A stretch of DNA of 64,000 bases from a bacterium (GTDB taxonomy: Bacteria; Patescibacteriota; Dojkabacteria; JAKAPS01; JAJZLI01). Position numbers and translations under genes: made by a program. How positions within the stretch are numbered: the stretch's first letter is position 1; every line of letters begins with the position of its first letter. The notes under the pieces are model-generated. The model worked only from the letters and a program-made list of their open reading frames with translations. It made no database searches and was not told the origin of the DNA. The stretch covers positions 10,844 to 74,843 of the forward strand of contig DAHXLB010000032.1 of NCBI GenBank assembly GCA_027371855.1, read 5' to 3'. Below are positions 1-64,000 of the stretch, one piece after another.

Positions 1-1047
1 TGTTATCTTCTTTAAAAAAGGGTTCCTTTCTAAAAACCTAGTATATTGATTAACTTCTGGGTCCTTTGAAAAAAATCCAAGGCCCATGAGTAACCCAACA
101 TCTCTTCCCATAACCCAAGTTTTTGGAAGAGAAAATATTTTTCTCTTATTCCTTTTTTTATCATCATTAAGGATGTATTGGAGAAAATATCTTGCATGAA
201 AACTCCCATCGTTAACAATGGGCGTAACCCTTGCTCTTCCATTATTATCCTCTAGTATGTCTACTGCAGTTGTTTTTTCAAGAATCCTTGAATATACATC
301 TTGCGCTATATTCTCAGGATATTGATATCTTCTAATAATTGCTTTTATAGCAGCCTCTTTTGATAATCCCCTTACAAGAGAGTATGCTTCTTCTAGACTT
401 ACCGTTTCCCATACATTTAATCTTTTTCTTGTTTTTAATTGAGGATTATCTCCTTCTCTTCTTCTTAATGCCACGAAAGAAAGATTGACTCTTCTAACCT
501 CAAGCTTTTCATCTAAAGCGGGCATATAACCTTGGGTTCTATATGTATAAAGTTGTCTTTCAATAACATCAATATATTTCTTATTTTGAAACCTTTCTAT
601 CATCAATTTAACTGTGGCTATATCCCCTACCGTTCCAGCATATGGGCCCATTTGTGAAGGAAGGAAATATTGAGCTATTGACAGAGCCAAGGATTTGGCA
701 AGAAGCCTAGCTTCTCTATCTTTGTACTTTCTCTTATAGGATTTAGACTCAGTAATAGAGAACCTTTTGTATAGATTTTCTTCTACTGCTACATTTACAT
801 ATCTTCTATATTGGCCTTCTAGAACTTTATCTCTAAAGGTAAATTTTCTTTTTTTATCTAAAACTTCTCCAACTAATCCACTAGGCAGTCCATTTAAATC
901 ACAGTTTCTTTGGTCTACAAAATCTTGAATATATCTACTAAGATCAATTCTGGCCACGGATAGATCTCTGTTTAGGTCCTCTTCTGTGTATATAAGGTCA
1001 CAATAGGACCGATATAGAGCATTTTTTAATTCTTGTATTTTATCCAT
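1..1047 (-). CDS. hypothetical protein, 3' end truncated by window start. It is absent from the ORF track because there is no in-window stop.
   Basis: Manual minus-strand translation from the ATG at 1047 (MDKIQELKNALYRSYCDLIYTEEDL...) stays open to position 1, giving more than 349 aa. No recognisable motif and no TM segment. It is co-directional with and immediately downstream of the 1050..1727 and 1733..3325 genes, so an operon is likely. Confidence 0.5.
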   Translation of the reverse strand, partial: MDKIQELKNALYRSYCDLIYTEEDLNRDLSVARIDLSRYIQDFVDQRNCDLNGLPSGLVGEVLDKKRKFTFRDKVLEGQYRRYVNVAVEENLYKRFSITESKSYKRKYKDREARLLAKSLALSIAQYFLPSQMGPYAGTVGDIATVKLMIERFQNKKYIDVIERQLYTYRTQGYMPALDEKLEVRRVNLSFVALRRREGDNPQLKTRKRLNVWETVSLEEAYSLVRGLSKEAAIKAIIRRYQYPENIAQDVYSRILEKTTAVDILEDNNGRARVTPIVNDGSFHARYFLQYILNDDKKRNKRKIFSLPKTWVMGRDVGLLMGLGFFSKDPEVNQYTRFLERNPFLKKIT

Positions 1048-1049
1048 AA

Positions 1050-1727
1050 CTAAAGTTGTACATTTAAGTCTAAATTAAAATCAAAAATGTCTTCATATTT
1101 TGATATACTAGAAATCACCAGATCTTTATCAGAGAGCCTCAGAATTCCTACAGACAAAATGCTCCAAAGTTTTTTTATAAAAAGATTTTCATCTGCATTA
1201 TTAAGATAAGCAAAAGATCCTCCATATTCCAAAAATTTTCGTATGATAAAAAAAGTCTTTGTTTCCTTTAAATACTTAATTTTCACAATATCTTCATCGT
1301 GATCAATAAAATAAAAGTAGTTTGGATCAAGAATATGTGGGGAGAAAGACAAGTCTTCATAATTTTCCTCCCCTATCAAAGCATCATTTTTTATTGAGAC
1401 CTCCTCTCCTTTTTCATTCTTTAGTCCTTCATAAAAAAGGAAATCTCTCCCTTTTTGAGAAGAAAAAAACTCTATAAAATCTTTGTCTATGACCCTATAA
1501 AGAAATTTCAGGTCTGGAATAACAGGCGTTTTTAATAACTCATACAAAGAGGAATATAAGTAATCATAAAGGGGCAGAGTTCTGTCATCGCAATATTCGT
1601 CAAAAATTTTAATATCCAGAGTCAAAAAATTATCTACATCACTACTATAAGAGAATTTTCTTATAAACTCCTCATACAATGAAAAATCGTCCTTATATTT
1701 GTCATAGTAAAATTGTCTTAAATCCAT
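1050..1727 (-). CDS. hypothetical acidic, Tyr/Phe-rich protein
   Basis: 225-aa ORF with no TM segment and no recognisable catalytic motif. There is a 2-bp gap to the downstream ORF and a 5-bp gap to the upstream VirB6-like gene, suggesting co-transcription. Confidence 0.45.
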   Translation of the reverse strand: MDLRQFYYDKYKDDFSLYEEFIRKFSYSSDVDNFLTLDIKIFDEYCDDRTLPLYDYLYSSLYELLKTPVIPDLKFLYRVIDKDFIEFFSSQKGRDFLFYEGLKNEKGEEVSIKNDALIGEENYEDLSFSPHILDPNYFYFIDHDEDIVKIKYLKETKTFFIIRKFLEYGGSFAYLNNADENLFIKKLWSILSVGILRLSDKDLVISSISKYEDIFDFNLDLNVQL

Positions 1728-1732
1728 ATGTT

Positions 1733-3325
1733 TTATCTTGCCAGCCCAGTAAGATTCCTTGCTCCTCTTCTAAGGCTAGCCCAAGGTCCAGCAACATTCT
1801 TTTTAAGTTCTGTTCCATAATCTCCAAAATCCCTTGATATAGCATTTTGCACATCACTAACAAGTTTTGGTATCAAAACAAAAAGTCCTACTGCTATAAA
1901 TGCCGCAATTACTGAGGTGGATCCGGCGCTAGAGATGCTTTGAAATCCTATTAAGGGAAGAGCGTTGCCGTTTCCAAAAGATATAGGGAGTCCTCCGTTA
2001 CCATACTCTAGATAATACATTATCAGGAAAATCACATACACTACGACAAATGCCATAATAGCCTTAAACATTCCTATGAAAAACTTCCAATAAAATTTGC
2101 CCTGACCAGGAAATGCCCCAAATAAGAACATAAACGGTGCCGCAACAGGAAGAAAAATAAGAATAATGTAAGAAGCTAACAGTTTCATAAAAATCTTTAT
2201 AGCGGTAAAAAGTAAGATAATGGCAATAATAAAGGCAATTATGGAAGAAAATGGTCCTTTCAGAAGATGTCCAAGCATACTAAGCAAGGTTCCATAAATC
2301 CCTGGGTGAGAGCTTGATATTGGTCCAAGTACTGTGTTGGCACCCTTTAGTGCCGATTGTAAATTTCCTTGTATGGTACCAAAAACATTAAAAATATACA
2401 TGTTGCTAGAGAAGGCTGACGAGAAGCTTTTCCCTCCCAAGTTTGGTCCTAAATAATTAAATGTAAAGAATACAAAAGAAAGTAATATATTCATGAGGTC
2501 TATCATAAATCCCGCCAAGGCATAAGAAAATTCAATCAGTATTACTGCTGCAACAATATTAGGCAATGCAGACATAAATGTAATAGGTATTTGCCCTCCA
2601 ATTTTTCCACCTATTATTATCATAATTCCTGTCATTATTATTATTAGAATAAGAAGGAAATATGCCACATTTCTAGTTAATGCCCACAAGGGTTCAATGG
2701 GAGAAAGAAAGGAAAATCCATAAATTGGCCCTCCAGAATTTGATGTTGTTGCTGCATAGGTATTATTTATAAATCCAGCCTTCTCTCCTAAATATGCAAA
2801 ATATCCAACCCCCGATTCTGGCCTTGCTGCATACATACTTCCCATAAGTGATGCCATAGTCCCCATTGCTCCATATCCTCCAGTATATTTAAAATTCTGG
2901 GCTGTAGTATTTGAATATTGAGTATAGTTCCCAAGTATTGCTATAGCGCCAGATTGAAAAATGGAAGGAGTAAACCCACAAGAATTCCAAGTTGAAAGAC
3001 CAGACCCATTAACTGGAGCACACTGACTTAAGGTTGAGGTAGAAGAAGGAATGGTTTGCGCAAAAACATACCCTCCAGATAATACTCCAAAAACCAAAAG
3101 TAAGGCAAAAATATTTTTTATATTTATTGAACTTTTTTGTTTTAGGTTTGCATTTGTAGTTCTCTCCACAAGGTCAACCAAATCTCTTTTATACGAAAAA
3201 ATGTGTCTTAAAAAAATTCTTACCTTCAACAATAAAATTTGCGTCTTTAATTTTTTTTCTTTGAAAGGTAATACTGTGTGTCTTTCTATAAAATGCATAT
3301 TTAAAAAAATATAGTATATAAACAT
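1733..3325 (-). CDS. polytopic membrane protein, VirB6/TrbL-like candidate, with signal peptide and Cys-containing ectodomain
   Basis: A signal-peptide-like segment (IFALLLVFGVLSGGYVFAQ) is followed by an extracellular Gly/Ser/Thr-rich domain of about 130 aa with two Cys, then at least six hydrophobic helices. The helices include the stretch FLPVAAPFMFLFGAFP...FKAIMAFVVVYVIFLI, whose pattern parallels the VirB6-like gene at 57248..58168. The first ~55 aa of the annotated ORF (MFIYYIFLNMHFIERH...) are probably not translated. An in-frame GTG near 3163 would give a conventional signal peptide. Confidence 0.5.
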   Translation of the reverse strand: MFIYYIFLNMHFIERHTVLPFKEKKLKTQILLLKVRIFLRHIFSYKRDLVDLVERTTNANLKQKSSINIKNIFALLLVFGVLSGGYVFAQTIPSSTSTLSQCAPVNGSGLSTWNSCGFTPSIFQSGAIAILGNYTQYSNTTAQNFKYTGGYGAMGTMASLMGSMYAARPESGVGYFAYLGEKAGFINNTYAATTSNSGGPIYGFSFLSPIEPLWALTRNVAYFLLILIIIMTGIMIIIGGKIGGQIPITFMSALPNIVAAVILIEFSYALAGFMIDLMNILLSFVFFTFNYLGPNLGGKSFSSAFSSNMYIFNVFGTIQGNLQSALKGANTVLGPISSSHPGIYGTLLSMLGHLLKGPFSSIIAFIIAIILLFTAIKIFMKLLASYIILIFLPVAAPFMFLFGAFPGQGKFYWKFFIGMFKAIMAFVVVYVIFLIMYYLEYGNGGLPISFGNGNALPLIGFQSISSAGSTSVIAAFIAVGLFVLIPKLVSDVQNAISRDFGDYGTELKKNVAGPWASLRRGARNLTGLAR

Positions 3326-3367
3326 ATTATCTTATCACATCCCTATATTTTTACAATAAAAAAGACT

Positions 3368-4072
3368 CTATATTAAATCTGGCCTATTTTTATGTGTTTT
3401 TTCAATACTTTTTTTCCTCCTCCATTCTTTTATTTTTTCATGATTTCCGGACAACAATACTTTTGGAACGCTAAAACCATTAAACTCTTCTGGTCTTGTA
3501 TATTGGGGATGCTCTAATAAGCTCCTTCCCCTTTCAACTCCTTCAAGAAAAGACCTAGGTCCAAAAGATTCCTCTTTTAAAGACTCATTGTTTCCCAAAA
3601 CGTTTGGTAGGAGTCTTGATATTGAATCAATAATAACTAGGGCTGCTGGTTCCCCACCAGAGAGAACAAAGTCCCCTATTGAAAGCTCTATGTTCGTGTA
3701 ATTTACAATTCTCTCATCAAAACCTTCGTATCTTGAGCATATAATTGTAATTTCTTTTAGATTTGCTAAAAATTCTGCCACACTTTGAGTATACTTCTCT
3801 CCGGAGGCAGACAGCATTACAGAATAACTATCGGGGCTAGATGTTTTTTTTGTTGACTCCAAAGCCTTATACAAAACATCCGCTCTTAATATCATGCCCG
3901 CTCCCCCTCCATAAGGGGAATCATCTACTGATCCTCGTTTGTCATATGCAAAATCTCTTAGATTTATAATATTTAAAGAGAAAGCCTTTATATCTAAAGC
4001 TTTTTTTATAGCACCAAAAAGGATATTTGATCTAAAATACTCAGGATAGAGGGTAATTATATTAATTTTCAT
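3368..4072 (-). CDS. trmD: tRNA (guanine37-N1)-methyltransferase
   Basis: MKINIITLYPEYF...SVDDSPYGGGAGMIL is the canonical TrmD SPOUT-fold N-terminus with its AdoMet-binding glycine loop. 234 aa. Confidence 0.9.
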   Translation of the reverse strand: MKINIITLYPEYFRSNILFGAIKKALDIKAFSLNIINLRDFAYDKRGSVDDSPYGGGAGMILRADVLYKALESTKKTSSPDSYSVMLSASGEKYTQSVAEFLANLKEITIICSRYEGFDERIVNYTNIELSIGDFVLSGGEPAALVIIDSISRLLPNVLGNNESLKEESFGPRSFLEGVERGRSLLEHPQYTRPEEFNGFSVPKVLLSGNHEKIKEWRRKKSIEKTHKNRPDLI

Positions 4073-4079
4073 TAATTTT

Positions 4080-4418
4080 TTATAAAAGAGAATCTATCTG
4101 ATTTGAAAAATCAGTTTTAGGTCTGACACCTATTAGCCTTGCAACTTCTTTTCCACCTTTAAAAAATAACACAGCAGGGATACTCATAATCTCATATTTT
4201 GCTGCAATATCAGGATTTTCGTCAGTATTAAGTTTACCAACCTTTATCTTGTCCTTGTAATCCTCTCCAATCTCTTCGATTACAGGAGATAACATATGGC
4301 AAGGCATACACCAGTCTGCCCAGAAATCTACTATATAAAGCATCTCTGACTTTAAAACTTCTTGGTCAAAATTTGAGGATGTTATTTCTTGGTGAGCCAT
4401 AACATTAATAATTAACAA
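4080..4418 (-). CDS. trxA: thioredoxin with non-canonical CMPC active site
   Basis: 112 aa with WADWCMPCHMLSP at the position of the canonical WCGPC. It is thioredoxin fold and length. Confidence 0.85.
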   Translation of the reverse strand: MLIINVMAHQEITSSNFDQEVLKSEMLYIVDFWADWCMPCHMLSPVIEEIGEDYKDKIKVGKLNTDENPDIAAKYEIMSIPAVLFFKGGKEVARLIGVRPKTDFSNQIDSLL

Positions 4419-4498
4419 ATATTAGTACTCTGAGTATACCACCAACCTTTGGGGACGACAACATAAAAATATTCGTCGTCGCCCCACAACATTACCTA

Positions 4499-5095
4499 TT
4501 AGTTATAACTCCATACTACTGGATAACCTTTAGCATCAACAGTTACGCCTTGTTGCATTCCTGTTGCGAAAACAACAAATCTTGTTCCTGTTGAATTTTC
4601 TGCCATATAGATGTTACCTGAAGGGAAAGAACTTAGATATTGTGAAAGTTCATTACCAACGGCAGATCCTTGTGTTAATAGTATACAAGACGAGGATACT
4701 GTAACTGTAGCTGAAGGTACTGTTCCTGTCCCTGTAACACAATTAGGAACTCCAATTGAAGATCCTGTTAGTGAATATCCGTAAGCTGCAGCCGTGTTTA
4801 TCAATGGAGATGTAAGCTGTGTCAAACCACCTGGGTATTGACCTTGGTGATCGTTAGTATACATCAAAATTGCATGTGCAACTTGCTGAACATCTGTCTG
4901 CCTAGTAGAGTTATTTGCATCTGCAATTCTCCCTACTGGGTTAATTGCTACAAACACAACAAGTGCAAGTATTGCAATAATAACTATAACTATTAATATT
5001 TCAATCAAAGTGAAACCTTTGGAGCTGGCTCCTTTAGATCTAGATAAAGCTTTTGCTTCTTTGGGGCTAGCCCCTTTAAAATTAGTTTTTATCAT
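4499..5095 (-). CDS. pilA: type IV (major) pilin, prepilin with 27-aa leader
   Basis: The class III signal is ...SSKG|FTLIEILIVIVIIAILALVVFVAINP, with Gly at -1, Phe at +1 and Glu at +5, followed by a hydrophobic alpha1 helix and a C-terminal Cys pair. Confidence 0.8.
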   Translation of the reverse strand: MIKTNFKGASPKEAKALSRSKGASSKGFTLIEILIVIVIIAILALVVFVAINPVGRIADANNSTRQTDVQQVAHAILMYTNDHQGQYPGGLTQLTSPLINTAAAYGYSLTGSSIGVPNCVTGTGTVPSATVTVSSSCILLTQGSAVGNELSQYLSSFPSGNIYMAENSTGTRFVVFATGMQQGVTVDAKGYPVVWSYN

Positions 5096-5109
5096 AATTC
5101 TCTTTCACC

Positions 5110-5175
5110 CCCTTTATCTGACTTATTATCAATTTATATTAGTATAAAATTTTTGTCAATCGTGATTGTCAAGCG
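5110..5175 (-). promoter_or_regulatory. putative sigma70-type promoter and SD for the downstream pilin. The -35 hexamer lies inside a tandem 14-bp direct repeat.
   Basis: The minus strand reads TTGACAATCACGATTGACAAAAATTTTATACTAATATAAATTGATAA...AAAGGGGGTGAAAGAGAATTATG. Two TTGACA hexamers fall within the tandem TTGTCAAKCGTGAT repeats at 5152-5179 (+ strand). An A/T-rich -10 candidate (TATAAA/TAAATT) follows, and a GGGGGTG SD lies 8 nt before the ATG. Confidence 0.45.
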
Positions 5176-5197
5176 TGATTATAAACCCGAAACCTTT

Positions 5198-5770
5198 TTA
5201 CCTGAATGCGTACAGCATATATGAAACTCCGTACCCCTTTGTGTCTGTTGTGATTCCTTGTTTTAGTCCCACAGCAAAAACAACAATATTGCTACCACTG
5301 CTATCTTGTCCCACATAATAAGGGCCTCCAGATGGAGCAGATGATAGATATGCTTGGATTTCGTTATATAATAAACTGCCTGAGGATACCTGAGCGCAGG
5401 TTCCAGCCGATGCTCCAGCCTGAACACAGTCAGGCAACCCTGGATTTCCATTTTCTATGTTATAGCCGGATCCTATGCCAGAACTCGAAACATTTGTCGT
5501 TATTAGAGGGGGAGGTAAAACTGGAATAGAAAGAGGAATTGTTCCATTGTGATCAATTGTATATATCTCTAAGGCGTGAACTATAGCTTTTACATTTTTC
5601 AAGCTTGTGGTGTTTTGGGAATCACTTATTCTACCTGCAGGGTTTATAGCAATAAACACAACAAGTGCAAGTATTGCAATAATAACTATAACTATTAATA
5701 TTTCAATCAAAGTGAAACCAGAATATCCACTAGTGTATTTTTTTAAATACTTAGTACTTTTCATTTGCAT
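5198..5770 (-). CDS. type IV pilin paralogue with 18-aa leader
   Basis: Carries YSG|FTLIEILIVIVIIAILALVVFIAINP. 66 nt (5654-5719) are identical to 4952-5017 of the neighbouring pilin gene. The C-terminal domains have diverged. Confidence 0.8.
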   Translation of the reverse strand: MQMKSTKYLKKYTSGYSGFTLIEILIVIVIIAILALVVFIAINPAGRISDSQNTTSLKNVKAIVHALEIYTIDHNGTIPLSIPVLPPPLITTNVSSSGIGSGYNIENGNPGLPDCVQAGASAGTCAQVSSGSLLYNEIQAYLSSAPSGGPYYVGQDSSGSNIVVFAVGLKQGITTDTKGYGVSYMLYAFR

Positions 5771-5879
5771 ATAATTAATAATACATTAACATTGTTTTTT
5801 TTAAAATACCAAAGGCTTATTATTTTTATAGATTAAAATATCACTATAAAACTAGGGGTTTATTTAGTTGCTTGAAAAG

Positions 5880-5888
5880 TTATCCACA
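5880..5888 (+). promoter_or_regulatory. perfect consensus DnaA box (TTATCCACA) upstream of dnaA
   Basis: AAAGTTATCCACAATTTG lies about 100 bp upstream of the dnaA start. It is an exact match to the E. coli R-box consensus. Confidence 0.55.
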
Positions 5889-5984
5889 ATTTGATACCCT
5901 TACATGTTACCGGCCCCTTAAAGGATTACCGTCCTTGAATTTTATTTTTTATGCCTAATATACTTAGACTTTTTATTTTTAACT

Positions 5985-7415
5985 ATGCATAAAAATTTAG
6001 AGAAGATTCAAGATTCAAATTCAAAAGACCACAAAAATGGCTTAAATTCAAAAGATTCACTTCCTGGAGTTTGGAAGGTTGCTGTTTCTCAAATAAGATT
6101 AAATATCTCTGAAAAAAATTATCATATTTGGTTTTCAAAAACAAAACTACTTCAAATAAAAGACGGTATAGCAAAAATATCTTGCCCAAATTCTTTTACT
6201 TTAGATTATATTAATCTAAATTATCTAAACATTACAAGAAAGGTCTTATCTGAGGCTTATGGGAGCCCGGTGGATATAACATTGTTTGTAAAAAAGAGTG
6301 ACTTTGTTGAAAACACACCTTTGTTTAATTCAATGAACGAACAAACATCAAAAGAAGTTTTGAAAAAAAATCTTGATGCAGAGAAAAATTCTTCTTTAAT
6401 AAAGGCCGGTCTAAACCCTAAATATTCACTAGAAAATTTTATTGTGGGCTCGTCTAATAGGCTTGCACATGCTGCTGCATGCGCGATTATAGATAAACCA
6501 GGAGAAATATATAATCCATTTTTTGTATTTGGAGGAGTAGGCCTTGGAAAAACACATCTTATGCAGGCAATAGGAAATTCTATACTAGAAAAGAATCCTG
6601 ACTATAAGGTTGCTTACGTAAGCAGCGAAACATTTCTAAATGAACTTATTAATTCTATAAAAAAAGGTAAATCTGAAAACTTCAGAAAACAATATAGAGA
6701 AAATGATGTCCTTATAATTGACGATATTCAGTTTATATCTGGAAGAAAAGGGACTCAGGAGGAATTTTTCCACACCTTCAATACACTTCATCAGGCAAAC
6801 AAACAAATTATTTTAGCGTCTGATAGACATCCGCGGGATATAGAAAATTTAGAAGAAAGACTTGTATCTAGATTTGAAGGAGGGATGGTGGCAGATATTT
6901 CTCTTCCAGATGAAGAAACAAGGGTAGCAATTTTAAGAAAAAAATGCGAAGAACGTAATATAAAAATAAATGATGAGGTATTATCAATGATTGCAATTAG
7001 TATTGAGTCTAATATAAGGGAATTAGAGGGTGTTTTAACAAAGGTAATTGCTCTACAAACTTCACTAAATAAAGAGTTGACTCCAGAAGATATATCAAAA
7101 TATATAGGAATATCTAGAAAAAAAAGACAGAAAAGGTTGAGACCAAAAGATGTTATAGATTCTATTTGTGAAAAATATGAAGTTTCAAGAAAAGATATAT
7201 TTGGAGAAAGAAGAACTGTAAAAGTTGTACTCCCCAGACAAATTGCTATGTATATTCTACGTACAGATTTAAATCTTTCACTTGTAGAAGTTGCATCAAT
7301 ACTCAAAAGAAAAGACCACACAACAATAATGCACGGTGTGGATAAGATTGAGAATTTAATAGATATAGATTTACAAATTAAGGACCAAATAGCAGAGATA
7401 AGACATCAATTATAG
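5985..7415 (+). CDS. dnaA: chromosomal replication initiator protein DnaA
   Basis: Walker A GVGLGKTHLMQAIGN and an AAA+ domain III are present. The C-terminal domain IV helix-turn-helix reads VLPRQIAMYILRTDLNLSLVEVASILKRKDHTTIMH. Synteny is dnaA-dnaN. Confidence 0.95.
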   Translation: MHKNLEKIQDSNSKDHKNGLNSKDSLPGVWKVAVSQIRLNISEKNYHIWFSKTKLLQIKDGIAKISCPNSFTLDYINLNYLNITRKVLSEAYGSPVDITLFVKKSDFVENTPLFNSMNEQTSKEVLKKNLDAEKNSSLIKAGLNPKYSLENFIVGSSNRLAHAAACAIIDKPGEIYNPFFVFGGVGLGKTHLMQAIGNSILEKNPDYKVAYVSSETFLNELINSIKKGKSENFRKQYRENDVLIIDDIQFISGRKGTQEEFFHTFNTLHQANKQIILASDRHPRDIENLEERLVSRFEGGMVADISLPDEETRVAILRKKCEERNIKINDEVLSMIAISIESNIRELEGVLTKVIALQTSLNKELTPEDISKYIGISRKKRQKRLRPKDVIDSICEKYEVSRKDIFGERRTVKVVLPRQIAMYILRTDLNLSLVEVASILKRKDHTTIMHGVDKIENLIDIDLQIKDQIAEIRHQL

Positions 7416-7764
7416 CTCTTTTAAAGAATGTTTTTTATATGTGTATATTATGAATATTGTGTGTGTACAATATGTTCATAATTATTAAATTTTGTGTGTA
7501 TTTTAGAAAAACGATAATTTAACAGTACACAAAGAATAAACATTTTATGTTAATTATACACATAAATAACTATTGGTTTTTATTGTGGTATGTATAAAAA
7601 ATATGAGTGTTTTTGCAATTTATAAGATAATTTTATATTATAAACAGGAAATACACCAAGATTTAATTAGATAGAATATGTGTTTTATTAATTATATCTA
7701 ACTTATAAACAATACCTAATAAGACTACTAAATTTATATATTATTAAAAGAAGAAGATAGGTCT
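7416..7764. other. candidate oriC: AT-rich dnaA-dnaN intergenic region with DnaA-box-like motifs
   Basis: The 349-bp spacer is very A+T-rich. It contains TTATACACA (7553-7561, which fits TTWTNCACA) and several TGTGTRTA and TGTGGTATG variants on both strands. A perfect box also lies upstream of dnaA at 5880. Confidence 0.6.
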
Positions 7765-8943
7765 ATGGAAATAAACGTAGTTCGTGAAAATTTATTAGAA
7801 TCTTTAAATTTTACAAGCAAGGTTCAAAACGTGAGATCTAGTATTCCAATACTATCTAATGTTCTTCTAAAAACAGAAGAAGGAAAAATTAAAATTTGTG
7901 CAACTGATATGGAGCAAACAATCGTCTCATATTGTGGAGTTGAAATTATAAAAGAAGGCTCTATTACAGTTAATTTAAAGAATTTATATGATTTTCTATC
8001 AAATCTTAAATCTGAGGCTATAAATATAAAGGTTGAAGATTTCAAACTTGTAATTTCAGATTTGAAGAATGAGATTTCTCTAAATACTATACCTTCAGAT
8101 GAGTTTCCTGAGTTTAAGGATAAAAAGAATGACTATTTTATAAAAATAAATGCACTAGATTTTTCAAATGCTGCTGACAAAGTAACATTTGCTTCATCAA
8201 CAGATCCAACTAAAACAATACTAAATGGTATCTTGTTTGAGACAGGTATATCATTAAAAGATGTAGACTCAAAATCTTTAGGTAAAGAAAAAAAAGATTC
8301 TTTAAAATTAATTGGAATAAATGGTTTTAGGTTTGCAAGTTATAAAATATCAGGGGTTGAGGTAAAAAAGGAAACTGATAGAGATATTATAATCCCAACA
8401 ACCTCTGTTGACAGTATTTCTAAAATAATAAAAGAACTTAATGTAGATGAAGAAACATATATATACATCTCTGAGACTGAGAATAAAAACCAGTTAATAT
8501 TTGAGATATTGAATGTAAAATTTATATCTAGAATTATTGATGGAAAATATCCAGATTATAAAAAAATATTTCCAGAATCTTTTGACAATAAATTTACTAT
8601 TAATTTTGAAGAATTTAAAGACGTAGTTAAACTTTCTAATATTTTTAAATTCAAAGACATATCAAGGATATACTTAGATTTTAATCCTTCTAAAGATGAA
8701 ATAAAAATATATTCTTCGCTTGCCGAGGTTGGTGAGAGTGTAAGTTTTATAAGTACTAAAATAAAAGGAGAAAAGGGTGTTATTTGTTTTAATTCTAAAT
8801 ACCTTATGGATTTTTTAAACCATGTTGAGGGTAATGAACTTCAAATACAAACAAATAACCCTCAAAAGAAGAAAGTCTCTCAATTTGAAGATACCTCAGA
8901 CCCTAATTTTACATACCTTATGACCCCACTCCAAGAGAGATAG
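7765..8943 (+). CDS. dnaN: DNA polymerase III beta subunit (sliding clamp)
   Basis: 392 aa. MEINVVRENLLESLNFTSKVQ...IPILSNVLL matches the DnaN domain I start. It has three-domain length and sits immediately after dnaA and oriC. Confidence 0.9.
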   Translation: MEINVVRENLLESLNFTSKVQNVRSSIPILSNVLLKTEEGKIKICATDMEQTIVSYCGVEIIKEGSITVNLKNLYDFLSNLKSEAINIKVEDFKLVISDLKNEISLNTIPSDEFPEFKDKKNDYFIKINALDFSNAADKVTFASSTDPTKTILNGILFETGISLKDVDSKSLGKEKKDSLKLIGINGFRFASYKISGVEVKKETDRDIIIPTTSVDSISKIIKELNVDEETYIYISETENKNQLIFEILNVKFISRIIDGKYPDYKKIFPESFDNKFTINFEEFKDVVKLSNIFKFKDISRIYLDFNPSKDEIKIYSSLAEVGESVSFISTKIKGEKGVICFNSKYLMDFLNHVEGNELQIQTNNPQKKKVSQFEDTSDPNFTYLMTPLQER

Positions 8944-8958
8944 TATTAATCTGGGATT

Positions 8959-9273
8959 TTAATCCAAGGATTTAATTTTAACCCTTATATCTTTTACCTT
9001 GATAGTTTTATCTTTATTATTAACAAGTATGGCATTAATACTATCTATTATTAAATTCTTTTGAAGAATAATTTCTTGAGCAATAACAGAACTTGGCGTT
9101 ACTATTATGATTTTACCTTTACGTATATATTTATATTCTAGATTGGGATTTTTATTATTAAGACCTAATTCTTTTTCAAATAAATCCATGAGTGTTTTTT
9201 CCACAGCATCTCTTAATTTTATACTTTTTTTTACAACAAGGATTTTTCTTTTAAAATTTATTTGCTCAAGCAT
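8959..9273 (-). CDS. hypothetical small protein
   Basis: 104-aa ORF convergent with dnaN, with no TM segment. A DUF721/DciA-like role is conceivable from its position but not supported by motifs. Confidence 0.35.
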   Translation of the reverse strand: MLEQINFKRKILVVKKSIKLRDAVEKTLMDLFEKELGLNNKNPNLEYKYIRKGKIIIVTPSSVIAQEIILQKNLIIDSINAILVNNKDKTIKVKDIRVKIKSLD

Positions 9274-9280
9274 TTAATGG

Positions 9281-9709
9281 TCAACCTATTTTTGATAATT
9301 CATCAATAAGATCTTTTGCTTTATTTATTTTTTTTGACTTTACACTTGAATATATATCCAAAATATCATCAGTATTAATACTTTTTGATCCAGCAAATTT
9401 TTTTATTTCATTTGATTCTAAGTCCACATTTATTACAGTTTTATTTATTACATTTAATGGTTTTATAACATACATAATATTTTTAGAAAGACAATTTTCA
9501 CACATCATATATATTATTGTAAGGTTTTCGTTTTTATCGATTATCTCTATACTCTCTTTGTCGTGTAGTGCACCACATTTATCACAGTATAAAGGTATTG
9601 ATCCTATAATATCATCTAATTTTAAGACATCTTTTTTTGAGATGGTTTCATTTTGCTCGGATTTTTTTGTTTTATTAATTTTTTCTTTCATACAATTATT
9701 ATACAACAT
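9281..9709 (-). CDS. hypothetical zinc-ribbon protein
   Basis: CDKC...x24...CENC four-Cys arrangement in a 142-aa protein. Confidence 0.4.
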   Translation of the reverse strand: MLYNNCMKEKINKTKKSEQNETISKKDVLKLDDIIGSIPLYCDKCGALHDKESIEIIDKNENLTIIYMMCENCLSKNIMYVIKPLNVINKTVINVDLESNEIKKFAGSKSINTDDILDIYSSVKSKKINKAKDLIDELSKIG

Positions 9710-9741
9710 TGTCTTCTAGTCTCAAAACAACCACAAAATAT

Positions 9742-10842
9742 CTAAGAGGAGTATTTTTTAGTCCTCATACTTATTGTAAAAATAAGGATAAATATTATAA
9801 GGGCAAATATTGCTAAGAATATAAGTTTATGGAAACCGGTTGCTATAAGAGCAATTATTCCTATAATTCCAGTGAAAGTATACTCAATAAGGGCTATTTT
9901 CTTTTGTGAATAACCAAGCTGTAACAACCTATGATGCAGATGCCTCTTGTCATTGATTTTCATTAAAGATAAAACCCCCTTAGGCCTCTCTTCTTTGATC
10001 CTTGTAAAAATGACCCACACAGCATCGATTATAGGGATAGATAACACCATAATAGTAGACCCTAATTTTGCTCCAGAATAAATAGCTAGTACTGCAATAA
10101 TAAAACCATAAACACTTTTTCCTGAAGATCCCGAGAATATTTTTGAAGGGTAGAAGTTAAAAAATAAGAACCCTAACATTAGTCCTGCAAAAATAAAACC
10201 CATAACTGCAGTATCGTAGGTTTGAAATCGTATAGAAACAAGGGCTATTATAATTACAGCAATAGAAACATTTCCTTCTGCGAGTCCATCTGTACCAGCC
10301 ATCCATTTTACTGCATTTATAATAAAAAGTATCCATATACAAGTAATTATGAATGATATTAGATATATTTTGGTACCTCCTACAGAGAATGGGATGAAGC
10401 TTAAAGAAGATATGCCCCCCAATGGTTTTGATACATAACTTATATCTATTCCTACCAGTGTTACACACAACGTTGCTATTATTTGCATTACAATTTGGAA
10501 TTTTGCAGATATATCATAAAAATCATCAATTATTCCTGTTATAACTAAAATCAAGATGCCTAAAATAAAGACCAATAGTTGTTTTGTTATTGGAACATTT
10601 ATCAAAGTTAATAGTACAAAAGGAAAAATAATTGCAGTTCCTCCAAGCTTTAATTTTTTAATGGCATGTATCCTTCTTGGTGCAGTAGGGTCAGTTCTTT
10701 CTGAAGGAGGATTGTCATAAACATGTAATTTTTCTGCAACCACCCTAACAATAGGAGTTAGAAAAAGTGAAATTAAAAAAGACTCTATAAAAAGGGGTAA
10801 ATAAATAAGGTATTTTAAATATTCAAAAGGTACAGATATCAT
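9742..10842 (-). CDS. glycosyltransferase family 4 polyprenyl-phosphate sugar-1-phosphate transferase (WecA/TagO/MraY family)
   Basis: About 10 TM helices, with the motif VKWMAGTDGLAEGN matching the DGLDGLA signature of MraY/WecA. At 366 aa and located outside any dcw cluster, it is more likely WecA-like than MraY. Confidence 0.6.
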   Translation of the reverse strand: MISVPFEYLKYLIYLPLFIESFLISLFLTPIVRVVAEKLHVYDNPPSERTDPTAPRRIHAIKKLKLGGTAIIFPFVLLTLINVPITKQLLVFILGILILVITGIIDDFYDISAKFQIVMQIIATLCVTLVGIDISYVSKPLGGISSLSFIPFSVGGTKIYLISFIITCIWILFIINAVKWMAGTDGLAEGNVSIAVIIIALVSIRFQTYDTAVMGFIFAGLMLGFLFFNFYPSKIFSGSSGKSVYGFIIAVLAIYSGAKLGSTIMVLSIPIIDAVWVIFTRIKEERPKGVLSLMKINDKRHLHHRLLQLGYSQKKIALIEYTFTGIIGIIALIATGFHKLIFLAIFALIIFILIFTISMRTKKYSS

Positions 10843-11327
10843 AGTGACATTTGCATAGTTTTATAAAAAGTTAAAAATAATAGAACACTAAATACCAAGT
10901 TTAATATGATAACAAGATATGCAATTTCTTTTATTCTATAATAAATTTTTAAATATATAAATATTGACACTAAGAAGAATAATATGTCGGCAAATATAAG
11001 AAAAAATAAAACATACTTAGATATTAGCTGTGGAACCCGATTAAAAAATAATACGGGAACCAAAGAGGGTACAGACAAAAAATATTTTACTATGAAAAAT
11101 AGCAAAAGCAAGATTATATAGAAGCTAACTATGCTATAAAATAGGAATAAAGGTCTTTTCCATAGTAAAAGCCTTTTTTGCACTCTAATACCTTCCTTTA
11201 TTTTTGAACCTAGGGACCCTGATCTTGGGTACCCGTATTTTAGGGATGTAAAAATATTATCTTTCACATTCCCAACCTCTAGTGGTATGGCCCCATATGA
11301 AGAATTTTGGTTTTTATTATCTTCCAT
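10839..11327 (-). CDS. hypothetical 4-TM membrane protein
   Basis: Hydrophobic helices. It overlaps the upstream gene by 4 bp, so it is co-transcribed. Confidence 0.4.
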   Translation of the reverse strand: MEDNKNQNSSYGAIPLEVGNVKDNIFTSLKYGYPRSGSLGSKIKEGIRVQKRLLLWKRPLFLFYSIVSFYIILLLLFFIVKYFLSVPSLVPVLFFNRVPQLISKYVLFFLIFADILFFLVSIFIYLKIYYRIKEIAYLVIILNLVFSVLLFLTFYKTMQMSL

Positions 11328-11349
11328 AATGATTTGAGTATATCATAAG

Positions 11350-13449
11350 CTACTTTATAAGAAGGTTTATATACTGATACTTAGGGTTTGTTATATACAA
11401 GTTAAGGGTGTTATTTTTTATGTCTTGTCCAACAGTTTTAATTATAACAACTTTTTCTGTTTCATTGGAGTTTGTATATGCGCCAACAATGTTTTGTCCT
11501 AGAGGGGTAAGGTTATTTTGTGCATTTTTTGTTATGTATATAACGCCGGTATTATTTACTTTAAATGCTCTGTTAACGAGATTTGATATATTTGTTGATG
11601 TTACAGCTAAAGATGCACTTTTTGGTATTTGATTTAAATCACCTGCATTGTTTGGATTTATAACACTCATAATCTTTCCATCAGAAATTGTTACATACAC
11701 ATATTTTGTAATATTCCCTTGTATGTTAGACAGTGAGTTATTGTTAAGATAAATAAGAGTATAGGATTTACCCCCAGACAAGAGAGCGTAGTATGTTTGA
11801 GCCCTATTTTGGATATTTAAAAAACTGCTGTTTGCAAAACTAATTTCCAAAGACAGTCTTTGATACAAAGCAGACATTAACGAATGAGGACTTAACTCTA
11901 ATGCTGCAGTCTTTGCCTGCATTGATCCAAAAGAAGGAGAAGAGAGTGTCTGCATGTTTGAAATGAAGGCAGAATTTGTAGTAGTTAAATTTAGGGTATT
12001 TATAGAATTTATACTTTTAGTTGCATTTATTAAATAATACATAGCATTATTAAGGTTTAAAGCAGAAAGGGTCGTTTGTTTGGTAGGGGTAAAAAGACCA
12101 AATATTGACAATACTGGAGCATACATCCCAACATACGTTTTAAGAGTAGATATGTTGGATTGGGCATTTTTGTTATATAACAATGCTTCGCTGTATTGTC
12201 TAGAAGATAAATATTGTTGTTGTAGGGAAAGATTTGACAAAAGAGATTCATAGTTTATATAGGAATCTATTAATGGTGCAAGAATAAAAATAACGATAAG
12301 TATTACTATTAGGTATTTTAGGCCCTTCTTCTTTCTCCTTGTTTTTGTTAATTGTTTTTTTCTCTCTGGAGTAAACACTCCTTGATTAATATATTCGTTT
12401 TTTAAATATTGCTCCTTTATTTTATCAAAGTTAGAAAGATTAACTTTTTTAAAGGATCTGGATCCGAATGGATTTTTTACCTCTTCGTTTTTTGGAATAA
12501 CAGGTGCAGAATTTTCATCTTTAAATATAGAGGTAGGAACAATTTTACTAGTTACTTTTTCTCTTACGGTTTTTATTATTCCGTTCTCGAAACTAGTGTC
12601 GGGGGTCCAAGAGTCAAGGTTTCCAATGGTTGTTTTTATTCTATCCTCGGGCATATTTAACTCTTGGTCATTTTTTTCTTCTTCTTCAACTTTAAATCCG
12701 GTAAGGTCTGAAATTCTAAATGCCAGAGAAATATTAGACACATCTTCCTTGTTTGAAATCTTATATTCGCCCTCAAGGTCAGAGAACAAAACTTTAATAA
12801 TTGCATTCACAGCATCATCTTCGTACAAATAGTGGTAAAATCTATTTCTATTTTTAACTTTTATGATTTTATCTTCATCTATGCTTTTCAATATTGAATT
12901 TATAGGATTATTCAAAAATGCATCCATTGTTTCCCCGTAAACTTCCCCCATCTCTACAAGGCTACCAGTGGCGAGAGTTCCATTTCCCTCCCGCATTTCT
13001 TTTCTAGTTTTTGTTTTCAAACCTTCCTCTACTTCGTTAAATTGTTCATCGTCTGTTTTATTTATATTTGTAACAACTAAATACCTGCTATGGTTTTTTA
13101 GGGCTATCTCAAAAAATAGATCTATGTTTTTAAGTATTCTTGCTGGAGTTATTCCATAAATGCTATTAAACCCTCCAAAAAAAATTGCAAAATTTATTTC
13201 CTCTAGTATTTCTACTAAGTCTGAGTTAGATGCTATGTCTAGTATTTTTATTTCTCCTTTACTATGTTTATCTTTTATTAGTTTTAATTTTCTTACGCTC
13301 TCTGAGTTGTTTTTTGAAAATTCGTCTAATATTATTACATTGCCTCCTTCTTCTACTATATTTTCGGCCAATTTAATTGCGCAAAAATTTCCGCCATTGA
13401 ATATCAGCGTGGTAGGAAGTTTTTTTGCAAATGTAATTTTTGTAGTCAT
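11350..13449 (-). CDS. large membrane-anchored protein with a cytoplasmic Rossmann-like N-domain and an S/T/N-rich extracellular C-domain
   Basis: 699 aa. The N-terminus has IFNGGNFCAIKLAENIVEEGGNVIILDE, which is possibly NAD(P)-binding-like, though only weakly. A single TM (LKYLIVILIVIFILAPL) occurs around aa 375, followed by a long low-complexity ectodomain. Confidence 0.45.
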   Translation of the reverse strand: MTTKITFAKKLPTTLIFNGGNFCAIKLAENIVEEGGNVIILDEFSKNNSESVRKLKLIKDKHSKGEIKILDIASNSDLVEILEEINFAIFFGGFNSIYGITPARILKNIDLFFEIALKNHSRYLVVTNINKTDDEQFNEVEEGLKTKTRKEMREGNGTLATGSLVEMGEVYGETMDAFLNNPINSILKSIDEDKIIKVKNRNRFYHYLYEDDAVNAIIKVLFSDLEGEYKISNKEDVSNISLAFRISDLTGFKVEEEEKNDQELNMPEDRIKTTIGNLDSWTPDTSFENGIIKTVREKVTSKIVPTSIFKDENSAPVIPKNEEVKNPFGSRSFKKVNLSNFDKIKEQYLKNEYINQGVFTPERKKQLTKTRRKKKGLKYLIVILIVIFILAPLIDSYINYESLLSNLSLQQQYLSSRQYSEALLYNKNAQSNISTLKTYVGMYAPVLSIFGLFTPTKQTTLSALNLNNAMYYLINATKSINSINTLNLTTTNSAFISNMQTLSSPSFGSMQAKTAALELSPHSLMSALYQRLSLEISFANSSFLNIQNRAQTYYALLSGGKSYTLIYLNNNSLSNIQGNITKYVYVTISDGKIMSVINPNNAGDLNQIPKSASLAVTSTNISNLVNRAFKVNNTGVIYITKNAQNNLTPLGQNIVGAYTNSNETEKVVIIKTVGQDIKNNTLNLYITNPKYQYINLLIK

Positions 13450-13462
13450 AATTATGAATTTG

Positions 13463-13511
13463 TAGATGTTAACCTCCCAGAGGCTGACCTCCAGAGGTTG
13501 GTCTCCAGAGG
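13463..13511. repeat. GC-rich tandem array of four ~14-15 bp CCTC(C)NGAGG hairpin units
   Basis: AACCTCCCAGAGGCTG ACCTCCAGAGGTTG GTCTCCAGAGGCTAG CCTCCCGAGGCCAG. Each unit carries inverted CCTC/GAGG arms. The array sits between the stop of 13512..14132 and the start of 11350..13449. Confidence 0.7.
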
Positions 13512-14132
13512 CTAGCCTCCCGAGGCCAGTCTTAAAGGTATTTCAAAAAGTTGAACCTTAACATAAACATCATACCCTTCTTTGAGATTAACTTCTATAC
13601 TCTTTTGAATATACCCTGGAGAGGCCAATGTTATATTATAAGCTCCAGGAGGTAATATTTTTTCTAGGAAAGAAGAGGTTTTTATATATTTTTTATTAAT
13701 AAAAATTTCAGACTTTGTATTCACACTAAGATTTATTGAGGATGAACTAGAAAAGTTATTTTTAAAATAGAATATTGCACCAGAAGAAAAATTTGATGAA
13801 GGACCCATGTTCCATTCAATTATTGTCGCGTTGTTCCCTTCAAAAGGGATTGTCTCTAGAAATGGAGAGTAAAAATTTGAGGTAGATGCTAATCTTATTA
13901 TTTTTACAGAGTGTACCCCAGAACTTATATTGTGTACGGACAAAGGAGTTGTTCCATAATATTTGTTGTCAATATATACTTTTCCTTCTCCGCTTTTCAG
14001 GGTTACCACCAAAGAAGAAGTTCCTCCTTTTCGGTATATATTAAATATTTGTTTTGTTACTGTTGGCTCAATTATTATAACAATTAGGGCCAAAAGGAGG
14101 ACTAACATTATTTCGGGCAGTTTTCTTTTCAT
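13512..14132 (-). CDS. PEGA-domain secreted/anchored protein
   Basis: N-terminal TM/signal (IMLVLLLALIVIIIEP). Two PEGA-like segments: GKVYIDNKYYGTTPLSVHNISSGVHSVKI and SEIFINKKYIKTSSFLEKILPPGAYNITLASPGYIQKSIEV. Confidence 0.5.
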   Translation of the reverse strand: MKRKLPEIMLVLLLALIVIIIEPTVTKQIFNIYRKGGTSSLVVTLKSGEGKVYIDNKYYGTTPLSVHNISSGVHSVKIIRLASTSNFYSPFLETIPFEGNNATIIEWNMGPSSNFSSGAIFYFKNNFSSSSSINLSVNTKSEIFINKKYIKTSSFLEKILPPGAYNITLASPGYIQKSIEVNLKEGYDVYVKVQLFEIPLRLASGG

Positions 14133-14162
14133 TTGTCTAAATTATACTTTCTCTTTAGGTTC

Positions 14163-14219
14163 TTGACAAGACGTAGGAGGAGTGATAAGATATTGGCAGT
14201 TAATATTAAGCTTTGCTAA
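14163..14219 (+). promoter_or_regulatory. hrcA promoter (TTGACA-N17-TAAGAT) followed by a CIRCE-like 9-N9-9 inverted repeat
   Basis: TTGACA at 14163-14168 and TAAGAT at 14186-14191. TTGGCAGTT-AATATTAAG-CTTTGCTAA at 14193-14219, compared with the CIRCE consensus TTAGCACTC-N9-GAGTGCTAA. The arms are partially complementary (TTGGCA/TGCTAA) with an exact 9-nt spacer. The motif ends 7 bp before the hrcA ATG. Confidence 0.5.
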
Positions 14220-14225
14220 AAACAT

Positions 14226-14948
14226 ATGACTCCAAGGCAAGAAAGAATATTGGAATGTATAATCTTGGAGTTTATGCAGACAGCACAAGCCGTAGGATCG
14301 GTTTCTGTTGCAGATAAGTATAATATAAAAGCTTCTCCTGCAACTATTAGGAATGAAATGGCCGACCTTATAGGGCTTGGGTTCATTGAAAAAGAACATT
14401 TTTCTGCTGGTAGAGTTCCTACTTCCGTAGGATTTCGATACTACATAGAACATATGTTAAAAGAAGACGAAATGGGCTATGTGCAGGAGATGAATATAAA
14501 GGAAGGCTTCCATGATGCTAGATTTCAAAGAGACAAACTTTTAAGGACTGCGGTGGAAACGTTGTCTTCAAGTCTGAAATATGCAGCAGTGGCTCTGTTT
14601 GAGGATGCACTTTTTTACTCAGGTATTTCCGAAATTTTGGATTATCCTGAATTTGAAGATATCTCTGTTTTAAAAAATGTTGTTTCAGTGTTAGAGAATT
14701 ATAATATCTTGGAGTCTATTTTTGAAAAAGGGGTCGCATATGAGGCAGACGTGAAGGTTTTAATAGGAGAGGAATCTGGATTTAATAGTTTTAAAAATTC
14801 AGCAATTGTCTTCTCTGGGTTTAGACTTCACAGAGGAGAGCAGGGGTACATAGCAGTGATAGGGCCTTATAGGATGGATTACAAAAGGGTGTTTCCTGTT
14901 TTAAGATTTGTTACTGATTCCCTAGAAGAAGTAACCGCAGGATGGTAA
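14226..14948 (+). CDS. hrcA: heat-inducible transcription repressor HrcA (short form)
   Basis: N-terminal winged helix RQERILECIILEFMQTAQAVGSVSVADKY...SPATIRNEMADLIGLGFIEKEHFSAGRVPTSVGFRYY matches the HrcA family. It sits directly upstream of grpE-dnaK. At 240 aa it is shorter than the typical ~340 aa. Confidence 0.75.
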   Translation: MTPRQERILECIILEFMQTAQAVGSVSVADKYNIKASPATIRNEMADLIGLGFIEKEHFSAGRVPTSVGFRYYIEHMLKEDEMGYVQEMNIKEGFHDARFQRDKLLRTAVETLSSSLKYAAVALFEDALFYSGISEILDYPEFEDISVLKNVVSVLENYNILESIFEKGVAYEADVKVLIGEESGFNSFKNSAIVFSGFRLHRGEQGYIAVIGPYRMDYKRVFPVLRFVTDSLEEVTAGW

Positions 14949-15034
14949 CCGTCTAGACGGGGACCTTTCAGGCGGAGGGCATCTTGGTGGTAATAAAAAA
15001 TTAATTTAAACATAAAATTTTAATAAAAAACATT

Positions 15035-15634
15035 ATGACAGAGAAAAAACAAAAAAAAGACCTAGGTCAAAAAGATTTAGATCCAAAGGGTCTGGACCCA
15101 AAAGTAGGAGATGTAACAGAAGAAGTTCTTGAGGAGATTGACAAAAGAGATGGAGAAATAAAATCTTTAAAAGAGGAACTGGAAAAAACAACAAATTTAC
15201 TAAAGAGTGCATTGTCTGATTATCAGAATTTAAAAAAGAGAACGGAAACGGAGAAGGATAATATGGTTGGGATAACGAATAGTTTGCTACTTCGTCAATT
15301 TTTAGAAATATCTGATGATATTTATACATACATTTCTCATCTTGAAAAGAGTGAGAAAGATGGGAATGAAAAAGTTAGTATCTCTGAAATAAAAAATGGA
15401 ATAAAGCTTATTTTTGATAAATGTAATGATATTGTCAAAAGTCAGGGGGCTCAGATTATGGAAGTTGCAGAAGGAGATACGTTCTCTCCTTTGCATCATG
15501 AAGTAATAGGGACAGTAAATGTTGAAGACCCAGAGAAAGAGAACAAGGTAATCCAAGTAGTAAGGGTTGGGTATGAGCAGAACGGAAAAGTTATAAGGGC
15601 AGCAAGAATAATTGTTGGAAAAAAAGAATCTTGA
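15035..15634 (+). CDS. grpE: nucleotide exchange factor GrpE
   Basis: Coiled-coil N-terminus and a GrpE C-terminal beta domain (VIQVVRVGYEQNGKVIRAARIIVGK). Position is hrcA-grpE-dnaK. The N-terminal KDLGQKDLDPKGLDPK is encoded by palindromic mini-repeats. Confidence 0.85.
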   Translation: MTEKKQKKDLGQKDLDPKGLDPKVGDVTEEVLEEIDKRDGEIKSLKEELEKTTNLLKSALSDYQNLKKRTETEKDNMVGITNSLLLRQFLEISDDIYTYISHLEKSEKDGNEKVSISEIKNGIKLIFDKCNDIVKSQGAQIMEVAEGDTFSPLHHEVIGTVNVEDPEKENKVIQVVRVGYEQNGKVIRAARIIVGKKES

Positions 15635-15692
15635 TTCAAGAATCTTGATTCAAGAATCTTGATTTAGAAATTAGTTTAGAAATTTAATTTAG
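15624..15692. repeat. tandem 14-bp palindromic repeat (AAGAATCTTGATTC x3) followed by a TTTAGAAATT(A) x3 repeat
   Basis: AAGAATCTTGATTCAAGAATCTTGATTCAAGAATCTTGATTTAG AAATTAGTTTAGAAATTTAATTTAG. It overlaps the grpE stop and lies upstream of dnaK. Confidence 0.7.
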
Positions 15693-15705
15693 TTAATATA
15701 TCGTT

Positions 15706-17676
15706 ATGGCAAAAATATTAGGAATAGATTTAGGGACAACAAATTCAGCAATGGCTGTTATGGAAGGAGGGACACCTACTATAATAGAAAATAGCGAGGG
15801 TGCACGTACAACCCCTTCTGTTATAGCAATATTAAATGATAAATCTAGGGCAGTAGGTGTTACGGCAAAAAATCAGATGGTTCTAAATCCGAAGAATACT
15901 TTTTATTCTATAAAAAGACTTATAGGAAGAACATTTGACGACCCAGAGGTTCAGAGAGATGTAAAATTACTCCCATTTGAGATAAGAAAATCCGGAGGTG
16001 GAGGGATAGAAATTAAATTTGGAGATGAATGGTTGGCTCCAGAGGCAATTTCAGCAATGGTTTTGTCTAAACTAAAACAGGACGCAGAAAGTTTTCTTGG
16101 AGAAAAAATAACAGAAGCTGTAATTACAGTTCCTGCATACTTTGACGATTCTCAAAGGCAGGCAACCAAAAATGCCGGCAAAATAGCAGGCTTGGATGTA
16201 AAGAGAATAGTAAATGAACCTACTGCCGCAGCATTAGCTTATGGTTTTGATAAAAAAGGGGAACAGACAATTGCAGTATATGACCTTGGTGGAGGAACTT
16301 TTGATATTTCAATATTAGAACTTGGAGATGGAGTTTTTGAGGTTATATCAACGAATGGGGATACCCATCTTGGAGGAGATGATTTTGACAGAAAAATAAT
16401 TGATTACTTGGCTGAAGATTTTAAAAAAACTAACGGCGTTGATCTAAGGAAAGACTCTTCTGCGCTACAAAGACTTAAAGAGGCTGCTGAAAAAGCAAAG
16501 ATAGAACTTTCTTCTACGGCTCAAACACAAATAAATATTCCTTTCATAACCGCAGACGCATCTGGCCCAAAACATTTAAACATAACTATGACAAGAGCTC
16601 AGCTTGAGAATCTGGTGGGCGACTTAGTAAAAGAAACTATGGAGCCAGTAAAAAAAGCCTTGGCTGATGCAAAAAAGACTCCTTCTGACATTGATGAAAT
16701 TATTCTTGTAGGAGGGATGACTAGAATGCCAGCGATAGTTGATGCAGTAAAAGAATTTTTTAAGAAGGAGCCAAATAAAAGCGTGAACCCAGACGAAGTT
16801 GTTGCTGTTGGAGCAGCAGTTCAAGCTGGAGTCCTAGCAGGAGATGTTAGAGATGTAACATTACTTGACGTAACACCCCTATCTTTAGGACTTGAAACGT
16901 TGGGAGGTGTATCCACAAGACTTATAGAAAGGAATTCTACAATCCCTATTCAAAAAAAACAGGTATTTACTACTGCCGCAGATAGCCAGACTTCCGTTGA
17001 GATACATATATTGCAAGGAGAAAGGGAGATGGCAGCAGATAACAAAACATTGGGGAGATTTATTCTTGACGGTATTGCTCCCGCTCCAAGAGGTATTCCT
17101 CAAGTAGAGGTGGCCTTTGATATAGATGCAAACGGTATATTAAAAGTATATGCTTCTGATAAGGCTACTGGTAAAAGTCAGCATATTACTGTAACGGCAA
17201 ATACTGCTTTATCAGACGAAGAGGTTGAGAAACTCCTTAAAGAAGCAAAGGAACATGAAGAAGAAGACAGGGCAAAGAAAGAGGGTGTTGAGATTAAAAA
17301 TACTGCAGAAACGGTAATATTTTCATCTGAAAAATTTGTAGATGAAAACAAAGATAAAATTCCGGAAGATAAAAAAACTCAACTAGCCGATAAAATTGCA
17401 AATCTAAAAGAAGTTTCTTCAAAAGAACCGGTGTCAAAGGAAGAAATTCAAACTGCAATAAATGAGCTTGAAACTTTGATGCAAGAGATTGGAAGTTCTA
17501 TGTATCAACAGTCTGAGCCTCAAGGAGGAGAGCCTCAAGGAGGCGAACCACAGGGTGGAGAGCATCAGGAAGGTGACCCAGAATCAGGATCTTCAGAAGG
17601 GGGGCAAACTCCGGGGGAGCAAACTCCACCAGAAGATGGAGGAGAACCTGTTGCTAAAGAAGGAGAGGTGCTTTAG
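15706..17676 (+). CDS. dnaK: molecular chaperone DnaK (Hsp70)
   Basis: [26 protein letters not shown] and the full Hsp70 architecture are present. The C-terminal tail carries EPQGG pentapeptide repeats. Confidence 0.97.
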
Positions 17677-17692
17677 GAAAATAGGAAAATAA

Positions 17693-17722
17693 AAAAAGGG
17701 GGAATAAACTCCCCCTTTTTAG
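17693..17722. terminator. rho-independent terminator, candidate bidirectional
   Basis: AAAAAAAGGGGGAATAAACTCCCCCTTTTT has a G5/C5 stem with flanking A-run and T-run. It lies between convergent dnaK and 17733..17948. Confidence 0.75.
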
Positions 17723-17732
17723 GTCTTGGTAG

Positions 17733-17948
17733 TTATAAGGACTCTCTTTTTAAAAATGCATTGAGTTTTATCGCCACATTTTCTGTTAGAGGTTTAACTT
17801 TTTTTGTATTTTTTTGCTGTATAACCATTACAGAGAATTGATCATCTTCAAATGATAACAAAGATAGATCGTTTACAAAATTATCTTTTTCATTTTCGGG
17901 CATTACATCTTCTAGTCCTAATTGTGAAATTATATTTTTATCTCTCAT
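17733..17948 (-). CDS. hypothetical small acidic protein
   Basis: 71-aa ORF with no motifs. It is the only candidate coding sequence in this gap. Confidence 0.3.
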   Translation of the reverse strand: MRDKNIISQLGLEDVMPENEKDNFVNDLSLLSFEDDQFSVMVIQQKNTKKVKPLTENVAIKLNAFLKRESL

Positions 17949-18175
17949 TGAATCAAGATCCTATTAATTTATAAAATAAATGCAATATTATCTATGTTAA
18001 TTATATAACATTAAAGTTACATTATATAATATACTAATAAACAAATGTTACACAATGAGTATATTAGAATTCATTAGTATTAACAACCTTTAGCAAAATC
18101 ACCTAAGGGTTATATAATTGAGTGTTATGCATATAATCATTTGCAATAGACACATTTAAGGGGTATAGTTATAAC

Positions 18176-18805
18176 ATGAAAATCTTTGATGTATCTCAAC
18201 TTTTAGATGACAATACTCCCATCTATCCAGGGAACCCAATATTTGATACGACCTTCCAGTCAACTTTAACTACAGGAAAATCTAATGTTTCAAAGATCAC
18301 AATGGGATCTCATTTTGGTACACACATAGACGCTCCTTTGCATATGAAAGATAAAGGATTGTCTATTTCTGATATTCCCCTAGATACCTTCATAGGAAAA
18401 TGTACAGTTCTTGATTTAACTGATGTTGAAATCTCAATAACAGAAGATGACATTAAAATGGCTAGTCCTGAGAATACAGAGCCTAATAAAATATTAGTTC
18501 TAAAGACTAAAAATTCTATTAGAGGGTTTGAGGAGTTTCATCCTGATTTTATATACCTAGAGCCTAGTGCGGCAGAATATATTGTACAGAAAAAAATAAA
18601 ACTTCTGGCTACAGATGGCCCATCAGTAAAAAAATTTCATAGTGAAGATTTAATACATAAATTTTTGTTTGATCACAATGTTATTATTGCAGAAGGATTG
18701 GTGTTGCAAAATGTAGAAAATGGAGAGTATACTTTTATTGGAGCACCATTAAAATTTGAAGGCCTTGATGCTTCGCCTTGTAGGATTTTTTTAATTAAAG
18801 AATGA
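18176..18805 (+). CDS. cyclase-family protein (kynurenine formamidase-like metal hydrolase)
   Basis: The HFGTHIDAPLH motif (HxGTHxDAPxH) is characteristic of the cyclase/arylformamidase family. 209 aa. Confidence 0.6.
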   Translation: MKIFDVSQLLDDNTPIYPGNPIFDTTFQSTLTTGKSNVSKITMGSHFGTHIDAPLHMKDKGLSISDIPLDTFIGKCTVLDLTDVEISITEDDIKMASPENTEPNKILVLKTKNSIRGFEEFHPDFIYLEPSAAEYIVQKKIKLLATDGPSVKKFHSEDLIHKFLFDHNVIIAEGLVLQNVENGEYTFIGAPLKFEGLDASPCRIFLIKE

Positions 18806-18836
18806 TTTTGAAATATTTAGACAAAAAAAGGACCTA

Positions 18837-19826
18837 ATGGATAAACATGAAATAGCAATAATTGGACTTGGAAAAATGGGATTAAATCTAGCCTTGAATC
18901 TTCAGGATAAGGGGATGTATGTTTACGGTTATAATAGAAGTGAAGATGGTCGGGTTGAGGCATCAAAAAATGGTATAAAGACAGCTACTTCAACAGAAGA
19001 GCTAATTTCTTTTTTTGAAGGGAGAAAAAAGGTTATCTGGATAATGGTTCCTCAGGGAGCGCCTGTAGAGGCAGTTTTATTTGATGACAATGAGGGTATA
19101 GTTAAACAACTAAAAACCGAAGATTTAATAATTGATGGGGGAAACTCATATTTTAGAGATTCAATTTCAAGGCATGAAAAACTTGAAGCTGCAGGTATTG
19201 ATTTTTTAGATTGTGGAACTAGTGGTGGAATGCTTGGAGCAAGATCAGGTGCATGTTTGATGATTGGGGGAGACCAAAATGTTTTTGATAGTCACAAATG
19301 GATTTTTGAGGCAGTTGCAGAGAAAAATGGATATTTATATATTGGACCTGCCGGGTCTGGACATTATGTTAAGATGATCCACAACGCTATAGAGTATGGG
19401 ATGATGCAGTCAATAGCAGAAGGACTTAATCTTATAAAAAATGGGGAGTACAAAGATATAGACATAAAAAATCTCTTAGGCGTATGGAATCATGGCAGTA
19501 TTATAGAATCATATCTAACAAAGATTACTCAAGAACAGATGGGTCAATATTCTCCAAATTTGGATGAAATTGAAGGCATAGTAGAGGACAATGGAGAGGG
19601 GGCATGGACGTTGAAAGAGGCCATTGATAAAAGGGTGCCTTTTGAGACAGTATCTCACGCATTGTTTTCTAGATTTTCATCAAAAGGGAATAGTCTTTAT
19701 GCAAATAAAGTTTTGGCTCTAATGAGAAATGGCTTTGGGGGGCATAGGCTGATCAAAGAGAATAATGGTTCTCCCGTCTTAGGTCCAATAGACCAAGATC
19801 CAAAGGACCAAGAACTAAGAGTCTAG
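18837..19826 (+). CDS. gnd: 6-phosphogluconate dehydrogenase-like (short, decarboxylating, NAD(P)-binding form)
   Basis: IAIIGLGKMGLNLALNL Rossmann motif, followed by IIDGGNSYF and a GTSGG...GACLMIGGD block typical of the short 6PGDH family. The 3' end carries an in-frame palindromic repeat. Confidence 0.75.
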   Translation: MDKHEIAIIGLGKMGLNLALNLQDKGMYVYGYNRSEDGRVEASKNGIKTATSTEELISFFEGRKKVIWIMVPQGAPVEAVLFDDNEGIVKQLKTEDLIIDGGNSYFRDSISRHEKLEAAGIDFLDCGTSGGMLGARSGACLMIGGDQNVFDSHKWIFEAVAEKNGYLYIGPAGSGHYVKMIHNAIEYGMMQSIAEGLNLIKNGEYKDIDIKNLLGVWNHGSIIESYLTKITQEQMGQYSPNLDEIEGIVEDNGEGAWTLKEAIDKRVPFETVSHALFSRFSSKGNSLYANKVLALMRNGFGGHRLIKENNGSPVLGPIDQDPKDQELRV

Positions 19827-19873
19827 GCTCAAAGGACCTAGGCCCAAGGATCTAGATCCAAGGGGTCTGGACC
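19791..19873. repeat. cluster of CTAG/CTGG-centred palindromic mini-repeats with 15-bp period
   Basis: GACCAAGATCC AAA GGACCAAGAAC ... GGACCTAGGCCC AA GGATCTAGATCC AAG GGGTCTGGACC. It spans the stop codon of the 6PGDH-like gene and the following intergenic region. Confidence 0.7.
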
Positions 19874-19915
19874 TAAGCATCTATATGCAAAATTAATTTT
19901 ATTAAAAAAAGTATT

Positions 19916-20581
19916 ATGAAAATTTTTATTGATAGTGCAGATACAAAAGAGATAAAGAAACTTGTAGCTTTAAAGGTTATAGATGGGTTAACCACTAATC
20001 CTACATTGGCATCAAAAAGTGGGAAGAAATACGCTGATCTTGTAAATGAAATATTTGGAATTATGCCGGAAGACAGTATTATAAACTTAGAGGTTATAAA
20101 TACAGACTATGAAGGCATTTTATCCCAAGCAAGACTTCTTGCATCCCTAGATAAAAGAGTTGTGGTAAAAATACCATGTATACCCGAGGGATTAAAAGCT
20201 TGTAAAACTTTATCTTCTGAGGGTATACGTGTGAATATAACCTTAGTTTTCTCTTCTATGCAGGCATTGCTCGTAGCAAAGGCTGGAGCATATTTTGTTT
20301 CCCCTTTTGTAGGGAGATTAGACGATATATCTGAAGATGGAGTTGGTGCTGTAGAAGACATGGTTCAAGTTTATGATAATTATGATTTCAAGACACAAAT
20401 ACTTTTTGCATCTATAAGATCAGTAGAACACATAAGACAAGCTTGTCTTATGGGGGTTGACGCTATAACATCTCCCTACCAGTTTATTATGGAGATGTAT
20501 AATCACCCCTTAACAGACAAAGGCTTAAAACAGTTCCTTGATGACTGGCACAATTCTGGAGAAGAATTTATAACAAAATAA
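19916..20581 (+). CDS. tal: transaldolase / fructose-6-phosphate aldolase (short Tal/FSA family)
   Basis: MKIFIDSADTKEIKKL...GLTTNPTL is the canonical start of the ~220-aa Tal/FSA family. Confidence 0.85.
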   Translation: MKIFIDSADTKEIKKLVALKVIDGLTTNPTLASKSGKKYADLVNEIFGIMPEDSIINLEVINTDYEGILSQARLLASLDKRVVVKIPCIPEGLKACKTLSSEGIRVNITLVFSSMQALLVAKAGAYFVSPFVGRLDDISEDGVGAVEDMVQVYDNYDFKTQILFASIRSVEHIRQACLMGVDAITSPYQFIMEMYNHPLTDKGLKQFLDDWHNSGEEFITK

Positions 20582-20585
20582 AATC

Positions 20586-21911
20586 ATGATTAAATACGAT
20601 TACACCAATATGCTTTATCCTAAGGTACAGGATAAGGCTATAAAAAAAGAAGATCTCTTTGATTTTGTATCACCCACATTTAGAAAGGAGGACCTTACAT
20701 TTAGGGACTTGATATATAAAGATACTGCAGATATTAAGGCTCTTGGGGAGCATATAAAAGAAAAATTTAAAAAATATGTAGTTGTAGGAATTGGAGGGTC
20801 AGATTTAGGGTCAAGGGCAATAGTTGGGGCCTTAAAACAAAAAAGTGATACTAAGGTTGATTTTATAGGTGCAAATACGGATCCTGATCAGGTTTCGGAT
20901 TTTTTTAATAATCTTGATGATCTAGATAAAACAGTTTTTAATATTATCTCTAAGTCCGGAGAGACAGTGGAAGTAATAGCTATATTTTTATATATTATAA
21001 ATTTCATTAAAGAGAAATTGGGTGCTCAATATGTGAGCAAAAATATTTATGTAACAACAAGTTCTCCCACTGGAGGGGCCAAAGAAAGTTCTCTTTATAA
21101 AGTTGCACAAAAAGAAGGCATTAATATAATAGAAGGTGTTTCTGATGTAGGAGACAGATTTTCTGTATTATCAGTCATAGGGATGTTAACAGCCGAAGTG
21201 ATGGGTCTAGATTCAGAAGAATTCCTTTCTGGTGCAAGAGAAGTTGATGATAAATGTTCAAGTTTAAGTCCATATTCCAATGATGCATTGATGTTTGCAG
21301 AGCTTAATTTTTTATCTCATAAATTATATGGTAAAAATATAGGCGTAGTTATGCCATATGCTGAAAAGCTAAGGAGTTTTGCTTTTTGGTATAGGCAACT
21401 TTGGGCAGAAAGTTTGGGGAAGAAACTTGATATAAACGGGAGTATTGTAAATACTGGAATAACCCCAATAGCATCGCTCGGGTCGACAGACCAACACTCT
21501 CAATTACAATTGTACAATGAAGGACCAAATGATTTAATAGTAACCTTTATTTTTGGAGAAATCTTTGATACTGATCCACGAATAAAAACAGATATAAAAG
21601 AACTTGAATATCTTAATGGGAAAGGCTTCAGAGAATTAATTTCTATAGAAAGAGAGGCTACAGCATTGTCATTGCGCGAAAACCAAAGATCAAACGGAAC
21701 AATTATCTTAGATAATATGTCTCCAAAGACTATGGGTAGACTTTTTTATTTTTTTGAACTTGCATGCTCGTATCTTGGGAGTATGTTGGAAATAGATACT
21801 TTCAATCAACCAGGGGTTGAGAAAGGAAAGGAATACATGTATGCCTTACTTTCAAAACCAGGATTTGAAGAAGAAAGGCAAGTTTTGGATAAGAATTTAA
21901 AAGATGATTAA
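20586..21911 (+). CDS. pgi: glucose-6-phosphate isomerase
   Basis: VVVGIGGSDLGSRAI matches the SIS-domain signature GIGGSxLG, and the 441-aa length fits PGI. Confidence 0.85.
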   Translation: MIKYDYTNMLYPKVQDKAIKKEDLFDFVSPTFRKEDLTFRDLIYKDTADIKALGEHIKEKFKKYVVVGIGGSDLGSRAIVGALKQKSDTKVDFIGANTDPDQVSDFFNNLDDLDKTVFNIISKSGETVEVIAIFLYIINFIKEKLGAQYVSKNIYVTTSSPTGGAKESSLYKVAQKEGINIIEGVSDVGDRFSVLSVIGMLTAEVMGLDSEEFLSGAREVDDKCSSLSPYSNDALMFAELNFLSHKLYGKNIGVVMPYAEKLRSFAFWYRQLWAESLGKKLDINGSIVNTGITPIASLGSTDQHSQLQLYNEGPNDLIVTFIFGEIFDTDPRIKTDIKELEYLNGKGFRELISIEREATALSLRENQRSNGTIILDNMSPKTMGRLFYFFELACSYLGSMLEIDTFNQPGVEKGKEYMYALLSKPGFEEERQVLDKNLKDD

Positions 21912-23328
21912 TAAGCACTGTAACAAAAACAAAAAAGAGTCTCTAGGTATTTTTGTTTTTGGCGCTACAGGGGATTTAGCACATAAAAAACTATTTCCTT
22001 CTCTCTTTAATCTCTATAAAAATATGATGATAAATCATGAAATAGAGATTTTTGCAATCGGGAGGAAAGATTTTTCTGATTCAAGTTTTAATTCTACGCT
22101 TAGGGGATACATAAAAGAAGCATTAATACATGATCATCTTAAAGAGGAGGATTTAGATAAATTTTTTTCAAAAATTCACTATATAAATCTTGATTTTCAG
22201 AATTTAGAAGATATAAAAAAACTCAAAGGAATATATCCCAATGATTGTTTTTCTAAAATTTTCTACTTAGCGGTACCACCCATATCTTATAAAATAATTA
22301 GTAAAAACCTTGAAGACTCGGGGCTAAACAAACAATGTAGCGACCATAATACATTTTCGAGGATAGTATTAGAAAAACCTTTTGGTACAGATCTAAAATC
22401 TGCAGAAGATCTTAATAAAACATTGGTATCTGGGTTTTCAGAAAAACAGATATACAGGATTGATCACTATCTTGGGAAAGAACCTGTACAAAATATATTT
22501 TCTTTTAGATTTGCAAATAATATTTTTGAGAACATATGGAATAATAAATACATAGATAGTATTCAGATACAATTATTAGAAGATATTGGGATTGGTGAAA
22601 GAGGAGCTTTTTATGATGCAACTGGGGTAATAATAGATGTTTTTCAGAATCATATTTTACAGATGTTAGCAATTTTAACTATGAATAAACCTAAGATTTT
22701 TGAAGAAGATCGTATTAGGTATGAGAAGAATTCCTTAATATCCAGAATCTTAATAACGGATGTTATTAAAGGACAATATGAAGGATATAGGGAAGAACAA
22801 AATGTTGACCCTCATTCAAAAAGAGATACTTTTGTTGCAATGAAGCTTAATATTCAAAGTAGAAGATGGGACGGAGTCCCTATCTATATAAAAACAGGCA
22901 AACTGTTAAACATAAAAAAAACCATTATCTCCGTAGTATTTAAAAATACGAAAAAAGAACTATTTAAGGGTCAATTTAAAGGGGATATACTTTCTTTTAT
23001 AATTCAGCCAGATCTTGGAATAAAATTGAATTTTGCTGGCAAGGTGCCTGGAATGGACTACCAGATTACTGATATACAAATGGAGTATAAATATTCTGAT
23101 TATTTTGGAGAGTTAAAAAGTGAGTATGAAAAATTATTAACAGACTGTATTCTTGGTAATCAAATGAATTTTACAAGAACTGACGAGATTGAAAATTCAT
23201 GGAGAATTGTAGATAAAATTGAAAGAAATATTAAAGACCGAGAGCCTTTGGTATATACAAAGAACTCTGATGGGCCCAAAGAAGCCGATGATTTAATAGA
23301 AAAAGATCATAGATCTTGGATTTTATGA
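21904..23328 (+). CDS. zwf: glucose-6-phosphate 1-dehydrogenase
   Basis: FVFGATGDLAHKKLFPSLFNL is the G6PD N-terminal NADP motif, and RIDHYLGKE is the active-site signature. Confidence 0.9.
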   Translation: MINKHCNKNKKESLGIFVFGATGDLAHKKLFPSLFNLYKNMMINHEIEIFAIGRKDFSDSSFNSTLRGYIKEALIHDHLKEEDLDKFFSKIHYINLDFQNLEDIKKLKGIYPNDCFSKIFYLAVPPISYKIISKNLEDSGLNKQCSDHNTFSRIVLEKPFGTDLKSAEDLNKTLVSGFSEKQIYRIDHYLGKEPVQNIFSFRFANNIFENIWNNKYIDSIQIQLLEDIGIGERGAFYDATGVIIDVFQNHILQMLAILTMNKPKIFEEDRIRYEKNSLISRILITDVIKGQYEGYREEQNVDPHSKRDTFVAMKLNIQSRRWDGVPIYIKTGKLLNIKKTIISVVFKNTKKELFKGQFKGDILSFIIQPDLGIKLNFAGKVPGMDYQITDIQMEYKYSDYFGELKSEYEKLLTDCILGNQMNFTRTDEIENSWRIVDKIERNIKDREPLVYTKNSDGPKEADDLIEKDHRSWIL

Positions 23329-23934
23329 AATGCTGTTTAATGTAACTATTGCATCTTTAATATTTTGAGCTTTATATATTGATGAATTAGATACGGCATA
23401 GCTAGCTCCACTGTCCATTATCATTTTTATATTATCCTCTTTTACTCCCCCGTCTACTCCTATTGTTTTTACTAGTTCTTTCTTTAGAAAAGCAACCTTA
23501 TCTAATGTAGGTTTATTAAATAATTGCCCAGAAAGTCCTATTTCAACTGACATTATTAAAAACCCATCTACTATAGGAATATATTTTTTTTGTTCTGTAA
23601 TATCAGTGTTTAAATCTACTCCAGCAAAAATTTCCCAATTACCTTTCAATTTTGTGACTTCATTTTCAAAATCTGGAATTTCTACATGGACAATAATTGT
23701 TTGAGGGTTTAGTCTTTCAATATCTTCTTTATATAAAGAAGGATTATTGACCATTAAGTGTAGTTCTAGTTTAATACCTTTAATACTGGGTATTTCATTA
23801 AGATTCAGAGTTTTCTCTTTCGTTAATGTTCCATCCATTATATCTATATGTACCTTGCTTGATAAATTCTTGGCGAAAGATATTTCTTCTAAAAGTTCTA
23901 ATTTTTTTGTTGTTAATATTGCAGGAATAACCAT
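23323..23934 (-). CDS. rpe: ribulose-phosphate 3-epimerase
   Basis: HIDIMDG, HLMV, VDGFLIMSVEIGLSGQ and VDGGV blocks line up with the RPE TIM-barrel motifs. Confidence 0.7.
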   Translation of the reverse strand: MVIPAILTTKKLELLEEISFAKNLSSKVHIDIMDGTLTKEKTLNLNEIPSIKGIKLELHLMVNNPSLYKEDIERLNPQTIIVHVEIPDFENEVTKLKGNWEIFAGVDLNTDITEQKKYIPIVDGFLIMSVEIGLSGQLFNKPTLDKVAFLKKELVKTIGVDGGVKEDNIKMIMDSGASYAVSNSSIYKAQNIKDAIVTLNSIS

Positions 23935-23935
23935 A

Positions 23936-24367
23936 TTAGCTCATTTCCTTTACTCTTCTTCTATATCTTTTAATATTTTTGAAATTTGTATTTATAAATG
24001 TTTTTACAATATCTTTGTAATCTTCGCTGCTATCAAACATCATTGCGGAAAAAACAAGAACATTCGCGTCGTCTTCTTCTCTAGATAATTTTGCAAAAGT
24101 TTTGTTATTACATAAAGCTGCTCTTATCCACTTGAATCTATTTACTGCTATCTCCATTCCTTCTCCGGATCTACACACCAATATTCCCATACTGTCTTTT
24201 TCGGCTTTCATTCTTTCTGCAAGAGACTGAGCATATAATGGATAATCGTCTTCTTTTATAAATTCAAAAGGTCCAAGGTCAAAGTAGCTAATTTTCTCTA
24301 AATTGAGAAATGATATAATCTGTAGTTTTAAATGAAACCCTGCATGGTCTGATGATAAATAAATCAT
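23936..24367 (-). CDS. rpiB: ribose-5-phosphate isomerase B
   Basis: LSSDHAGFHLK...DYPLYAQSLA...GILVCRSGEGMEIAVNRFKWIRAALC matches RpiB/LacAB family motifs. Confidence 0.85.
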   Translation of the reverse strand: MIYLSSDHAGFHLKLQIISFLNLEKISYFDLGPFEFIKEDDYPLYAQSLAERMKAEKDSMGILVCRSGEGMEIAVNRFKWIRAALCNNKTFAKLSREEDDANVLVFSAMMFDSSEDYKDIVKTFINTNFKNIKRYRRRVKEMS

Positions 24368-24463
24368 AGTTTTATTATATACTAAAATATACCAATACTT
24401 TAGTGAAAATACAAATTACAAAAGTTAGTAAATATTGATATAAAAGCTTTAAGATTAGTAAAT

Positions 24464-24492
24464 TTGCTGATAACCTATTAATACTGTATAAT
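24464..24492 (+). promoter_or_regulatory. putative rpmH promoter with extended -10 element
   Basis: TTGCTG at 24464-24469, a 17-nt spacer ending in TG, then TATAAT at 24487-24492, about 20 bp upstream of the rpmH ATG. Confidence 0.5.
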
Positions 24493-24513
24493 TTACGAGT
24501 TATATAAAATATT

Positions 24514-24696
24514 ATGAAAAGAACATACCAGCCAAAAAAACTTAAAACTCTAAGGAAATTTGGTTTTATGGCAAGAATGTCTACCCATGGTGGAAGAAAT
24601 GTTATAAAGAGAAGAAAGCTAAAAGGAAGGACAGAACTTTCAATTTCTGATGTGTTCAGGAAAATTGGGAAAAAGCCTAGAAATAAGATAAGATAA
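24514..24696 (+). CDS. rpmH: 50S ribosomal protein L34
   Basis: [39 protein letters not shown] is the L34 signature. It precedes rnpA and yidC. At 60 aa it is slightly C-terminally extended. Confidence 0.85.
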
Positions 24697-24703
24697 AGGT
24701 GAT

Positions 24704-25096
24704 ATGTTACCTTCAAGAAACAGGCTCAGAAAGGGATTTTTAAGAATCTATAAAGACAAAAAAAAGGTTGTTAATCCAATGTTCCTGCTTTTTTATAAAG
24801 AAAATGAAAAAGGGTACCCTAGGGTTGGTTTTGTTATAAGAAAAAAATTAGGGAAGGCTCATTTAAGAAATAAAGTTAAGAGGGAGTTTAGATCTATTGT
24901 AAGAGAAAAACTTACAGATGATGATAATTTTAAAAGTATGGGATGTGACTTTATTTTTCTTGTGAATCATAACCTAACCAAGCTAGATTCAACTAAGAAG
25001 GAATCGTTTGAATGGGGAGATATAAAATACATAGATATAAAAACTAATATAATAAATGCATTCACGGAGGTATCCGTACAAATAGATAAAATATAA
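24704..25096 (+). CDS. rnpA: ribonuclease P protein component
   Basis: GFVIRKKLGKAHLRNKVKREFR matches the RnpA RNR motif. Position is rpmH-rnpA-yidC. Confidence 0.85.
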   Translation: MLPSRNRLRKGFLRIYKDKKKVVNPMFLLFYKENEKGYPRVGFVIRKKLGKAHLRNKVKREFRSIVREKLTDDDNFKSMGCDFIFLVNHNLTKLDSTKKESFEWGDIKYIDIKTNIINAFTEVSVQIDKI

Positions 25097-26001
25097 TGGG
25101 ATCATTTTTTATAACAATTTGGAGCAGCATTATTTCTTTTTGGAATGTTATATTTTTTCACCCAATTTTAAATATATTGGTTGGACTATATAAAGTTTCT
25201 GGAGGAAATTTTGGTATTGCTGTAATACTTCTTACTATAATACTAAGACTACTTTTGTGGCCACTTTTAAAAGCACAAATCCAGTCTGCCAAAAATATGG
25301 CAAAAATTCAGCCAAGAATTAAGGAGATACAAAAAAAATACAAGAATGATGTTTTAAAACTTCGAGAAGAGCAGATGAAGATATTTAAAGAAGAAGGAGT
25401 AAACCCTGCAGGGAGCTGTTTATCTGTTGTCGTACAATTTCCCTTTTTAATAGGTGTTTATGAAGCTATTATTATCATGAGTCATAATGGGGCTACGTAT
25501 ATAAATAAGTTAATGTATTTTCCGTTTTTACACTACCCTTCAAATTATCATTATAATTTAAGTTTTTTTGTAATAAATGTTGGAAAGGCTGCTGCAGATT
25601 TTTCAATTTCAAACATACAAATAGTCCCATACATTATTCTTGCTCTTTTAGTAGGGTATTCTCAATATCTATCTACTAAGGTTTCTCTGCCTATCACTGA
25701 AAATAAGATAGAGGAAGAGATTACCTCTCTAGAGATTAAGGATGCAAAAGGGGCCAAGGGGAAAGAGGCCAAGAAATCTGCGTTATCAATGGATCCTTCA
25801 GATATGGGAAATATGATGACTAAGCAAATGCTTTATATCATGCCTGTATTTACAGCTGTTATATCCCTAGGAATTCTTGGAAACATACCGTCTGCATTGT
25901 CTTTGTACTGGATGGTTCAAGCATTCTTTATTTTTTTCCAGTCAAAAATTATGACAATGGGACAGAAAAAGATACTATCCTCTACTCCTAAGCTAGAATA
26001 A
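25096..26001 (+). CDS. yidC: membrane protein insertase YidC (short form)
   Basis: NFGIAVILLTIILRLLLWPL...MAKIQPRIKEIQKKYKND...GVNPAGSCL...QFPFLIGVYEAI matches the YidC/Oxa1 core. Confidence 0.85.
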   Translation: MGSFFITIWSSIISFWNVIFFHPILNILVGLYKVSGGNFGIAVILLTIILRLLLWPLLKAQIQSAKNMAKIQPRIKEIQKKYKNDVLKLREEQMKIFKEEGVNPAGSCLSVVVQFPFLIGVYEAIIIMSHNGATYINKLMYFPFLHYPSNYHYNLSFFVINVGKAAADFSISNIQIVPYIILALLVGYSQYLSTKVSLPITENKIEEEITSLEIKDAKGAKGKEAKKSALSMDPSDMGNMMTKQMLYIMPVFTAVISLGILGNIPSALSLYWMVQAFFIFFQSKIMTMGQKKILSSTPKLE

Positions 26002-26002
26002 T

Positions 26003-26749
26003 TTAGTTACTCCCTTTGTACAAATCTTTCCACTCTTCAAATGATAATTGATGAGCTCTGTATTTAGAGTACTTCTCATCAATATCTGGAATTGAAGATT
26101 TAAGCATCTTTGGTGGATTTAAAAATCCTCTTCTAATGAAGTGTTCAAAGCTAGATTCATCCAAAGATTTGCCGTGTATATTAGATATATATACAATACC
26201 AGAATCAACTTTAGGAATAGGGGTAAATTTATCTTTTGTAATTATACCTCTAAACTCTATTTTGTCTGCATAGATACGTAATGTGTTATAGAGTAGATTT
26301 CCAGGAGTTGTGTATTTTAGTGCAACCTCTTTTTGTAGGATAACAGATATTGACTGGGGCCTTATTTCTCCTTTTAGAAAAAAAGATATTATATCCTTAG
26401 ATATATAATAAGGAAGTGCTCCTATAAGCTTATAATCCTTAATTTTATTTTTAAATAAGTCTTTGAGATCTAGCGTTAATACATCCTGATTTATTATATC
26501 AATATTCTCATTTTTAAATTTCTCTTTCAATATATTAACTAACGATGAATCTATTTCTACAAGGGTTATATTTTTTGTTTTCAAAATAAGGGACGAGGTA
26601 ATGAATCCCAAGCCTGGGCCAACCTCTATAACGGTATCAGCATTCTTGATATCGGACAAGAGTGTGGTGGCAGCAGTTTTGTCTAAAAGATAATTTTGAC
26701 CTAGAGTTGAACGTGGTTTAGAACCTAAGGTCATATTTTTAAAAGCCAT
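26003..26749 (-). CDS. rsmA: 16S rRNA (adenine1518/1519-N6)-dimethyltransferase
   Basis: LGQNYLLDK...VIEVGPGLGFITSSL are the KsgA/RsmA motifs. Confidence 0.9.
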   Translation of the reverse strand: MAFKNMTLGSKPRSTLGQNYLLDKTAATTLLSDIKNADTVIEVGPGLGFITSSLILKTKNITLVEIDSSLVNILKEKFKNENIDIINQDVLTLDLKDLFKNKIKDYKLIGALPYYISKDIISFFLKGEIRPQSISVILQKEVALKYTTPGNLLYNTLRIYADKIEFRGIITKDKFTPIPKVDSGIVYISNIHGKSLDESSFEHFIRRGFLNPPKMLKSSIPDIDEKYSKYRAHQLSFEEWKDLYKGSN

Positions 26750-26752
26750 AAT

Positions 26753-27019
26753 TTATGGTCCAAAAATATTAGGTAGAGAAGGAGGCACTGCATAGCTCGT
26801 ACCTGAATAGAGCTGTTTATTTTTTATTATATTATCAAGTTTCACAAAAGATACTGTATTTATTGTAGGAGAGGAAGGAACTGTAAATGGTGTATTGTTG
26901 GGGTTGTTATAGATGGGAGATAGGATAATAAGATTTATTATGACAATTATTACCAGTGTTACTATTTTGATTATTGTAATTGTGTGGTTATTTAGATTTA
27001 TAGATTTTTTTGTTTTCAT
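26753..27019 (-). CDS. small single-TM protein at the 3' end of the pilM/N-pilO operon
   Basis: 88 aa with one TM helix. It overlaps the pilO-like gene by 4 bp. Confidence 0.35.
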   Translation of the reverse strand: MKTKKSINLNNHTITIIKIVTLVIIVIINLIILSPIYNNPNNTPFTVPSSPTINTVSFVKLDNIIKNKQLYSGTSYAVPPSLPNIFGP

Positions 27020-27576
27020 TGGGTGTAGAGTATTAATGTTATAGAGGTATTAATTATGTTAGTGGCAGGCTGTTCATCAATACTAAATGCTGTAATATCA
27101 GTATAGAAGTATGAGTTTTGGAGTAATGTCATAAATTCTATAACATTTGGAAAAGGGCCTTGGAGGTTTATATTTACAGTAAGTGCTTGAGGTCCAGTTG
27201 TTACAGGAGCTATACCTCCAGAGACAGAAATTCCAGACTTTGAAATTATTGCAGATTGAAAGACAAGTTGATTCTTTAATCCTACAAGAGCTGCCATATT
27301 ATCTTCTTGTTGAGCCCAAGTTATTATAGTATTGTTGGAAGGAAGAGTTCCTGCTAGATACTGTATTTTTTTCTTATAAGCAGTTTCATTTTTAAGCATC
27401 ATAAGGTCTTGTGTATTTTTATTTTGTAGTGTTGAAACTTGATTTGCCAATGTAGTTTTCTGTGCAATTGAAGATGTATACATATTGTAAGAAAATTGTA
27501 AGAAATACAAAACCCCTACTGTGACTATCAGATAAAATAAATATTTTTTATATTGTAATATATTTATATTGTTCAT
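27016..27576 (-). CDS. pilO: PilO-like type IV pilus assembly protein
   Basis: N-terminal TM (LFYLIVTVGVLYF), then a coiled-coil segment and a periplasmic-type domain. It sits immediately downstream of the pilM/N fusion with a 4-bp overlap. Confidence 0.5.
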   Translation of the reverse strand: MNNINILQYKKYLFYLIVTVGVLYFLQFSYNMYTSSIAQKTTLANQVSTLQNKNTQDLMMLKNETAYKKKIQYLAGTLPSNNTIITWAQQEDNMAALVGLKNQLVFQSAIISKSGISVSGGIAPVTTGPQALTVNINLQGPFPNVIEFMTLLQNSYFYTDITAFSIDEQPATNIINTSITLILYTQ

Positions 27577-29189
27577 GGTGAGACATTAAATACTATAGAA
27601 AAAGGAACGTTAAAGCTTTCTTGAAAATTGGATATAGGCATTTGAATATTAGAGAATAATGGTGCAAGACTTTGTATATTTGATGATAACAGTATTATTT
27701 GCTGTCTATTTACTGCAGTTCCAGACATAGTTATTTGCCATTGTGGGATGGATGTTTTGCTAGCATTTATGAGTTTTATATTGGAGACAACCATGTTAGC
27801 TGGGACAACTGAGGCCAGCTTTATTAGCGTAGGAGACCAAACATTTTGTGTTTGATATACCTTGGATACCGTGGATAATGTAGCGTTAAGGGTGTTAATG
27901 CTACTGGCAACTCCTTGATATTTTGGATTGTTAGTATAGGCAGTATATTGTGTAACTTGAGCTTTCTCAGAGTTTATAGTTTGCATATTTTGATAGTTTA
28001 ATGCAAGAAAAAGCAAGGCAAGAAGAAAAAAATTGAAAAGCAATATTTTTAGTGCATTTATTGTATATTGTATAAAATATTGTCTTATTGCTTTTGAGTT
28101 TTGCTCTTTTGGAATTAGATTTATATATGCTATATTTTTTATTTTATTTGCAAGTTCAACTCCAATAATTGGTATATAAGGAGAGATTTTTTCATGCTTT
28201 TCCCATTGTAGTACAGGATATACTTTTATATCTATAGTAGCCTGCTCAACCTTGATTTTAGTATTCTTTTGTACATGTTCTAGTATTCCACGTATACTTG
28301 CTGCTTCACCATAAAGGTATACCTTTGATATTTTATCTTCACCATAAAAATTTACAGCCTTTTTAAGCTCAGTATCTAGTGTTTCAAATAGGGCATTAAT
28401 ATGGGTTTGCAGTTCAGGGTCTTTTTGCTCGGTCCCATCTTTTGTGATAAATTCTTTTACCTGATCGTCGTTGAGTTTTTTATATTCTCCTATTACTTTT
28501 GTAATTTGATTCATCCCAAAATAAAAAGATGAGGAAAATTGTATGGCATCTTTTTTTGTAATTGATATATTGGTTACACTTGTTCCTATATCAATAAGAA
28601 GAAATTCTGAATTCATATCTTTTTCTGCTCGTGACCCAGTTATGGCCCTTAGAGCAGACCTTGATCTACTTTCATACATTAGTGGTGTTAAATGAACAAG
28701 GTGCAGTGTTTCAGTTATAGAGTCAGTAGTTTCTTTTGTGACTGCTGTTATTACTATTTCGTAATTTTTATCATCTTCTTGCAATATATCAAAAGTCCAA
28801 TAAATATCTTCTTCTTTCATTGGGACGAATGATGATAGTTGCAATGACAAAGCTCCTTTAATTTTTTTTCTATCTATTTTTGGAAGGTTTATTATCTGTG
28901 TGTATATTTGGTCATCTGGAAGTGTAACTACAGCGAACCTAGTCTTTATCCTTTTGGGGTTTTTTACCAGTAAAGCCTCTTTCAATTTGTTTGCAACTAC
29001 ATCTTTCTGTCTAATGACGCCTGCTACAAATGCTGTAGCAGGAAGTTCACTTTCACTTATTGAGATTAGAGAATAAAAATCTTTCTTCTTTTCAAATTGA
29101 ACAACTTTTACAGAACCTGGGGATATATCAACTCCAACAACCTTTTTACGTTTTAAAATTTCTCTGAGCAGATTTTCCATATAATACAT
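27573..29189 (-). CDS. pilM: PilM-PilN fusion (actin-like ATPase domain plus TM plus PilN-like domain)
   Basis: The N-terminus VVGVDISPGSVKVVQF matches the PilM/FtsA-like phosphate-1 motif. An internal TM (ILLFNFFLLALLFLAL) occurs around aa 375, followed by a C-terminal PilN-like region. Confidence 0.65.
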   Translation of the reverse strand: MYYMENLLREILKRKKVVGVDISPGSVKVVQFEKKKDFYSLISISESELPATAFVAGVIRQKDVVANKLKEALLVKNPKRIKTRFAVVTLPDDQIYTQIINLPKIDRKKIKGALSLQLSSFVPMKEEDIYWTFDILQEDDKNYEIVITAVTKETTDSITETLHLVHLTPLMYESRSRSALRAITGSRAEKDMNSEFLLIDIGTSVTNISITKKDAIQFSSSFYFGMNQITKVIGEYKKLNDDQVKEFITKDGTEQKDPELQTHINALFETLDTELKKAVNFYGEDKISKVYLYGEAASIRGILEHVQKNTKIKVEQATIDIKVYPVLQWEKHEKISPYIPIIGVELANKIKNIAYINLIPKEQNSKAIRQYFIQYTINALKILLFNFFLLALLFLALNYQNMQTINSEKAQVTQYTAYTNNPKYQGVASSINTLNATLSTVSKVYQTQNVWSPTLIKLASVVPANMVVSNIKLINASKTSIPQWQITMSGTAVNRQQIILLSSNIQSLAPLFSNIQMPISNFQESFNVPFSIVFNVSP

Positions 29190-29277
29190 ATTACAGTATT
29201 TTTTAGAAATTTAAAATTGTACTAAATATTTATATTTTTTGATTGAAAAAGTATTCTTAAAAGTATAAAATGGAGGT

Positions 29278-29544
29278 ATGTATTATAATAGTTGTGGATA
29301 CAATTTTATGGGACCAATAGAAGGTATTTTTATAGCCCTTGGGTGGGTTATTTTTGCTATTTTTATAATACTCATTTTTAGATATATAGGGAGAGGTTCA
29401 ACGCATCGTCACGGTCATATGTTCGACCATGGTATCTCAGATTCATCTGACCCAAAGGATATCCTAAAAACAAGATATGCCAAAGGTGAGGTAACAAAAG
29501 ATGAATACTTAGATATTTTAAAAACACTAGAATCAAAGTCTTAA
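29278..29544 (+). CDS. small membrane protein with C-terminal SHOCT domain
   Basis: TM helix followed by ILKTRYAKGEVTKDEYLDILKTL, a SHOCT-like motif. Confidence 0.5.
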   Translation: MYYNSCGYNFMGPIEGIFIALGWVIFAIFIILIFRYIGRGSTHRHGHMFDHGISDSSDPKDILKTRYAKGEVTKDEYLDILKTLESKS

Positions 29545-29570
29545 GGATTAAGATTCTAGATAAATAGAAA

Positions 29571-29882
29571 ATGCCAGTAAGAAACTTGAATGATAAAATA
29601 ATTTTTGGTGTATGTTCTGGATTATCAGAATATTACAGTATCGATGTTGTAGTTTTAAGGCTTATATTTATTGTAGGATTCCTATTTATGGGGATTACAA
29701 TAATTGTTTATCTGGTATTAGCTTTAATTATGCCTACAGAAATACAACATACCGTGGGAGACAAAAAATCTGATGATATATCATCTAAGGATAGTGCACT
29801 TAAAATATTAAAAGAGAGGTTGGCTCGTGGGGAGATAACAAAAGATGAATTTGAAGATATGAAAAAGACTTTAGGGTATTAG
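29571..29882 (+). CDS. PspC-domain membrane protein with C-terminal SHOCT domain
   Basis: DKIIFGVCSGLSEYYSIDVVVLRLIFIV...LIMP matches the PspC domain. The C-terminal ILKERLARGEITKDEFEDMKKTL is a SHOCT motif. Confidence 0.6.
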   Translation: MPVRNLNDKIIFGVCSGLSEYYSIDVVVLRLIFIVGFLFMGITIIVYLVLALIMPTEIQHTVGDKKSDDISSKDSALKILKERLARGEITKDEFEDMKKTLGY

Positions 29883-29889
29883 GTGAAAT

Positions 29890-31299
29890 CTAATTTAGTG
29901 TTTGCCAGGACAGTATAGACATTTTTGTATTTGTAAGACTGAATCCTTCTGTATTTGTTATTATACTAGAGTTTATAGTAACACCTATATTTATATTCTG
30001 TTCATCATTTCCGCTATCACCAAGTTGTATCCTATTTCCTGACCAAATAGCCCCATTCACAGTTACATCTATAGTGGCTGATGGGTCATAACCTAGGATA
30101 TTCACAGTTCCTGGAGAATATATGATTCCAGTAATGTTTATTCCAGACGGATTTTGAGTAACATCATTAGATATTGTTAGTCCTTGTTTTCCCGTAATGA
30201 TCGCAGGCAAATACTTACCTGTCGATGGATCTGTGAAAGGATCTGTTTGTACCCATCCAGCATATGTTTTTAGTTCATTTTTTACAATTATGGTTGATCC
30301 GGTAAAATTATATGTTATTACATTTCCGGAGCTATCTTGATAAGGAAGCGTTTGTTGATTAGAGCTAGAATCAATGTAATACACTCCAGAGGGAGGAGAC
30401 ATTGTATCAATTCCTCCAGAGATAGATGAGTAATTTTCAAGATATGCATAAAATTGGGTAGCATTTGAGAAATAAGTCCCATTAGTTTGGGAATAGGATA
30501 TCCAGGGAGAAGTATTAAATGTTGGCAAATTAATTTGTGGGGAGGGAGATACCTGGCTTTCTGATCCGATGGTATCATTAGATAGATAGCAGAGCGGGAA
30601 ACCAAAGAAGCTTGTTCCGTAACCTAGTTCTCCAGAAATACTACTGTTGGTGATCCAACATGATAGAAAATTACCATTCAAATTGACAATTCCTCCTGTG
30701 TTAGAAATTGTCATACTATTAAAATAGTTACTCCAACCCCCTCCATTGCCGACTGCATTTATTGCCTGTGCAGTAATAGTCCCGTTAGTAAAATACAAAA
30801 GATTGTTAGATTGTATATCTCCTTGATCCTGGAAATAATTTCCATAAATAGAGTTGTTTGCAAACATTCCATAGTTATAAATACTAGGGTTTACTCCTAA
30901 AGATGTGACCACCTGTATTGTTTTTTCTGTTAAAATTGAGCCTGAAGGAGACGTTATTATAGCTTTAGATGTTATGGTGGCTTGATTGGGTGTAACATCT
31001 GTATTGTATGAAACAGTAACATTGTCAGTCCCATTTAAAGTAGTATTTATGGGTGATACAAATGATCCTCCTGTATAAGAATTAGAGCTTTCTCCTATCT
31101 GAAGTAATGCATTCTCAATTCCTGATTCTGCAAAATATTTTACCTGTCCAGATAAAATATCGTTTGATGATAAGATATATTCATTTACAGCAATTGAACT
31201 TATAGTCGTAATTGTTGCAAGAAGTATTGCAGATAGTATTATTACTGATATTAGGGCAGCTTGCCCTTTTTTATTTTCTTTGAGTTGCTGCAGTTTCAT
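29890..31299 (-). CDS. large pilus-associated protein (ComGG/PilY1-like tip or minor pilin candidate)
   Basis: N-terminal pilin-like hydrophobic helix KKGQAALISVIILSAILLATITT that lacks Glu at +5, followed by a 430-aa S/T/N/G-rich extracellular domain. It is the last gene of the pilC-minor pilin operon. Confidence 0.45.
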   Translation of the reverse strand: MKLQQLKENKKGQAALISVIILSAILLATITTISSIAVNEYILSSNDILSGQVKYFAESGIENALLQIGESSNSYTGGSFVSPINTTLNGTDNVTVSYNTDVTPNQATITSKAIITSPSGSILTEKTIQVVTSLGVNPSIYNYGMFANNSIYGNYFQDQGDIQSNNLLYFTNGTITAQAINAVGNGGGWSNYFNSMTISNTGGIVNLNGNFLSCWITNSSISGELGYGTSFFGFPLCYLSNDTIGSESQVSPSPQINLPTFNTSPWISYSQTNGTYFSNATQFYAYLENYSSISGGIDTMSPPSGVYYIDSSSNQQTLPYQDSSGNVITYNFTGSTIIVKNELKTYAGWVQTDPFTDPSTGKYLPAIITGKQGLTISNDVTQNPSGINITGIIYSPGTVNILGYDPSATIDVTVNGAIWSGNRIQLGDSGNDEQNINIGVTINSSIITNTEGFSLTNTKMSILSWQTLN

Positions 31300-31885
31300 A
31301 TGTTAATGATGTTTTAATACCTGTTGTTCCAACATTAGTTTCAGTTAAAGTTATAAACACAGTAGGTGAGATTCCAGTATTTGCTTCCTCAATAAATTGT
31401 AGGTTAAATGTGTAGACATTAGAAGAGGACAAAGCTAATGCTGGTTGATCATTTATTTGAGAATAAATAACTCCATTTTGTGAATAGAAGCTTATGGTAT
31501 CTCCGCTTGAATCTGTTTGTACTGTAAGTTCAGAAGAGGTAACATTCCCAGAATTTGGAAGTGTTACCTGGTATCCATACTCAATATTTTGTGTCATTTC
31601 TTTCATTGCTATTCTTACTGTATCATTTGCATTAGCTGTAGTTGTTATAGTATTTTGGAATATAGATAGATTGAATAGTATTATTGTAACAGTAACTAAT
31701 ATTATTGATAGAAGTGTTATATATAACAATAGCTCTATTAGAGTATCACCTTGGGTCCAGATCCCTTCATTATTTTTTAATTGTTTTTTTAGATATGAAA
31801 TCTTCATGTTAAAATTGTTGCCAATCTGTAAAATATTCACTTTCTTGGTAAGTATATGTTTGTCCCAAAGAGGTGAAAGATACAA
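31271..31885 (-). CDS. prepilin-type minor pilin
   Basis: G|DTLIELLLYITLLSIILVTV has the class III signal with Glu at +5. Confidence 0.6.
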   Translation of the reverse strand: MYLSPLWDKHILTKKVNILQIGNNFNMKISYLKKQLKNNEGIWTQGDTLIELLLYITLLSIILVTVTIILFNLSIFQNTITTTANANDTVRIAMKEMTQNIEYGYQVTLPNSGNVTSSELTVQTDSSGDTISFYSQNGVIYSQINDQPALALSSSNVYTFNLQFIEEANTGISPTVFITLTETNVGTTGIKTSLTYETAATQRK

Positions 31886-32303
31886 CTGCTGTTGCCTCTC
31901 TAGTATTAGGATCTTGTGGATATGTACTTGAAGAAGAAAGTGTATTTGTATTTACTCTATAAGCATAAGATACTGTTACATATTCTGTATATATACCGTA
32001 ACTTGTTTGTCCTGGGTATAAAGCCCATCCTTGTGTTTGTAACGGAGGATTATTTGTTGCCGTATATGCAAGGTAATATTGTCCTGGGATAAAGTCAGAC
32101 CAAGATTGATTCTGTAACGCATAAAGGTTTTCTAATTCTAGTGATAAAAGATATTTTGCCTCTAGTCTCTGATTTGATAATTCTATTGGTTTTTCTATCG
32201 GTGTTATTAAAAATAATGATGAAGTTAACAGTATGCCTATTATTGTTATAGATATTAGAAGTTCAATTAGAAGTTGTCCAGAATTGTTAGTATATTGCCC
32301 CAT
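31809..32303 (-). CDS. prepilin-type minor pilin
   Basis: SG|QLLIELLISITIIGILL has the class III signal with Glu at +5. Confidence 0.6.
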   Translation of the reverse strand: MGQYTNNSGQLLIELLISITIIGILLTSSLFLITPIEKPIELSNQRLEAKYLLSLELENLYALQNQSWSDFIPGQYYLAYTATNNPPLQTQGWALYPGQTSYGIYTEYVTVSYAYRVNTNTLSSSSTYPQDPNTREATAVVSFTSLGQTYTYQESEYFTDWQQF

Positions 32304-32769
32304 TTTGATTTATGCTAATTATTTTAGAAGAGAATGAATTTCCGAGGGTAAAACTTATTCCAGAATTTTGCAACATACCATTTTGTGCACTAAACACAAT
32401 TGGGTTGTTATTTGAGGGTAAAATATTGGTTATATTAAGACTGAATGGAAGATAATATACTTGGTTTGAGGGATTAGAGCTTGAATATAAAGACCCAGGG
32501 AACAGTGTTACTGTAGTTTGAGTAAAGTAAACTCCATATGTAGAAACACCGCCAGTATTATTCATTGCATCATCTTGGGATTGTTTTACTATTGAAGAGA
32601 TGGTTTGTGTTGCATTATTGGTATTAGTATCTGCAAGTAGTACAAAATAAGCAATGCTTGAGGCTGTTGCAAGAATAGCAGTTATAGTTATGGTTATGAG
32701 CAGTTCAATTAGAGTGAATCCAAGGGATCCGGATCCCTTTAAGTTTAGTTTGTTTGAGGTAGTTTTCAT
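32287..32769 (-). CDS. prepilin-type minor pilin
   Basis: SLG|FTLIELLITITITAILA has the class III signal with Glu at +5. Confidence 0.65.
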   Translation of the reverse strand: MKTTSNKLNLKGSGSLGFTLIELLITITITAILATASSIAYFVLLADTNTNNATQTISSIVKQSQDDAMNNTGGVSTYGVYFTQTTVTLFPGSLYSSSNPSNQVYYLPFSLNITNILPSNNNPIVFSAQNGMLQNSGISFTLGNSFSSKIISINQNGAIY

Positions 32770-32791
32770 TGGTTTTAAATTATAAATATTA

Positions 32792-34039
32792 CTAACCGCC
32801 TGATCCAGATCCGCTTGATTGAGTGGTTCCTGTTGTAGAATTAATAGATCCTGTCATTTGATAGATAGGCATTATTACCGATAAGGCTATAAGAAGGACT
32901 CCACCTCCCATAACAAGAAGCATTATAGGTTCTATTATTGTAGACAGATTGGAAAGTGTATCGTCTATTTGTTCTTGATAAAATTGAGCGACAGACAGTA
33001 GCATCTCTGATGTATTCCCAGTTTTATCTCCAACCGCTATCATTCTTACTGAAATCTTTGGAAACAAAAAAGGATATTTATCTAGAGTCTCAGCAATACC
33101 CCCTCCTTTTTCTACTTCTCTAGATAATTCATCAATGGCTGATTTGTAGGCTTCATTTTCAATTGTATCCCCGGTTATTTTTATAGCTTGATTTATTTGA
33201 ATTCCACTCTTAATTAAATTTCCAAGGGTTCTTGTAAAGCTCGTGATATTGATTTTTTTTATTATTAACCCAAATATAGGTATACGTAAAGATATTTTAT
33301 TCCAATACAATTTGAATTTTTTTAGTTTTAATAATCTTCTAAATGTAATTATTAGTGCTATAACAATAACTACAACTTCAGCTCCATAATGAGTTAGGAC
33401 ATAGGATATTCCAAGCATGATTTGTGTTGGTGGGGGTAAAGTCTCTTTTGATTGTTTAAACATTGCTCCAAGCTGTGGAAATATGAATATAATTAATCCA
33501 ATACTTACAATTATCATGACTGAGAATATTACAGTAGGGTATAACATAGCACCCTTAACTTTTTTGTGTAATTCATAGGCTTTTTGAACTTGGTCCCTAA
33601 TTAGTGCTGCATTTTCAGGTAAGGTTCCACTAGTTTCTCCGATTTCTATCATCTTCACAGCTAATGGAGAGAAGACATTTTCATATTTTGACATTCCTTT
33701 GGACAGAGAATTCCCAGTTTCTATTTCATATTTTAGATCTCCAATTATTTTTTTAAAATTTGGAGATTGTGCATCGTCAACAAGTACAGTAAGTGTATCT
33801 GATAATGATAATCCTGCGGTTATCATTTTTTCAAGATGATCAAAAAACACTAGTTTTTCAAGTATGCTGATTTTCTTTTTACTTATTTTGCCTTTTTGAT
33901 CTTTTGGATCAGAAATATCTAGTACGGTTTTCCCCCCATCCTTAAGTATGTTTATAGCTTCTTCTCTTGAGGAGGCCGTTATTATGGCATTCTCAATAGT
34001 TCCATCTTCCTTTGTTGCTTCATATTTAAATTCGGACAT
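32792..34039 (-). CDS. pilC: type IV pilus assembly platform protein PilC (GspF family)
   Basis: 415 aa with two cytoplasmic GspF-like repeats and three TM segments. It heads the minor-pilin operon. Confidence 0.8.
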   Translation of the reverse strand: MSEFKYEATKEDGTIENAIITASSREEAINILKDGGKTVLDISDPKDQKGKISKKKISILEKLVFFDHLEKMITAGLSLSDTLTVLVDDAQSPNFKKIIGDLKYEIETGNSLSKGMSKYENVFSPLAVKMIEIGETSGTLPENAALIRDQVQKAYELHKKVKGAMLYPTVIFSVMIIVSIGLIIFIFPQLGAMFKQSKETLPPPTQIMLGISYVLTHYGAEVVVIVIALIITFRRLLKLKKFKLYWNKISLRIPIFGLIIKKINITSFTRTLGNLIKSGIQINQAIKITGDTIENEAYKSAIDELSREVEKGGGIAETLDKYPFLFPKISVRMIAVGDKTGNTSEMLLSVAQFYQEQIDDTLSNLSTIIEPIMLLVMGGGVLLIALSVIMPIYQMTGSINSTTGTTQSSGSGSGG

Positions 34040-34077
34040 ATACTAAATATATAAAGAATCTGATATAAAGGCAATAG

Positions 34078-34149
34078 GATCAGATCTTGAGATTTTAATC
34101 CTAGGATTAAAATCATAGGGTTGCACTCCTAGGGTCTAGGTCATAGAGT
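34078..34149. repeat. palindromic mini-repeat cluster including a perfect 24-bp palindrome
   Basis: GGATCAGATCTTGAGAT, then the perfect palindrome GATTTTAATCCTAGGATTAAAATC at 34091-34114, then CTCCTAGGGTCTAGGTC. It lies in the divergent pilC/GGDEF intergenic region. Confidence 0.7.
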
Positions 34150-34189
34150 GTGGATGTGTATATATTTAATGTTTTGATATAATAATCTT

Positions 34190-34780
34190 ATGGAAGATAA
34201 AGTCGTAGCTCAAGAACATAAGGTTCAAGGGAAAACTGAATTATCGGAGCTTCAATATACAGTTGAGGCACTAAGAAGAGAAATTTCTTCGCTTAAAGAA
34301 GAAAACGAAAGGTTGCAAGAAGAATCAGTCACAGATGGTCTTACCGGGGCATATAATAAAAAGTTTTTACAAAGCCATGAACTTAAAAGAGAGTTAGATT
34401 CAAGATTTGAAAGGGGTGAGTTGTTTGCTATAGTTGTATCAGACCTAGATCATTTAAAAGCTGTTAATGATAGCATGGGGCATGAGGAAGGGGATTTATA
34501 TATTAAAAAATTTACAGAACTTTTAAGGGGGGCTTCCCGTCCTTATGATAGAGTTATAAGAATGGGGGGGGATGAATTCGTTGTAATTTTGTATGGAGTT
34601 CCCAAAGATGATAACGAGATTGTAAAAATGCGTCAAAGGATAAGAGAGGTTGTAGAAAAAGGAGGGTGTGAAGCCTCTTTTGGAATTGCAATTGCAACAA
34701 AAGATGTTCATGATTTAGAGGAAATGATTAATATAGCAGATAAAAATATGTATGATGACAAAAACAGTAGGAGAAAATGA
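34190..34780 (+). CDS. GGDEF-domain diguanylate cyclase with N-terminal coiled coil
   Basis: DGLTGAYNKKF...SDLDHLKAVNDSMGHEEGD...RMGGDEFVV. The GGDEF active site is intact, as is a KxxD-type region. No obvious sensor domain or TM segment is present. Confidence 0.8.
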   Translation: MEDKVVAQEHKVQGKTELSELQYTVEALRREISSLKEENERLQEESVTDGLTGAYNKKFLQSHELKRELDSRFERGELFAIVVSDLDHLKAVNDSMGHEEGDLYIKKFTELLRGASRPYDRVIRMGGDEFVVILYGVPKDDNEIVKMRQRIREVVEKGGCEASFGIAIATKDVHDLEEMINIADKNMYDDKNSRRK

Positions 34781-36080
34781 ATCCGGTGTAAAAATTAGCA
34801 AAGTTGTAATTCTAGGTTCTGGATTTGGAGGTGTTAACGCTTATTTAAACCTACATAAATTAACTCACAAAAATAAATTAGTTGAATTTACCATAGTTTC
34901 TGATAAAAACTATTTTCTCTTTACTCCGTTGATCCATGAAGTTGCCACAGGAACCTTGGTCCCTGAAGATGTTATATCCCCAGTTAGAGGTAATATAGAT
35001 TGTTGTTTGACCGATTTTATTCTTGATACTGTTAAATCTATTGATTTGCAAGAAAATAAGGTTATTCTTAAAAATGGAGAGATCAAATATGACTATCTTG
35101 TTATAGCAACAGGGGCTTCATCTAATTTTAGGAATATTCCTGGTGCAAAGGAGTTTACTTTGCCTTTAAAAACATTAGAAGATGCAGTTTTAATAAAGAA
35201 TAAAATAATTGGGTTATTTGAAGAAAGAGAAGAGGAGGGAGAAAAAAAACAAATTAGGATTGCAATTGTGGGAGGAGGGCCTACTGGGATTGAAATTGCA
35301 ACTGAAATATCTGAATTTACTGATACTTTAATACCAAATTATTCCATATTTAAAAATAAAAAAACGGATATAGATATAAGAATTTTAAATGCCTCAGAGA
35401 ATTTCCTCCCTAATTTTCCTAAAAGATTAAAAAAAGAAGTATTTAATCTTTTTAGACTTGGAAAATCTCCTATATCTTTGATTTTGAATGCAAGGGCGAA
35501 AGAGGTTTTAGAAAATAAAATAATGTTAGAGGATCTAGATCCAGAGAATCTAGATTCAGAGCACCTAGGTGTAGAGAGCCTAGACAATAATATTTCTCAA
35601 AAAGAGAAAAGTGTTGATTTTGACATTGCTATTTGGGCAGCAGGTGTTAAGGCCAATGTTTCTATAATAGAGTCAAATCTTACTAAAACGGGAAGAATAT
35701 TGGTGACGGACAATCTAAATATTAGAGGGTTTGATAATGTCTTTGCAATAGGGGATGTTGCAGATTTTGAAAGTACATCCTTGTCTCAGCTCGCACAGAC
35801 AGCAGTTGACGAGTCTGAGGTTTGCGCTAGAAATATATATAATTTAATTACAGAAAAACCACTTTTACCTTTCGTATTTAAACAGAAAGGACTGATCTTA
35901 TCATTGGGGCATAATAATGCAGCTATCAGTATTGGAAAGAGTGTGTTTATGGGGAAATTCGCATGGTTTTTATGGAGGTATTTTTATCTATCTCAAATGT
36001 TTGGGAGAGGTTCTAAAGCAAAAATTCTCAGTAACTGGATACTTAATGAGTTTTCTCCTAGAGATATATCCAAAATTTAA
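34752..36080 (+). CDS. ndh: type II NADH dehydrogenase / pyridine nucleotide-disulfide oxidoreductase
   Basis: KVVILGSGFGGVNA is the first FAD GxGxxG motif, and IAIVGGGPTGIE is the second dinucleotide motif. An in-frame palindromic repeat insertion occurs at 35531-35585. Confidence 0.75.
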   Translation: MMTKTVGENESGVKISKVVILGSGFGGVNAYLNLHKLTHKNKLVEFTIVSDKNYFLFTPLIHEVATGTLVPEDVISPVRGNIDCCLTDFILDTVKSIDLQENKVILKNGEIKYDYLVIATGASSNFRNIPGAKEFTLPLKTLEDAVLIKNKIIGLFEEREEEGEKKQIRIAIVGGGPTGIEIATEISEFTDTLIPNYSIFKNKKTDIDIRILNASENFLPNFPKRLKKEVFNLFRLGKSPISLILNARAKEVLENKIMLEDLDPENLDSEHLGVESLDNNISQKEKSVDFDIAIWAAGVKANVSIIESNLTKTGRILVTDNLNIRGFDNVFAIGDVADFESTSLSQLAQTAVDESEVCARNIYNLITEKPLLPFVFKQKGLILSLGHNNAAISIGKSVFMGKFAWFLWRYFYLSQMFGRGSKAKILSNWILNEFSPRDISKI

Positions 36081-36184
36081 TGTTTGAACATAAAAATATG
36101 TAAACATTTTTATGTGGTAGTATATAATTAAATGTATATATTTAAAACTTGCAATATTATATGGTTCTCTGTTAAATATGTTGT

Positions 36185-37672
36185 ATGGCAAGTCTAGATT
36201 TAGAAGACCAGATAATAAGGAAAACTCTTGAGTTTTATAATCCTTGGTGGAAAAATAAAAACTCCTCACTAAATACTCCGCTGTTTAGAAGATTTGTATA
36301 TGACGATATATTTACAAGTGTTACCTCATTAAGGCAGATAGTATCAATCACCGGACCAAGAAGAGTAGGGAAAACTACGATTATAAAACAACTTGTTTCT
36401 GATCTTGTAATTATTGAAAATGTCTCACCTTTGAATATAGTTTATCTTTCAATGGATGATCCTTACATATTTTCAAAAAGAGGAGATCCCATATTTTTTG
36501 ATAAAATACTTTCAATTTATGAGAAATACTATCTTTTAAAAAAGATAACAGATGGGGCAACACAGATCTCTGATAAAGAAAAAGTTTATTTTTTAATAGA
36601 CGAAATTCATAAATTTGAGGACTGGGAACTTTTTTTAAAGAAGTATTATGATAACGGATCCAGATCCAATAGATATAATATAAAATTTATAATATCAGGA
36701 TCTGTTTCTTCTTCAATAGTATCAAAAAGTAAAGAATCTTTGGCTGGTAGAATAAAAAATTTTAAAATATACCCATTTTCTTTTTCTGAATTTGTATCAT
36801 TTAAAATATCTTTTGATGATACTCTAGATATTGAGGTTAAAGAACAAATTTCAAAAAACCTTGTTTTGATACAAAAGTTTGGAGAAACTTTATTTAACCT
36901 ACCATCATCTCAAATTTTAGATACATTTGAAAGAGTATCTCTGGCACTAGGCTTATTTTCCGATGAACTTTATATTCTATTTGAACAATATCTTATCATA
37001 GGAGGATTTATAGAAGGGTGGGAAATTGGTGATACTGCACTACAATATGAATATTTATATCAGACACAAATTGAAAAAGTATTGTTGGAGGATATCTACA
37101 TTCTAGAGGATATAAAAAATACATCATCTTTAGCAAATTTATTTTTTCTTTTTGCATCCATGCCTTCAGAAGAATACTCTCTAAACGAGCTTGTAAGAGA
37201 AACTGGTCTTCATAGAGAAACATTGGAAAGATATATATCTCTCCTTAGAGAATCTAACTTAATATTAACTCTTTCAAAATATGGTGCAAACATAAATAAG
37301 GTATCAAATATAAAAGTATTTTTAATTGATATGGGAATAAGGAATAGTATCTTAAAGATAAAACTTGAAGAAATACTATCAAATCCAGATCTTTTTGATA
37401 AATATCTTGAGAATATTGTTCTTCTTTCTATGTTGCAAAAATCTGATGCTGTGTCTATAGAATATTTTAGAGATAGAGAAAAGGAAGTAGACTTTATCCT
37501 TTCATATTCTGTGGATAAAATAGGTATTAATGTAAAATATAAAAGAGCTTTTTTAACTCTTTCAAAAAAATTTGGATTTTCTAAACAAATAATTCTTACA
37601 AAAGATTTTGAACCTACAATAAAAGATGGTGTTTTGTATTTACCATACATACTATTCATTCTTGCCTTATAA
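36185..37672 (+). CDS. AAA+ superfamily ATPase (COG1373/DUF4143-type)
   Basis: Walker A ITGPRRVGKTTIIKQL and Walker B FLIDEIHKF. The ~495-aa architecture is typical of stand-alone COG1373 ATPases. Confidence 0.65.
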   Translation: MASLDLEDQIIRKTLEFYNPWWKNKNSSLNTPLFRRFVYDDIFTSVTSLRQIVSITGPRRVGKTTIIKQLVSDLVIIENVSPLNIVYLSMDDPYIFSKRGDPIFFDKILSIYEKYYLLKKITDGATQISDKEKVYFLIDEIHKFEDWELFLKKYYDNGSRSNRYNIKFIISGSVSSSIVSKSKESLAGRIKNFKIYPFSFSEFVSFKISFDDTLDIEVKEQISKNLVLIQKFGETLFNLPSSQILDTFERVSLALGLFSDELYILFEQYLIIGGFIEGWEIGDTALQYEYLYQTQIEKVLLEDIYILEDIKNTSSLANLFFLFASMPSEEYSLNELVRETGLHRETLERYISLLRESNLILTLSKYGANINKVSNIKVFLIDMGIRNSILKIKLEEILSNPDLFDKYLENIVLLSMLQKSDAVSIEYFRDREKEVDFILSYSVDKIGINVKYKRAFLTLSKKFGFSKQIILTKDFEPTIKDGVLYLPYILFILAL

Positions 37673-37756
37673 AAAATAATTAATAAGACTGCTATTGTAT
37701 TTTTCTTATTCATCATGAATAATGGAGTTAGTCATTATTAGTGGTGGGGTTGTTCT

Positions 37757-40700
37757 ATGAATATAAAAAAATTTTTTTCATATATAAATATACAAAGTAC
37801 TCTAAAAAAAAGGGTTTCAATATCAAAATGGGAAATGAATTTTATTATATTGGTAGCTATTATATTAGGAATGGTTTTTGGAGTATATATAACTTTATCA
37901 GGTTTGCTACCAAAAGCTTTTGCTACATCTCAGGGGGCTGTAACATATAATACTTCAAGTCAATTCCAAACAGGGACTTTATCTCAAACACAGATTGTAG
38001 GATCTGGAACTCCTTCAAGTATTGAACTTGCTGGTGGAAGTGCAGGTCCAGATGGAACACAGTATTATATCCCAATAACAATAAACAATACTGGAAATTC
38101 GAATACACTTACCAACTATCAAGTACTAGTTACTGTTAACACGGCATCCCTTATAACAGCTGGAAAATTACAATCTGACTGTAGAGATCTCAGGTTCAGA
38201 GATTCCAATCAGACAACAAATCTTACTAATTATTGGATTGAGAATTGTAACAATACTGGAACAAAAATATGGGTACAAGTTCCTTCCATCCCGGCATCTT
38301 CTACAAAAACTATTTATATGTATTATGGGGGACCATCAACAGACGTAGCTCAATCTTCAATAACCAATACTTTTTTGGGTGAAATATCGGGATTAATAGG
38401 TGATTGGCCTATGAATGAATCTTCTGGGCAGATAATAAATGATTATTCTGGTAACTCAAATACAGGGACTGCGTATGGTACAACCGTAGTTACAGGTAAA
38501 TTTGGGAATGCGAGAAGCCTTAATGGTGGTAGTAGTGACTATATTGAAGCGCCTATAGGGACCTATTTTGGAGGGAATAATCCTCTTACTGCCAGTGCAT
38601 GGGTCGATGTTACTTCAACTACTAATGGCCCAATAGTTGGAATTACAGCTTCTGACCCTCCTGGTAATTGGAATATGCCATTTTTAAGCATTAATGGCAC
38701 TACAATCTATGGGTGGCTTTGGCAGGTTAACGGAAATATACCTTTGAGTTACACTACAACAACTGGTTGGCATTATTTAACTATTACATATACCCCAAGT
38801 GGCGGTGGAGAGGAAATTTTATATGTGGACGGAGTTGCTGTTGCCAGTGGAACAGGGCAATATTCGCCATCGGGTATCTATGATTATTGGTCAACATATA
38901 TTCCTGGGGCAAGGCCAAATGGGGTTAATGCATATTTAACTGGAATAATTGAAGATGTAAGTGTTTACTCACAAGTACTTTCTCAGACACAAATATCTAA
39001 TATTTATAACAATTATGGCTATGCCACTTTAAATTATCCGGGATATATACTTGTTCGTCAATACTCTTCTCCAGAACCTACGATAACCCTTGGAAGTGAG
39101 ACACCAACGCTAGCTTCCTCCGGATCATGGACTTCCCCTTTGGGGAGCAGTGTAATAAATACGATATGGAATGGGGGATGGGGAGATGGCTCTACTTCAA
39201 CTTCGACTGCATTTTCTGCTACAGTAGGATCTGTAGCAAGTGGTCAAACAATAACATTCCAGATAAGATCAGCTTCTACAGTATCTGCATTATCTTCAGC
39301 TTCATATTACACGCTTGGTACGGTATCTTCCGGAACCACGTTCTCAGCCACAATGTCACAATTAGATTCTTTAGGTGTACCTGCAGATCAGTATGTACAA
39401 GTTAATATAGAATTTTCTCAAAATACGGGAGTGACTCCAACGCTATCCAGCTTTACTGTCTATTATGCTCAAGATAATACTCCTCCTTCCCCGAATGCAT
39501 CGGCTATAGTTATGTCTACGTCTCCAAGCGGTGGATACAATATAGCATCTGGAGGTTGGGATAATTCTGCAGGACCATACTTTTCATGGACACCAGGAGC
39601 AGATTCTCAATCTGGGATGAAAGGATATTGTCTGTATCTTGGGACTGATCCTAGTGGGAATCCATCTATTACAGAGGGACTTTTAGGGACTTCTCCTTTA
39701 TCAACTACAGGCAATACTTGTCAATTCATAATATCTAGTTCATATATAGATCTCTCTTCGAGTGCATATCAAGGGTCTACCTGGTTAACATCATCTAACT
39801 CTCCATACTATTTTAGTATATCGGCAATAGATAACAACAATAATGTAGACACTACTCCAGTAACATTTAGTTTTTACTACGAGGGAACTCCTCCAGTAAA
39901 TGTTTCATATATTTCATGTGCAGGAGGAAATTTTTCTAATATTCAAAATATGACATTCTCTTGGCCTACGACCGGGTCTAATGCATCCTCAGATTCGTAC
40001 TCTGGAGTATTGGGGTGGCAGTATCAGATAAACTCATCTACGGGGGCTTGGGAGGGTACAACTACAGATAGTATAATAGGTGGTATTCCATATATACCTA
40101 CAAGTCAATCATCGATGAGCCTTCCAACTTCAGATAGTTCTAATATTGTTATTGGATCCAATGTCATATATTTTAGAACCGTGAGTATTGCTGGAGGTGT
40201 GTCAACACCATCTACGTATCGTACGTGTAGTATAAATTATGGGGGTGCTGCACCAACATTTACTACTAACATTGGTGTTACAATAAACCCTACAACTAGT
40301 ACAACAAACTACTTTTCTTTATCATGGTCAGGGGCTACTGCAGCAACGGGAAAGAGTGTTGCTGGTTACTACTATATGATAAATACTGTGCCTCCTCAGA
40401 CCTTAGCTACCATGCAGAGCAACCCTGGGGAGTATATAAATAACGGAAATAGCACCAATGTATCCTCTACATCTTTTGCAAATGTGAGAAGAGGAGTAAA
40501 TACAGTATATGTTGTGGCAATAGATAATTCTTCGCCACCCGACTATTCTCCTTCAAACTATATATCTGGTACTTTTACACTAAATTCAACTAATCCTGAT
40601 CCGGTTGGTAATCTAATAGCTACAGATTCATCAATTAAAGCTCAGCAAAAGTGGAATGTCACTCTTACTTGGATTGCTCCAGTGTATCAGGGAGCTGGTA

Positions 40701-42121
40701 ATCTACAATATCTAATTTACAGGTCTTCTAATAATGTGGATTTTACAGAAGTGGGATCGACCTTGGGTTTATCATATGTTGATAATACGCCTCAATCAGC
40801 GTTGTATTATTACTATGTGATTGCCGAGGATGGAGCGGGAGCATTCTCATCAGATTCTTACACAGTATCAATAACCCCAACAGGGAGATACACGACTCCT
40901 CCAATATTAGAAGCAGGACCAAATGTGTCAAATCTAACTGATCAATCTGCAACAATTTCTTGGTCTACCAATAGAGATGGTGATTCCAAGATACAATATG
41001 GCCTGTCTCCTACAAATTTTTATCAAACAGAACCTTCGGTTCCTACTCAAGTAACTTATCATAGTATAACCCTAACAAGTCTATCTCCCGGTACTACATA
41101 CTATTATAAAGCTTTATGGACAGATACTGATGGAAACACTGGTACTTCCTATGAATCTTCATTTACCACTAGTCCTCCGCCTCAGGTTAGTAATGTTCAT
41201 GTCACAAATGTATCTTTATATAGTGGGTATGTTACGTTCAGTATATCAAATGCCGTACAAGCAACTATTGAATACGGACCTACAACTTCATATGGAGGTA
41301 CTGTGAGTGTTGCAACATCTCCTACAACCAGTACATATTCTGTACCTATAACAAATTTATCATCCGGAACTTCATATAACTATAGAATAGTTATGCAGGA
41401 TTCAAGTGGAAATGTATTCTACAGTGATAATTATGCAGACTTAGTGACATTGCCGGCCCCAAAGATAACCAATGTTAGCTTGGCACAGGTTTCAGATACA
41501 GTGATTCCAACAGTAATGGTAACTTGGAATTCAAATACTCCAGTATCATCAATTATTACATATTGGCCATCAGGAAATACTTCTCAAACTCAAAATAAAA
41601 TTAATATTACATTGCAAAGTGGAGCTCATCAGATGTTTTTACAGGGCTTAAATTCAAAAACAACATACAATCTAATTGTCAAAGGTGTTGATAAGATGGG
41701 GAATCAAGCATCTTCATATACTCAAACATTTACCACAGCTACAAATACTATGCCGCCACTAATAACGGGTTTAAATGTTCAAGGAGAAGTTTCGCAGTCA
41801 TCATCATCCAATGACCAACTTGTTGTTTCGTGGACTACAGACACGCCATCGACATCTCAAGTAGAGTTTGGGGTTGGTGCTGGATCATCCTATTCTCAAA
41901 AGACTCAAGAATCTACTCGTTCAGTATTAAACCACTTAGTTGTAATATCAAATCTTATTCCTTCTCAGGTTTACCATCTAAAAGCTATATCTGTTGATCA
42001 ATCTGGTAATAGAGGATACTCTATAGATACTGTAACAATTACACCTAAGGCAGCTCAAAGTGCCTTGACACTTGTTGTATCAAATCTGGGTCAGGCCTTC
42101 GGATTTTTAGGAGGATTATAA
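37757..42121 (+). CDS. giant surface protein with N-terminal anchor, DUF2341-like domain, LamG-like jellyroll and multiple FN3-like beta-sandwich repeats
   Basis: 1454 aa with an N-terminal TM/signal. NYQVLVTVN...CRDLRFRDSNQT...YWIENCNNTGTKIWVQVPSIPASSTKTIYMYYGG matches the DUF2341 pattern. WPMNESSGQIINDYSGNSNTG...GKFGNARSLNGGS is LamG-like. The C-terminal two thirds consist of many ~90-aa S/T-rich repeats with the W...Y...Y signature of FN3 domains. Confidence 0.7.
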   Translation: MNIKKFFSYINIQSTLKKRVSISKWEMNFIILVAIILGMVFGVYITLSGLLPKAFATSQGAVTYNTSSQFQTGTLSQTQIVGSGTPSSIELAGGSAGPDGTQYYIPITINNTGNSNTLTNYQVLVTVNTASLITAGKLQSDCRDLRFRDSNQTTNLTNYWIENCNNTGTKIWVQVPSIPASSTKTIYMYYGGPSTDVAQSSITNTFLGEISGLIGDWPMNESSGQIINDYSGNSNTGTAYGTTVVTGKFGNARSLNGGSSDYIEAPIGTYFGGNNPLTASAWVDVTSTTNGPIVGITASDPPGNWNMPFLSINGTTIYGWLWQVNGNIPLSYTTTTGWHYLTITYTPSGGGEEILYVDGVAVASGTGQYSPSGIYDYWSTYIPGARPNGVNAYLTGIIEDVSVYSQVLSQTQISNIYNNYGYATLNYPGYILVRQYSSPEPTITLGSETPTLASSGSWTSPLGSSVINTIWNGGWGDGSTSTSTAFSATVGSVASGQTITFQIRSASTVSALSSASYYTLGTVSSGTTFSATMSQLDSLGVPADQYVQVNIEFSQNTGVTPTLSSFTVYYAQDNTPPSPNASAIVMSTSPSGGYNIASGGWDNSAGPYFSWTPGADSQSGMKGYCLYLGTDPSGNPSITEGLLGTSPLSTTGNTCQFIISSSYIDLSSSAYQGSTWLTSSNSPYYFSISAIDNNNNVDTTPVTFSFYYEGTPPVNVSYISCAGGNFSNIQNMTFSWPTTGSNASSDSYSGVLGWQYQINSSTGAWEGTTTDSIIGGIPYIPTSQSSMSLPTSDSSNIVIGSNVIYFRTVSIAGGVSTPSTYRTCSINYGGAAPTFTTNIGVTINPTTSTTNYFSLSWSGATAATGKSVAGYYYMINTVPPQTLATMQSNPGEYINNGNSTNVSSTSFANVRRGVNTVYVVAIDNSSPPDYSPSNYISGTFTLNSTNPDPVGNLIATDSSIKAQQKWNVTLTWIAPVYQGAGNLQYLIYRSSNNVDFTEVGSTLGLSYVDNTPQSALYYYYVIAEDGAGAFSSDSYTVSITPTGRYTTPPILEAGPNVSNLTDQSATISWSTNRDGDSKIQYGLSPTNFYQTEPSVPTQVTYHSITLTSLSPGTTYYYKALWTDTDGNTGTSYESSFTTSPPPQVSNVHVTNVSLYSGYVTFSISNAVQATIEYGPTTSYGGTVSVATSPTTSTYSVPITNLSSGTSYNYRIVMQDSSGNVFYSDNYADLVTLPAPKITNVSLAQVSDTVIPTVMVTWNSNTPVSSIITYWPSGNTSQTQNKINITLQSGAHQMFLQGLNSKTTYNLIVKGVDKMGNQASSYTQTFTTATNTMPPLITGLNVQGEVSQSSSSNDQLVVSWTTDTPSTSQVEFGVGAGSSYSQKTQESTRSVLNHLVVISNLIPSQVYHLKAISVDQSGNRGYSIDTVTITPKAAQSALTLVVSNLGQAFGFLGGL

Positions 42122-44689
42122 ATGCAAAACAAAGAGTATATTATACGTGTTAAAAATATATCTAAAAGTTTTAATGTTTTAGAACAGGAGGTTTTTGTTT
42201 TAAAGAATATAAATTTTGAACTTTTTAAAGGTGAATTTGCAGTTATATTTGGCCCATCCGGATGTGGAAAATCTACTTTACTACATACGGTATTAGGATT
42301 AGAGGCCCCTACTTTTGGAGAAATTATTTTCCTTGATCAAAATCTATATAGTTTTGATTCTGAAGATAAAATATCAGAATTTAGGAAAATGAATATAGGC
42401 GTGGTTTACCAACAAGCAAATTGGATACAGTCATTGACCGTATTAGACAATATTATATTCCCCCTCCTACTCCTTGGTATTGATAAGGAAGATGCTTTAA
42501 AAAGAGGGATGGAAATTCTAAAAGATGTCCATATGGAAGAGTGGGCAAATTATAAACCAACAGAATTGTCTTCTGGACAACAGCAAAAAATAGCCTTAGT
42601 TAGAGCAATAATTACAGACCCAGAGGTTATTATCGCAGATGAGCCAACTGGAAATCTTGACTTTAAGGCAGGAGAAGAACTAATGGAACTTATGGGACTT
42701 CTAAATAAAAAAGGTAAGACCATAATTATGGTTACTCACGATTTAGAGTATGCAAAGTATGCAGGAGTCTCGATACATATGTTTGATGGAAATATAATTG
42801 GAATGTCCAGAGGAAGGGATCAATCGGAGGTAACAAAGAGTGTTAAATCAAAGAAAGGTACCGTTGATATAGAGAGTGATAAAAATGATAAATCTTCAAA
42901 AACAGAGGAAATATTTAACTTTCAAGGTTTGGATAAATCATATAGTGTTCAAAAGGAGGAATATAACTCCGTCATACTTAAGCCTATTATGGGACTTCTT
43001 ACTATGCTACTAAAAATAATAGTTATTCCTCTAAATCTTATCATAGGATTTATAAACATCATATTGAAGATTAAAAAATCTAAAACCAGACTTAATCATA
43101 TACGGGTAGATATAAGGAAATTTATTTATATCAATACTCAAATGACGCTCTCTCTTTTACTACTTTTCTTTTATATTATTGGAATTGGTATTAAAAAAAT
43201 ACTATCATTGAAATTTTTCCCTAGGTTCATTTCTTCTCCAATATACAATGTACTATCAAATATTTATAAGAAAACTACAAATATTTTTGATAGAAATAAA
43301 AATGGGGAAATTAGTAAACTTTCTCTAATATCTCTGTCAATGAGCAATTTGAAAGCAAAGAAGACAAGAACTTATGTAACTATTGGGGGAATGGTAGTTG
43401 GTATTGGAGCCATAGTATTTCTTGTGTCTTTAGGGTATGGACTTCAGAGGCTTGTTATATCGAGGGTTGCTAAATTAAATCAATTAAAACAAGCAAATGT
43501 AACAACTCAGGTTGGAGGAAAAGAGCAGATCAATGATAAATCTATATATGATTTTAAAGCGATTCCTAATGTTACAGAAGTACTTCCTATAATATCTGTT
43601 GTTGGAGGAGTTAACTATAAAGGGTCAATTTCAAATATGGCAGTCTATGGAGTTACAAGTAATTATTTTAAAGCATCAAATATCCAACTTCTAGATGGTA
43701 AGTTTTTTTTGAGTACTCAGACAGTAAGAAATGTTAATCCTATTGTTATAACTACAAAACCAAGTACCCCTTTAGGAACTAATATACAGAATTCACCTAT
43801 AATTAACAATAAATCATCTCTACCTTTTGTTAATATCCCATCCCTTGCGGCGCCTATTCAAGGACAGGTAACCTCTAAAGTTATCATTCCTAAAAGTTTG
43901 CCTAAAGATATAGTAGTTAATCAGGCAATGCTTAGAGTGTTAGGGATCACAAATACTAAATCAGCTATAGGGGAAAAGATACAATCTTATTTTATTGCTA
44001 CCCCTAATCTTTTAACGAACTCTAATCAAAAATTAGAATCCACTCCAACTTTGTATACAATTGTTGGGGTAATCTCTGGGAATACCACTCCTCAGATTTA
44101 TGTACCTTTTATTAATCTTAGATCTATGGGCATAACTAATTATTCTGAAGCTATAGTAATAGTATCAAATACACAGGTTTTGGCTAAAGTTAGAAAACAG
44201 ATTGAATCTGCAGGTTTTACTACAAGTTCTGTGGCAGATACTGTATCTCAAATCAACGGTGTTTTTGGGACAGCACAGATTATTCTCGCATTATTTGGAT
44301 TTATTGCTCTTATGGTAGCAGCATTAGGAATGTTTAATACTTTGACAATATCACTTTTGGAGAGAACCAGAGAAGTGGGATTAATGAAGGCTATGGGAAT
44401 TCAATCTTCAGATATTAAGAATTTATTTCTTCTTGAATCAATGATTATTGCAGTATTTGGAGGAATATTAGGTCTTTTGGCAGGATTCCTTGCAGGAAAA
44501 CTCTTAGGACTTGTTCTTTCTATTATAGCTATCAATAAGGGACTAGGATATATAGATGTTTCATATATCCCTATTACCTTTATATTAGTTATTGTAATAA
44601 TATCTGTTATTATTGGTCTTATTACGGGTATTTATCCAGCTAGAAGAGCTACTAAAATATCTGCATTGAATGCGTTAAGATATGAGTAA
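42122..44689 (+). CDS. MacB-type ABC transporter, fused ATP-binding and FtsX-like permease
   Basis: Walker A GPSGCGKSTLLH, signature LSSGQQQKIALVRAI and Walker B IIADEPTGNLD. The C-terminal FtsX/MacB permease has four TM helices (GMFNTLTISLLERTREVGLMKAMG). The start codon directly abuts the stop of the giant surface protein gene. Confidence 0.85.
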   Translation: MQNKEYIIRVKNISKSFNVLEQEVFVLKNINFELFKGEFAVIFGPSGCGKSTLLHTVLGLEAPTFGEIIFLDQNLYSFDSEDKISEFRKMNIGVVYQQANWIQSLTVLDNIIFPLLLLGIDKEDALKRGMEILKDVHMEEWANYKPTELSSGQQQKIALVRAIITDPEVIIADEPTGNLDFKAGEELMELMGLLNKKGKTIIMVTHDLEYAKYAGVSIHMFDGNIIGMSRGRDQSEVTKSVKSKKGTVDIESDKNDKSSKTEEIFNFQGLDKSYSVQKEEYNSVILKPIMGLLTMLLKIIVIPLNLIIGFINIILKIKKSKTRLNHIRVDIRKFIYINTQMTLSLLLLFFYIIGIGIKKILSLKFFPRFISSPIYNVLSNIYKKTTNIFDRNKNGEISKLSLISLSMSNLKAKKTRTYVTIGGMVVGIGAIVFLVSLGYGLQRLVISRVAKLNQLKQANVTTQVGGKEQINDKSIYDFKAIPNVTEVLPIISVVGGVNYKGSISNMAVYGVTSNYFKASNIQLLDGKFFLSTQTVRNVNPIVITTKPSTPLGTNIQNSPIINNKSSLPFVNIPSLAAPIQGQVTSKVIIPKSLPKDIVVNQAMLRVLGITNTKSAIGEKIQSYFIATPNLLTNSNQKLESTPTLYTIVGVISGNTTPQIYVPFINLRSMGITNYSEAIVIVSNTQVLAKVRKQIESAGFTTSSVADTVSQINGVFGTAQIILALFGFIALMVAALGMFNTLTISLLERTREVGLMKAMGIQSSDIKNLFLLESMIIAVFGGILGLLAGFLAGKLLGLVLSIIAINKGLGYIDVSYIPITFILVIVIISVIIGLITGIYPARRATKISALNALRYE

Positions 44690-45550
44690 ATTATCTTTTT
44701 GTTCAAGTATAAAAATTTCATTTTTTTTTGTGAAAGCTAAAAAGAAAGGTTTTATAAGTTTTACTTGAGTTTTGTGTGAGAGTAGCGATTTTTTCTTTAT
44801 AATAATTTCTTCATCTTTAAGTTCAATATTTAGAAAATACCCTGTATCTTTAATTCTTCTTGGGATAGTGGCATATTTTTGATGGTTATTTAATCTGTAC
44901 TGTGGCCACCTCGGAAAATGTATAAGATAAGTTAGCTCTTTTACTTTGATACCCTCTTTTTCTATGGCTTTTTTTACAAACAAATAAGTATATGAATGGT
45001 CTTTATGGGTGTCTTTAAAGTTCGGATATATTATATATGTTGGGGTGTAAGACCTTATTATTTTGGACAAACTATTTAAAAGGTTTTCTCCGGTAAATTT
45101 ATCTTCATATTTATAGGAATTTCTATATGACACCTTATTTTCTTTTGTAGTTTTTGATGTAAAAGGGTTTTTGAAATTTGATCTATATAGGGATTCTAAT
45201 CCATCATCTGGAAATCCAAGAAATATAATATTATCCTTTTTAACTCCTAACTTAAGAAGTGCTATGGTACCCTCATTTTGTCTTAGCAAAGCAAAATTTT
45301 TATATGCATTTGGGGATAGTTTTCTTGTTAAATTACTTCTTTTTGCTGCTATTTTAAATCCATCACCATTGGTTATAAATACTACAATTACATTGCTGCC
45401 ATTTGATATTGCTCTTTGTATTATTCCTGCGGAAGAAAGACTTTCATCATCTGGATGAGGTGCTATTAAAAGAAGTGTATCTGTGCTTTTAAATATATTC
45501 TCTTCTTTTTTTATGATTATACAATAGTCACTATCAATATAATTTCTCAT
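44675..45550 (-). CDS. PIG-L/LmbE family N-acetylglucosaminyl deacetylase
   Basis: LLIAPHPDDESLSSAGII...VVFITNGDG matches the PIG-L zinc-binding motif. Confidence 0.75.
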   Translation of the reverse strand: MRNYIDSDYCIIIKKEENIFKSTDTLLLIAPHPDDESLSSAGIIQRAISNGSNVIVVFITNGDGFKIAAKRSNLTRKLSPNAYKNFALLRQNEGTIALLKLGVKKDNIIFLGFPDDGLESLYRSNFKNPFTSKTTKENKVSYRNSYKYEDKFTGENLLNSLSKIIRSYTPTYIIYPNFKDTHKDHSYTYLFVKKAIEKEGIKVKELTYLIHFPRWPQYRLNNHQKYATIPRRIKDTGYFLNIELKDEEIIIKKKSLLSHKTQVKLIKPFFLAFTKKNEIFILEQKDNLLIS

Positions 45551-45590
45551 AGTAATTAATATTTATGGTAGATCATTTATATTTCCGGGT

Positions 45591-47258
45591 TTATTCTTTT
45601 ACGACTCTTAATACTTCTTCAAGAGAGGTTATTCCCTCTTCAGCCTTTCTCATCCCATCTTCTATCATTAAACTCATCCCACTTTCTTGTGCTGCTTTTT
45701 GTATCACATTTGCGTTTTCCCTTCTTGCTATGAGAGTCTTTATATCATCCGTTACTTCTAAAACCTCATATATGCCAATCCTTCCCTTATATCCGTTTGT
45801 ACAATACTCACAACCTTGAGGTTTAAAAAACTTAGCTTGTGTGATTTTTTTAGTAACACCTTTTTTAGTATATTGCTCTTCTAATATACCTATTAGTTTT
45901 TTATCTAAAGAATATTCCAGTTTACAATTATTACAGAGTTTTCTAACTAATCTTTGAGCTATTATAACATTTAAGGTGGAAGATACTAAAAATGATTCAA
46001 TATGCATATCTATAAGTCTTGGTATAGCCCCAGATGAATCATTAGTGTGAAGTGTTGATAAAACTAAATGTCCTGTCATTGCTGCATTTATTGCAATATC
46101 TGCAGTCTCAGTATCTCTAATCTCTCCTACCATTATTACATCAGGATCTTGCCTTAAAAATGATCGTAACCCAGATGCAAAAGTAAGCCCTATATTTGCA
46201 TTTACCTGGGTTTGGTTTACCCTTGGCATAGAATATTCAATAGGGTCTTCAATAGTATCTAAGTTCACTTCTGGTGTATTTAATTCTGATAATACTGTAT
46301 ATAATGTTGTACTTTTCCCTGACCCAGTTGGTCCTGTTACAAGAATCATTCCAACAGTTCTTTTTATTGCATCTTCAATAACCGACAGATCTCTCCCGGT
46401 CATACCTAAACTCTCTAAGCTATATTCTTTTGCATTATCTTCAAGTAATCTCATAACTAATACTTCTCCAGAATATACAGGCATGATAGAGACTCTAAAA
46501 GATATATCTCTATCACTTATTGTTGATTTGAATCTTCCATCTTGAGGGAGTCTGTGTTCATCAATTTTTAAATTTGCTAGAATTTTTATCCTTGCAAGTA
46601 CTGCTTGGTGTACCGCAAGGGGATAAGTAGCCTGATCATGAAGTATACCATCTATTCTATACCTTACTATTGCCTCAGTTTCCATTGGTTCTATATGAAT
46701 ATCAGATGCTCCCATGGTTTTTGCATACTCAAGTATGGTATCAGTAATATTTATAATGGGTAGAGCTTCAGTCTCTCCTGACTTGACGTTTTTAGATTCT
46801 TTGGCATTCTTTTCAATTATATCTTTAAGCTCTTCTTTTATGGATGTTTTGTAGAACTTAAGTCCTTCATAAAAAGATTTTTCTGTTATAAAATATGGGT
46901 CTATGTTATATCCAGTACCTTTTTTTATAAACTCGATGGTATTTATATCTCTTGGATTTGTCATCCCTATTTTTAAAGTTGAAGTTGTTTTGTCAAATGC
47001 TACTATCTTTTTTTCTATTGCTGTTTTTTCAGGAATTATCTTTACAACCGCCGGGTCTATGGTTTTATGTGCTAGGGAGATATAAGGAATACTAAGTTCA
47101 GTCTCTACTATCTCGCCCAATTTATCTTCCGTGATAGTATTTTGAGCTATCAATAAATCCTCAACAGAAGTATTTAACTGTTTTGCCTTTTCTTCTAATT
47201 CTGTATAAAGGCTTTCTGATATATAATTTTTAGATATTAATATATTTTTTAGATTCAT
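45591..47258 (-). CDS. pilB: type IV pilus assembly ATPase PilB (GspE family)
   Basis: Walker A VTGPTGSGKSTTLYTVL, with Asp box, His box and a tetracysteine motif (CNNCK...CEYCTNGYKGRIGIYEVL). It has an N-terminal GSPII-like domain. Confidence 0.9.
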   Translation of the reverse strand: MNLKNILISKNYISESLYTELEEKAKQLNTSVEDLLIAQNTITEDKLGEIVETELSIPYISLAHKTIDPAVVKIIPEKTAIEKKIVAFDKTTSTLKIGMTNPRDINTIEFIKKGTGYNIDPYFITEKSFYEGLKFYKTSIKEELKDIIEKNAKESKNVKSGETEALPIINITDTILEYAKTMGASDIHIEPMETEAIVRYRIDGILHDQATYPLAVHQAVLARIKILANLKIDEHRLPQDGRFKSTISDRDISFRVSIMPVYSGEVLVMRLLEDNAKEYSLESLGMTGRDLSVIEDAIKRTVGMILVTGPTGSGKSTTLYTVLSELNTPEVNLDTIEDPIEYSMPRVNQTQVNANIGLTFASGLRSFLRQDPDVIMVGEIRDTETADIAINAAMTGHLVLSTLHTNDSSGAIPRLIDMHIESFLVSSTLNVIIAQRLVRKLCNNCKLEYSLDKKLIGILEEQYTKKGVTKKITQAKFFKPQGCEYCTNGYKGRIGIYEVLEVTDDIKTLIARRENANVIQKAAQESGMSLMIEDGMRKAEEGITSLEEVLRVVKE

Positions 47259-47269
47259 ACTCGCATAAC

Positions 47270-48769
47270 TTATTCTTGAGGGGGCATTTTATATGTCCCG
47301 TTATAAATGTCAACTAATATTTTTAAAACTTCTGATTGTGCCTGTTTCAAAGTTATTGTTTGCTCAATCACGTTATCTAAAATTCCTGATACATTTGCAT
47401 AATCTCCCATAAGCCAAGAGTGAGAAGTGGGCGCCATTTTTACGAATGCAGACATATAATTATATGTTGTAGCAAGAGATGCCATATCTGCCCTTGGGAA
47501 GACATTTGCTATTGGTTCGTTCTCAATCTTTGTTTCTGTATTTGCAAGTGAGAGTAGACTTTGTTTTTGTTCTAAAAATTTTATAAATTTCCATGCTGTG
47601 TTAGGGTGTAAAGATCCACGAGGTACAGCTCTTGCAAAATATAATGAGAGGTTTACCGTTTGTCCAGGTAGCTGAGGAGGTTCCATGACCCCCAAGTTAA
47701 GATTCTTGTTTATAGTTAATATATTTGATATTTGCCAATAAGGAGCATAGACCATAGCAACTGTACCATTTGCAAAAGCAGATATTGCAGATGGAAATTG
47801 TGATGACCACCCGTCAATTTTTGATATTTGAAGATATTCATTTAGAGCATCAGCTCCATTAACTCCATTTGCAAAAGTTACTTGGTTTTGTGAAGTCATT
47901 TTTGTTCCTGACATTAACATAAATAAGGTTAAAATATTTGAAGCATTGTATACATTTGATGTATTTGAACCTATATCAATAGCAGCTTGAGTAACTTGAC
48001 CAGAGCTATTTTGAACTACAAGTTTAGGTATCTCTGATACAAATGTATTGAAGTTTGAAGATGGTGCAGTTAATCCCGCACTTTGGAATTCAGTCTTGTT
48101 GTACAGCAGTGCTAAGCCATCATAGGAGTTGGGTGCAGCATAAATTTGATTATTCAAAGTTAAATCTTGGGTTGCTGTGCTATAGAATTCATTTTGGAAA
48201 TTACTCATATTGTATATCGAAGATGGTGCAGGATATAGATAATTCTTAACCAGGGGAAGGTAAGTATTCCCTATAGTTACTATATCAGGAAGACTTACGC
48301 CACTTTTTAATTTATTTACAAGAAAACTCTCATAGTATTGATCTGGTATTTGCACATAATTAATTGAAACATTAGGATTCTGTTTCTCAAATTGGGAGAT
48401 TAGGGATGTATACGATGACCCTGGTTGGCTAATTCCCCACATAGTTAGACTTATTTTATTATTAGTTTTAGTAATTGAAATTCTTCCCATACCTATCATG
48501 TATATGTATATAGCACCTACTATTATAATGACTAAAGACACTATTATTAGTACCCAAACCAATGTTCTTATCTTATGTTTTATCTTAGCCACCTCCTCTT
48601 CTGTAGGAAGGTTACTTTGGAATTGGATATTCCCAGTATCTTGAGGTATTGGAGCACTTTGCACAAATGTACTTGGAGCTTGCCCTGGAGTTTGCTCGGG
48701 AGTTTGCTCGGGAGTTTCATTAGAGTTTTGTGTTGGTATAGTTTGTTCTCCTATTTGTTGGGTTTCCAT
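47270..48769 (-). CDS. membrane-anchored extracellular solute-binding-protein-like protein with a disordered N-terminus
   Basis: A TPEQ-repeat N-terminus is followed by a TM (VWVLIIVSLVIIIVGAIYIYMI) and a ~400-aa domain resembling family-1 sugar SBPs (LALLYNKTEF..AGL, MVYAPYW). No cognate importer permease or ATPase is adjacent. Confidence 0.5.
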   Translation of the reverse strand: METQQIGEQTIPTQNSNETPEQTPEQTPGQAPSTFVQSAPIPQDTGNIQFQSNLPTEEEVAKIKHKIRTLVWVLIIVSLVIIIVGAIYIYMIGMGRISITKTNNKISLTMWGISQPGSSYTSLISQFEKQNPNVSINYVQIPDQYYESFLVNKLKSGVSLPDIVTIGNTYLPLVKNYLYPAPSSIYNMSNFQNEFYSTATQDLTLNNQIYAAPNSYDGLALLYNKTEFQSAGLTAPSSNFNTFVSEIPKLVVQNSSGQVTQAAIDIGSNTSNVYNASNILTLFMLMSGTKMTSQNQVTFANGVNGADALNEYLQISKIDGWSSQFPSAISAFANGTVAMVYAPYWQISNILTINKNLNLGVMEPPQLPGQTVNLSLYFARAVPRGSLHPNTAWKFIKFLEQKQSLLSLANTETKIENEPIANVFPRADMASLATTYNYMSAFVKMAPTSHSWLMGDYANVSGILDNVIEQTITLKQAQSEVLKILVDIYNGTYKMPPQE

Positions 48770-48780
48770 ATTTTAGTTTT

Positions 48781-49647
48781 TTAAATTTGTAATTTTAGGT
48801 ATTCTCTAAAATCTCCCCATAAATCTTCCCTGTCTTTTATATATTCCACGGTTGTTTTTAGAAAGTTTAATGGGTCTCCTGTAGTAAGCCATTTTCCGTT
48901 TATTTTAGTTGCTATAACTTTATCTTCTTTTGCTAATTTTGATATTGCATCTATAAGCCACAATTCATTATTTTTACCGATTATTTTTTTATCAAGTTCA
49001 GTTAATACATCTCTATTTAATATAAATCTACCAAAGGTTGCAAGGGTAGAAGGGCTCTCTTGGACATTGGGTTTCTCAATTATTGATTCTACTGTGAGAC
49101 CATCTTCTTTGAGTTTAATTATTCCATATTTTGATACATCAGATTTTGCTACTTCTTGTGCCGCAAGTACAATTTTACCAGGATGCTCATTTGCAAATTC
49201 AATTAATTGTTTTGTTGCCGGAACTTGAGATTTTACAAGATCATCTCCAAACATGTATATGAATTGTTCCTCATCCTTTATTAGGTTTCTTGCAACTATG
49301 AGAGGAGTTCCATTTCCATAAGGGAGGTGTTTTTTCTGTCTTACATATATATAATTTGCTTTTTTAGGCAAACTCTTAATCTCTTCTAGGGCCTTTGTTT
49401 TACCTTCTTTTCTAAGGTGTTCTTCAAGGTCTACATTATTATCAAAGTGACTCTCCAGAGTATATTGACCACGGGTTACCATTATTATATCTTCTATTCC
49501 TGATTGTATTAACTCTTCTACAAGATACTGTATAACAGGCTTATCTATAATTGGAAGCATTTCTTTAGGTTGAACTTTTGTTGCAGGTAGAAACCTAGTA
49601 CCATATCCAGCCAAGGCTATTACAGCTTTTGTTATTTTTCTTTTCAT
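48781..49647 (-). CDS. galU: UTP-glucose-1-phosphate uridylyltransferase
   Basis: KAVIALAGYGTRFLPATKVQPKEMLPIIDKPVIQYLVEE is the GalU signature. Confidence 0.85.
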   Translation of the reverse strand: MKRKITKAVIALAGYGTRFLPATKVQPKEMLPIIDKPVIQYLVEELIQSGIEDIIMVTRGQYTLESHFDNNVDLEEHLRKEGKTKALEEIKSLPKKANYIYVRQKKHLPYGNGTPLIVARNLIKDEEQFIYMFGDDLVKSQVPATKQLIEFANEHPGKIVLAAQEVAKSDVSKYGIIKLKEDGLTVESIIEKPNVQESPSTLATFGRFILNRDVLTELDKKIIGKNNELWLIDAISKLAKEDKVIATKINGKWLTTGDPLNFLKTTVEYIKDREDLWGDFREYLKLQI

Positions 49648-49743
49648 ATTAGTAAATTTTGATCCTATACTATATTAGAGATACAAGTACCTTTATACAT
49701 TATTCATATTATATATAATTAGGGTAAAAAACAATGCGTTGAG

Positions 49744-50412
49744 TTATATAGGAAGAATTTCAAGTAGCTCTTTAAATTTTTGTATGTTTTTAAATTGAGG
49801 AGTTTTTTTATTAAAAAGTATTAAATTCTCTATCCCGGCATTTTTTGCACCTTCTAACATTTTAATGTTATCATCTATAATTAATATCTGTTCAGGTGAA
49901 ACTCCAGATTGGGATATTGCGTATTGGTATATATTTAAGTCTGGCTTCATATAACCTATTTCTGGAGATAATATAATAACATCAAAAAGATCAGACAATT
50001 TATATTTATCTAGTACTGCCATTTTTCTTGATGGATAGGAATTTGATAGTATACCAAGCTTATATTTTTCTTTTAACACTGATAAAACCAACTTTGCATT
50101 TTCCTTGAGTTCAAAGTTTTTATGAGTTTCTAGATAAATAAGGACGTTTATAAATTCTTTATTGTAAGCTCTTCCTACTTTTTTACATAGTTTGGTGAAT
50201 AATTCTTTAAAAAATAATTTTTCAGATTCAATATCTTTAATTAACTTTCTTTCATCTTGGTGTTTTTTTATATAGTTTTTATATTCTTTTATGAAGACTT
50301 CTTTATTAATACCTATTATGCCTGCCATAGTTTTCTTATCTATAGAATTTTTTTCGACAATAACACCTATAAGGTCGAAATATATAAATTTTATATTTTT
50401 AAAATTTTCCAT
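49744..50412 (-). CDS. HAD-superfamily hydrolase
   Basis: Motif I FIYFDLIGVIV (DxxG variant), with motif III and IV residues (K...LIIDDN). Confidence 0.5.
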   Translation of the reverse strand: MENFKNIKFIYFDLIGVIVEKNSIDKKTMAGIIGINKEVFIKEYKNYIKKHQDERKLIKDIESEKLFFKELFTKLCKKVGRAYNKEFINVLIYLETHKNFELKENAKLVLSVLKEKYKLGILSNSYPSRKMAVLDKYKLSDLFDVIILSPEIGYMKPDLNIYQYAISQSGVSPEQILIIDDNIKMLEGAKNAGIENLILFNKKTPQFKNIQKFKELLEILPI

Positions 50413-50419
50413 AAATAAC

Positions 50420-50998
50420 TTATTCCCCTATAAAACCTTTGTCAGTTCTTTTAGGATATTGCCGTGGAAATACCCCAAAGATGTTACCTTGGAATTCTGA
50501 GTTTGAATGATCTACATTTGGTTCACGGCTCCTATTTTCAATAAATGAATTAAATACATCATTTCTTACTACAATTGCATCTCTGGAGTTATTCCTTATC
50601 CTAGATAGATAAACCTTTCCAATAAGATGCTTTTTAGTTTCATCGTTTAGTATAGTGAGAACTGAGTATTGAAAATCTTCTTCTATTCTTCTTATGGTAG
50701 CAAGTTTCCGAGTTAAGAATCTTTTTTTGATTTCATTCGGAGATATTGTTATGTACCCTTCTGGGATATCCATAGCCGATATTCTATCAAGTCCGTTTAG
50801 GCCATCTCTTATCATGGCTGCTCTCTCTGCAATTTGTCTCCACTTAGTATATAGAGTTTGATCTTTTGGTCCAGTTCTTAAATCTATTATTGGTGGGGTT
50901 ACAGGCCAATATATTTCAGCTTCACATAATTGTTCTTGTGGTATTTCTTCATTCATTACGATAAAGACATTATAGTATATATTATAATTTAACGTCAA
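50420..50998 (-). CDS. hypothetical protein
   Basis: 192-aa ORF with no TM segment and no recognisable motif. Confidence 0.35.
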   Translation of the reverse strand: MTLNYNIYYNVFIVMNEEIPQEQLCEAEIYWPVTPPIIDLRTGPKDQTLYTKWRQIAERAAMIRDGLNGLDRISAMDIPEGYITISPNEIKKRFLTRKLATIRRIEEDFQYSVLTILNDETKKHLIGKVYLSRIRNNSRDAIVVRNDVFNSFIENRSREPNVDHSNSEFQGNIFGVFPRQYPKRTDKGFIGE

Positions 50999-51076
50999 GA
51001 ATAGTTGTTTCTATAATGAATAAAACAACAATAAAGACTTTTATTAGATGGCATTTTATGCTATCTTAATATCAAG

Positions 51077-52852
51077 ATGAACGAGAAACAACATTCAATT
51101 CCTCAAAATATAATGAGTATACAATTTAAGCTTATAGGGAATATGTCTATGAGGCAATTTCTTATAATCGCCACTCCTTTATTTATTGGTTTTATAATGT
51201 ATGTTATAAAAATAAGTAATTATATAACGGTACCGTTTACTGCCATATTTCTTCTTTCAGCTCTTGCTATAGCATTTGTTCCTCTTGATGACAGACCTTT
51301 AGATGAATGGATTACAAACTTTATAGTCGCAATAAGAAACCCTACACAAAGAATTTGGAAAAAAAATGAAGTAGTCCCTAATATTCTTAAGATCGACAAG
51401 CCTAGTGTTAGTAAAACTAATAATAAAAAAGATATTGCAATGTTTCTATATCAGTCTCCCTTTGATAATTCACTAAACTCAGTTAATGAAGATGCTGTAG
51501 ATAACGCCCTTGATGTAAAGGAGAAGACTTTAATTGCAAATATTGATAAGATAAATAGTATGATATCTAGTGGATCTACAAGTGCCTCTGTGCCTACTAA
51601 AACTTTGGGGAGTGATTTGTTTCAGCAAGAATCTCATTCGAGTGGAGTAGGAAGCTCCGTGCCTTCTCCTTCACCTATATCTGGAAATTCAGCACAAAAT
51701 GGTGATTTTAAAGAAACAACTCCTATAGAGGATCTCGTAAGTCCAATTATTCCAGAAAGTCCTACACCTAAAACTTCAAATGACCGGGATAAAGATAGTG
51801 AAGATAGTAAAATACCTCAATATAATCCTTTTAACATAAGCAATATCACTCCAGTCTCTGCAGCAGAAGAAGTCAAAGCTGCTGGCAATCCAAATATTAG
51901 AGAAGATTTTCTAAATACAGGGATTCAACAAGAAGCATCTGTCCCCGGTCAGATGGAGAATCCTTTTCAAGATATTATTAATCAAATTAATCCTCAAAAT
52001 ACATCATCTTCCAAGGTAATATCACAAGAACAAACTACAGAGTCTGAGACTATGCCATCAGGGGATACTCCGGAAATAAAAGCACCAAGCGTAGTCTTGA
52101 ATGGTGGGACTAAGGATGACAATGATTCTCAAAGTCCTGATTTATCTCAAAATACATCAAGTAACACTCAAGTTGAGCCACCTCCCGAATTCCAAACAGG
52201 TACAACTGCTAACTCTGAGAATAATTCTAGAGAAGAAGAGCTTAATAAAATATTAACAAGGATACAATCATTAGAAGAAGAAAACCAAAAGCTTAAATCT
52301 GAACTTGCAGGGCAATCTGTCTCAACAGAACAAGCTGAATCAAAAGTTTCAAATTTGTCTCCAAAAGAAACTCCTGTACAAACTCAAGAACCAGTTCAAG
52401 AACCAGTTCAAGAACAAATTGCTGAGTCAACACAAACCCAAACTGTAATACAAAAAGGAGATAATAATCCTGCTCAAGAAAATCCCAATCAAGCTAGCCA
52501 AGACCAATCCATTAGTCTTACTAGGCAGCAGTTAATTGATCACCTTCCAGAATTTACAAAAGTCCCTAATGTTGTAGCAGGGGTAGTTATTACTGGTGAT
52601 GGGAAGATATTAAATAATGCTATTGTTATAATCAAAGATACAAATCAAAAACCAGTTAGGGCCGTAAAAACAAATCAACTAGGACAATTTTTTACAAGAA
52701 CTCCCTTACCATCTGGAAGATATGATATCGAAGTTGATGCAGCAGGGTATAAATTTAATACTGCAACAATAGAACTTAATAATCAAGTAATACCTCCTTT
52801 TATGTTTATACCTACATCTGAGGGGGAGCAAAAAAATATTAGCGGAATGTAA
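51077..52852 (+). CDS. PrgI/VirB3-like two-TM N-domain fused to a long S/T/P/Q-rich linker and a C-terminal CarboxypepD_reg-like beta-sandwich domain
   Basis: The N-terminus IQFKLIGNMSMRQFLIIATPLFIGFIMYVI...VPLDDRPLDEWITNFIVAIRNPTQRIW parallels the PrgI family (F.GLT.RQF...P.. and FW..P..R.Y). The C-terminus GVVITGDGKILNNAIVIIKDTNQKPVRAVKTNQLGQFFTRTPLPSGRYDIEVDAAGYKF matches a carboxypeptidase-regulatory-like domain. A PVQE x3 repeat lies in the linker. Confidence 0.5.
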   Translation: MNEKQHSIPQNIMSIQFKLIGNMSMRQFLIIATPLFIGFIMYVIKISNYITVPFTAIFLLSALAIAFVPLDDRPLDEWITNFIVAIRNPTQRIWKKNEVVPNILKIDKPSVSKTNNKKDIAMFLYQSPFDNSLNSVNEDAVDNALDVKEKTLIANIDKINSMISSGSTSASVPTKTLGSDLFQQESHSSGVGSSVPSPSPISGNSAQNGDFKETTPIEDLVSPIIPESPTPKTSNDRDKDSEDSKIPQYNPFNISNITPVSAAEEVKAAGNPNIREDFLNTGIQQEASVPGQMENPFQDIINQINPQNTSSSKVISQEQTTESETMPSGDTPEIKAPSVVLNGGTKDDNDSQSPDLSQNTSSNTQVEPPPEFQTGTTANSENNSREEELNKILTRIQSLEEENQKLKSELAGQSVSTEQAESKVSNLSPKETPVQTQEPVQEPVQEQIAESTQTQTVIQKGDNNPAQENPNQASQDQSISLTRQQLIDHLPEFTKVPNVVAGVVITGDGKILNNAIVIIKDTNQKPVRAVKTNQLGQFFTRTPLPSGRYDIEVDAAGYKFNTATIELNNQVIPPFMFIPTSEGEQKNISGM

Positions 52853-52855
52853 ATT

Positions 52856-53539
52856 ATGTCAATATTATCAGATCCTAAAAGGATACCAATAGTAGCAACA
52901 ACTCAAGACCATCTTGATATAGAGGATATAAAAGATAATCTTCTTATTTTAAAGAATGGGAATGTATGTATCGTTATTGAGACTTCTGCTGTAAATTTTT
53001 ATCTTTTATCTGAGATTGAACAAGAGAGTAAGATATATGCATTTGCAGGGTTACTAAACTCTCTAGGCTTTTATATTCAAGTTATGATACACACTGAGAA
53101 TATTGATATATCTAGGTATTTAAAACACCTTGATGAATATAAGTTAAAACAGAAGGACCCTAAAATTAAATACCAGATAGATATTTATAGAAAAAATATT
53201 AAGGATCTGATTGTGAAAAATAATGTTTTGGATAAACATTTTTATATAGTGATACCGTACCTTGCATCTATGCCTAAGAAACCTTCTTTCATAAAACAAT
53301 TTTTTGGTAAACAGGCTAAATTAGGAGATACTACTAAATTGGTTGAAGCTGCAAAAATTAGACTTTATCCAAGAAGAGATCATATAATAAAACAACTTTC
53401 TAGAATGGGCCTTAGATCTAGACAGTTAGAAAGTGCAGATTTGATAAAACTTTTTTATAGTATATATAATCCTATGAATGCTAAAATTAGAGGAGATTTT
53501 GATGAATATACAGGTCCAATAGTTTCTGGATCAAAATAA
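52856..53539 (+). CDS. stand-alone VirB4 N-terminal-domain-like protein (split VirB4, part 1)
   Basis: IPIVATTQDHLDIEDIKDNLLILKNGNVCIVIETSAVNFYLLSEIEQESKIYAFAGLLNSLGFYIQVMIHTENI parallels the extreme N-terminus of proteobacterial VirB4/TrbE (YLPYIGHLSDHIVLLEDGSIMSIARIDGVAFELEEIEMRNARCRAFNTLFRNIADDHVSIYAHLVRH in A. tumefaciens VirB4). No TM segment. An 18-bp gap separates it from the ATPase ORF. Confidence 0.5.
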   Translation: MSILSDPKRIPIVATTQDHLDIEDIKDNLLILKNGNVCIVIETSAVNFYLLSEIEQESKIYAFAGLLNSLGFYIQVMIHTENIDISRYLKHLDEYKLKQKDPKIKYQIDIYRKNIKDLIVKNNVLDKHFYIVIPYLASMPKKPSFIKQFFGKQAKLGDTTKLVEAAKIRLYPRRDHIIKQLSRMGLRSRQLESADLIKLFYSIYNPMNAKIRGDFDEYTGPIVSGSK

Positions 53540-53556
53540 TTATTATAGATGAATAT

Positions 53557-55746
53557 ATGAATCTACCATTTAAGAAACAACAAGGAAACAAAAATAATCA
53601 AGCAGGGGTAGCTAACCAAGAGGTCACTACACAGCCTAGTGATACTCAGACTCCATACACACAGGGAAGCTGGTCTCAAGGGGATTTGCCTCAAGGGGGT
53701 TTGCCTCAAGGAGGCTTACCTCAAGGGATGGGAAGTCTTGATGATCAAACAGCGAAAGATCCGTTGATAGAATTTGGGAATGGAATCAATTCAATTAAAG
53801 ATATTATAGCTCCAGCATCAATTGAAGTAGATTTTTCTCATATTAAAATAGGTGAGAAATACTATAAAACGTATTTTGCAATCGCATATCCAAGATATGT
53901 TGTTCCTAACTGGTTATCGCCATTAATAACATTTGAACACTCTATTGATATAAGTATGTTCTACTATCCTATAAGTTCCAATACCGTTCTTATACAACTA
54001 AGGAGGAAAATTGCTGAAATGGAGGCTACTACAAATACTATGATAGATTCAGGTAAAGTTTTAGACCCTAATTTAAAAGTTGCTCTAGAAGATGCAAAGC
54101 AATTGCAGGATGATCTTGCAAAAGGGTCTGAAAGGTATTTCCATTTTGCTTTGTATGTATCAATAAGAGCAGACACCTTAGAGGAGCTTAATGATATATC
54201 TAAAAATCTTGAGGCTACCTTAGGAGCGATGTCTCTTATTATTAAGCCAGCAACTCTGCAAATGGAAGAAGGTTTCAAATCTACTCTGCCTGAGGGTAGC
54301 GACAAAATGTACTATACGCATAATATGGATACTACATCTATAGCTACAACCTTTCCTTTTGTATCTTCAGAGCTAACATCAGACAGGGGTGTTTTATATG
54401 GTATTAATAAGGCTAATAAGAGTCTTGTGGTTTTTGATAGATTTGATCTTGAAAATGCAAATTCTGTAATTTTTGCAAAGTCTGGAGCAGGTAAAAGTTT
54501 TCTTGTAAAACTTGAAGCTTTAAGATCTCTTATGTTAGGAACCCAGATTATAATAATAGACCCAGAAAGGGAATATGAGACTTTATGTAAGGCAATGAAT
54601 GGATCATATATTTCTTTTTCACAAGATGGAGATTCAAAAATCAATCCATTTGATTTGTCTGGGGTTTATGAAGAAGGAGAAGATGAATTAAGGTTCAAAA
54701 TTCTTTCCTTACATGGACTTTTTAAGGTTATGCTTGGAGGAGAAGAGGGTGGGTTGACTAATATGGAAAATGCTATTTTAGATAAAGCATTAATTTTAAC
54801 ATATAGAGATAAGGGGATAACTTTTGATCCTTCAACGCAGGTAAAGGATCCTCCATTGATGGAAGATTTGTACAAAATCCTTCTTTCAATGGAAGAGGAA
54901 GAGGCTCATTCTTTAGCACAAAGATTAGAGAAATTTGTCAAAGGTTCTGCTTCTGGAATCTTTGATCAACATACAAATGTAGATATAAATAATCAATTTA
55001 TGGTGTTTTCAATAAGAGATTTATCAGATGAATTAAGACCAATAGCCATGTTTTTAATGTTGGACTTCATATGGACAAGAGTTAAAAAAGAACTAAAGAG
55101 AAGATTATTCATAATAGATGAGGCTTGGATATTAATGCAATACCCAGATTCAGCACAATTTGTTTATGCAGTATCAAAAAGAGCAAGGAAGTATTATCTT
55201 GGTCTTACTACTGTATCCCAAGATGTGGATGACTTTTTATCTAATGATTATGGAAAGGCTGTTGTTACAAATTCATCGATACAGATTTTATTAAGACAAT
55301 CTCCTACTGCTATAGACCACCTTTCTGATGTGTTTTATTTATCTGCAGGGGAGAAGAATTTATTGTTGTCTGCAGAAATTGGAGAAGGTATATTTTTTGT
55401 TGGAGCAAACCATGTAGCAATACAAATATATTCTTCAGAGTATGAATATACATTAATAACTACAAATCCAGAAGAAATATTAAAGATGAGAGCAGAAGGG
55501 GCATCATTGGATAGGATAGTTCCAAACACAATAGCAGAAGAAGATAGTAAAACTGTATTAGACGATGATGAAGATGTTAAACCTCAACCTCAAGAGCAAT
55601 CAGAAATATCTCAAAGTAAAGTGTCAGAGCCTCCCAAGGATGTTGAAACTAAAGAGGTATCTGATGAGGATATAGGTAAGGAAACATTAGCTCCAGATAG
55701 TGATGGAGAAAATACACAGGTACAATATAACAGCATTGTTAGTTAG
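53557..55746 (+). CDS. virB4: VirB4/TraC/TrbE-family T4SS ATPase (split VirB4, part 2)
   Basis: APASIEVDFSHIKIGEKYYKTYFAIAYPRYVVPNWLSPL is the VirB4 central-N motif. Walker A VIFAKSGAGKSFLVKLEA, Walker B RRLFIIDEAWILM and ARKYYLGLTTVSQDVDDF are present. LPQGG repeats occur in the N-terminal tail. Confidence 0.85.
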   Translation: MNLPFKKQQGNKNNQAGVANQEVTTQPSDTQTPYTQGSWSQGDLPQGGLPQGGLPQGMGSLDDQTAKDPLIEFGNGINSIKDIIAPASIEVDFSHIKIGEKYYKTYFAIAYPRYVVPNWLSPLITFEHSIDISMFYYPISSNTVLIQLRRKIAEMEATTNTMIDSGKVLDPNLKVALEDAKQLQDDLAKGSERYFHFALYVSIRADTLEELNDISKNLEATLGAMSLIIKPATLQMEEGFKSTLPEGSDKMYYTHNMDTTSIATTFPFVSSELTSDRGVLYGINKANKSLVVFDRFDLENANSVIFAKSGAGKSFLVKLEALRSLMLGTQIIIIDPEREYETLCKAMNGSYISFSQDGDSKINPFDLSGVYEEGEDELRFKILSLHGLFKVMLGGEEGGLTNMENAILDKALILTYRDKGITFDPSTQVKDPPLMEDLYKILLSMEEEEAHSLAQRLEKFVKGSASGIFDQHTNVDINNQFMVFSIRDLSDELRPIAMFLMLDFIWTRVKKELKRRLFIIDEAWILMQYPDSAQFVYAVSKRARKYYLGLTTVSQDVDDFLSNDYGKAVVTNSSIQILLRQSPTAIDHLSDVFYLSAGEKNLLLSAEIGEGIFFVGANHVAIQIYSSEYEYTLITTNPEEILKMRAEGASLDRIVPNTIAEEDSKTVLDDDEDVKPQPQEQSEISQSKVSEPPKDVETKEVSDEDIGKETLAPDSDGENTQVQYNSIVS

Positions 55747-56894
55747 ATTGTCCTTGCTATATAATTTTTAATTATTAAGCTAAATGCTCCAAATATAATA
55801 ATTCCTACGAATATATTGTACAACCCGCCTATTACTGGGATAATACTTATTAAGGATGATATAAATATTCCTGCGAATGCTGATCTGAATCTTATACCTG
55901 CATCCATTCTATATAAATATTTTGTAATGAATGCCCCTAATATTAATCCATTTAACATATATGATAAGAACAATAGTAGCATATAAATTCCCATCAGGAA
56001 TATAGAGATAGGGATTCCTATTATTGTTAGTAATAATATTACTACAACCACAGGCGTTACTATTATCTCTATAAACCCATACCCAAAACTTTTCCATGTT
56101 TTTTCAGTAGTATTTTTTACTACAGATAAAGATAGTTTTGGAAATATCCTTATAAATAATAATACAAATATTATCATAGCAAGGAACATAAGTACTGTCC
56201 TTGCTATGGTAAAGGTAATTTCTCTTTGGTCTTGGTTTGTATAATATCTATATATATGACCTTTGATACTACTTTTATTGACATGGGAGTTTTTATTATC
56301 TGATCCTGTATATGAAAAATATCCTTTTACAGACGATCCTTTGTTTATTTCAACATTATTGGATGATAACTTTAGATTCCCACCAATAATCCCATCTAAG
56401 ATAAAATGCCCAGTATTAACGTATGCATTATGCATTACTTTCCCACCAATGGAGACTTCTCCTCCTAATGCATAGAGGTTGCCATACACAGTAGCATTTT
56501 TTGATATATCTATATTGCCTCCTAAGGAAATCAGGTCTTCTTTAATAATGCCGTTTATAGTAATATTTCCAGAGACAATATAAGCATTATTTAAAACAGT
56601 TCCATTTATTACTGTAGTTCCTGAAAAATCAATAAAATCCTGAAGTATAGTACTATTTATTATAGAATTACTTCCAAAAAATACTGTATCACCTAAAACT
56701 TTATTGTTAACAGAAAGTGAGTTCCCAGCAACATATAAATTACCAGACGATTTTTTATATACATTTACATTTTGGTTATATTGAAGACTTGAGGCATGAG
56801 ATTTTTTAGAAAATAGAAAAGATGCCGAAAAAATACCTGCTGTTACAAATACCAATGCTAATAATACAGAAAATGTTGCTACTTTATTTTTCAT
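55743..56894 (-). CDS. beta-helix-repeat (bactofilin/DUF4097-like) protein with N-terminal anchor and C-terminal multi-TM domain
   Basis: A signal/TM is followed by repetitive G-x-hydrophobic segments (VAGNSLSVNNKVLGDTVFFGSNSIINSTIL...GNITINGIIKEDLISLGGNIDI), then 4-6 TM helices. Confidence 0.45.
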   Translation of the reverse strand: MKNKVATFSVLLALVFVTAGIFSASFLFSKKSHASSLQYNQNVNVYKKSSGNLYVAGNSLSVNNKVLGDTVFFGSNSIINSTILQDFIDFSGTTVINGTVLNNAYIVSGNITINGIIKEDLISLGGNIDISKNATVYGNLYALGGEVSIGGKVMHNAYVNTGHFILDGIIGGNLKLSSNNVEINKGSSVKGYFSYTGSDNKNSHVNKSSIKGHIYRYYTNQDQREITFTIARTVLMFLAMIIFVLLFIRIFPKLSLSVVKNTTEKTWKSFGYGFIEIIVTPVVVVILLLTIIGIPISIFLMGIYMLLLFLSYMLNGLILGAFITKYLYRMDAGIRFRSAFAGIFISSLISIIPVIGGLYNIFVGIIIFGAFSLIIKNYIARTI

Positions 56895-56970
56895 ATATTT
56901 AGAAAAAATTCTACTCTAATTTTGAAAAGATTGCAAATTTTCCTTTTATAAGTGTCTTTTATTTAAATAT

Positions 56971-57021
56971 TTGACATTTTTTATAACTCATCTATAATAG
57001 ACATATTTAACTCATCTATAA
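56971..57021 (+). promoter_or_regulatory. strong sigma70-type promoter (TTGACA-N16-TATAAT) upstream of the second T4SS module, with a 13-bp direct repeat AACTCATCTATAA x2
   Basis: TTGACA at 56971-56976 and TATAAT at 56993-56998. The AACTCATCTATAA repeat occupies 56985-56997 and 57009-57021. The ATG of the first gene is at 57028. Confidence 0.5.
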
Positions 57022-57027
57022 AACATT

Positions 57028-57279
57028 ATGCAAATACCTGGGCTTTCACAATTTGTTTCAAATATAGCTTCTTTACTAGTAACTACTGTAGAGACAGTGT
57101 TGTTAGTTATAGTAATAATACTTGGGATTCAATTTATTTTAAATGCAGATAACCCTCAAGAGAGGTCTAAACTTTTAAGGAGAATAATCTGGATAATGAT
57201 AGGTCTTTTTATTGTTCTTAGTGCTACTAGTTTAACGACGTTTATAAATGGGATTGTTAATTCGGGGACTGTCTATTAA
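57028..57279 (+). CDS. small two-TM hairpin membrane protein (VirB2/TrbC-like pilin candidate)
   Basis: 83 aa with two hydrophobic helices separated by NADNPQERSKLLRR. It is the first gene of the module and overlaps the VirB6-like gene. Confidence 0.35.
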   Translation: MQIPGLSQFVSNIASLLVTTVETVLLVIVIILGIQFILNADNPQERSKLLRRIIWIMIGLFIVLSATSLTTFINGIVNSGTVY

Positions 57280-58168
57280 TTTATTATTTCTTTTTCTACT
57301 AGCATCTCCTATATTTGCTCAAGGTCAAAATATTGGAGGAGGGTGCTCTGGAGAGACATCATATTCTTTTGAAGGAGTAGTTTGTTCCTTAGGCTATATA
57401 ATAGATCAATTTACAGAATATACTCCTAATATTTTAAAACCAGGGGGAGGTGCTTTTGAAGGCGCTGCTATTTCTAACTATAGAAACGGGACTCAGTATC
57501 TTGCAATTTCAATTCTGCCTGTAATAATCCTTGTTTATGTTATACATTTAATTGGAGAAGCAACTGTGGGGAAGACCAATTTATCTCCCTCTGATTTATT
57601 GGGGAGTCTTTTTATTTCTGTTATATTCCTGTTTACATCGATATACTTTTTATCTTTCTTCATAACTTTTATAAATGTTATAGACCAATTCATAGTTGTT
57701 CATATGATAGGAGGGAGCTCAAGTTTATTCTCTACTATTATAAATACCATGGGGGCTCAGTCTCTGCAAATAGGGATATTTTCAGGAATTGTATCAATAA
57801 TACTGTATATACTGCTTATTATAGCCTTATTCATATTTTCCCTGCAGTTTATTATAAGATTCATTATGTTATGGATTTTAATCCTTTTATTCCCTATTTT
57901 TGTTGTTATATCTATATATCCACCCATGAGGGATTTATTACCCAATGCTTTTTCTAAAATAGTACAGCTTTTATTTATTCAACCAGCATTTCTTATTGGA
58001 ATTTCTGTTTTTGTAGTAATAGTGAATAATTATTCCATAGGGAATTTAGAAAGATTAATACTTGGAATTATAGTACTATTTTCTCTTTCATTGGTTCCTC
58101 AATTACTTGGAGGTGTTATTAACGAAAGGATATTTTCTCTGTCATCTAAAATGAAATCTATAATATAA
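57248..58168 (+). CDS. VirB6/TrbL-like polytopic membrane protein
   Basis: Signal peptide (LLFLFLLASPIFAQG) and a Cys-containing ectodomain, followed by at least six TM helices including LILLFPIFVVISIYPPMRDLLPNAFSKIVQLLFIQPAFLIG. Confidence 0.55.
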   Translation: MGLLIRGLSINLLFLFLLASPIFAQGQNIGGGCSGETSYSFEGVVCSLGYIIDQFTEYTPNILKPGGGAFEGAAISNYRNGTQYLAISILPVIILVYVIHLIGEATVGKTNLSPSDLLGSLFISVIFLFTSIYFLSFFITFINVIDQFIVVHMIGGSSSLFSTIINTMGAQSLQIGIFSGIVSIILYILLIIALFIFSLQFIIRFIMLWILILLFPIFVVISIYPPMRDLLPNAFSKIVQLLFIQPAFLIGISVFVVIVNNYSIGNLERLILGIIVLFSLSLVPQLLGGVINERIFSLSSKMKSII

Positions 58169-58569
58169 TGGATAAGGTAAAAGTTTATAAAATAAAAAGC
58201 TTAAGAAATAATTATTTCTATATAACATCTGATATTTTTGTTGTGCTATTTTCAACACCTCCACTATTTGTTTTGATAATATCTTCTCTTGATATACATA
58301 TAAAAATATTCTTAGGTTCTTCTATTGTAGCCCTTTTTTATTTTCTAATAAAACAAAATTTTAGAGGTAGGCCTACATATTTATATATACTGGATCTACT
58401 TAAATATTTATTTAAAAATAAAAAATATATTTTCTTATACAATATTTTTGAAGTAGATTTACAAGAATCACTGATTCCAGAATCAATGATTCCCAAAATC
58501 AAAGTTCAATACTTAAAATTTTTAAATAATAAAATTAGTTTTAAAGGGGCTGGTCCCAAAGAGTCATAA
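58168..58569 (+). CDS. PrgI/VirB3-like small membrane protein
   Basis: 133 aa with two TM helices after a basic N-terminus. GRPTYLYILDLLKYLFKNKKYIF resembles the PrgI C-terminal motif. It sits directly upstream of the split VirB4. Confidence 0.4.
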   Translation: MDKVKVYKIKSLRNNYFYITSDIFVVLFSTPPLFVLIISSLDIHIKIFLGSSIVALFYFLIKQNFRGRPTYLYILDLLKYLFKNKKYIFLYNIFEVDLQESLIPESMIPKIKVQYLKFLNNKISFKGAGPKES

Positions 58570-58573
58570 TAAT

Positions 58574-59137
58574 ATGAAGAGAATTAATGAATTTTACCCA
58601 ATAATTGATGTTGTTGGAGGAACAATAATTCTAAAAGATCATTTTTATATGAGGATAATAGAAATTTTCCCTTTACATTTTGTATTATCAGAGGAAGATG
58701 TAAAGAATGATTTCATAAAAAAGTACAAAGAATTTTTAAAAGGGATACATATACCAATAGATATAACAGTAGTATCTAGGGAAATAGAAGAAAGTGAAGT
58801 TTTGAAATATATAAAAAATATTAAAGGACCTAGGGCCACAGGACCTGGGTCCAAAGGATCTAGATCTAAATCTGGAGAGATAAATTTACAAAAATTATAT
58901 AAAGACAGTTTTAAAATATTTTATAAGCAAAATAAAATTTATTCTCAAAGATTTTTTATAACGTATAAAATAAAATATCCCAGGAAACATTTATTTTTTA
59001 AAAAGGAATTAGACAATATAGACAATTCTTTGAAAATACATGATAAACAAATTTTATTCTTACTTTCTAAAACTCCACTACGTACAAAAATTATAAATAC
59101 AAGAGGAGAAATTATTAATATTTTAAGTTTTATATAA
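58574..59137 (+). CDS. stand-alone VirB4 N-terminal-domain-like protein (split VirB4, part 1, paralogue of 52856..53539)
   Basis: YPIIDVVGGTIILKDHFYMRIIEIFPLHFVLSEEDVKNDFIKKYKEFLKGIHIPIDITVVSREI is clearly alignable with 52856..53539. It contains an in-frame palindromic-repeat insertion (KGPRATGPGSKGSRSKSGE). The stop is 3 bp before the ATPase ORF. Confidence 0.5.
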   Translation: MKRINEFYPIIDVVGGTIILKDHFYMRIIEIFPLHFVLSEEDVKNDFIKKYKEFLKGIHIPIDITVVSREIEESEVLKYIKNIKGPRATGPGSKGSRSKSGEINLQKLYKDSFKIFYKQNKIYSQRFFITYKIKYPRKHLFFKKELDNIDNSLKIHDKQILFLLSKTPLRTKIINTRGEIINILSFI

Positions 59138-59140
59138 ATT

Positions 59141-60766
59141 ATGATTAAAAAGATAAGGGTAAACTTTAAAGGTTCAGAGGATGTTTTATTTCCAAGGTTA
59201 ATAACTGAAAAGCAAAAATATATAAAAATAGATAGTAGGTTTTATAAAATGTATTATCTGCATGACTTTCCTCAAGATGTTACACAATTTTATTTTTCTG
59301 ATTTTCTCAATTTGAATTCAAATATAACAATAAGACAATTTTTACAGCCCATTGATAAAAAAGCCTTACTTCAAGGTATAAAGATGAGGATTGCTGCACT
59401 ATCCACAAAAAGGCATAAAAGGATTTCTTCAGGTAAAATTAGGGATATGTCACTGGATGTTGAGATTTCAAATCTAGAAGATTTTAATTTATCTATTGTA
59501 AATCAAGAAGAAGAGGGAGTATTGTTTGGTATAGTTATTGCTATATCTGAAAATTCACAATCAAAATTAGATATTTCTTGTAAAAATTTTGAACTTTTTG
59601 CTGGATCACGTAGTTTCAAATTTTACCCATTAGATTTAAGGCAAGCAGAAGGTTATAAATCACTACTACATTCATCTTATTCCGATATATCTTTGCCAAC
59701 AATTATTAATCTTAATACAGTAGCAGCATCTACTCTGTTTACATCTAATAACCTTATTGATTTTACAGGAATAATATATGGAATAAATGTTAATACTAAA
59801 TCTATTATAGCTTTTGATATATTTAAATTTGAGAACTATAACGCAGTTGTATTTGCAAAGTCTGGAGCTGGAAAAAGTTTTTTTGCAAAAACTGTTATTC
59901 TGAGGATGGTATCAAAAGGTATAAAAACTATTGTTATAGATCCAGAAGGTGAATATTTGAATCTTGCAAAAAACCTGAATGGAAAGATACTTAAACTGAG
60001 TCATGATTCAATGTTTCATATAAATCCATTTGATTTAACTAAGAATGAGAATGTTGAAGAGAAGATACAATTTTTAAAAGGTTTTTTAAAACGTGCCTGT
60101 AGTTATTATGATAAAAACGAAATAGACAGAGCCCTAATTAAAGTATATAAGGAATATAAAACTCCTACATTTGTTGATTTATATAATATCCTTTTAAAAT
60201 CAAAGGCCCGAGTGGCAGATGAGATATACAATATAGCCTTGGGTACCAATGCTTCCTTGTATGCTCAAAAGACAAATATAAATATATCTTCCAATGACGA
60301 TTTAATTGTTTTTGATATTTCAAATTTAGATAATGAAAACATATCATTGATGATGTACCTTGTTTTAAATTTTATATGGAATATGCAAGATGGAAAAACT
60401 CAAAGAGAGATTTTTATTGATGAGGCACACAGGTTATTTGAAAATATGGATCTGGTTAATTATTTAAAAACAATTTCAAAAAGAGCAAGGAAATATAATT
60501 TTGGAATTTTCTATATAACTCAAGATGTGGAGGATTTTATTGTAACAGAACAAGGAAGGTCAATTATTGCGAATACATCACTTAAGGTATTGTTAAAACA
60601 GGAAAAAATAAACATACCTGGATTGTCACGCTCCTTCTCTCTCTCTGGTGATGAAAAAAATTCTTTATTGAAATTTGATATAGGGGAAGCTTTGATTATA
60701 GCTAAAGATATTCATATAAACAGTAAAATATTTGCATTTGATTTTGAAAAAGATTTTTTCGCATAG
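59141..60766 (+). CDS. virB4: VirB4-family T4SS ATPase (split VirB4, part 2, paralogue)
   Basis: FPRLITEKQKYIKIDSRFYKMYYLHDFPQDVTQFYFSDFL is the VirB4 central-N motif. Walker A VVFAKSGAGKSFFAKTVI, Walker B REIFIDEAHRLF and ARKYNFGIFYITQDVEDF are present. Confidence 0.8.
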   Translation: MIKKIRVNFKGSEDVLFPRLITEKQKYIKIDSRFYKMYYLHDFPQDVTQFYFSDFLNLNSNITIRQFLQPIDKKALLQGIKMRIAALSTKRHKRISSGKIRDMSLDVEISNLEDFNLSIVNQEEEGVLFGIVIAISENSQSKLDISCKNFELFAGSRSFKFYPLDLRQAEGYKSLLHSSYSDISLPTIINLNTVAASTLFTSNNLIDFTGIIYGINVNTKSIIAFDIFKFENYNAVVFAKSGAGKSFFAKTVILRMVSKGIKTIVIDPEGEYLNLAKNLNGKILKLSHDSMFHINPFDLTKNENVEEKIQFLKGFLKRACSYYDKNEIDRALIKVYKEYKTPTFVDLYNILLKSKARVADEIYNIALGTNASLYAQKTNINISSNDDLIVFDISNLDNENISLMMYLVLNFIWNMQDGKTQREIFIDEAHRLFENMDLVNYLKTISKRARKYNFGIFYITQDVEDFIVTEQGRSIIANTSLKVLLKQEKINIPGLSRSFSLSGDEKNSLLKFDIGEALIIAKDIHINSKIFAFDFEKDFFA

Positions 60767-60768
60767 AG

Positions 60769-61566
60769 TTATTTTACAAGCACAGCCTTAACTATGTATC
60801 TTTGAGTTCCAATACCTGGAGGTATACACGTCATAAGAGTAAGGTACTTTTTATTCTTTGATGCTGCTAGTACAGAAAAATCAGTAGGTTGAACTACTCT
60901 TGCTGTAAAGACCTTATACGTATATGTTATTCCTTTAAATTTTAGATAAATTAAATTTCCATTACTTAATTTTAATATGTTTGTGAAAATGCCAAGGAAA
61001 GAGCTGGGATATAAGTCGGCAAACCATTGGGGAGCAGAGTGACCATAGACATAAACATTTCCAGTTTCTCCAGGAAGAGCAGTCCCTTGCATTTGCGCAA
61101 GTGAATTTACAAGAACATGCTCATAGGCTTGTGTATTAAACCCGTCAACATTTGTTTTTACTGGGACATTATTAAGGTTTATAGTAGGAATGGAAAGGTA
61201 AAAATATCCTTTATAGCTTGAATCATTCTTTAGAGTTTGACTATTGATTATTTTTGTAAAATATGAGGATGATGGGTCTGCGTTTACTATAGCACTCTGA
61301 TATTTATGAAGAAGGTTTGTGTCTATATAATATTTAATAAGTGGAGATGCAGCTATAAACACAAAAAATCCTCCTATAACTATTAAAAATATAGATCCAT
61401 AATTAAATCGCAATTTTCTCTTCTGGAAGAGCCTTTTCTTTTTAAATCCTATCTTTGGCATTCTGAAGTATCTAGATACAAGATTCGTTTGGCCAAAAGG
61501 CATTTTAACCCTAAAAATTAAATTTTTTCTGGAGTGGATTTCTTTTACGTACATGTACTTTGCCAT
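60769..61566 (-). CDS. sortase-family transpeptidase
   Basis: N-terminal TM (IFLIVIGGFFVFIAA), a His region (NVYVYGHSAP), the catalytic TLMTC motif and a downstream conserved Arg (QRYIVKAVL). Confidence 0.7.
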   Translation of the reverse strand: MAKYMYVKEIHSRKNLIFRVKMPFGQTNLVSRYFRMPKIGFKKKRLFQKRKLRFNYGSIFLIVIGGFFVFIAASPLIKYYIDTNLLHKYQSAIVNADPSSSYFTKIINSQTLKNDSSYKGYFYLSIPTINLNNVPVKTNVDGFNTQAYEHVLVNSLAQMQGTALPGETGNVYVYGHSAPQWFADLYPSSFLGIFTNILKLSNGNLIYLKFKGITYTYKVFTARVVQPTDFSVLAASKNKKYLTLMTCIPPGIGTQRYIVKAVLVK

Positions 61567-61659
61567 AGGTGTTATTATATCATGAATATATGATATGCCT
61601 TATAAAACAAGAGGTAAAGGGCTTCGGGTGTATGCAGACTATCAGATTATTAACTTATA

Positions 61660-61668
61660 TGCTAAAAT
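61660..61668 (+). promoter_or_regulatory. extended -10 element (TGCTAAAAT) upstream of dnaJ
   Basis: TATGCTAAAATATTTTCGCCATG, with a TGn-extended -10 ending 9 bp before the ATG. No convincing -35 element. Confidence 0.35.
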
Positions 61669-61677
61669 ATTTTCGCC

Positions 61678-62814
61678 ATGGATGATTATTATAAAATTTT
61701 AGGTGTATCAAAGGATTCCGATATAAAAGAAATCAAAAGAGCATATAGGAAGCTTGCAGGAGAACACCATCCTGATAAGAATAAATCTTCAGATGATAAA
61801 AAATTTAAAGAGATTAATGAAGCATATTCAGTTTTGTCTGATCCACAAAAAAGAGCTAGTTATGATAGATTCGGGAATGCTGACTTTGCAAATCAACAAG
61901 GAGGTCCTAGTGGTGGGTATACTTCTGGAAGGCAGGCTGGTGGTGCCACTGGTGGCTTTAGGTATGAAACTTCTAGTGCTAATTTTGGAGGATTTGAAGA
62001 TATATTTTCTGATCTTTTTGGTGGAGGATTCTCACAAACTGGTACTGGGTCAGGATCACAATCTAGATCTAGGTCTGGGACTCCAGATTTATCTGGAGAT
62101 GATATGGAAATATATATCAATGTTGACCTAAAAGATATAGTTTTTGGCGCAGAAAAACAGCTTTCTTTCTATGCTATGGTAAAATGTGCAACATGTAGAG
62201 GAATTGGATCTTCAACATTTAAAACTGAAACATGCTCTACTTGTAAGGGAAGTGGGCGCATAAGGAAGGTGTCACAAAGCTTCTTTGGAAATGTTGCAGT
62301 TGAAGAGGCATGTTCCACATGTAAGGGTACAGGAAAGATAATAAGAGATAAGTGTAGAATATGTGGAGGTTCTGGAAGAGTTAAACAATTAAAAAAAATG
62401 GTTGTTAAAATTCCAAAAGGCGCAAATGATGAAAGCATTTTAAAATTTCAAAAGGATGGAGGAGCAGGATTGAATGGAGGAGAAAGTGGAGACTTATATA
62501 TTCATATTAAGGTTAACCAAGACTCTAGATTCAGGAGGGATGGTAATGATTTAAAAGTGGAATCTCATATTAGTATTTCAACTGCAGTACTTGGGGGTGT
62601 ATTAAATATTGATACTCTATATGGAGCAATAAATTTGAAAATTCCACAAGGGACACAAAGTGGGGAAGTTTTTAGAATTAAACAAAAGGGTATTCCATAT
62701 CTTCATGGAAGAGGAATTGGAGATTTATATGTTACAGTTAAAGTAAACATTCCTAAAAGACTTTCAGGGAATGAGAAAAAACTATTTGAAACCTTAAAAA
62801 CTTTAGAGTATTAA
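61678..62814 (+). CDS. dnaJ: molecular chaperone DnaJ
   Basis: J-domain DYYKILGVSKDSDIKEIKRAYRKLAGEHHPDKN, a Gly/Phe-rich linker, four CxxCxGxG zinc-finger repeats and a C-terminal substrate domain. Confidence 0.9.
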   Translation: MDDYYKILGVSKDSDIKEIKRAYRKLAGEHHPDKNKSSDDKKFKEINEAYSVLSDPQKRASYDRFGNADFANQQGGPSGGYTSGRQAGGATGGFRYETSSANFGGFEDIFSDLFGGGFSQTGTGSGSQSRSRSGTPDLSGDDMEIYINVDLKDIVFGAEKQLSFYAMVKCATCRGIGSSTFKTETCSTCKGSGRIRKVSQSFFGNVAVEEACSTCKGTGKIIRDKCRICGGSGRVKQLKKMVVKIPKGANDESILKFQKDGGAGLNGGESGDLYIHIKVNQDSRFRRDGNDLKVESHISISTAVLGGVLNIDTLYGAINLKIPQGTQSGEVFRIKQKGIPYLHGRGIGDLYVTVKVNIPKRLSGNEKKLFETLKTLEY

Positions 62815-62860
62815 TTTTTTATTGTTCAAATCATCTTGTTGGTATAGTATACTTATATTT

Positions 62861-64000
62861 ATGAGTGCTGCCTGCAAAACATCAAGTAAAAAGAAAAAAT
62901 CATTAGTAGAAAAATATGCAAAGTACTTTGTTTTAATATTGATAGCTATAATATCAATAGCTATCTTTGTTTTTATAAATAATGGTAAACATATATTTGC
63001 ATCTGGCCCAAGTGGTTTTTTAAAGGATCTAGTATATACAATAAACAATTCCGGAAATACAAATACACTTACTAATTATCAGGTAGAGGTAATCGTGAAT
63101 ACACAAGTTCTAATATCGGCTGGCCAGATGCAATCAGGATGTCAAGATATACTGTTTACTACTACATCTGGTACTAATATGTCATATTGGACAGAAGGAG
63201 GATGTAATACTACCACAACTCAAATATGGGTACTGATTCCATCTATTCCTGCATCTTCCTCTTTGAATTTTGATATGTGGTATGACAATTCTACTGCCAT
63301 AGCTGCAAGTGATGGTAGTACGACATTTAACTATTTTGATCAAGGAAATTCTTTATCTAATTGGACTACTGTAGGATCAGCTGGACAAAATACAACTACA
63401 GGGAACCCTGCTCCATCATATTATGCAAATTCCTCGAATGGTGATTATATGTATAACAATGTTGGGTTAACTCCTGGAGAAGTACTGACATTTAATATAA
63501 ATTCATCTGGGTTAGGGGATTTATTTTTTCTTACAAATTCAGCTGGTGCTGGACAGATGTATAGATCTGATACCAGGGGTGCGGGTTATTGGAGTGGTTT
63601 TGCGGCAACCAGTTCTTGGACAGCTTGGAGTGGGCCAGGAAGTGGGTTTAATTCAGTTAACAATACCTGGTATAAGTTTCAGATAGTAGTGACATCGTCA
63701 ACTTCTGCATCACTGTACTATAAACAAACTATAGGAGACTCTCCTAGTGTGAATGGAACATTAGTTGGAACGTATACCATAACAGATAATGGAGGATATA
63801 TAGGTCTTATAGGAGATGCTTTAGGATCATCATACACAACATACATAGATAATATTATTACAAGACAGTACTCTAATCCTGAACCTACTGTTGCATTGCA
63901 GGATTTAGCACCAAATTCTCCAACAACGCTTACTCAACAAAAAACCGAGGTTGGGCTTAATACCGGGACTTATTATTATGAAGTATCTGCACTAACCGCT
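62861..64000 (+). CDS. paralogue of the giant DUF2341/LamG surface protein, 3' end truncated by window end. It is absent from the ORF track.
   Basis: Manual translation from the ATG at 62861: MSAACKTSSKKKKSLVEKYAKYFVLILIAIISIAIFVFINNGKHIFASGPSGFLKDLVYTINNSGNTNTLTNYQVEVIVNTQVLISAGQMQSGCQDILFTT...TQIWVLIPSIPASSSLNFDMWYDNS... The frame stays open to position 64000. It carries the same DUF2341-like and LamG-like blocks as 37757..42121, including RQYSNPEPTV matching RQYSSPEPTI. Confidence 0.6.
   Translation, partial: MSAACKTSSKKKKSLVEKYAKYFVLILIAIISIAIFVFINNGKHIFASGPSGFLKDLVYTINNSGNTNTLTNYQVEVIVNTQVLISAGQMQSGCQDILFTTTSGTNMSYWTEGGCNTTTTQIWVLIPSIPASSSLNFDMWYDNSTAIAASDGSTTFNYFDQGNSLSNWTTVGSAGQNTTTGNPAPSYYANSSNGDYMYNNVGLTPGEVLTFNINSSGLGDLFFLTNSAGAGQMYRSDTRGAGYWSGFAATSSWTAWSGPGSGFNSVNNTWYKFQIVVTSSTSASLYYKQTIGDSPSVNGTLVGTYTITDNGGYIGLIGDALGSSYTTYIDNIITRQYSNPEPTVALQDLAPNSPTTLTQQKTEVGLNTGTYYYEVSALTA

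What the first reader, a model, noticed from the sequence alone, without database searches (positions are those of the whole stretch)
51077..60766. Two paralogous minimal T4SS-like modules, each with a VirB3/PrgI-like membrane protein and a VirB4 ATPase split into an N-domain ORF plus an ATPase ORF
Module 1 (51077-55746) is a PrgI-like fusion protein, a 227-aa VirB4 N-domain ORF and a VirB4 ATPase. Module 2 (57028-60766) is a small 2-TM protein, a VirB6/TrbL-like protein, a PrgI-like protein, a 187-aa VirB4 N-domain ORF and a VirB4 ATPase. The two small ORFs (52856..53539 and 58574..59137) are clearly paralogous. They carry the sequence pattern of the extreme N-terminus of canonical VirB4/TrbE. 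The ATPase ORFs begin with the next VirB4 segment (F.AIAP...YPR.V..GWL) and contain the Walker A/B motifs. The same split occurs in both diverged copies, which argues for a genuine architecture rather than a sequencing frameshift. I see no VirD4 coupling protein, relaxase, VirB8/9/10/11, integrase or direct repeats in or near the modules. They are embedded among housekeeping genes (galU, dnaJ), so a chromosomal, non-conjugative minimal T4SS seems more likely than an ICE. In a reduced episymbiont-like genome this could serve host-cell interaction or DNA uptake. A duplicated, VirB4-split system of this composition is not a textbook arrangement.
Basis: partly seen in the sequence, partly recalled or inferred. 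Interest (0 to 1): 0.8.

Follow-up and report, generated by a model that had tools for sequence, protein, structure and literature searches.

The report
Two Patescibacteria-type type IV secretion clusters
The region holds two real, intact gene clusters for the chromosomal type IV secretion system typical of ultra-small Patescibacteria, each with the VirB4 motor encoded as a small TrsD-like gene plus a larger ATPase gene, but this two-gene arrangement was already described for staphylococcal plasmids and, in 2025, across this whole phylum, so only the presence of a second, fast-evolving copy is somewhat unusual.

Summary
All eight ORFs sit at the stated coordinates. Both large ORFs are VirB4 ATPases that start at position 186/187 of the 752-position CD1110 VirB4 profile. 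Both small ORFs correspond to the missing VirB4 N-terminal segment.

- **The small ORFs.** The 227-aa ORF is a full-length homologue of pSK41 TrsD. The 187-aa ORF is its divergent paralogue (profile-profile E 2e-9). AlphaFold models of both hit only R388 TrwK/VirB4 in the PDB.
- **The split is genuine.** More than 1,200 stand-alone homologue clusters exist. The same layout recurs in independent assemblies. dN/dS is 0.016 to 0.135 for the small ORFs. The split point matches staphylococcal TrsD/TrsE.
- **Not a mobile element.** I found no relaxase, coupling protein, integrase or att repeats. Synteny with galU, sortase and dnaJ is conserved, so this is not an ICE.
- **The arrangement is not new.** Quinonero-Coronel et al. 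2025 (PMC12102498) describe exactly this Patescibacteria T4SS: VirB4, TrsD, PrgI/VirB3, VirB6 and a VirB2-like pilin, with no relaxase, on the chromosome, often near dnaA.

The one modest addition is a lineage-specific, faster-evolving second cluster that carries the pilin and a VirB6-like protein. Interest is low.

The parts
51077..52852 (+). Module 1 VirB3/PrgI-like membrane protein (2 TM helices at the N-terminus) fused through a ~400-aa S/T/P/Q-rich linker to a C-terminal CarboxypepD_reg-like beta-sandwich
   Evidence: Pfam PrgI 29.9 bits (cutoff 27) at aa 8-92 and CarboxypepD_reg 34 bits (cutoff 32.3) at aa 500-568. Orthologues with the same fusion occur in L001, L005, L007 and a Dojkabacteria genome, L094. 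dN/dS 0.24.
52856..53539 (+). Module 1 TrsD-like protein, equivalent to the detached N-terminal ~185 residues of VirB4 (Pfam PF26593 'TraC-like' family)
   Evidence: NCBIfam VirB4_plasma positions 104-233 (E 2.3e-10) and TrsD (E 7.6e-6). hhalign against pSK41 TrsD: probability 95.3%, E 2e-8, 180 columns. 1,264 stand-alone homologue clusters. AF2 model pLDDT 80.5; the top 14 PDB hits are all TrwK/VirB4. dN/dS 0.016.
53557..55746 (+). Module 1 VirB4 ATPase (TrsE-type, lacking the first ~185 profile positions), with a low-complexity N-terminal 75 aa and an acidic C-terminal tail
   Evidence: CD1110 VirB4 positions 186-735 of 752, 397.9 bits, above the cutoff of 325. PDB 4AG5 VirB4 C-terminal domain E 1.4e-52. 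60% identical to WWE3/Dojkabacteria VirB4 and 47% to Saccharibacteria VirB4. Aligns with pSK41 TrsE from TrsE aa 36.
56971..56998 (+). Perfect sigma-70 consensus promoter-like site (TTGACA-16-TATAAT), 30 nt upstream of the module 2 pilin start codon
   Evidence: 12/12 match. The total number of sites in the region is not above chance, so this is suggestive only.
57028..57279 (+). Module 2 VirB2/TrbC-like T4SS pilin
   Evidence: Pfam T4SS_pilin 41.5 bits and TrbC 32.3 bits, both above cutoff. NCBIfam Mbov_0395 pilin-like E 3.3e-10. dN/dS 0.11.
57248..58168 (+). Module 2 polytopic membrane protein, a VirB6/TrbL-like candidate
   Evidence: Pfam TrbL E 0.0024, 18.1 bits, below the cutoff of 25.9. 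Its position between the pilin and the VirB3-like gene is conserved in L001, L005, L007 and L009. dN/dS 0.057.
58168..58569 (+). Module 2 small 2-TM membrane protein in the VirB3/TrsC position. Its homology to VirB3/PrgI is not demonstrated.
   Evidence: Weak TcpE hit (E 0.0066) and VirB4_plasma positions 8-96 (E 0.007). hhalign against the module-1 PrgI N-terminus gives probability 0.6% and against pSK41 TrsC 0.2%. Orthologues of 97-126 aa keep the same position.
58574..59137 (+). Module 2 divergent TrsD-like protein (detached VirB4 N-terminal segment)
   Evidence: hhalign of its family (A3) against the module-1 family (A1): probability 96.2%, E 2.3e-9. Orthologues L009 and L005 match VirB4_plasma positions 103-274 (E 1.5e-3 and 2.8e-3). 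The L009 orthologue carries a precomputed PF26593 TraC-like hit. Exhaustive HMMER finds TrsD-like or VirB4-N-terminal stand-alone proteins. AF2 model pLDDT 79.2; the top 14 PDB hits are all TrwK/VirB4. dN/dS 0.135.
59141..60766 (+). Module 2 divergent VirB4 ATPase (TrsE-type)
   Evidence: CD1110 VirB4 positions 187-731, E 1.6e-73, 248 bits, below the equivalog cutoff of 325. Pfam P-loop_TraG and DUF87 above cutoff. Small family of 13 clusters at >=47% identity, then ~32% to all other Patescibacteria VirB4. Walker A/B invariant. dN/dS 0.091.

Best explanation
The region encodes two chromosomal operons of the Patescibacteria-type type IV secretion system, which derives from the monoderm MPF_FATA class.

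In both operons the VirB4 motor is made from two polypeptides, as in staphylococcal pGO1/pSK41 TrsD+TrsE. A ~190-230-aa TrsD-like protein corresponds to the first ~185 residues of a full-length VirB4. A TrsE-type protein carries the rest of the N-terminal domain plus the RecA-like ATPase domain.

- Module 1 (extended PrgI/VirB3, TrsD-like, VirB4) is the slowly evolving, vertically inherited core trio found across the phylum.
- Module 2 (VirB2-like pilin, VirB6-like channel candidate, small 2-TM protein, divergent TrsD-like, divergent VirB4) is a lineage-specific, faster-evolving paralogous operon with its own promoter-like site.

Inferred mechanism. The gene order VirB3 - TrsD - VirB4 is collinear with the domain order of the fused mycoplasma ICE VirB3-VirB4 protein. 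In the R388 structure the VirB4 N-terminal domain contacts VirB3. By analogy, the TrsD-like subunit most likely docks the ATPase hexamer onto the VirB3-like membrane anchor and the VirB6 channel. The VirB4 then powers assembly of a VirB2 pilus and/or transport across the single membrane.

With no relaxase or coupling protein nearby, the system is most likely not conjugative. It probably serves the epibiotic lifestyle, through effector delivery to or import from a host cell, as proposed for Saccharibacteria, where the homologous genes are essential.

What is shown: gene identities, the split point, paralogy, conservation and selection. What is inferred: how the proteins assemble, what the substrate is, and what the system does biologically.
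For: - Family assignments.
- The same split point, CD1110 profile position ~179-187, in window VirB4-1 and VirB4-2, Saccharibacteria P0146 and pSK41 TrsE.
- The A1 family against pSK41 TrsD: probability 95.3%.
- A1 against A3: probability 96.2%.
- Both AF2 models hit only TrwK/VirB4 chains at probability 1.00, and the next hits are noise.
- 1,264 stand-alone homologue clusters.
- The double-module synteny between galU and sortase/dnaJ is conserved in L001, L005 and L007/L008.
- dN/dS is 0.016-0.29 for all genes.
- VirB4-1 is 60% identical to WWE3/Dojkabacteria and 47% to Saccharibacteria. VirB4-2 is ~30% identical to all of these, and it diverges faster between the same genome pairs (82% vs 47%).
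- The trio alone is the usual layout in related classes.
- Literature: PMC12102498 describes the same component set, the absence of a relaxase and the chromosomal position. PMC12857230 and PMC11665869 report that the system is essential in S. epibionticum and that its role is unknown.
Against: - No experimental data exist for this organism.
- The VirB6-like and module-2 VirB3-like assignments are below family thresholds.
- Only 64 kb of the genome was examined. A T4CP or relaxase elsewhere cannot be excluded, and PMC12102498 reports VirD4-like genes far from virB4 in most Patescibacteria.
- The fold searches do not report which VirB4 residues were matched, TM scores are modest (0.40-0.53), and the module-2 model used an alignment dominated by module-1 relatives.
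- The placement of VirB4-2 relative to the Patescibacteria clade rests on pairwise scores, not on a phylogeny.
Confidence: 0.85

Rival explanations
1. The two modules are not independent machines but parts of one composite apparatus. Module 1 lacks a pilin and a channel protein, and module 2 supplies them. The two VirB4/TrsD pairs could occupy different positions in the ATPase assembly, as the inner and outer VirB4 protomers do in R388.
For: - Module 1 has no pilin or VirB6 candidate nearby, and module 2 has both.
- The two modules are kept side by side in three diverged genomes.
Against: - Most related genomes carry only the trio, with no module 2 within 8 kb.
- One relative (L009) has module 2 with no module 1 within 10 kb.
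- The two modules evolve at very different rates.
- The inter-module DNA is variable and holds unrelated genes on the other strand.
Confidence: 0.15
2. The split ORFs are sequencing or assembly frameshifts or nonsense errors in otherwise full-length virB4 genes, i.e. pseudogenes or artefacts.
For: In the window the 187-aa ORF and VirB4-2 are in the same frame. Only TAA plus one codon separates them (and the coordinates).
Against: - The same split is seen in independent assemblies from NCBI, ENA and Logan.
- The frame relationship differs between relatives: overlapping ATGA in L007, and different frames in L001 and L005.
- There are 1,264 stand-alone homologue clusters.
- The split point is identical in pSK41 TrsD/TrsE.
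- dN/dS is 0.016 and 0.135 for the small ORFs.
- Module 1 has several stop codons in the 17-nt spacer and a frame change.
Confidence: 0.01
3. The region is an integrative conjugative element, or the decaying remnant of one, rather than a resident cellular system.
For: - The components are homologous to monoderm conjugation machinery (pSK41 and the mycoplasma ICE).
- AbiEii toxin-antitoxin genes sit between the modules in relatives.
Against: - There is no relaxase, T4CP, integrase or tRNA in the 64-kb window.
- There are no flanking direct repeats beyond AT-rich chance matches.
- GC content is like the surroundings.
- The flanks (galU, sortase, dnaJ) are syntenic in genomes whose VirB4-2 is only 47-52% identical.
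- All genes are under strong purifying selection.
Confidence: 0.03
4. Module 2 is a DNA-import system of the archaeal Ced/Ted type rather than a secretion system.
For: - VirB4-2 hits the NCBIfam CedD model at E 1.5e-15, better than VirB4-1 does (E 1e-5).
- DNA or nucleotide uptake has been proposed for Patescibacteria T4SS (PMC11665869).
Against: - The CedD hit is far weaker than the CD1110 VirB4 hit (E 1.6e-73).
- No CedA-like partners were detected.
- The nearest relatives are ordinary Patescibacteria VirB4 proteins.
- The direction of transport cannot be read from sequence.
Confidence: 0.05

Closest known systems
Patescibacteria (CPR) chromosomal T4SS, as catalogued by Quinonero-Coronel et al. 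2025 (PMC12102498) and shown to be essential in Southlakia epibionticum ML1 (Wang et al. 2023, as cited in PMC12102498 and PMC12857230)
   Same: - The component set: TrsE-type VirB4 + TrsD homologue + PrgI/VirB3 + VirB6 + VirB2-like pilin.
- No relaxase or T4CP next to virB4.
- A chromosomal position among housekeeping genes, in the same 64-kb stretch as dnaA/dnaN (5985-8943).
- VirB4-1 is 47-60% identical to VirB4 of Saccharibacteria, WWE3 and Dojkabacteria.
   Different: - This genome has two clusters. In the paper, 2,425 clade VirB4 proteins occur in 2,407 assemblies, so a second copy is rare.
- The pilin and the VirB6-like gene travel with a divergent, faster-evolving VirB4/TrsD pair, not with the conserved trio.
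- PrgI carries a long linker and a CarboxypepD_reg domain.
pGO1/pSK41 (TrsB-TrsC-TrsD-TrsE) and pIP501 (TraD-TraE) conjugative T4SS of Staphylococcus/Enterococcus, a subclass of MPF_FATA
   Same: - The same two-gene VirB4, split at the same profile position (TrsE starts at CD1110 position 183, the window proteins at 186/187).
- TrsD is 227 aa, the same length as the window ORF, and aligns with it end to end.
- The gene order pilin-like, small membrane protein, TrsD, VirB4 is shared with module 2.
   Different: - The plasmids also carry a relaxase, the T4CP TrsK, the CHAP hydrolase TrsG, topoisomerase and other genes, and they are conjugative. None of these is near the window modules.
- Sequence identity is low (VirB4 26%).
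Mycoplasma ICE VirB4 (NCBIfam NF045975, Mbov_0397 family), a fused VirB3-VirB4 of 894 profile positions
   Same: The three consecutive ORFs of module 2 match consecutive segments of this single profile: positions 8-96, ~103-274 (through orthologues) and 297-893. Module 1 matches positions 104-233 and 292-893. The adjacent pilin matches the Mbov_0395 family.
   Different: There one polypeptide does the job, and here three do. The mycoplasma system is part of a mobile ICE.
R388 TrwK/VirB4 (PDB 7O41-7O43, 8RTB, 8RTD)
   Same: The predicted folds of both small ORFs match only this protein among PDB chains. The ATPase domains match by sequence.
   Different: TrwK is a single 823-aa chain from a diderm system with an outer-membrane core complex. 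Identity to the small ORFs is 10-15%.

Membership tests
VirB4/TrbE/CagE T4SS ATPase | Profile match to VirB4 family models above the curated threshold | tested here: met
   VirB4-1: CD1110 397.9 bits, above the cutoff of 325. Both proteins: Pfam P-loop_TraG and DUF87 above the gathering score. VirB4-2 scores 248 bits, which is below the equivalog cutoff but has E 1.6e-73.
VirB4/TrbE/CagE T4SS ATPase | Intact Walker A and Walker B motifs | tested here: met
   KSGAGKS and IIDEAW / FIDEAH are aligned in both proteins and are invariant across the VirB4-2 family (G242, G244, K245, S246, D427, E428).
TrsD/TraD (detached VirB4 N-terminal segment; Pfam PF26593 TraC-like) | Full-length homology to TrsD | tested here: met
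   Module 1: hhalign against pSK41 TrsD gives probability 95.3% over 180 columns, and NCBIfam TrsD E 7.6e-6, far below the 200-bit subfamily cutoff. Module 2: linked only through the module-1 profile (probability 96.2%). Its direct comparison with pSK41 TrsD fails.
TrsD/TraD (detached VirB4 N-terminal segment; Pfam PF26593 TraC-like) | Corresponds to the N-terminal part of full-length VirB4 and complements the adjacent truncated VirB4 | tested here: met
   The small ORFs and their relatives match VirB4 profiles at CD1110 positions 1-185, VirB4_plasma positions ~92-287 and TIGR00929 positions 3-166. The large ORFs start at CD1110 positions 186/187. The predicted folds hit only TrwK/VirB4.
Patescibacteria-clade T4SS (PMC12102498) | VirB4 belongs to the monophyletic Patescibacteria VirB4 clade | tested here: inconclusive
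   No tree was built. VirB4-1 is 47-60% identical to VirB4 of several Patescibacteria classes and 26% to TrsE, so its membership is very likely. VirB4-2 is ~30% identical to all of those and 26% to TrsE, so its position is uncertain.
Patescibacteria-clade T4SS (PMC12102498) | Companion genes TrsD, PrgI/VirB3, VirB6 and VirB2-like pilin near virB4 | tested here: met
   TrsD-like genes are in both modules. PrgI is above threshold in module 1. The pilin is above threshold in module 2. VirB6 and the module-2 VirB3 are only sub-threshold.
Patescibacteria-clade T4SS (PMC12102498) | Chromosomal, with no relaxase or T4CP adjacent | tested here: met
   None is present in the 64-kb window. Synteny with housekeeping genes is conserved. 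The rest of the genome was not examined.
Conjugative MPF_FATA system / ICE | Relaxase, type IV coupling protein, oriT, and for an ICE also an integrase and att repeats | tested here: not met
   No such genes or repeats were found in the window. oriT cannot be recognised with these tools.
VirB3/PrgI | Profile match plus two N-terminal TM helices, encoded just upstream of virB4 | tested here: met
   This applies to module 1 only: PF12666 at 29.9 bits, above the cutoff of 27. The module-2 133-aa protein is inconclusive, with weak TcpE and VirB4_plasma N-terminal hits and negative profile comparisons.
VirB6/TrbL | Profile match above threshold and a polytopic membrane protein | tested here: inconclusive
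   PF04610 scores 18.1 bits, below the cutoff of 25.9. The protein is polytopic and hydrophobic by inspection, and its operon position is conserved.
Archaeal Ced/Ted DNA import | CedB/CedD-type ATPase as the best match, plus CedA-type membrane partners | tested here: not met
   The CedD match (E 1.5e-15) and the CedB match (E 4.7e-8) are far weaker than the VirB4 models. No CedA-like hit was found.

The most novel reading that the evidence does not exclude
A lineage of Patescibacteria keeps two functionally distinct type IV systems in a very small genome. One is the ancient, near-invariant PrgI/TrsD/VirB4 trio. The other is a rapidly diverging, pilus-forming copy (pilin, VirB6-like, 2-TM protein, TrsD', VirB4') that evolves several times faster, as expected of a host-range or arms-race determinant. 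Alternatively, the two VirB4/TrsD pairs co-assemble into one heteromeric motor. Either way, the natural two-gene VirB4 present in two diverged copies would offer a system for working out what the so far function-less TrsD/TraD protein does.
Probability: 0.3. Interest if true: 0.5.

Novelty: new member of a known kind. Interest (0 to 1): 0.25.

Why it matters
T4SS genes, including the TrsD homologue, are reported to be essential for epibiotic growth of the one genetically tractable Patescibacterium. Their role is unknown (PMC12102498, PMC12857230, PMC11665869). This locus does not add a new kind of system.

It does show three things:
- The TrsD-like gene is the most strongly constrained gene of the cluster (dN/dS 0.016).
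- Its predicted fold matches only VirB4 among solved structures.
- At least one lineage maintains a second, fast-evolving cluster that carries the pilin.

These are useful details for anyone studying how the two-piece VirB4 motor of monoderm T4SSs works. They are increments to published knowledge, not a discovery.

Tried and rejected
1. **Frameshift or assembly artefact.** Rejected on conservation, independent assemblies, variable frame relationships and dN/dS.
2. **ICE.** Rejected: no integrase, relaxase, T4CP, tRNA or att repeats, and synteny is conserved.
3. **Direct Pfam detection of the small ORFs.** This failed. The local Pfam copy gave no hit even for homologues that carry a precomputed PF26593 hit. 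The family name 'TraC-like' came from precomputed annotations.
4. **PDB sequence search with the 227-aa ORF.** It found nothing relevant. The fold search was needed.
5. **Word-index homologue search with the 187-aa ORF.** It found only 3 proteins. Orthologues had to be collected through the neighbouring VirB4-2.
6. **hhalign of the first, shallow 187-aa alignment.** It gave only 56% probability. With diverged orthologues this rose to 96%.
7. **Module-2 VirB3-like protein against PrgI and TrsC profiles.** No support.
8. **Module-2 small ORF family against pSK41 TrsD directly.** No match.
9. **GTDB genome scan for VirB4-2 relatives.** The number of species with module 2 therefore remains unknown.
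10. **Taxon name.** Sources give only 'Patescibacteria group bacterium'. The related assemblies were not found in the supplementary files held for PMC12102498.
11. **Guglielmini 2014 main text.** It does not contain the word TrsD. The statement that TrsD resembles the VirB4 N-terminus is cited from PMC12102498.
13. **The 530-aa membrane protein at 1733-3325.** It shows no similarity to the module-2 VirB6-like protein and no family hits.

Full report
**What is there.**

Module 1 is a tightly packed plus-strand operon.
- 51077-52852 (591 aa) has a PrgI/VirB3 domain at aa 8-92 (PF12666, 29.9 bits, cutoff 27). It also has a C-terminal CarboxypepD_reg beta-sandwich at aa 500-568 (34 bits, cutoff 32.3). 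A long S/T/P/Q-rich linker joins the two.
- 52856-53539 (227 aa) has no hit in the local Pfam copy. It does match NCBIfam VirB4_plasma positions 104-233 of 894 (E 2.3e-10), TrsD/TraD (E 7.6e-6) and CD1110 VirB4 positions 124-179.
- 53557-55746 (729 aa) matches the CD1110 VirB4 equivalog model from position 186 to 735 of 752, at 397.9 bits (cutoff 325). Its RecA-like domain matches the crystallised VirB4 C-terminal domain 4AG5 (E 1.4e-52, from aa 296).

Module 2 is a second tight operon.
- 57028-57279 (83 aa) is a VirB2/TrbC-type T4SS pilin. PF18895 scores 41.5 bits and PF04956 scores 32.3 bits, both above cutoff, and NCBIfam Mbov_0395 pilin-like gives E 3e-10. It is not just a '2-TM protein'.
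- 57248-58168 (306 aa) is a polytopic membrane protein with only a sub-threshold TrbL/VirB6 hit (E 0.0024).
- 58168-58569 (133 aa) is a small 2-TM protein with weak TcpE (E 0.0066) and VirB4_plasma positions 8-96 (E 0.007) hits.
- 58574-59137 (187 aa) has no library hit.
- 59141-60766 (541 aa) matches CD1110 VirB4 positions 187-731 (E 1.6e-73).

The two ATPases are 32% identical (E 3e-87), and both have intact Walker A and B motifs.

**Are the small ORFs VirB4 N-terminal pieces, and are they paralogues?** Pairwise they are only 22% identical (E 0.001). 'Clearly paralogous' therefore overstates what the raw sequences show, but profile-level evidence settles the question.

- The 227-aa ORF has 1,264 homologue clusters. 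Nearly all are stand-alone proteins of 205-305 aa from Patescibacteria (WWE3, Dojkabacteria and others). Most carry a precomputed hit to Pfam PF26593, named 'TraC-like'.
- The 187-aa ORF is almost an orphan by word-index search (3 hits). I collected its orthologues from the gene upstream of VirB4-2 relatives (L005, L007, L009; 35-38% identity).
- A profile of that family aligns with the module-1 family end to end: hhalign probability 96.2%, E 2.3e-9, 168 columns.
- Two of those orthologues match VirB4_plasma positions 103-274 directly.
- An exhaustive HMMER search of 1.84 billion representatives returned 27 hits. All ten of the weaker hits I tested match the first ~185 positions of VirB4 models, and eight of those ten also match TrsD. 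Most of the ten are stand-alone proteins of 210-360 aa.
- AlphaFold models of both ORFs (pLDDT 80.5 and 79.2) have the same order of secondary-structure elements. In Foldseek searches of the PDB, each hits 14 chains of R388 TrwK/VirB4 at probability 1.00 and nothing else above noise.

Three caveats apply to the structural evidence. TM scores are modest (0.40-0.53). The tool does not report the matched residues. The module-2 model used an alignment dominated by module-1 relatives.

**Is the split real?** Yes, for five reasons.
- A closely related genome (GCA_021816845.1, 482-kb contig) has the same gene layout in both modules. So do Logan and ENA assemblies.
- More distant genomes, whose VirB4-2 is 47-56% identical, also keep the split.
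- The reading-frame relationship between the small and large ORFs varies. In the window and in L009 the module-2 pair is in the same frame, separated by TAA plus one codon. In L007 the pair overlaps at ATGA. In L001 and L005 the frames differ. That variation is not what a shared sequencing error would produce.
- The module-1 junction has a frame change and several stop codons.
- Between the window and L001, synonymous divergence is high (dS 0.46-1.3) while dN/dS is low: 0.016 for the 227-aa ORF (the lowest of the T4SS genes and close to pilB at 0.013), 0.135 for the 187-aa ORF, and 0.06-0.09 for the ATPases.

**The precedent.** pSK41 encodes trsB (CagC-type pilin-like), trsC, trsD (227 aa) and trsE (672-aa DUF87/VirB4) in that order.
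- The module-1 family aligns with TrsD over 180 columns (probability 95.3%).
- TrsE aligns with VirB4-1 from TrsE residue 36.
- TrsE starts at CD1110 profile position 183, Saccharibacteria VirB4 P0146 at 179, and the window proteins at 186 and 187.

The split point is therefore homologous and old. It lies inside the VirB4 N-terminal domain, not between the N-domain and the ATPase domain.

**Literature.**
- Quinonero-Coronel et al. 2025 (PMC12102498) surveyed 3,035 Patescibacteria genomes. They report a monophyletic VirB4 clade nested in MPF_FATA.
- They found TrsD to be the most abundant companion. [quoted passage not shown]
- They also report PrgI/VirB3, VirB6 and VirB2-like pilins, almost no relaxases, a chromosomal location often near dnaA, and the essentiality of these genes in S. 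epibionticum ML1.
- Reviews state that the role of the system is unknown. Effector delivery and nutrient or nucleic-acid uptake are the current speculations (PMC12857230 and PMC11665869).
- No function is assigned to TrsD/TraD in the Gram-positive model plasmids.

**Context.** The window is a Patescibacteria chromosome segment of ~31% GC. Sources name it only 'Patescibacteria group bacterium'. It carries dnaA, dnaN, dnaK, pentose-phosphate genes, yidC and several type IV pilus gene groups.
- There is no relaxase, T4CP, integrase or tRNA.
- There are no att-like repeats around the modules.
- The flanks (solute-binding protein, galU, HAD hydrolase upstream; sortase, dnaJ downstream) are syntenic in relatives.

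An ICE is therefore very unlikely.

**What is slightly unusual.** In WWE3, Dojkabacteria and another related genome, the usual layout is the trio alone: PrgI (often extended), TraC-like/TrsD and VirB4, set among housekeeping genes.

Here, and in a small set of relatives, a second operon follows that holds the pilin and the VirB6-like gene.
- VirB4-1 behaves as the orthologue: 60% identical to WWE3/Dojkabacteria and 47% to Saccharibacteria.
- VirB4-2 is about 30% identical to every canonical Patescibacteria VirB4, including its own neighbour, and 26% to TrsE.
- VirB4-2 diverges faster between the same genome pairs (82% vs 47% for window vs L007).
- Its family is small: 13 clusters at >=47% identity among 5.8 billion sequences.

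The published counts (2,425 clade VirB4 proteins in 2,407 assemblies) imply that a second copy is rare. The DNA between the modules is variable: a 383-aa membrane protein here, AbiEii pairs or other genes in relatives. A perfect sigma-70 consensus sits 30 nt upstream of the pilin gene, which suggests a separate transcription unit.

**Mechanism (inferred).** The gene order VirB3-like, TrsD-like, VirB4 follows the domain order of the fused mycoplasma VirB3-VirB4 protein. By analogy, the TrsD-like subunit probably completes the VirB4 N-terminal domain in trans and links the ATPase to the membrane anchor. The VirB4 then drives pilus assembly and/or transport through a VirB6-type channel across the single membrane. 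The substrate and the direction of transport are unknown.

**Verdict.** The feature is real and mostly correctly read. It is a member of an already described system, with one modest twist: a divergent second cluster.

Noticed in passing
window 1-3325 (- strand); L095 9001-19593: Next to trmD/trx and about 2.7 kb from dnaA lies a 530-aa polytopic membrane protein (1733-3325) with no family hit. Downstream of it are a 225-aa protein, a 1,575-aa protein that runs off the window start (which explains the lack of listed ORFs in 1-1050), a 288-aa protein and a 779-aa protein with a weak NlpC_P60 hit. This could be another envelope or T4SS-associated cluster (a VirB6-like channel plus a cell-wall hydrolase) near the origin.
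   Followed up: partly
window 59135-59143: The 187-aa TrsD-like ORF and VirB4-2 are in the same reading frame. Only a TAA stop and one ATT codon separate them. The same holds in L009 but not in L001, L005 or L007, so it looks coincidental. Stop-codon read-through that yields a fused protein cannot be excluded.
   Followed up: partly
window 56971-56998: A perfect TTGACA-16-TATAAT sigma-70 consensus lies in the intergenic region, 30 nt upstream of the module-2 pilin gene. The overall number of promoter-like sites in the region is no higher than in shuffled sequence.
   Followed up: no
window 51077-52852: The PrgI/VirB3-like protein has two N-terminal TM helices followed by a ~400-aa low-complexity linker and a CarboxypepD_reg beta-sandwich. 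With an N-in, two-TM topology the extension would be cytoplasmic, which is odd for such a domain. The fusion also occurs in Dojkabacteria (L094), and other relatives have extensions of other lengths (269-645 aa). It evolves fast (68% aa identity to L001, dN/dS 0.24).
   Followed up: partly
window 55743-56894 (- strand); L001 14137-15391; L007 5931-7935: The space between the two modules is variable. The window and L001 have a 383-aa protein with a weak FapA/beta-solenoid hit and a multi-TM C-terminus. L001 adds an AbiEii toxin-antitoxin pair. L007 has a different AbiEii pair. L005 has a DUF5663 protein and a 996-aa protein.
   Followed up: partly
window 60769-61566 (- strand): A sortase (Pfam Sortase E 9e-23; the best NCBIfam match is class C, well below its cutoff) lies immediately downstream of VirB4-2, convergently oriented. 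It keeps this neighbourhood in L001, L005 and L007. No LPXTG substrate was looked for.
   Followed up: no
window 53557-53790 and 55470-55746: VirB4-1 has a ~75-aa Q/G/P-rich N-terminal extension that contains LPQGG repeats, and a ~90-aa acidic low-complexity C-terminal tail. VirB4-2 lacks both. A similar EPQGG repeat ends DnaK (15706-17676).
   Followed up: no
window 4499-5770, 27016-34039, 45591-47258: Several type IV pilus gene groups share the window with the T4SS clusters: two major-pilin-like genes, pilM/N/O-like genes, a set of minor-pilin-like genes, pilC and pilB. This is consistent with the epibiotic Patescibacteria toolkit.
   Followed up: no
window 37757-42121: A 1,454-aa predicted surface protein with an N-terminal TM or signal segment has no Pfam or NCBIfam match. 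A MacB-like ABC transporter follows it.
   Followed up: no
window 1-64000: No tRNA genes and no Rfam families at gathering threshold were found in 64 kb.
   Followed up: yes

What the first reader, a model, noticed from the sequence alone, without database searches (positions are those of the whole stretch)
51077..52852. VirB3/PrgI-like membrane anchor fused to a ~380-aa disordered linker and a carboxypeptidase-regulatory-like beta-sandwich domain
PrgI/VirB3 proteins are normally ~100-130 aa and entirely membrane-embedded. Here the 2-TM PrgI-like N-terminus (MSMRQFLIIATPLFIGFIMYVI...RNPTQRIW) is followed by an S/T/P/Q/E-rich low-complexity region with PVQE x3 repeats, and then a C-terminal CarboxypepD_reg/transthyretin-like fold (GVVITGDGKILNNAIVIIKD...GRYDIEVDAAGYKF). 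A surface-exposed Ig-like domain tethered to a T4SS inner-membrane component could be an adhesin or spacer that spans the cell envelope, possibly standing in for the missing VirB10-like component.
Basis: inference. Interest (0 to 1): 0.6.

Follow-up and report, generated by a model that had tools for sequence, protein, structure and literature searches.

The report
Extended VirB3/PrgI subunit of Patescibacteria secretion machine
This gene encodes the small membrane subunit (VirB3/PrgI) of a type IV secretion machine of an ultra-small Patescibacteria bacterium, here carrying a long floppy tail that ends in a conserved beta-sandwich knob. The same design recurs in over a thousand related protein clusters, but the knob probably sits inside the cell beside the motor ATPase, not on the surface as first proposed.

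Summary
ORF 51077-52852 (591 aa) has a PrgI/VirB3 N-terminus and a C-terminal CarboxypepD_reg domain, both above Pfam's cut-offs. About 395 mostly disordered residues join them.

It is not a one-off. A family profile finds 1279 clusters (50% identity) at E<=1e-30, and 156 of 158 sampled members carry both domains. The linker is hypervariable (86-576 aa, median 180). The pattern scan confirmed 468 relative-encoding stretches in GTDB species genomes; the informatively named ones are mostly Microgenomates-group Patescibacteria. In 72 of 80 loci the order is PrgI-ext, TrsD (the split-off VirB4 N-domain), VirB4.

The interpretation as a surface adhesin or VirB10 stand-in is not supported:
- No member has a third transmembrane helix or a signal peptide.
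- The hairpin core is fixed at 43 aa with a tiny uncharged loop and K/R-rich flanks.
- VirB3 proteins have both termini in the cytoplasm.

The knob is therefore most likely cytoplasmic, tethered next to the TrsD/VirB4 ATPase as a docking or regulatory module. That function is inferred, not shown.

No paper found in the held library describes this architecture. I rate it a new variant of a known kind, of moderate interest.

The parts
51077..52852 (+). Whole gene: extended PrgI/VirB3 subunit (591 aa), here called PrgI-ext
   Evidence: ORF. The identical protein P0001 is in NCBI/ENA, and full-length homologues have the same two Pfam domains.
51098..51352 (+). PrgI/VirB3 module (residues 8-92): conserved N-tail, TM hairpin and post-hairpin helix
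   Evidence: PF12666, 29.9 bits against a cut-off of 27. 87 of 89 family members match PrgI. Invariant H6, P9, Q10, F17, G21, Q27, F28, F67, P89, T90, W94.
51149..51277 (+). Transmembrane hairpin: TM1 residues 25-44, 3-residue loop, TM2 residues 48-67
   Evidence: Kyte-Doolittle 19-mer means up to 2.26 and 2.37. AF2 helices with pLDDT about 90. The core measures 43 aa in nearly all of the 111 members analysed, with an uncharged loop.
51281..51358 (+). Post-hairpin conserved motif P-x-(D/E)(D/E)-R-P-L-(D/E)-x-W ... P-T-x-x-x-W with helix 75-87; presumed contact with TrsD/VirB4 on the cytoplasmic side
   Evidence: Nearly invariant P69, R73, P74, W78, F82, P89, T90, W94. It lies inside the PrgI profile match. 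The role is inferred from the R388 VirB3-VirB4 structure (PMC9259494).
51359..52543 (+). Linker, residues 95-489: acidic, S/P/T/N/Q/E-rich, mostly disordered
   Evidence: pLDDT below 50 for most of it. Net charge -29 over 384 aa. Family linker length is 86-576 aa, median 180, with composition P 10.6, T 9.1, S 8.8, Q 8.7, E 8.0%.
51488..51568 (+). Helix, residues 138-164, within the linker
   Evidence: AF2 helix, pLDDT 75-86. The family consensus shows a weak L..E...L..I...F pattern at this position.
52223..52315 (+). Leucine-zipper-like helix, residues 383-413; specific to this lineage
   Evidence: AF2 helix, pLDDT about 90. Weak coiled-coil Pfam hits. Found in only 12 of 158 members.
52384..52415 (+). 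In-frame 12-nt tandem repeat, 2.7 copies (QEPV)
   Evidence: Tandem Repeats Finder, 100% matches.
52544..52822 (+). C-terminal transthyretin-like / CarboxypepD_reg beta-sandwich, residues 490-582
   Evidence: PF13620, 34 bits against a cut-off of 32.3. pLDDT 92-98. Foldseek matches to carboxypeptidase D/N/M domains, CnaB and transthyretin. Invariant or nearly invariant P491, N498, G502, R528, A529, N533, G536, F538, T542, P543, L544, G547, Y549, F560, P574. It is always at the extreme C-terminus.
52856..53539 (+). TrsD-like protein (227 aa): the split-off N-terminal domain of VirB4. It starts 3 nt after the PrgI-ext stop codon.
   Evidence: NCBIfam VirB4_plasma profile positions 104-233 and TrsD/TraD family. 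PF26593 TraC-like, faint. Follows PrgI-ext in 75 of 80 loci.
53557..55746 (+). VirB4 ATPase a (729 aa), with low-complexity N- and C-terminal tails
   Evidence: NCBIfam CD1110 VirB4-like, 398 bits; Pfam P-loop_TraG. A 15-nt repeat in 3.5 copies lies at 53675-53727.
57028..57279 (+). VirB2-like pilin (83 aa)
   Evidence: Precomputed PF18895 T4SS_pilin / PF04956 TrbC. ORF.
57248..58168 (+). VirB6/TrbL-like polytopic membrane protein (306 aa)
   Evidence: Weak PF04610 match, E 0.0024.
58168..58569 (+). Second VirB3-like protein of canonical length (133 aa, TcpE-like)
   Evidence: Weak PF12648 TcpE match, E 0.0066. Not significantly similar to PrgI-ext by BLASTP.
58574..59137 (+). Second TrsD-like protein (187 aa)
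   Evidence: BLASTP against the first TrsD: E 0.001, 22% identity over 136 aa, in register.
59141..60766 (+). VirB4 ATPase b (541 aa)
   Evidence: NCBIfam CD1110, 248 bits.

Best explanation
The gene encodes the VirB3/PrgI subunit of the chromosomal, monoderm-type (MPF-FATA-like) type IV secretion system of a Patescibacteria bacterium. It is a lineage-typical extended form.

Shown:
- The first ~95 residues are a bona fide PrgI module: a conserved N-tail, a 2-helix membrane hairpin and a conserved post-hairpin helix.
- The gene is the first of a tightly packed, conserved trio: PrgI-ext, then TrsD (the split VirB4 N-domain), then the VirB4 ATPase.
- The C-terminal ~95 residues are a strongly conserved transthyretin-like beta-sandwich.
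- The segment between them is a hypervariable, Pro/Thr/Ser/Gln/Glu-rich flexible tether.

Inferred:
- As in other VirB3 proteins, both ends of the hairpin face the cytoplasm.
- The N-module would clamp the TrsD/VirB4 ATPase ring to the membrane, one copy per ATPase protomer and six per machine by analogy with R388.
- The tail would hang into the cytoplasm and present the beta-sandwich as a tethered 'ball on a chain'.
- That ball would bind a partner at or below the ATPase ring. The partner could be a substrate or adaptor to be fed into the channel, or the ATPase itself as a regulatory cap. These loci show no coupling protein or VirB11 next to VirB4, so this may be the job those proteins do elsewhere.
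- Linker length would be free to vary because only reach matters, not structure.
For: - Domain identity: (PrgI in 87 of 89 members, CarboxypepD_reg in 85 of 89).
- Family size and constancy of the architecture: 1279 clusters at E<=1e-30; 156 of 158 have both domains; 468 confirmed relative-encoding stretches in GTDB species genomes.
- Operon: 72 of 80 loci have PrgI-ext, TrsD and VirB4 on one strand. Median gap is about 8 nt and 4-nt overlaps are the commonest spacing.
- Topology: only two TM segments in the family. The hairpin core is 43 aa in nearly all measured members, with K+R of 0.43 in the loop against 1.84 (N flank) and 5.0 (C flank). There is no signal peptide; 24 polar residues precede TM1.
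- Literature: VirB3 has two TM helices with cytoplasmic N- and C-termini, and PrgI is 117 aa and modelled 1:1 on PrgJ/VirB4 (PMC12857230). VirB3 wraps the N-domain of VirB4, six copies per machine (PMC9259494). VirB3-VirB4 fusions exist (PMC12624023).
- Composition is not a marker of export. The certainly cytoplasmic VirB4a of the same operon carries similar Q/P/E/S/T-rich tails with an in-frame repeat.
- The transthyretin-like fold also occurs in cytoplasmic enzymes: 5-hydroxyisourate hydrolase and the pyrogallol transhydroxylase beta subunit are among the Foldseek hits.
- The Saccharibacteria orthologue SEML1_0010 is annotated 'PrgI family', is 300 aa and essential, and has the same gene order with a different, helical C-terminal extension (PMC10633639 supplementary tables). 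C-terminal extensions on PrgI therefore recur in the phylum.
Against: - No topology was measured, and no dedicated predictor (DeepTMHMM) was available. The argument rests on hydropathy, the positive-inside rule and homology.
- Most characterised CarboxypepD_reg and CnaB-type domains are extracytoplasmic.
- Pro/Ser/Thr-rich acidic linkers are also typical of wall-spanning regions of monoderm surface proteins.
- A few members have linkers with long coiled-coil-like stretches (P/G-free runs up to 262 aa), reminiscent of surface fibrils.
- No binding partner of the beta-sandwich is identified. No co-folding could be run.
- A T4CP could be encoded elsewhere in the genome, as PMC12102498 reports for many Patescibacteria.
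Confidence: 0.6

Rival explanations
1. The linker and beta-sandwich lie outside the cell. The tail spans the cell wall and S-layer, and the knob acts as an adhesin or a wall or host-surface anchor around the T4SS pilus. It would substitute for missing VirB8/VirB10-like envelope-spanning parts.
For: - The fold is closest to extracellular modules: carboxypeptidase D/N/M domains, CnaB pilin domains and SdrD B repeats (SdrD_B and Big_1/Big_6 hits in single members).
- The Pro/Thr/Ser-rich variable linker and the rare long coiled-coil stalks look like wall-spanning or fibrillar regions.
- VirB8 and VirB10 homologues are largely undetected in Patescibacteria (PMC12102498).
- These T4SSs carry pilins and are needed for epibiotic growth (PMC10633639).
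Against: - It needs an N-out/C-out hairpin or a third membrane crossing. No third TM exists in 158 members.
- The segment after TM2 (P74-W94) is too polar to span the membrane.
- Charge bias favours both flanks inside.
- VirB3 termini are cytoplasmic in the literature, and VirB3 can be fused to VirB4 (PMC12857230, PMC12624023, PMC9259494).
- There is no signal peptide and no LPXTG sorting signal, although a sortase gene lies nearby.
- There is no VirB10/TrbI or VirB8 profile match.
Confidence: 0.2
2. The tail is cytoplasmic, but the beta-sandwich binds no substrate. It would be a structural or assembly element, for example oligomerising under or around the VirB4 ring. Alternatively the acidic tail would act as an entropic bristle that spaces machines or excludes ribosomes and the nucleoid.
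For: - Six copies per machine are expected by analogy with R388 (PMC9259494).
- The linker is strongly acidic in this protein, net -29.
- A lineage-specific leucine-zipper-like helix at 383-413 could pair tails.
Against: - Linker charge is not conserved. Only two thirds of family linkers are net negative, with a median of -5.
- The zipper helix occurs in 12 of 158 members.
- The family-specific, nearly invariant PVRAxKTNxLGQF segment in the C-domain suggests a specific binding surface, not a passive mass.
Confidence: 0.15
3. The fusion is an artefact. A misassembly or a missed stop or frameshift would have joined a small PrgI gene to an unrelated CarboxypepD_reg gene.
For: Short 'PrgI only' database entries exist.
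Against: - The same architecture is in 156 of 158 diverse representatives and in 80 of 80 fetched loci.
- The identical 591-aa protein is found in two independently deposited assemblies, one in ENA and one in NCBI.
- The short entries are contig-end partials or come from frameshifted low-coverage assemblies.
Confidence: 0.01

Closest known systems
PrgI of Enterococcus faecalis pCF10 / VirB3 family (Pfam PF12666; TrwM of R388, VirB3 of Agrobacterium)
   Same: The N-terminal ~95 residues match the PrgI profile above Pfam's cut-off. They form a 2-helix membrane hairpin with a conserved N-tail and post-hairpin helix. The gene lies directly upstream of the VirB4 genes.
   Different: PrgI is 117 aa and VirB3 proteins are 10-15 kDa (PMC12857230). 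This protein is 591 aa, with a ~395-aa tether and a conserved beta-sandwich that canonical members lack.
SEML1_0010, 'PrgI family protein' of Southlakia epibionticum ML1 (Saccharibacteria), essential for epibiotic growth (PMC10633639)
   Same: It is a Patescibacteria chromosomal T4SS subunit with PrgI at residues 5-90. It is extended to 300 aa. The gene order is the same: PrgI, then a ~290-aa hypothetical protein, then VirB4.
   Different: The supplementary table of that paper assigns its C-terminal extension helical ECOD matches, not a CarboxypepD_reg beta-sandwich. I did not compare the sequences directly.
Natural VirB3-VirB4 fusion proteins (Campylobacter plasmids, CagE; cited in PMC12624023 and PMC12102498)
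   Same: In both cases the polypeptide continues beyond the VirB3 hairpin into a soluble domain. In those fusions that domain is necessarily cytoplasmic.
   Different: Here the appended domain is a transthyretin-like sandwich on a long tether. VirB4 itself is split into TrsD and an ATPase, encoded as separate genes. PMC12102498 found no VirB3-VirB4 fusion in Patescibacteria.
VirB10 / TonB-type envelope-spanning proteins
   Same: A membrane anchor is followed by a Pro-rich extended region and a C-terminal globular domain.
   Different: VirB10 and TonB have one TM helix (N-in, C-out) and a TrbI or TonB_C domain. This protein has a hairpin, so both ends lie on the same side, and it has no TrbI/VirB10 match.
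FtsK (analogy only, from general knowledge)
   Same: An N-terminal membrane domain is followed by a long, length-variable Pro/Gln-rich cytoplasmic linker and a conserved C-terminal domain. This shows that such linkers occur on the cytoplasmic side.
   Different: There is no homology. The FtsK C-domain is a DNA translocase.

Membership tests
PrgI/VirB3 (PF12666) | Profile match above the curated cut-off | tested here: met
   29.9 bits against 27, residues 8-92 covering profile positions 2-89 of 91. 87 of 89 family members also match.
PrgI/VirB3 (PF12666) | Two transmembrane helices forming a hairpin | tested here: met
   Hydropathy. AF2 helices 25-44 and 48-67 with pLDDT about 90. A 43-aa core in nearly all measured members.
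PrgI/VirB3 (PF12666) | Gene adjacent to virB4 | tested here: met
   TrsD (the VirB4 N-domain) starts 3 nt downstream and the VirB4 ATPase follows. The order is conserved in 72 of 80 loci.
PrgI/VirB3 (PF12666) | Small size (10-15 kDa) with only short cytoplasmic extensions | tested here: not met
   The protein is 591 aa and the family median is about 375 aa. This is the feature that makes it a variant.
PrgI/VirB3 (PF12666) | Both termini cytoplasmic; binds the VirB4 N-domain 1:1 | not testable with these tools
   Only the positive-inside rule and the literature (PMC12857230, PMC9259494) bear on it. No multimer modelling or topology predictor was available.
CarboxypepD_reg / transthyretin-like fold (PF13620) | Profile match above the cut-off and a 7-stranded beta-sandwich fold | tested here: met
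   34 bits against 32.3. 85 of 89 members match. pLDDT 92-98. Foldseek E about 1e-5 to carboxypeptidase D/N/M domains, CnaB and transthyretin. PDB profile hit to carboxypeptidase M, E 0.0012.
VirB10/TrbI (envelope-spanning T4SS scaffold) | Single N-terminal TM helix, Pro-rich region and C-terminal TrbI beta-barrel | tested here: not met
   No TrbI/VirB10 Pfam or NCBIfam match at E<=1. The protein has two TM helices, not one.
Monoderm surface adhesin (sortase- or membrane-anchored) | Signal peptide or N-in/C-out anchor; LPXTG sorting signal with a hydrophobic tail | tested here: not met
   24 polar residues precede TM1 and a second TM returns the chain. The C-terminus '...FIPTSEGEQKNISGM' has no LPXTG motif or hydrophobic tail.
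Patescibacteria MPF-FATA-like T4SS locus (PMC12102498) | VirB4 with TrsD, PrgI/VirB3, VirB6 and a VirB2-like pilin nearby; chromosomal; no relaxase in the cluster | tested here: met
   All five components are present between 51077 and 60766. They are flanked by housekeeping genes, including HAD, a nucleotidyl transferase, PilB and DnaJ. No relaxase was seen among the ORFs scanned between 37757 and 62814.

The most novel reading that the evidence does not exclude
Despite the hairpin, the tail and beta-sandwich are exposed outside the cell, through an inverted VirB3 topology or an unknown export route. Six tethered knobs would then surround the T4SS pilus as the wall-spanning, host-contacting part of a monoderm secretion machine that has no recognisable VirB8 or VirB10.
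Probability: 0.15. Interest if true: 0.75.

Novelty: new variant of a known kind. Interest (0 to 1): 0.45.

Why it matters
The T4SS is one of the few machines shown to be essential for the epibiotic life of Patescibacteria (PMC10633639). Its composition is only partly understood: no VirB8 or VirB10, usually no coupling protein next to VirB4, and no known substrate (PMC12102498).

A conserved extra domain on the core subunit VirB3 is a concrete handle on this problem. It is present in more than a thousand protein clusters and always encoded just before TrsD-VirB4. Whatever the beta-sandwich binds is a candidate substrate, adaptor or regulator of this machine.

The finding also shows that 'PrgI' counts in Patescibacteria surveys hide at least two different extended architectures. 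One has a beta-sandwich tail, seen here and mainly in the Microgenomates group. The other has a helical tail, seen in Saccharibacteria.

Tried and rejected
1. **A TM-less version of the tail.** P0011 and P0012 appear to have the coiled coil and the same C-domain without PrgI, which would have argued for a cytoplasmic location. Rejected: the P0012 reading frame is open to base 2 of its contig, so it is N-truncated at a QP/AP repeat.
2. **Short 'PrgI only' relatives with the tail as a separate ORF**. Rejected: they are contig-end partials, or come from frameshifted or low-coverage assemblies in which VirB4 is also broken.
3. **Natural fusions of the tail to TrsD or VirB4 as a topology reporter.** None among 158 representatives.
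4. **Programmed read-through.** In the window the PrgI-ext stop and the TrsD ATG are 3 nt apart and in frame. Across loci the same-frame fraction is 20 of 74 (27%), which is chance level.
5. **Extra 'reporter' domains in family members.** A Pfam scan of 89 members found only PrgI and transthyretin-like or Ig-like families.
6. **A solved structure for the N-module.** A sequence-profile search of the PDB hit only the C-domain.
7. **Tools and papers not available.**
   - The primary VirB3 topology paper (Mossey 2010, PMC2876495) is not held, so reviews and the R388 structure paper are cited instead.
8. **Literature on the fusion.** A search for 'carboxypeptidase regulatory-like' with T4SS and CPR terms found no paper containing that phrase. 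The Patescibacteria T4SS survey does not contain the word 'carboxypeptidase'.
9. **Promoter and terminator scan.** Overall counts equal chance. Only two individual sites are worth noting.
Full report
**1. What is in the sequence**

ORF 51077-52852 (+) encodes 591 aa. Pfam gives two matches above the curated cut-offs:
- PrgI (PF12666): residues 8-92, 29.9 bits against 27.
- CarboxypepD_reg (PF13620): residues 500-568, 34 bits against 32.3.

Hydropathy finds only two membrane-grade segments, about 25-46 and 48-70. The only other hydrophobic stretch (499-519) is the first strand region of the beta-sandwich.

AlphaFold2 was run with 9 and then 89 family sequences. The results:
- A helical hairpin at 25-44 and 48-67, pLDDT about 90.
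- A short helix at 75-87.
- Confident isolated helices at 138-164 and 383-413.
- pLDDT below 50 for most of 167-478.
- A beta-sandwich at 490-582 with pLDDT 92-98.

Foldseek against the PDB aligns that sandwich with the transthyretin-like domains of carboxypeptidases D, N and M, with CnaB pilin domains, and with transthyretin/5-hydroxyisourate hydrolase (E about 1e-5 to 1e-3).

The linker is acidic (net -29 over 384 aa) and rich in S, P, T, N, Q and E. It contains a 12-nt in-frame repeat in 2.7 copies (QEPV, 52384-52415).

- The true N-terminus is 22 residues longer than quoted and carries the most conserved residues.
- The linker contains two confident helices.
- The repeat has 2.7 copies, not 3.
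- VirB3 proteins are not wholly membrane-embedded.

**2. Context**

The gene opens a T4SS cluster.

| Coordinates | Product | Evidence |
|---|---|---|
| 52856-53539 | TrsD-like protein, 227 aa; starts 3 nt after the PrgI-ext stop | Matches the N-terminal part of VirB4 models and the TrsD/TraD family |
| 55743-56894 (-) | DUF8173 membrane protein | |
| 57028-57279 | VirB2-like pilin | |
| 57248-58168 | VirB6/TrbL-like protein | |
| 58168-58569 | TcpE-like (VirB3-like) protein of canonical length, 133 aa | |
| 58574-59137 | Weakly TrsD-like protein, 187 aa | BLASTP E 0.001, |
| 59141-60766 | Second VirB4, 541 aa | |

The flanks are housekeeping genes: HAD hydrolase, nucleotidyl transferase, solute-binding protein, PilB-type ATPase, sortase and DnaJ. 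The cluster is therefore chromosomal.

This is the Patescibacteria T4SS described by Quinonero-Coronel et al. 2025 (PMC12102498): VirB4 with TrsD, PrgI/VirB3, VirB6 and VirB2-like pilins, related to monoderm MPF-FATA conjugation systems and usually without a relaxase. That paper does not contain the word 'carboxypeptidase'.

**3. The architecture defines a large family**

- A word-indexed search found full-length homologues with the same two Pfam domains. One is named 'carboxypeptidase regulatory-like domain-containing protein [Patescibacteria group bacterium]'.
- A profile of nine of them, searched against 1.84 billion cluster representatives, gave 2710 hits at E<=1e-3 and 1279 at E<=1e-30.
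- Among the 158 sequences in hand, HMMs built from the window's own N- and C-domains hit 156 and 158 respectively.
- Pfam calls PrgI in 87 and CarboxypepD_reg in 85 of the 89 members scanned, with no other recurrent domain.
- The linker ranges from 86 to 576 aa, with a median of 180. The window's protein is at the long end.
- The C-domain is always at the extreme C-terminus.
- Conserved blocks are the N-tail (H6, P9, Q10, F17, G21), the ends of the hairpin (K26-Q27-F28; F67, P69, R73-P74), the post-hairpin P89-T90...W94, and in the C-domain the segment P-V-R-A-x-K-T-N-x-L-G-Q-F.
- One degenerate peptide pattern recovered 468 confirmed relative-encoding stretches from the GTDB species-representative genome collection. 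The informative record titles are Woesebacteria, Microgenomates, Chisholmbacteria, Beckwithbacteria, a few Paceibacterota and 'Patescibacteria group'. Many third-party records carry evidently generic labels.
- In the 80 loci fetched, 72 have PrgI-ext, TrsD and VirB4 in that order on one strand. Most of the rest are cut by contig ends.
- The genes are tightly packed, with a median gap of about 8 nt; 4-nt overlaps are the commonest spacing.

**4. Where is the C-domain?**

The evidence for a cytoplasmic location:

1. No family member has a third hydrophobic segment outside the sandwich itself. The stretch after TM2 is too polar to cross the membrane.
2. The TM1-loop-TM2 core is 43 aa in nearly all of the 111 members measured. 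Its loop of a few residues carries 0.43 K+R per 9 aa. The N flank has 1.84 per 20 aa and the C flank 5.0 per 30 aa, including the nearly invariant K26 and R73. By the positive-inside rule both flanks are cytoplasmic.
3. Reviews state that VirB3 proteins have two TM helices and cytoplasmic N- and C-termini, that PrgI is 117 aa, and that it is modelled 1:1 on PrgJ/VirB4 (PMC12857230).
4. In the R388 structure VirB3 wraps the N-domain of the central VirB4, and two of its three helices form the membrane hairpin (PMC9259494). VirB3 is sometimes fused to cytoplasmic VirB4 (PMC12624023).
5. The linker's composition is not diagnostic of export. VirB4a of the same operon, certainly cytoplasmic, has similar Q/P/E/S/T-rich N- and C-terminal tails with their own in-frame repeat.
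6. The fold is found in cytoplasmic enzymes as well as in surface proteins.

Against this:
- Most characterised CarboxypepD_reg and CnaB domains are extracytoplasmic.
- Pro/Thr/Ser-rich tethers suit wall-spanning regions.
- Five of 158 members have linkers with long coiled-coil-like stretches.

I could not run a dedicated topology predictor or multimer modelling. I put the cytoplasmic location at roughly three in four.

**5. Most likely mechanism**

Shown:
- The protein is a VirB3/PrgI homologue encoded in an operon with TrsD and VirB4.
- It carries a conserved terminal beta-sandwich on a hypervariable tether.

Inferred:
- The N-module anchors the TrsD/VirB4 ATPase ring to the membrane, as VirB3 does in R388, probably with six copies per machine.
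- The tail hangs in the cytoplasm and presents the sandwich as a tethered binding module.
- That module would capture a substrate or adaptor for delivery to the ATPase, or dock on the ATPase ring as a regulator.
- Either role fits systems that lack a VirB11 and usually lack a coupling protein beside VirB4.
- Strict conservation of the knob, with free variation in tether length and composition, is the signature expected of such a 'fly-casting' arrangement.

Rivals:
- An external adhesin or spacer (about 0.2).
- A non-specific structural or entropic role in the cytoplasm (about 0.15).
- An assembly artefact (effectively excluded).

**6. Comparison with what is known**

The protein passes three membership tests for PrgI/VirB3: the profile match, the hairpin, and adjacency to virB4. 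It fails one: the small size with only short extensions. It passes the tests for the CarboxypepD_reg fold. It fails the tests for VirB10/TrbI and for a sortase- or signal-anchored adhesin.

The nearest experimentally touched relative is SEML1_0010 of Southlakia epibionticum. It is annotated as a PrgI family protein, is 300 aa and essential for epibiotic growth, and is followed by a ~290-aa protein and VirB4. Its extension is annotated as helical rather than beta-sandwich (PMC10633639 supplementary tables). Extended PrgI thus recurs in the phylum, in at least two forms.

**7. Novelty and score**

The proteins are in public databases under generic names. No paper in the searchable library connects a carboxypeptidase-regulatory-like domain with VirB3/PrgI or with the Patescibacteria T4SS.

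This is a new variant of a known kind: a core T4SS subunit with a conserved accessory domain. It is not a new system. I score interest at 0.45. It is a useful, testable handle on an essential but poorly understood machine, but the function of the domain remains inferred, and the more exciting surface-exposed reading is disfavoured.

Noticed in passing
window 57028-60766: The cluster holds a second, more compact module after the pilin gene: a VirB6-like protein, a canonical-length VirB3-like protein (TcpE-like, 133 aa), a weakly TrsD-like 187-aa protein, and a second VirB4 (541 aa). One locus therefore encodes two VirB3/TrsD/VirB4 sets, and only the first has the extended VirB3. Whether the two ATPases form one mixed machine (compare the central and outside VirB4 of R388) or two machines is open.
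   Followed up: partly
window 53557-55746 (repeat at 53675-53727): VirB4a carries low-complexity tails: about 60 aa at the N-terminus that are Q/G/P-rich, with a 15-nt repeat in 3.5 copies encoding LPQGG, and about 80 acidic aa at the C-terminus. Their composition resembles the PrgI-ext linker. Disordered tails thus sit on two proteins of the same operon.
   Followed up: partly
window 52850-52858: The PrgI-ext stop codon (TAA) and the TrsD ATG are separated by one codon and are in the same frame. Across 74 related loci the same-frame fraction is 27%, which is chance level, so there is no sign of programmed read-through.
   Followed up: yes
window 56971-56998: A perfect sigma-70 consensus (TTGACA, 16 nt, TATAAT; 12 of 12) lies about 30 nt upstream of the pilin gene at 57028. 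A 10-of-12 site at 50989-51017 lies about 60 nt upstream of PrgI-ext. Overall promoter-like counts in the region equal chance.
   Followed up: no
window 55743-56894 (-): A 383-aa protein on the opposite strand sits between the two T4SS modules. It has an N-terminal hydrophobic segment, a repetitive N/G/S/I-rich region (weak FapA beta-solenoid match; precomputed DUF8173) and a C-terminal polytopic membrane domain. Its function is unknown, and its conservation next to the T4SS was not examined.
   Followed up: no
window 37757-44689: A 1454-aa protein with DUF2341 and fibronectin-III/purple-acid-phosphatase-N domains, probably a giant surface protein, is followed directly by an 855-aa single-chain fusion of an ABC ATPase, a MacB periplasmic core domain and an FtsX permease.
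   Followed up: no
window 60769-61566 (-) and 45591-47258 (-): A sortase gene abuts the end of the T4SS cluster, and a PilB-type T2SSE ATPase lies 4 kb upstream. PrgI-ext itself has no LPXTG signal.
   Followed up: partly
window 1-64000: ARAGORN finds no tRNA or tmRNA gene in the whole 64-kb window. GC content is 25-39% throughout.
   Followed up: no
L083 1-260 (relative P0012): In a relative, the linker holds long dipeptide repeats (QP about 10 times, AP about 9 times) at which the assembly broke. It also holds a coiled-coil-like stretch of more than 300 aa. Linkers of this family are repeat-prone and can cause contig breaks and truncated gene calls.
   Followed up: yes
L003-L082 record titles: Many third-party-annotated MAG records carrying this Patescibacteria-type operon are titled 'uncultured Gammaproteobacteria', 'uncultured Pseudomonadales' or 'Bathyarchaeia archaeon'. 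These look like placeholder or wrong taxonomic labels.
   Followed up: no
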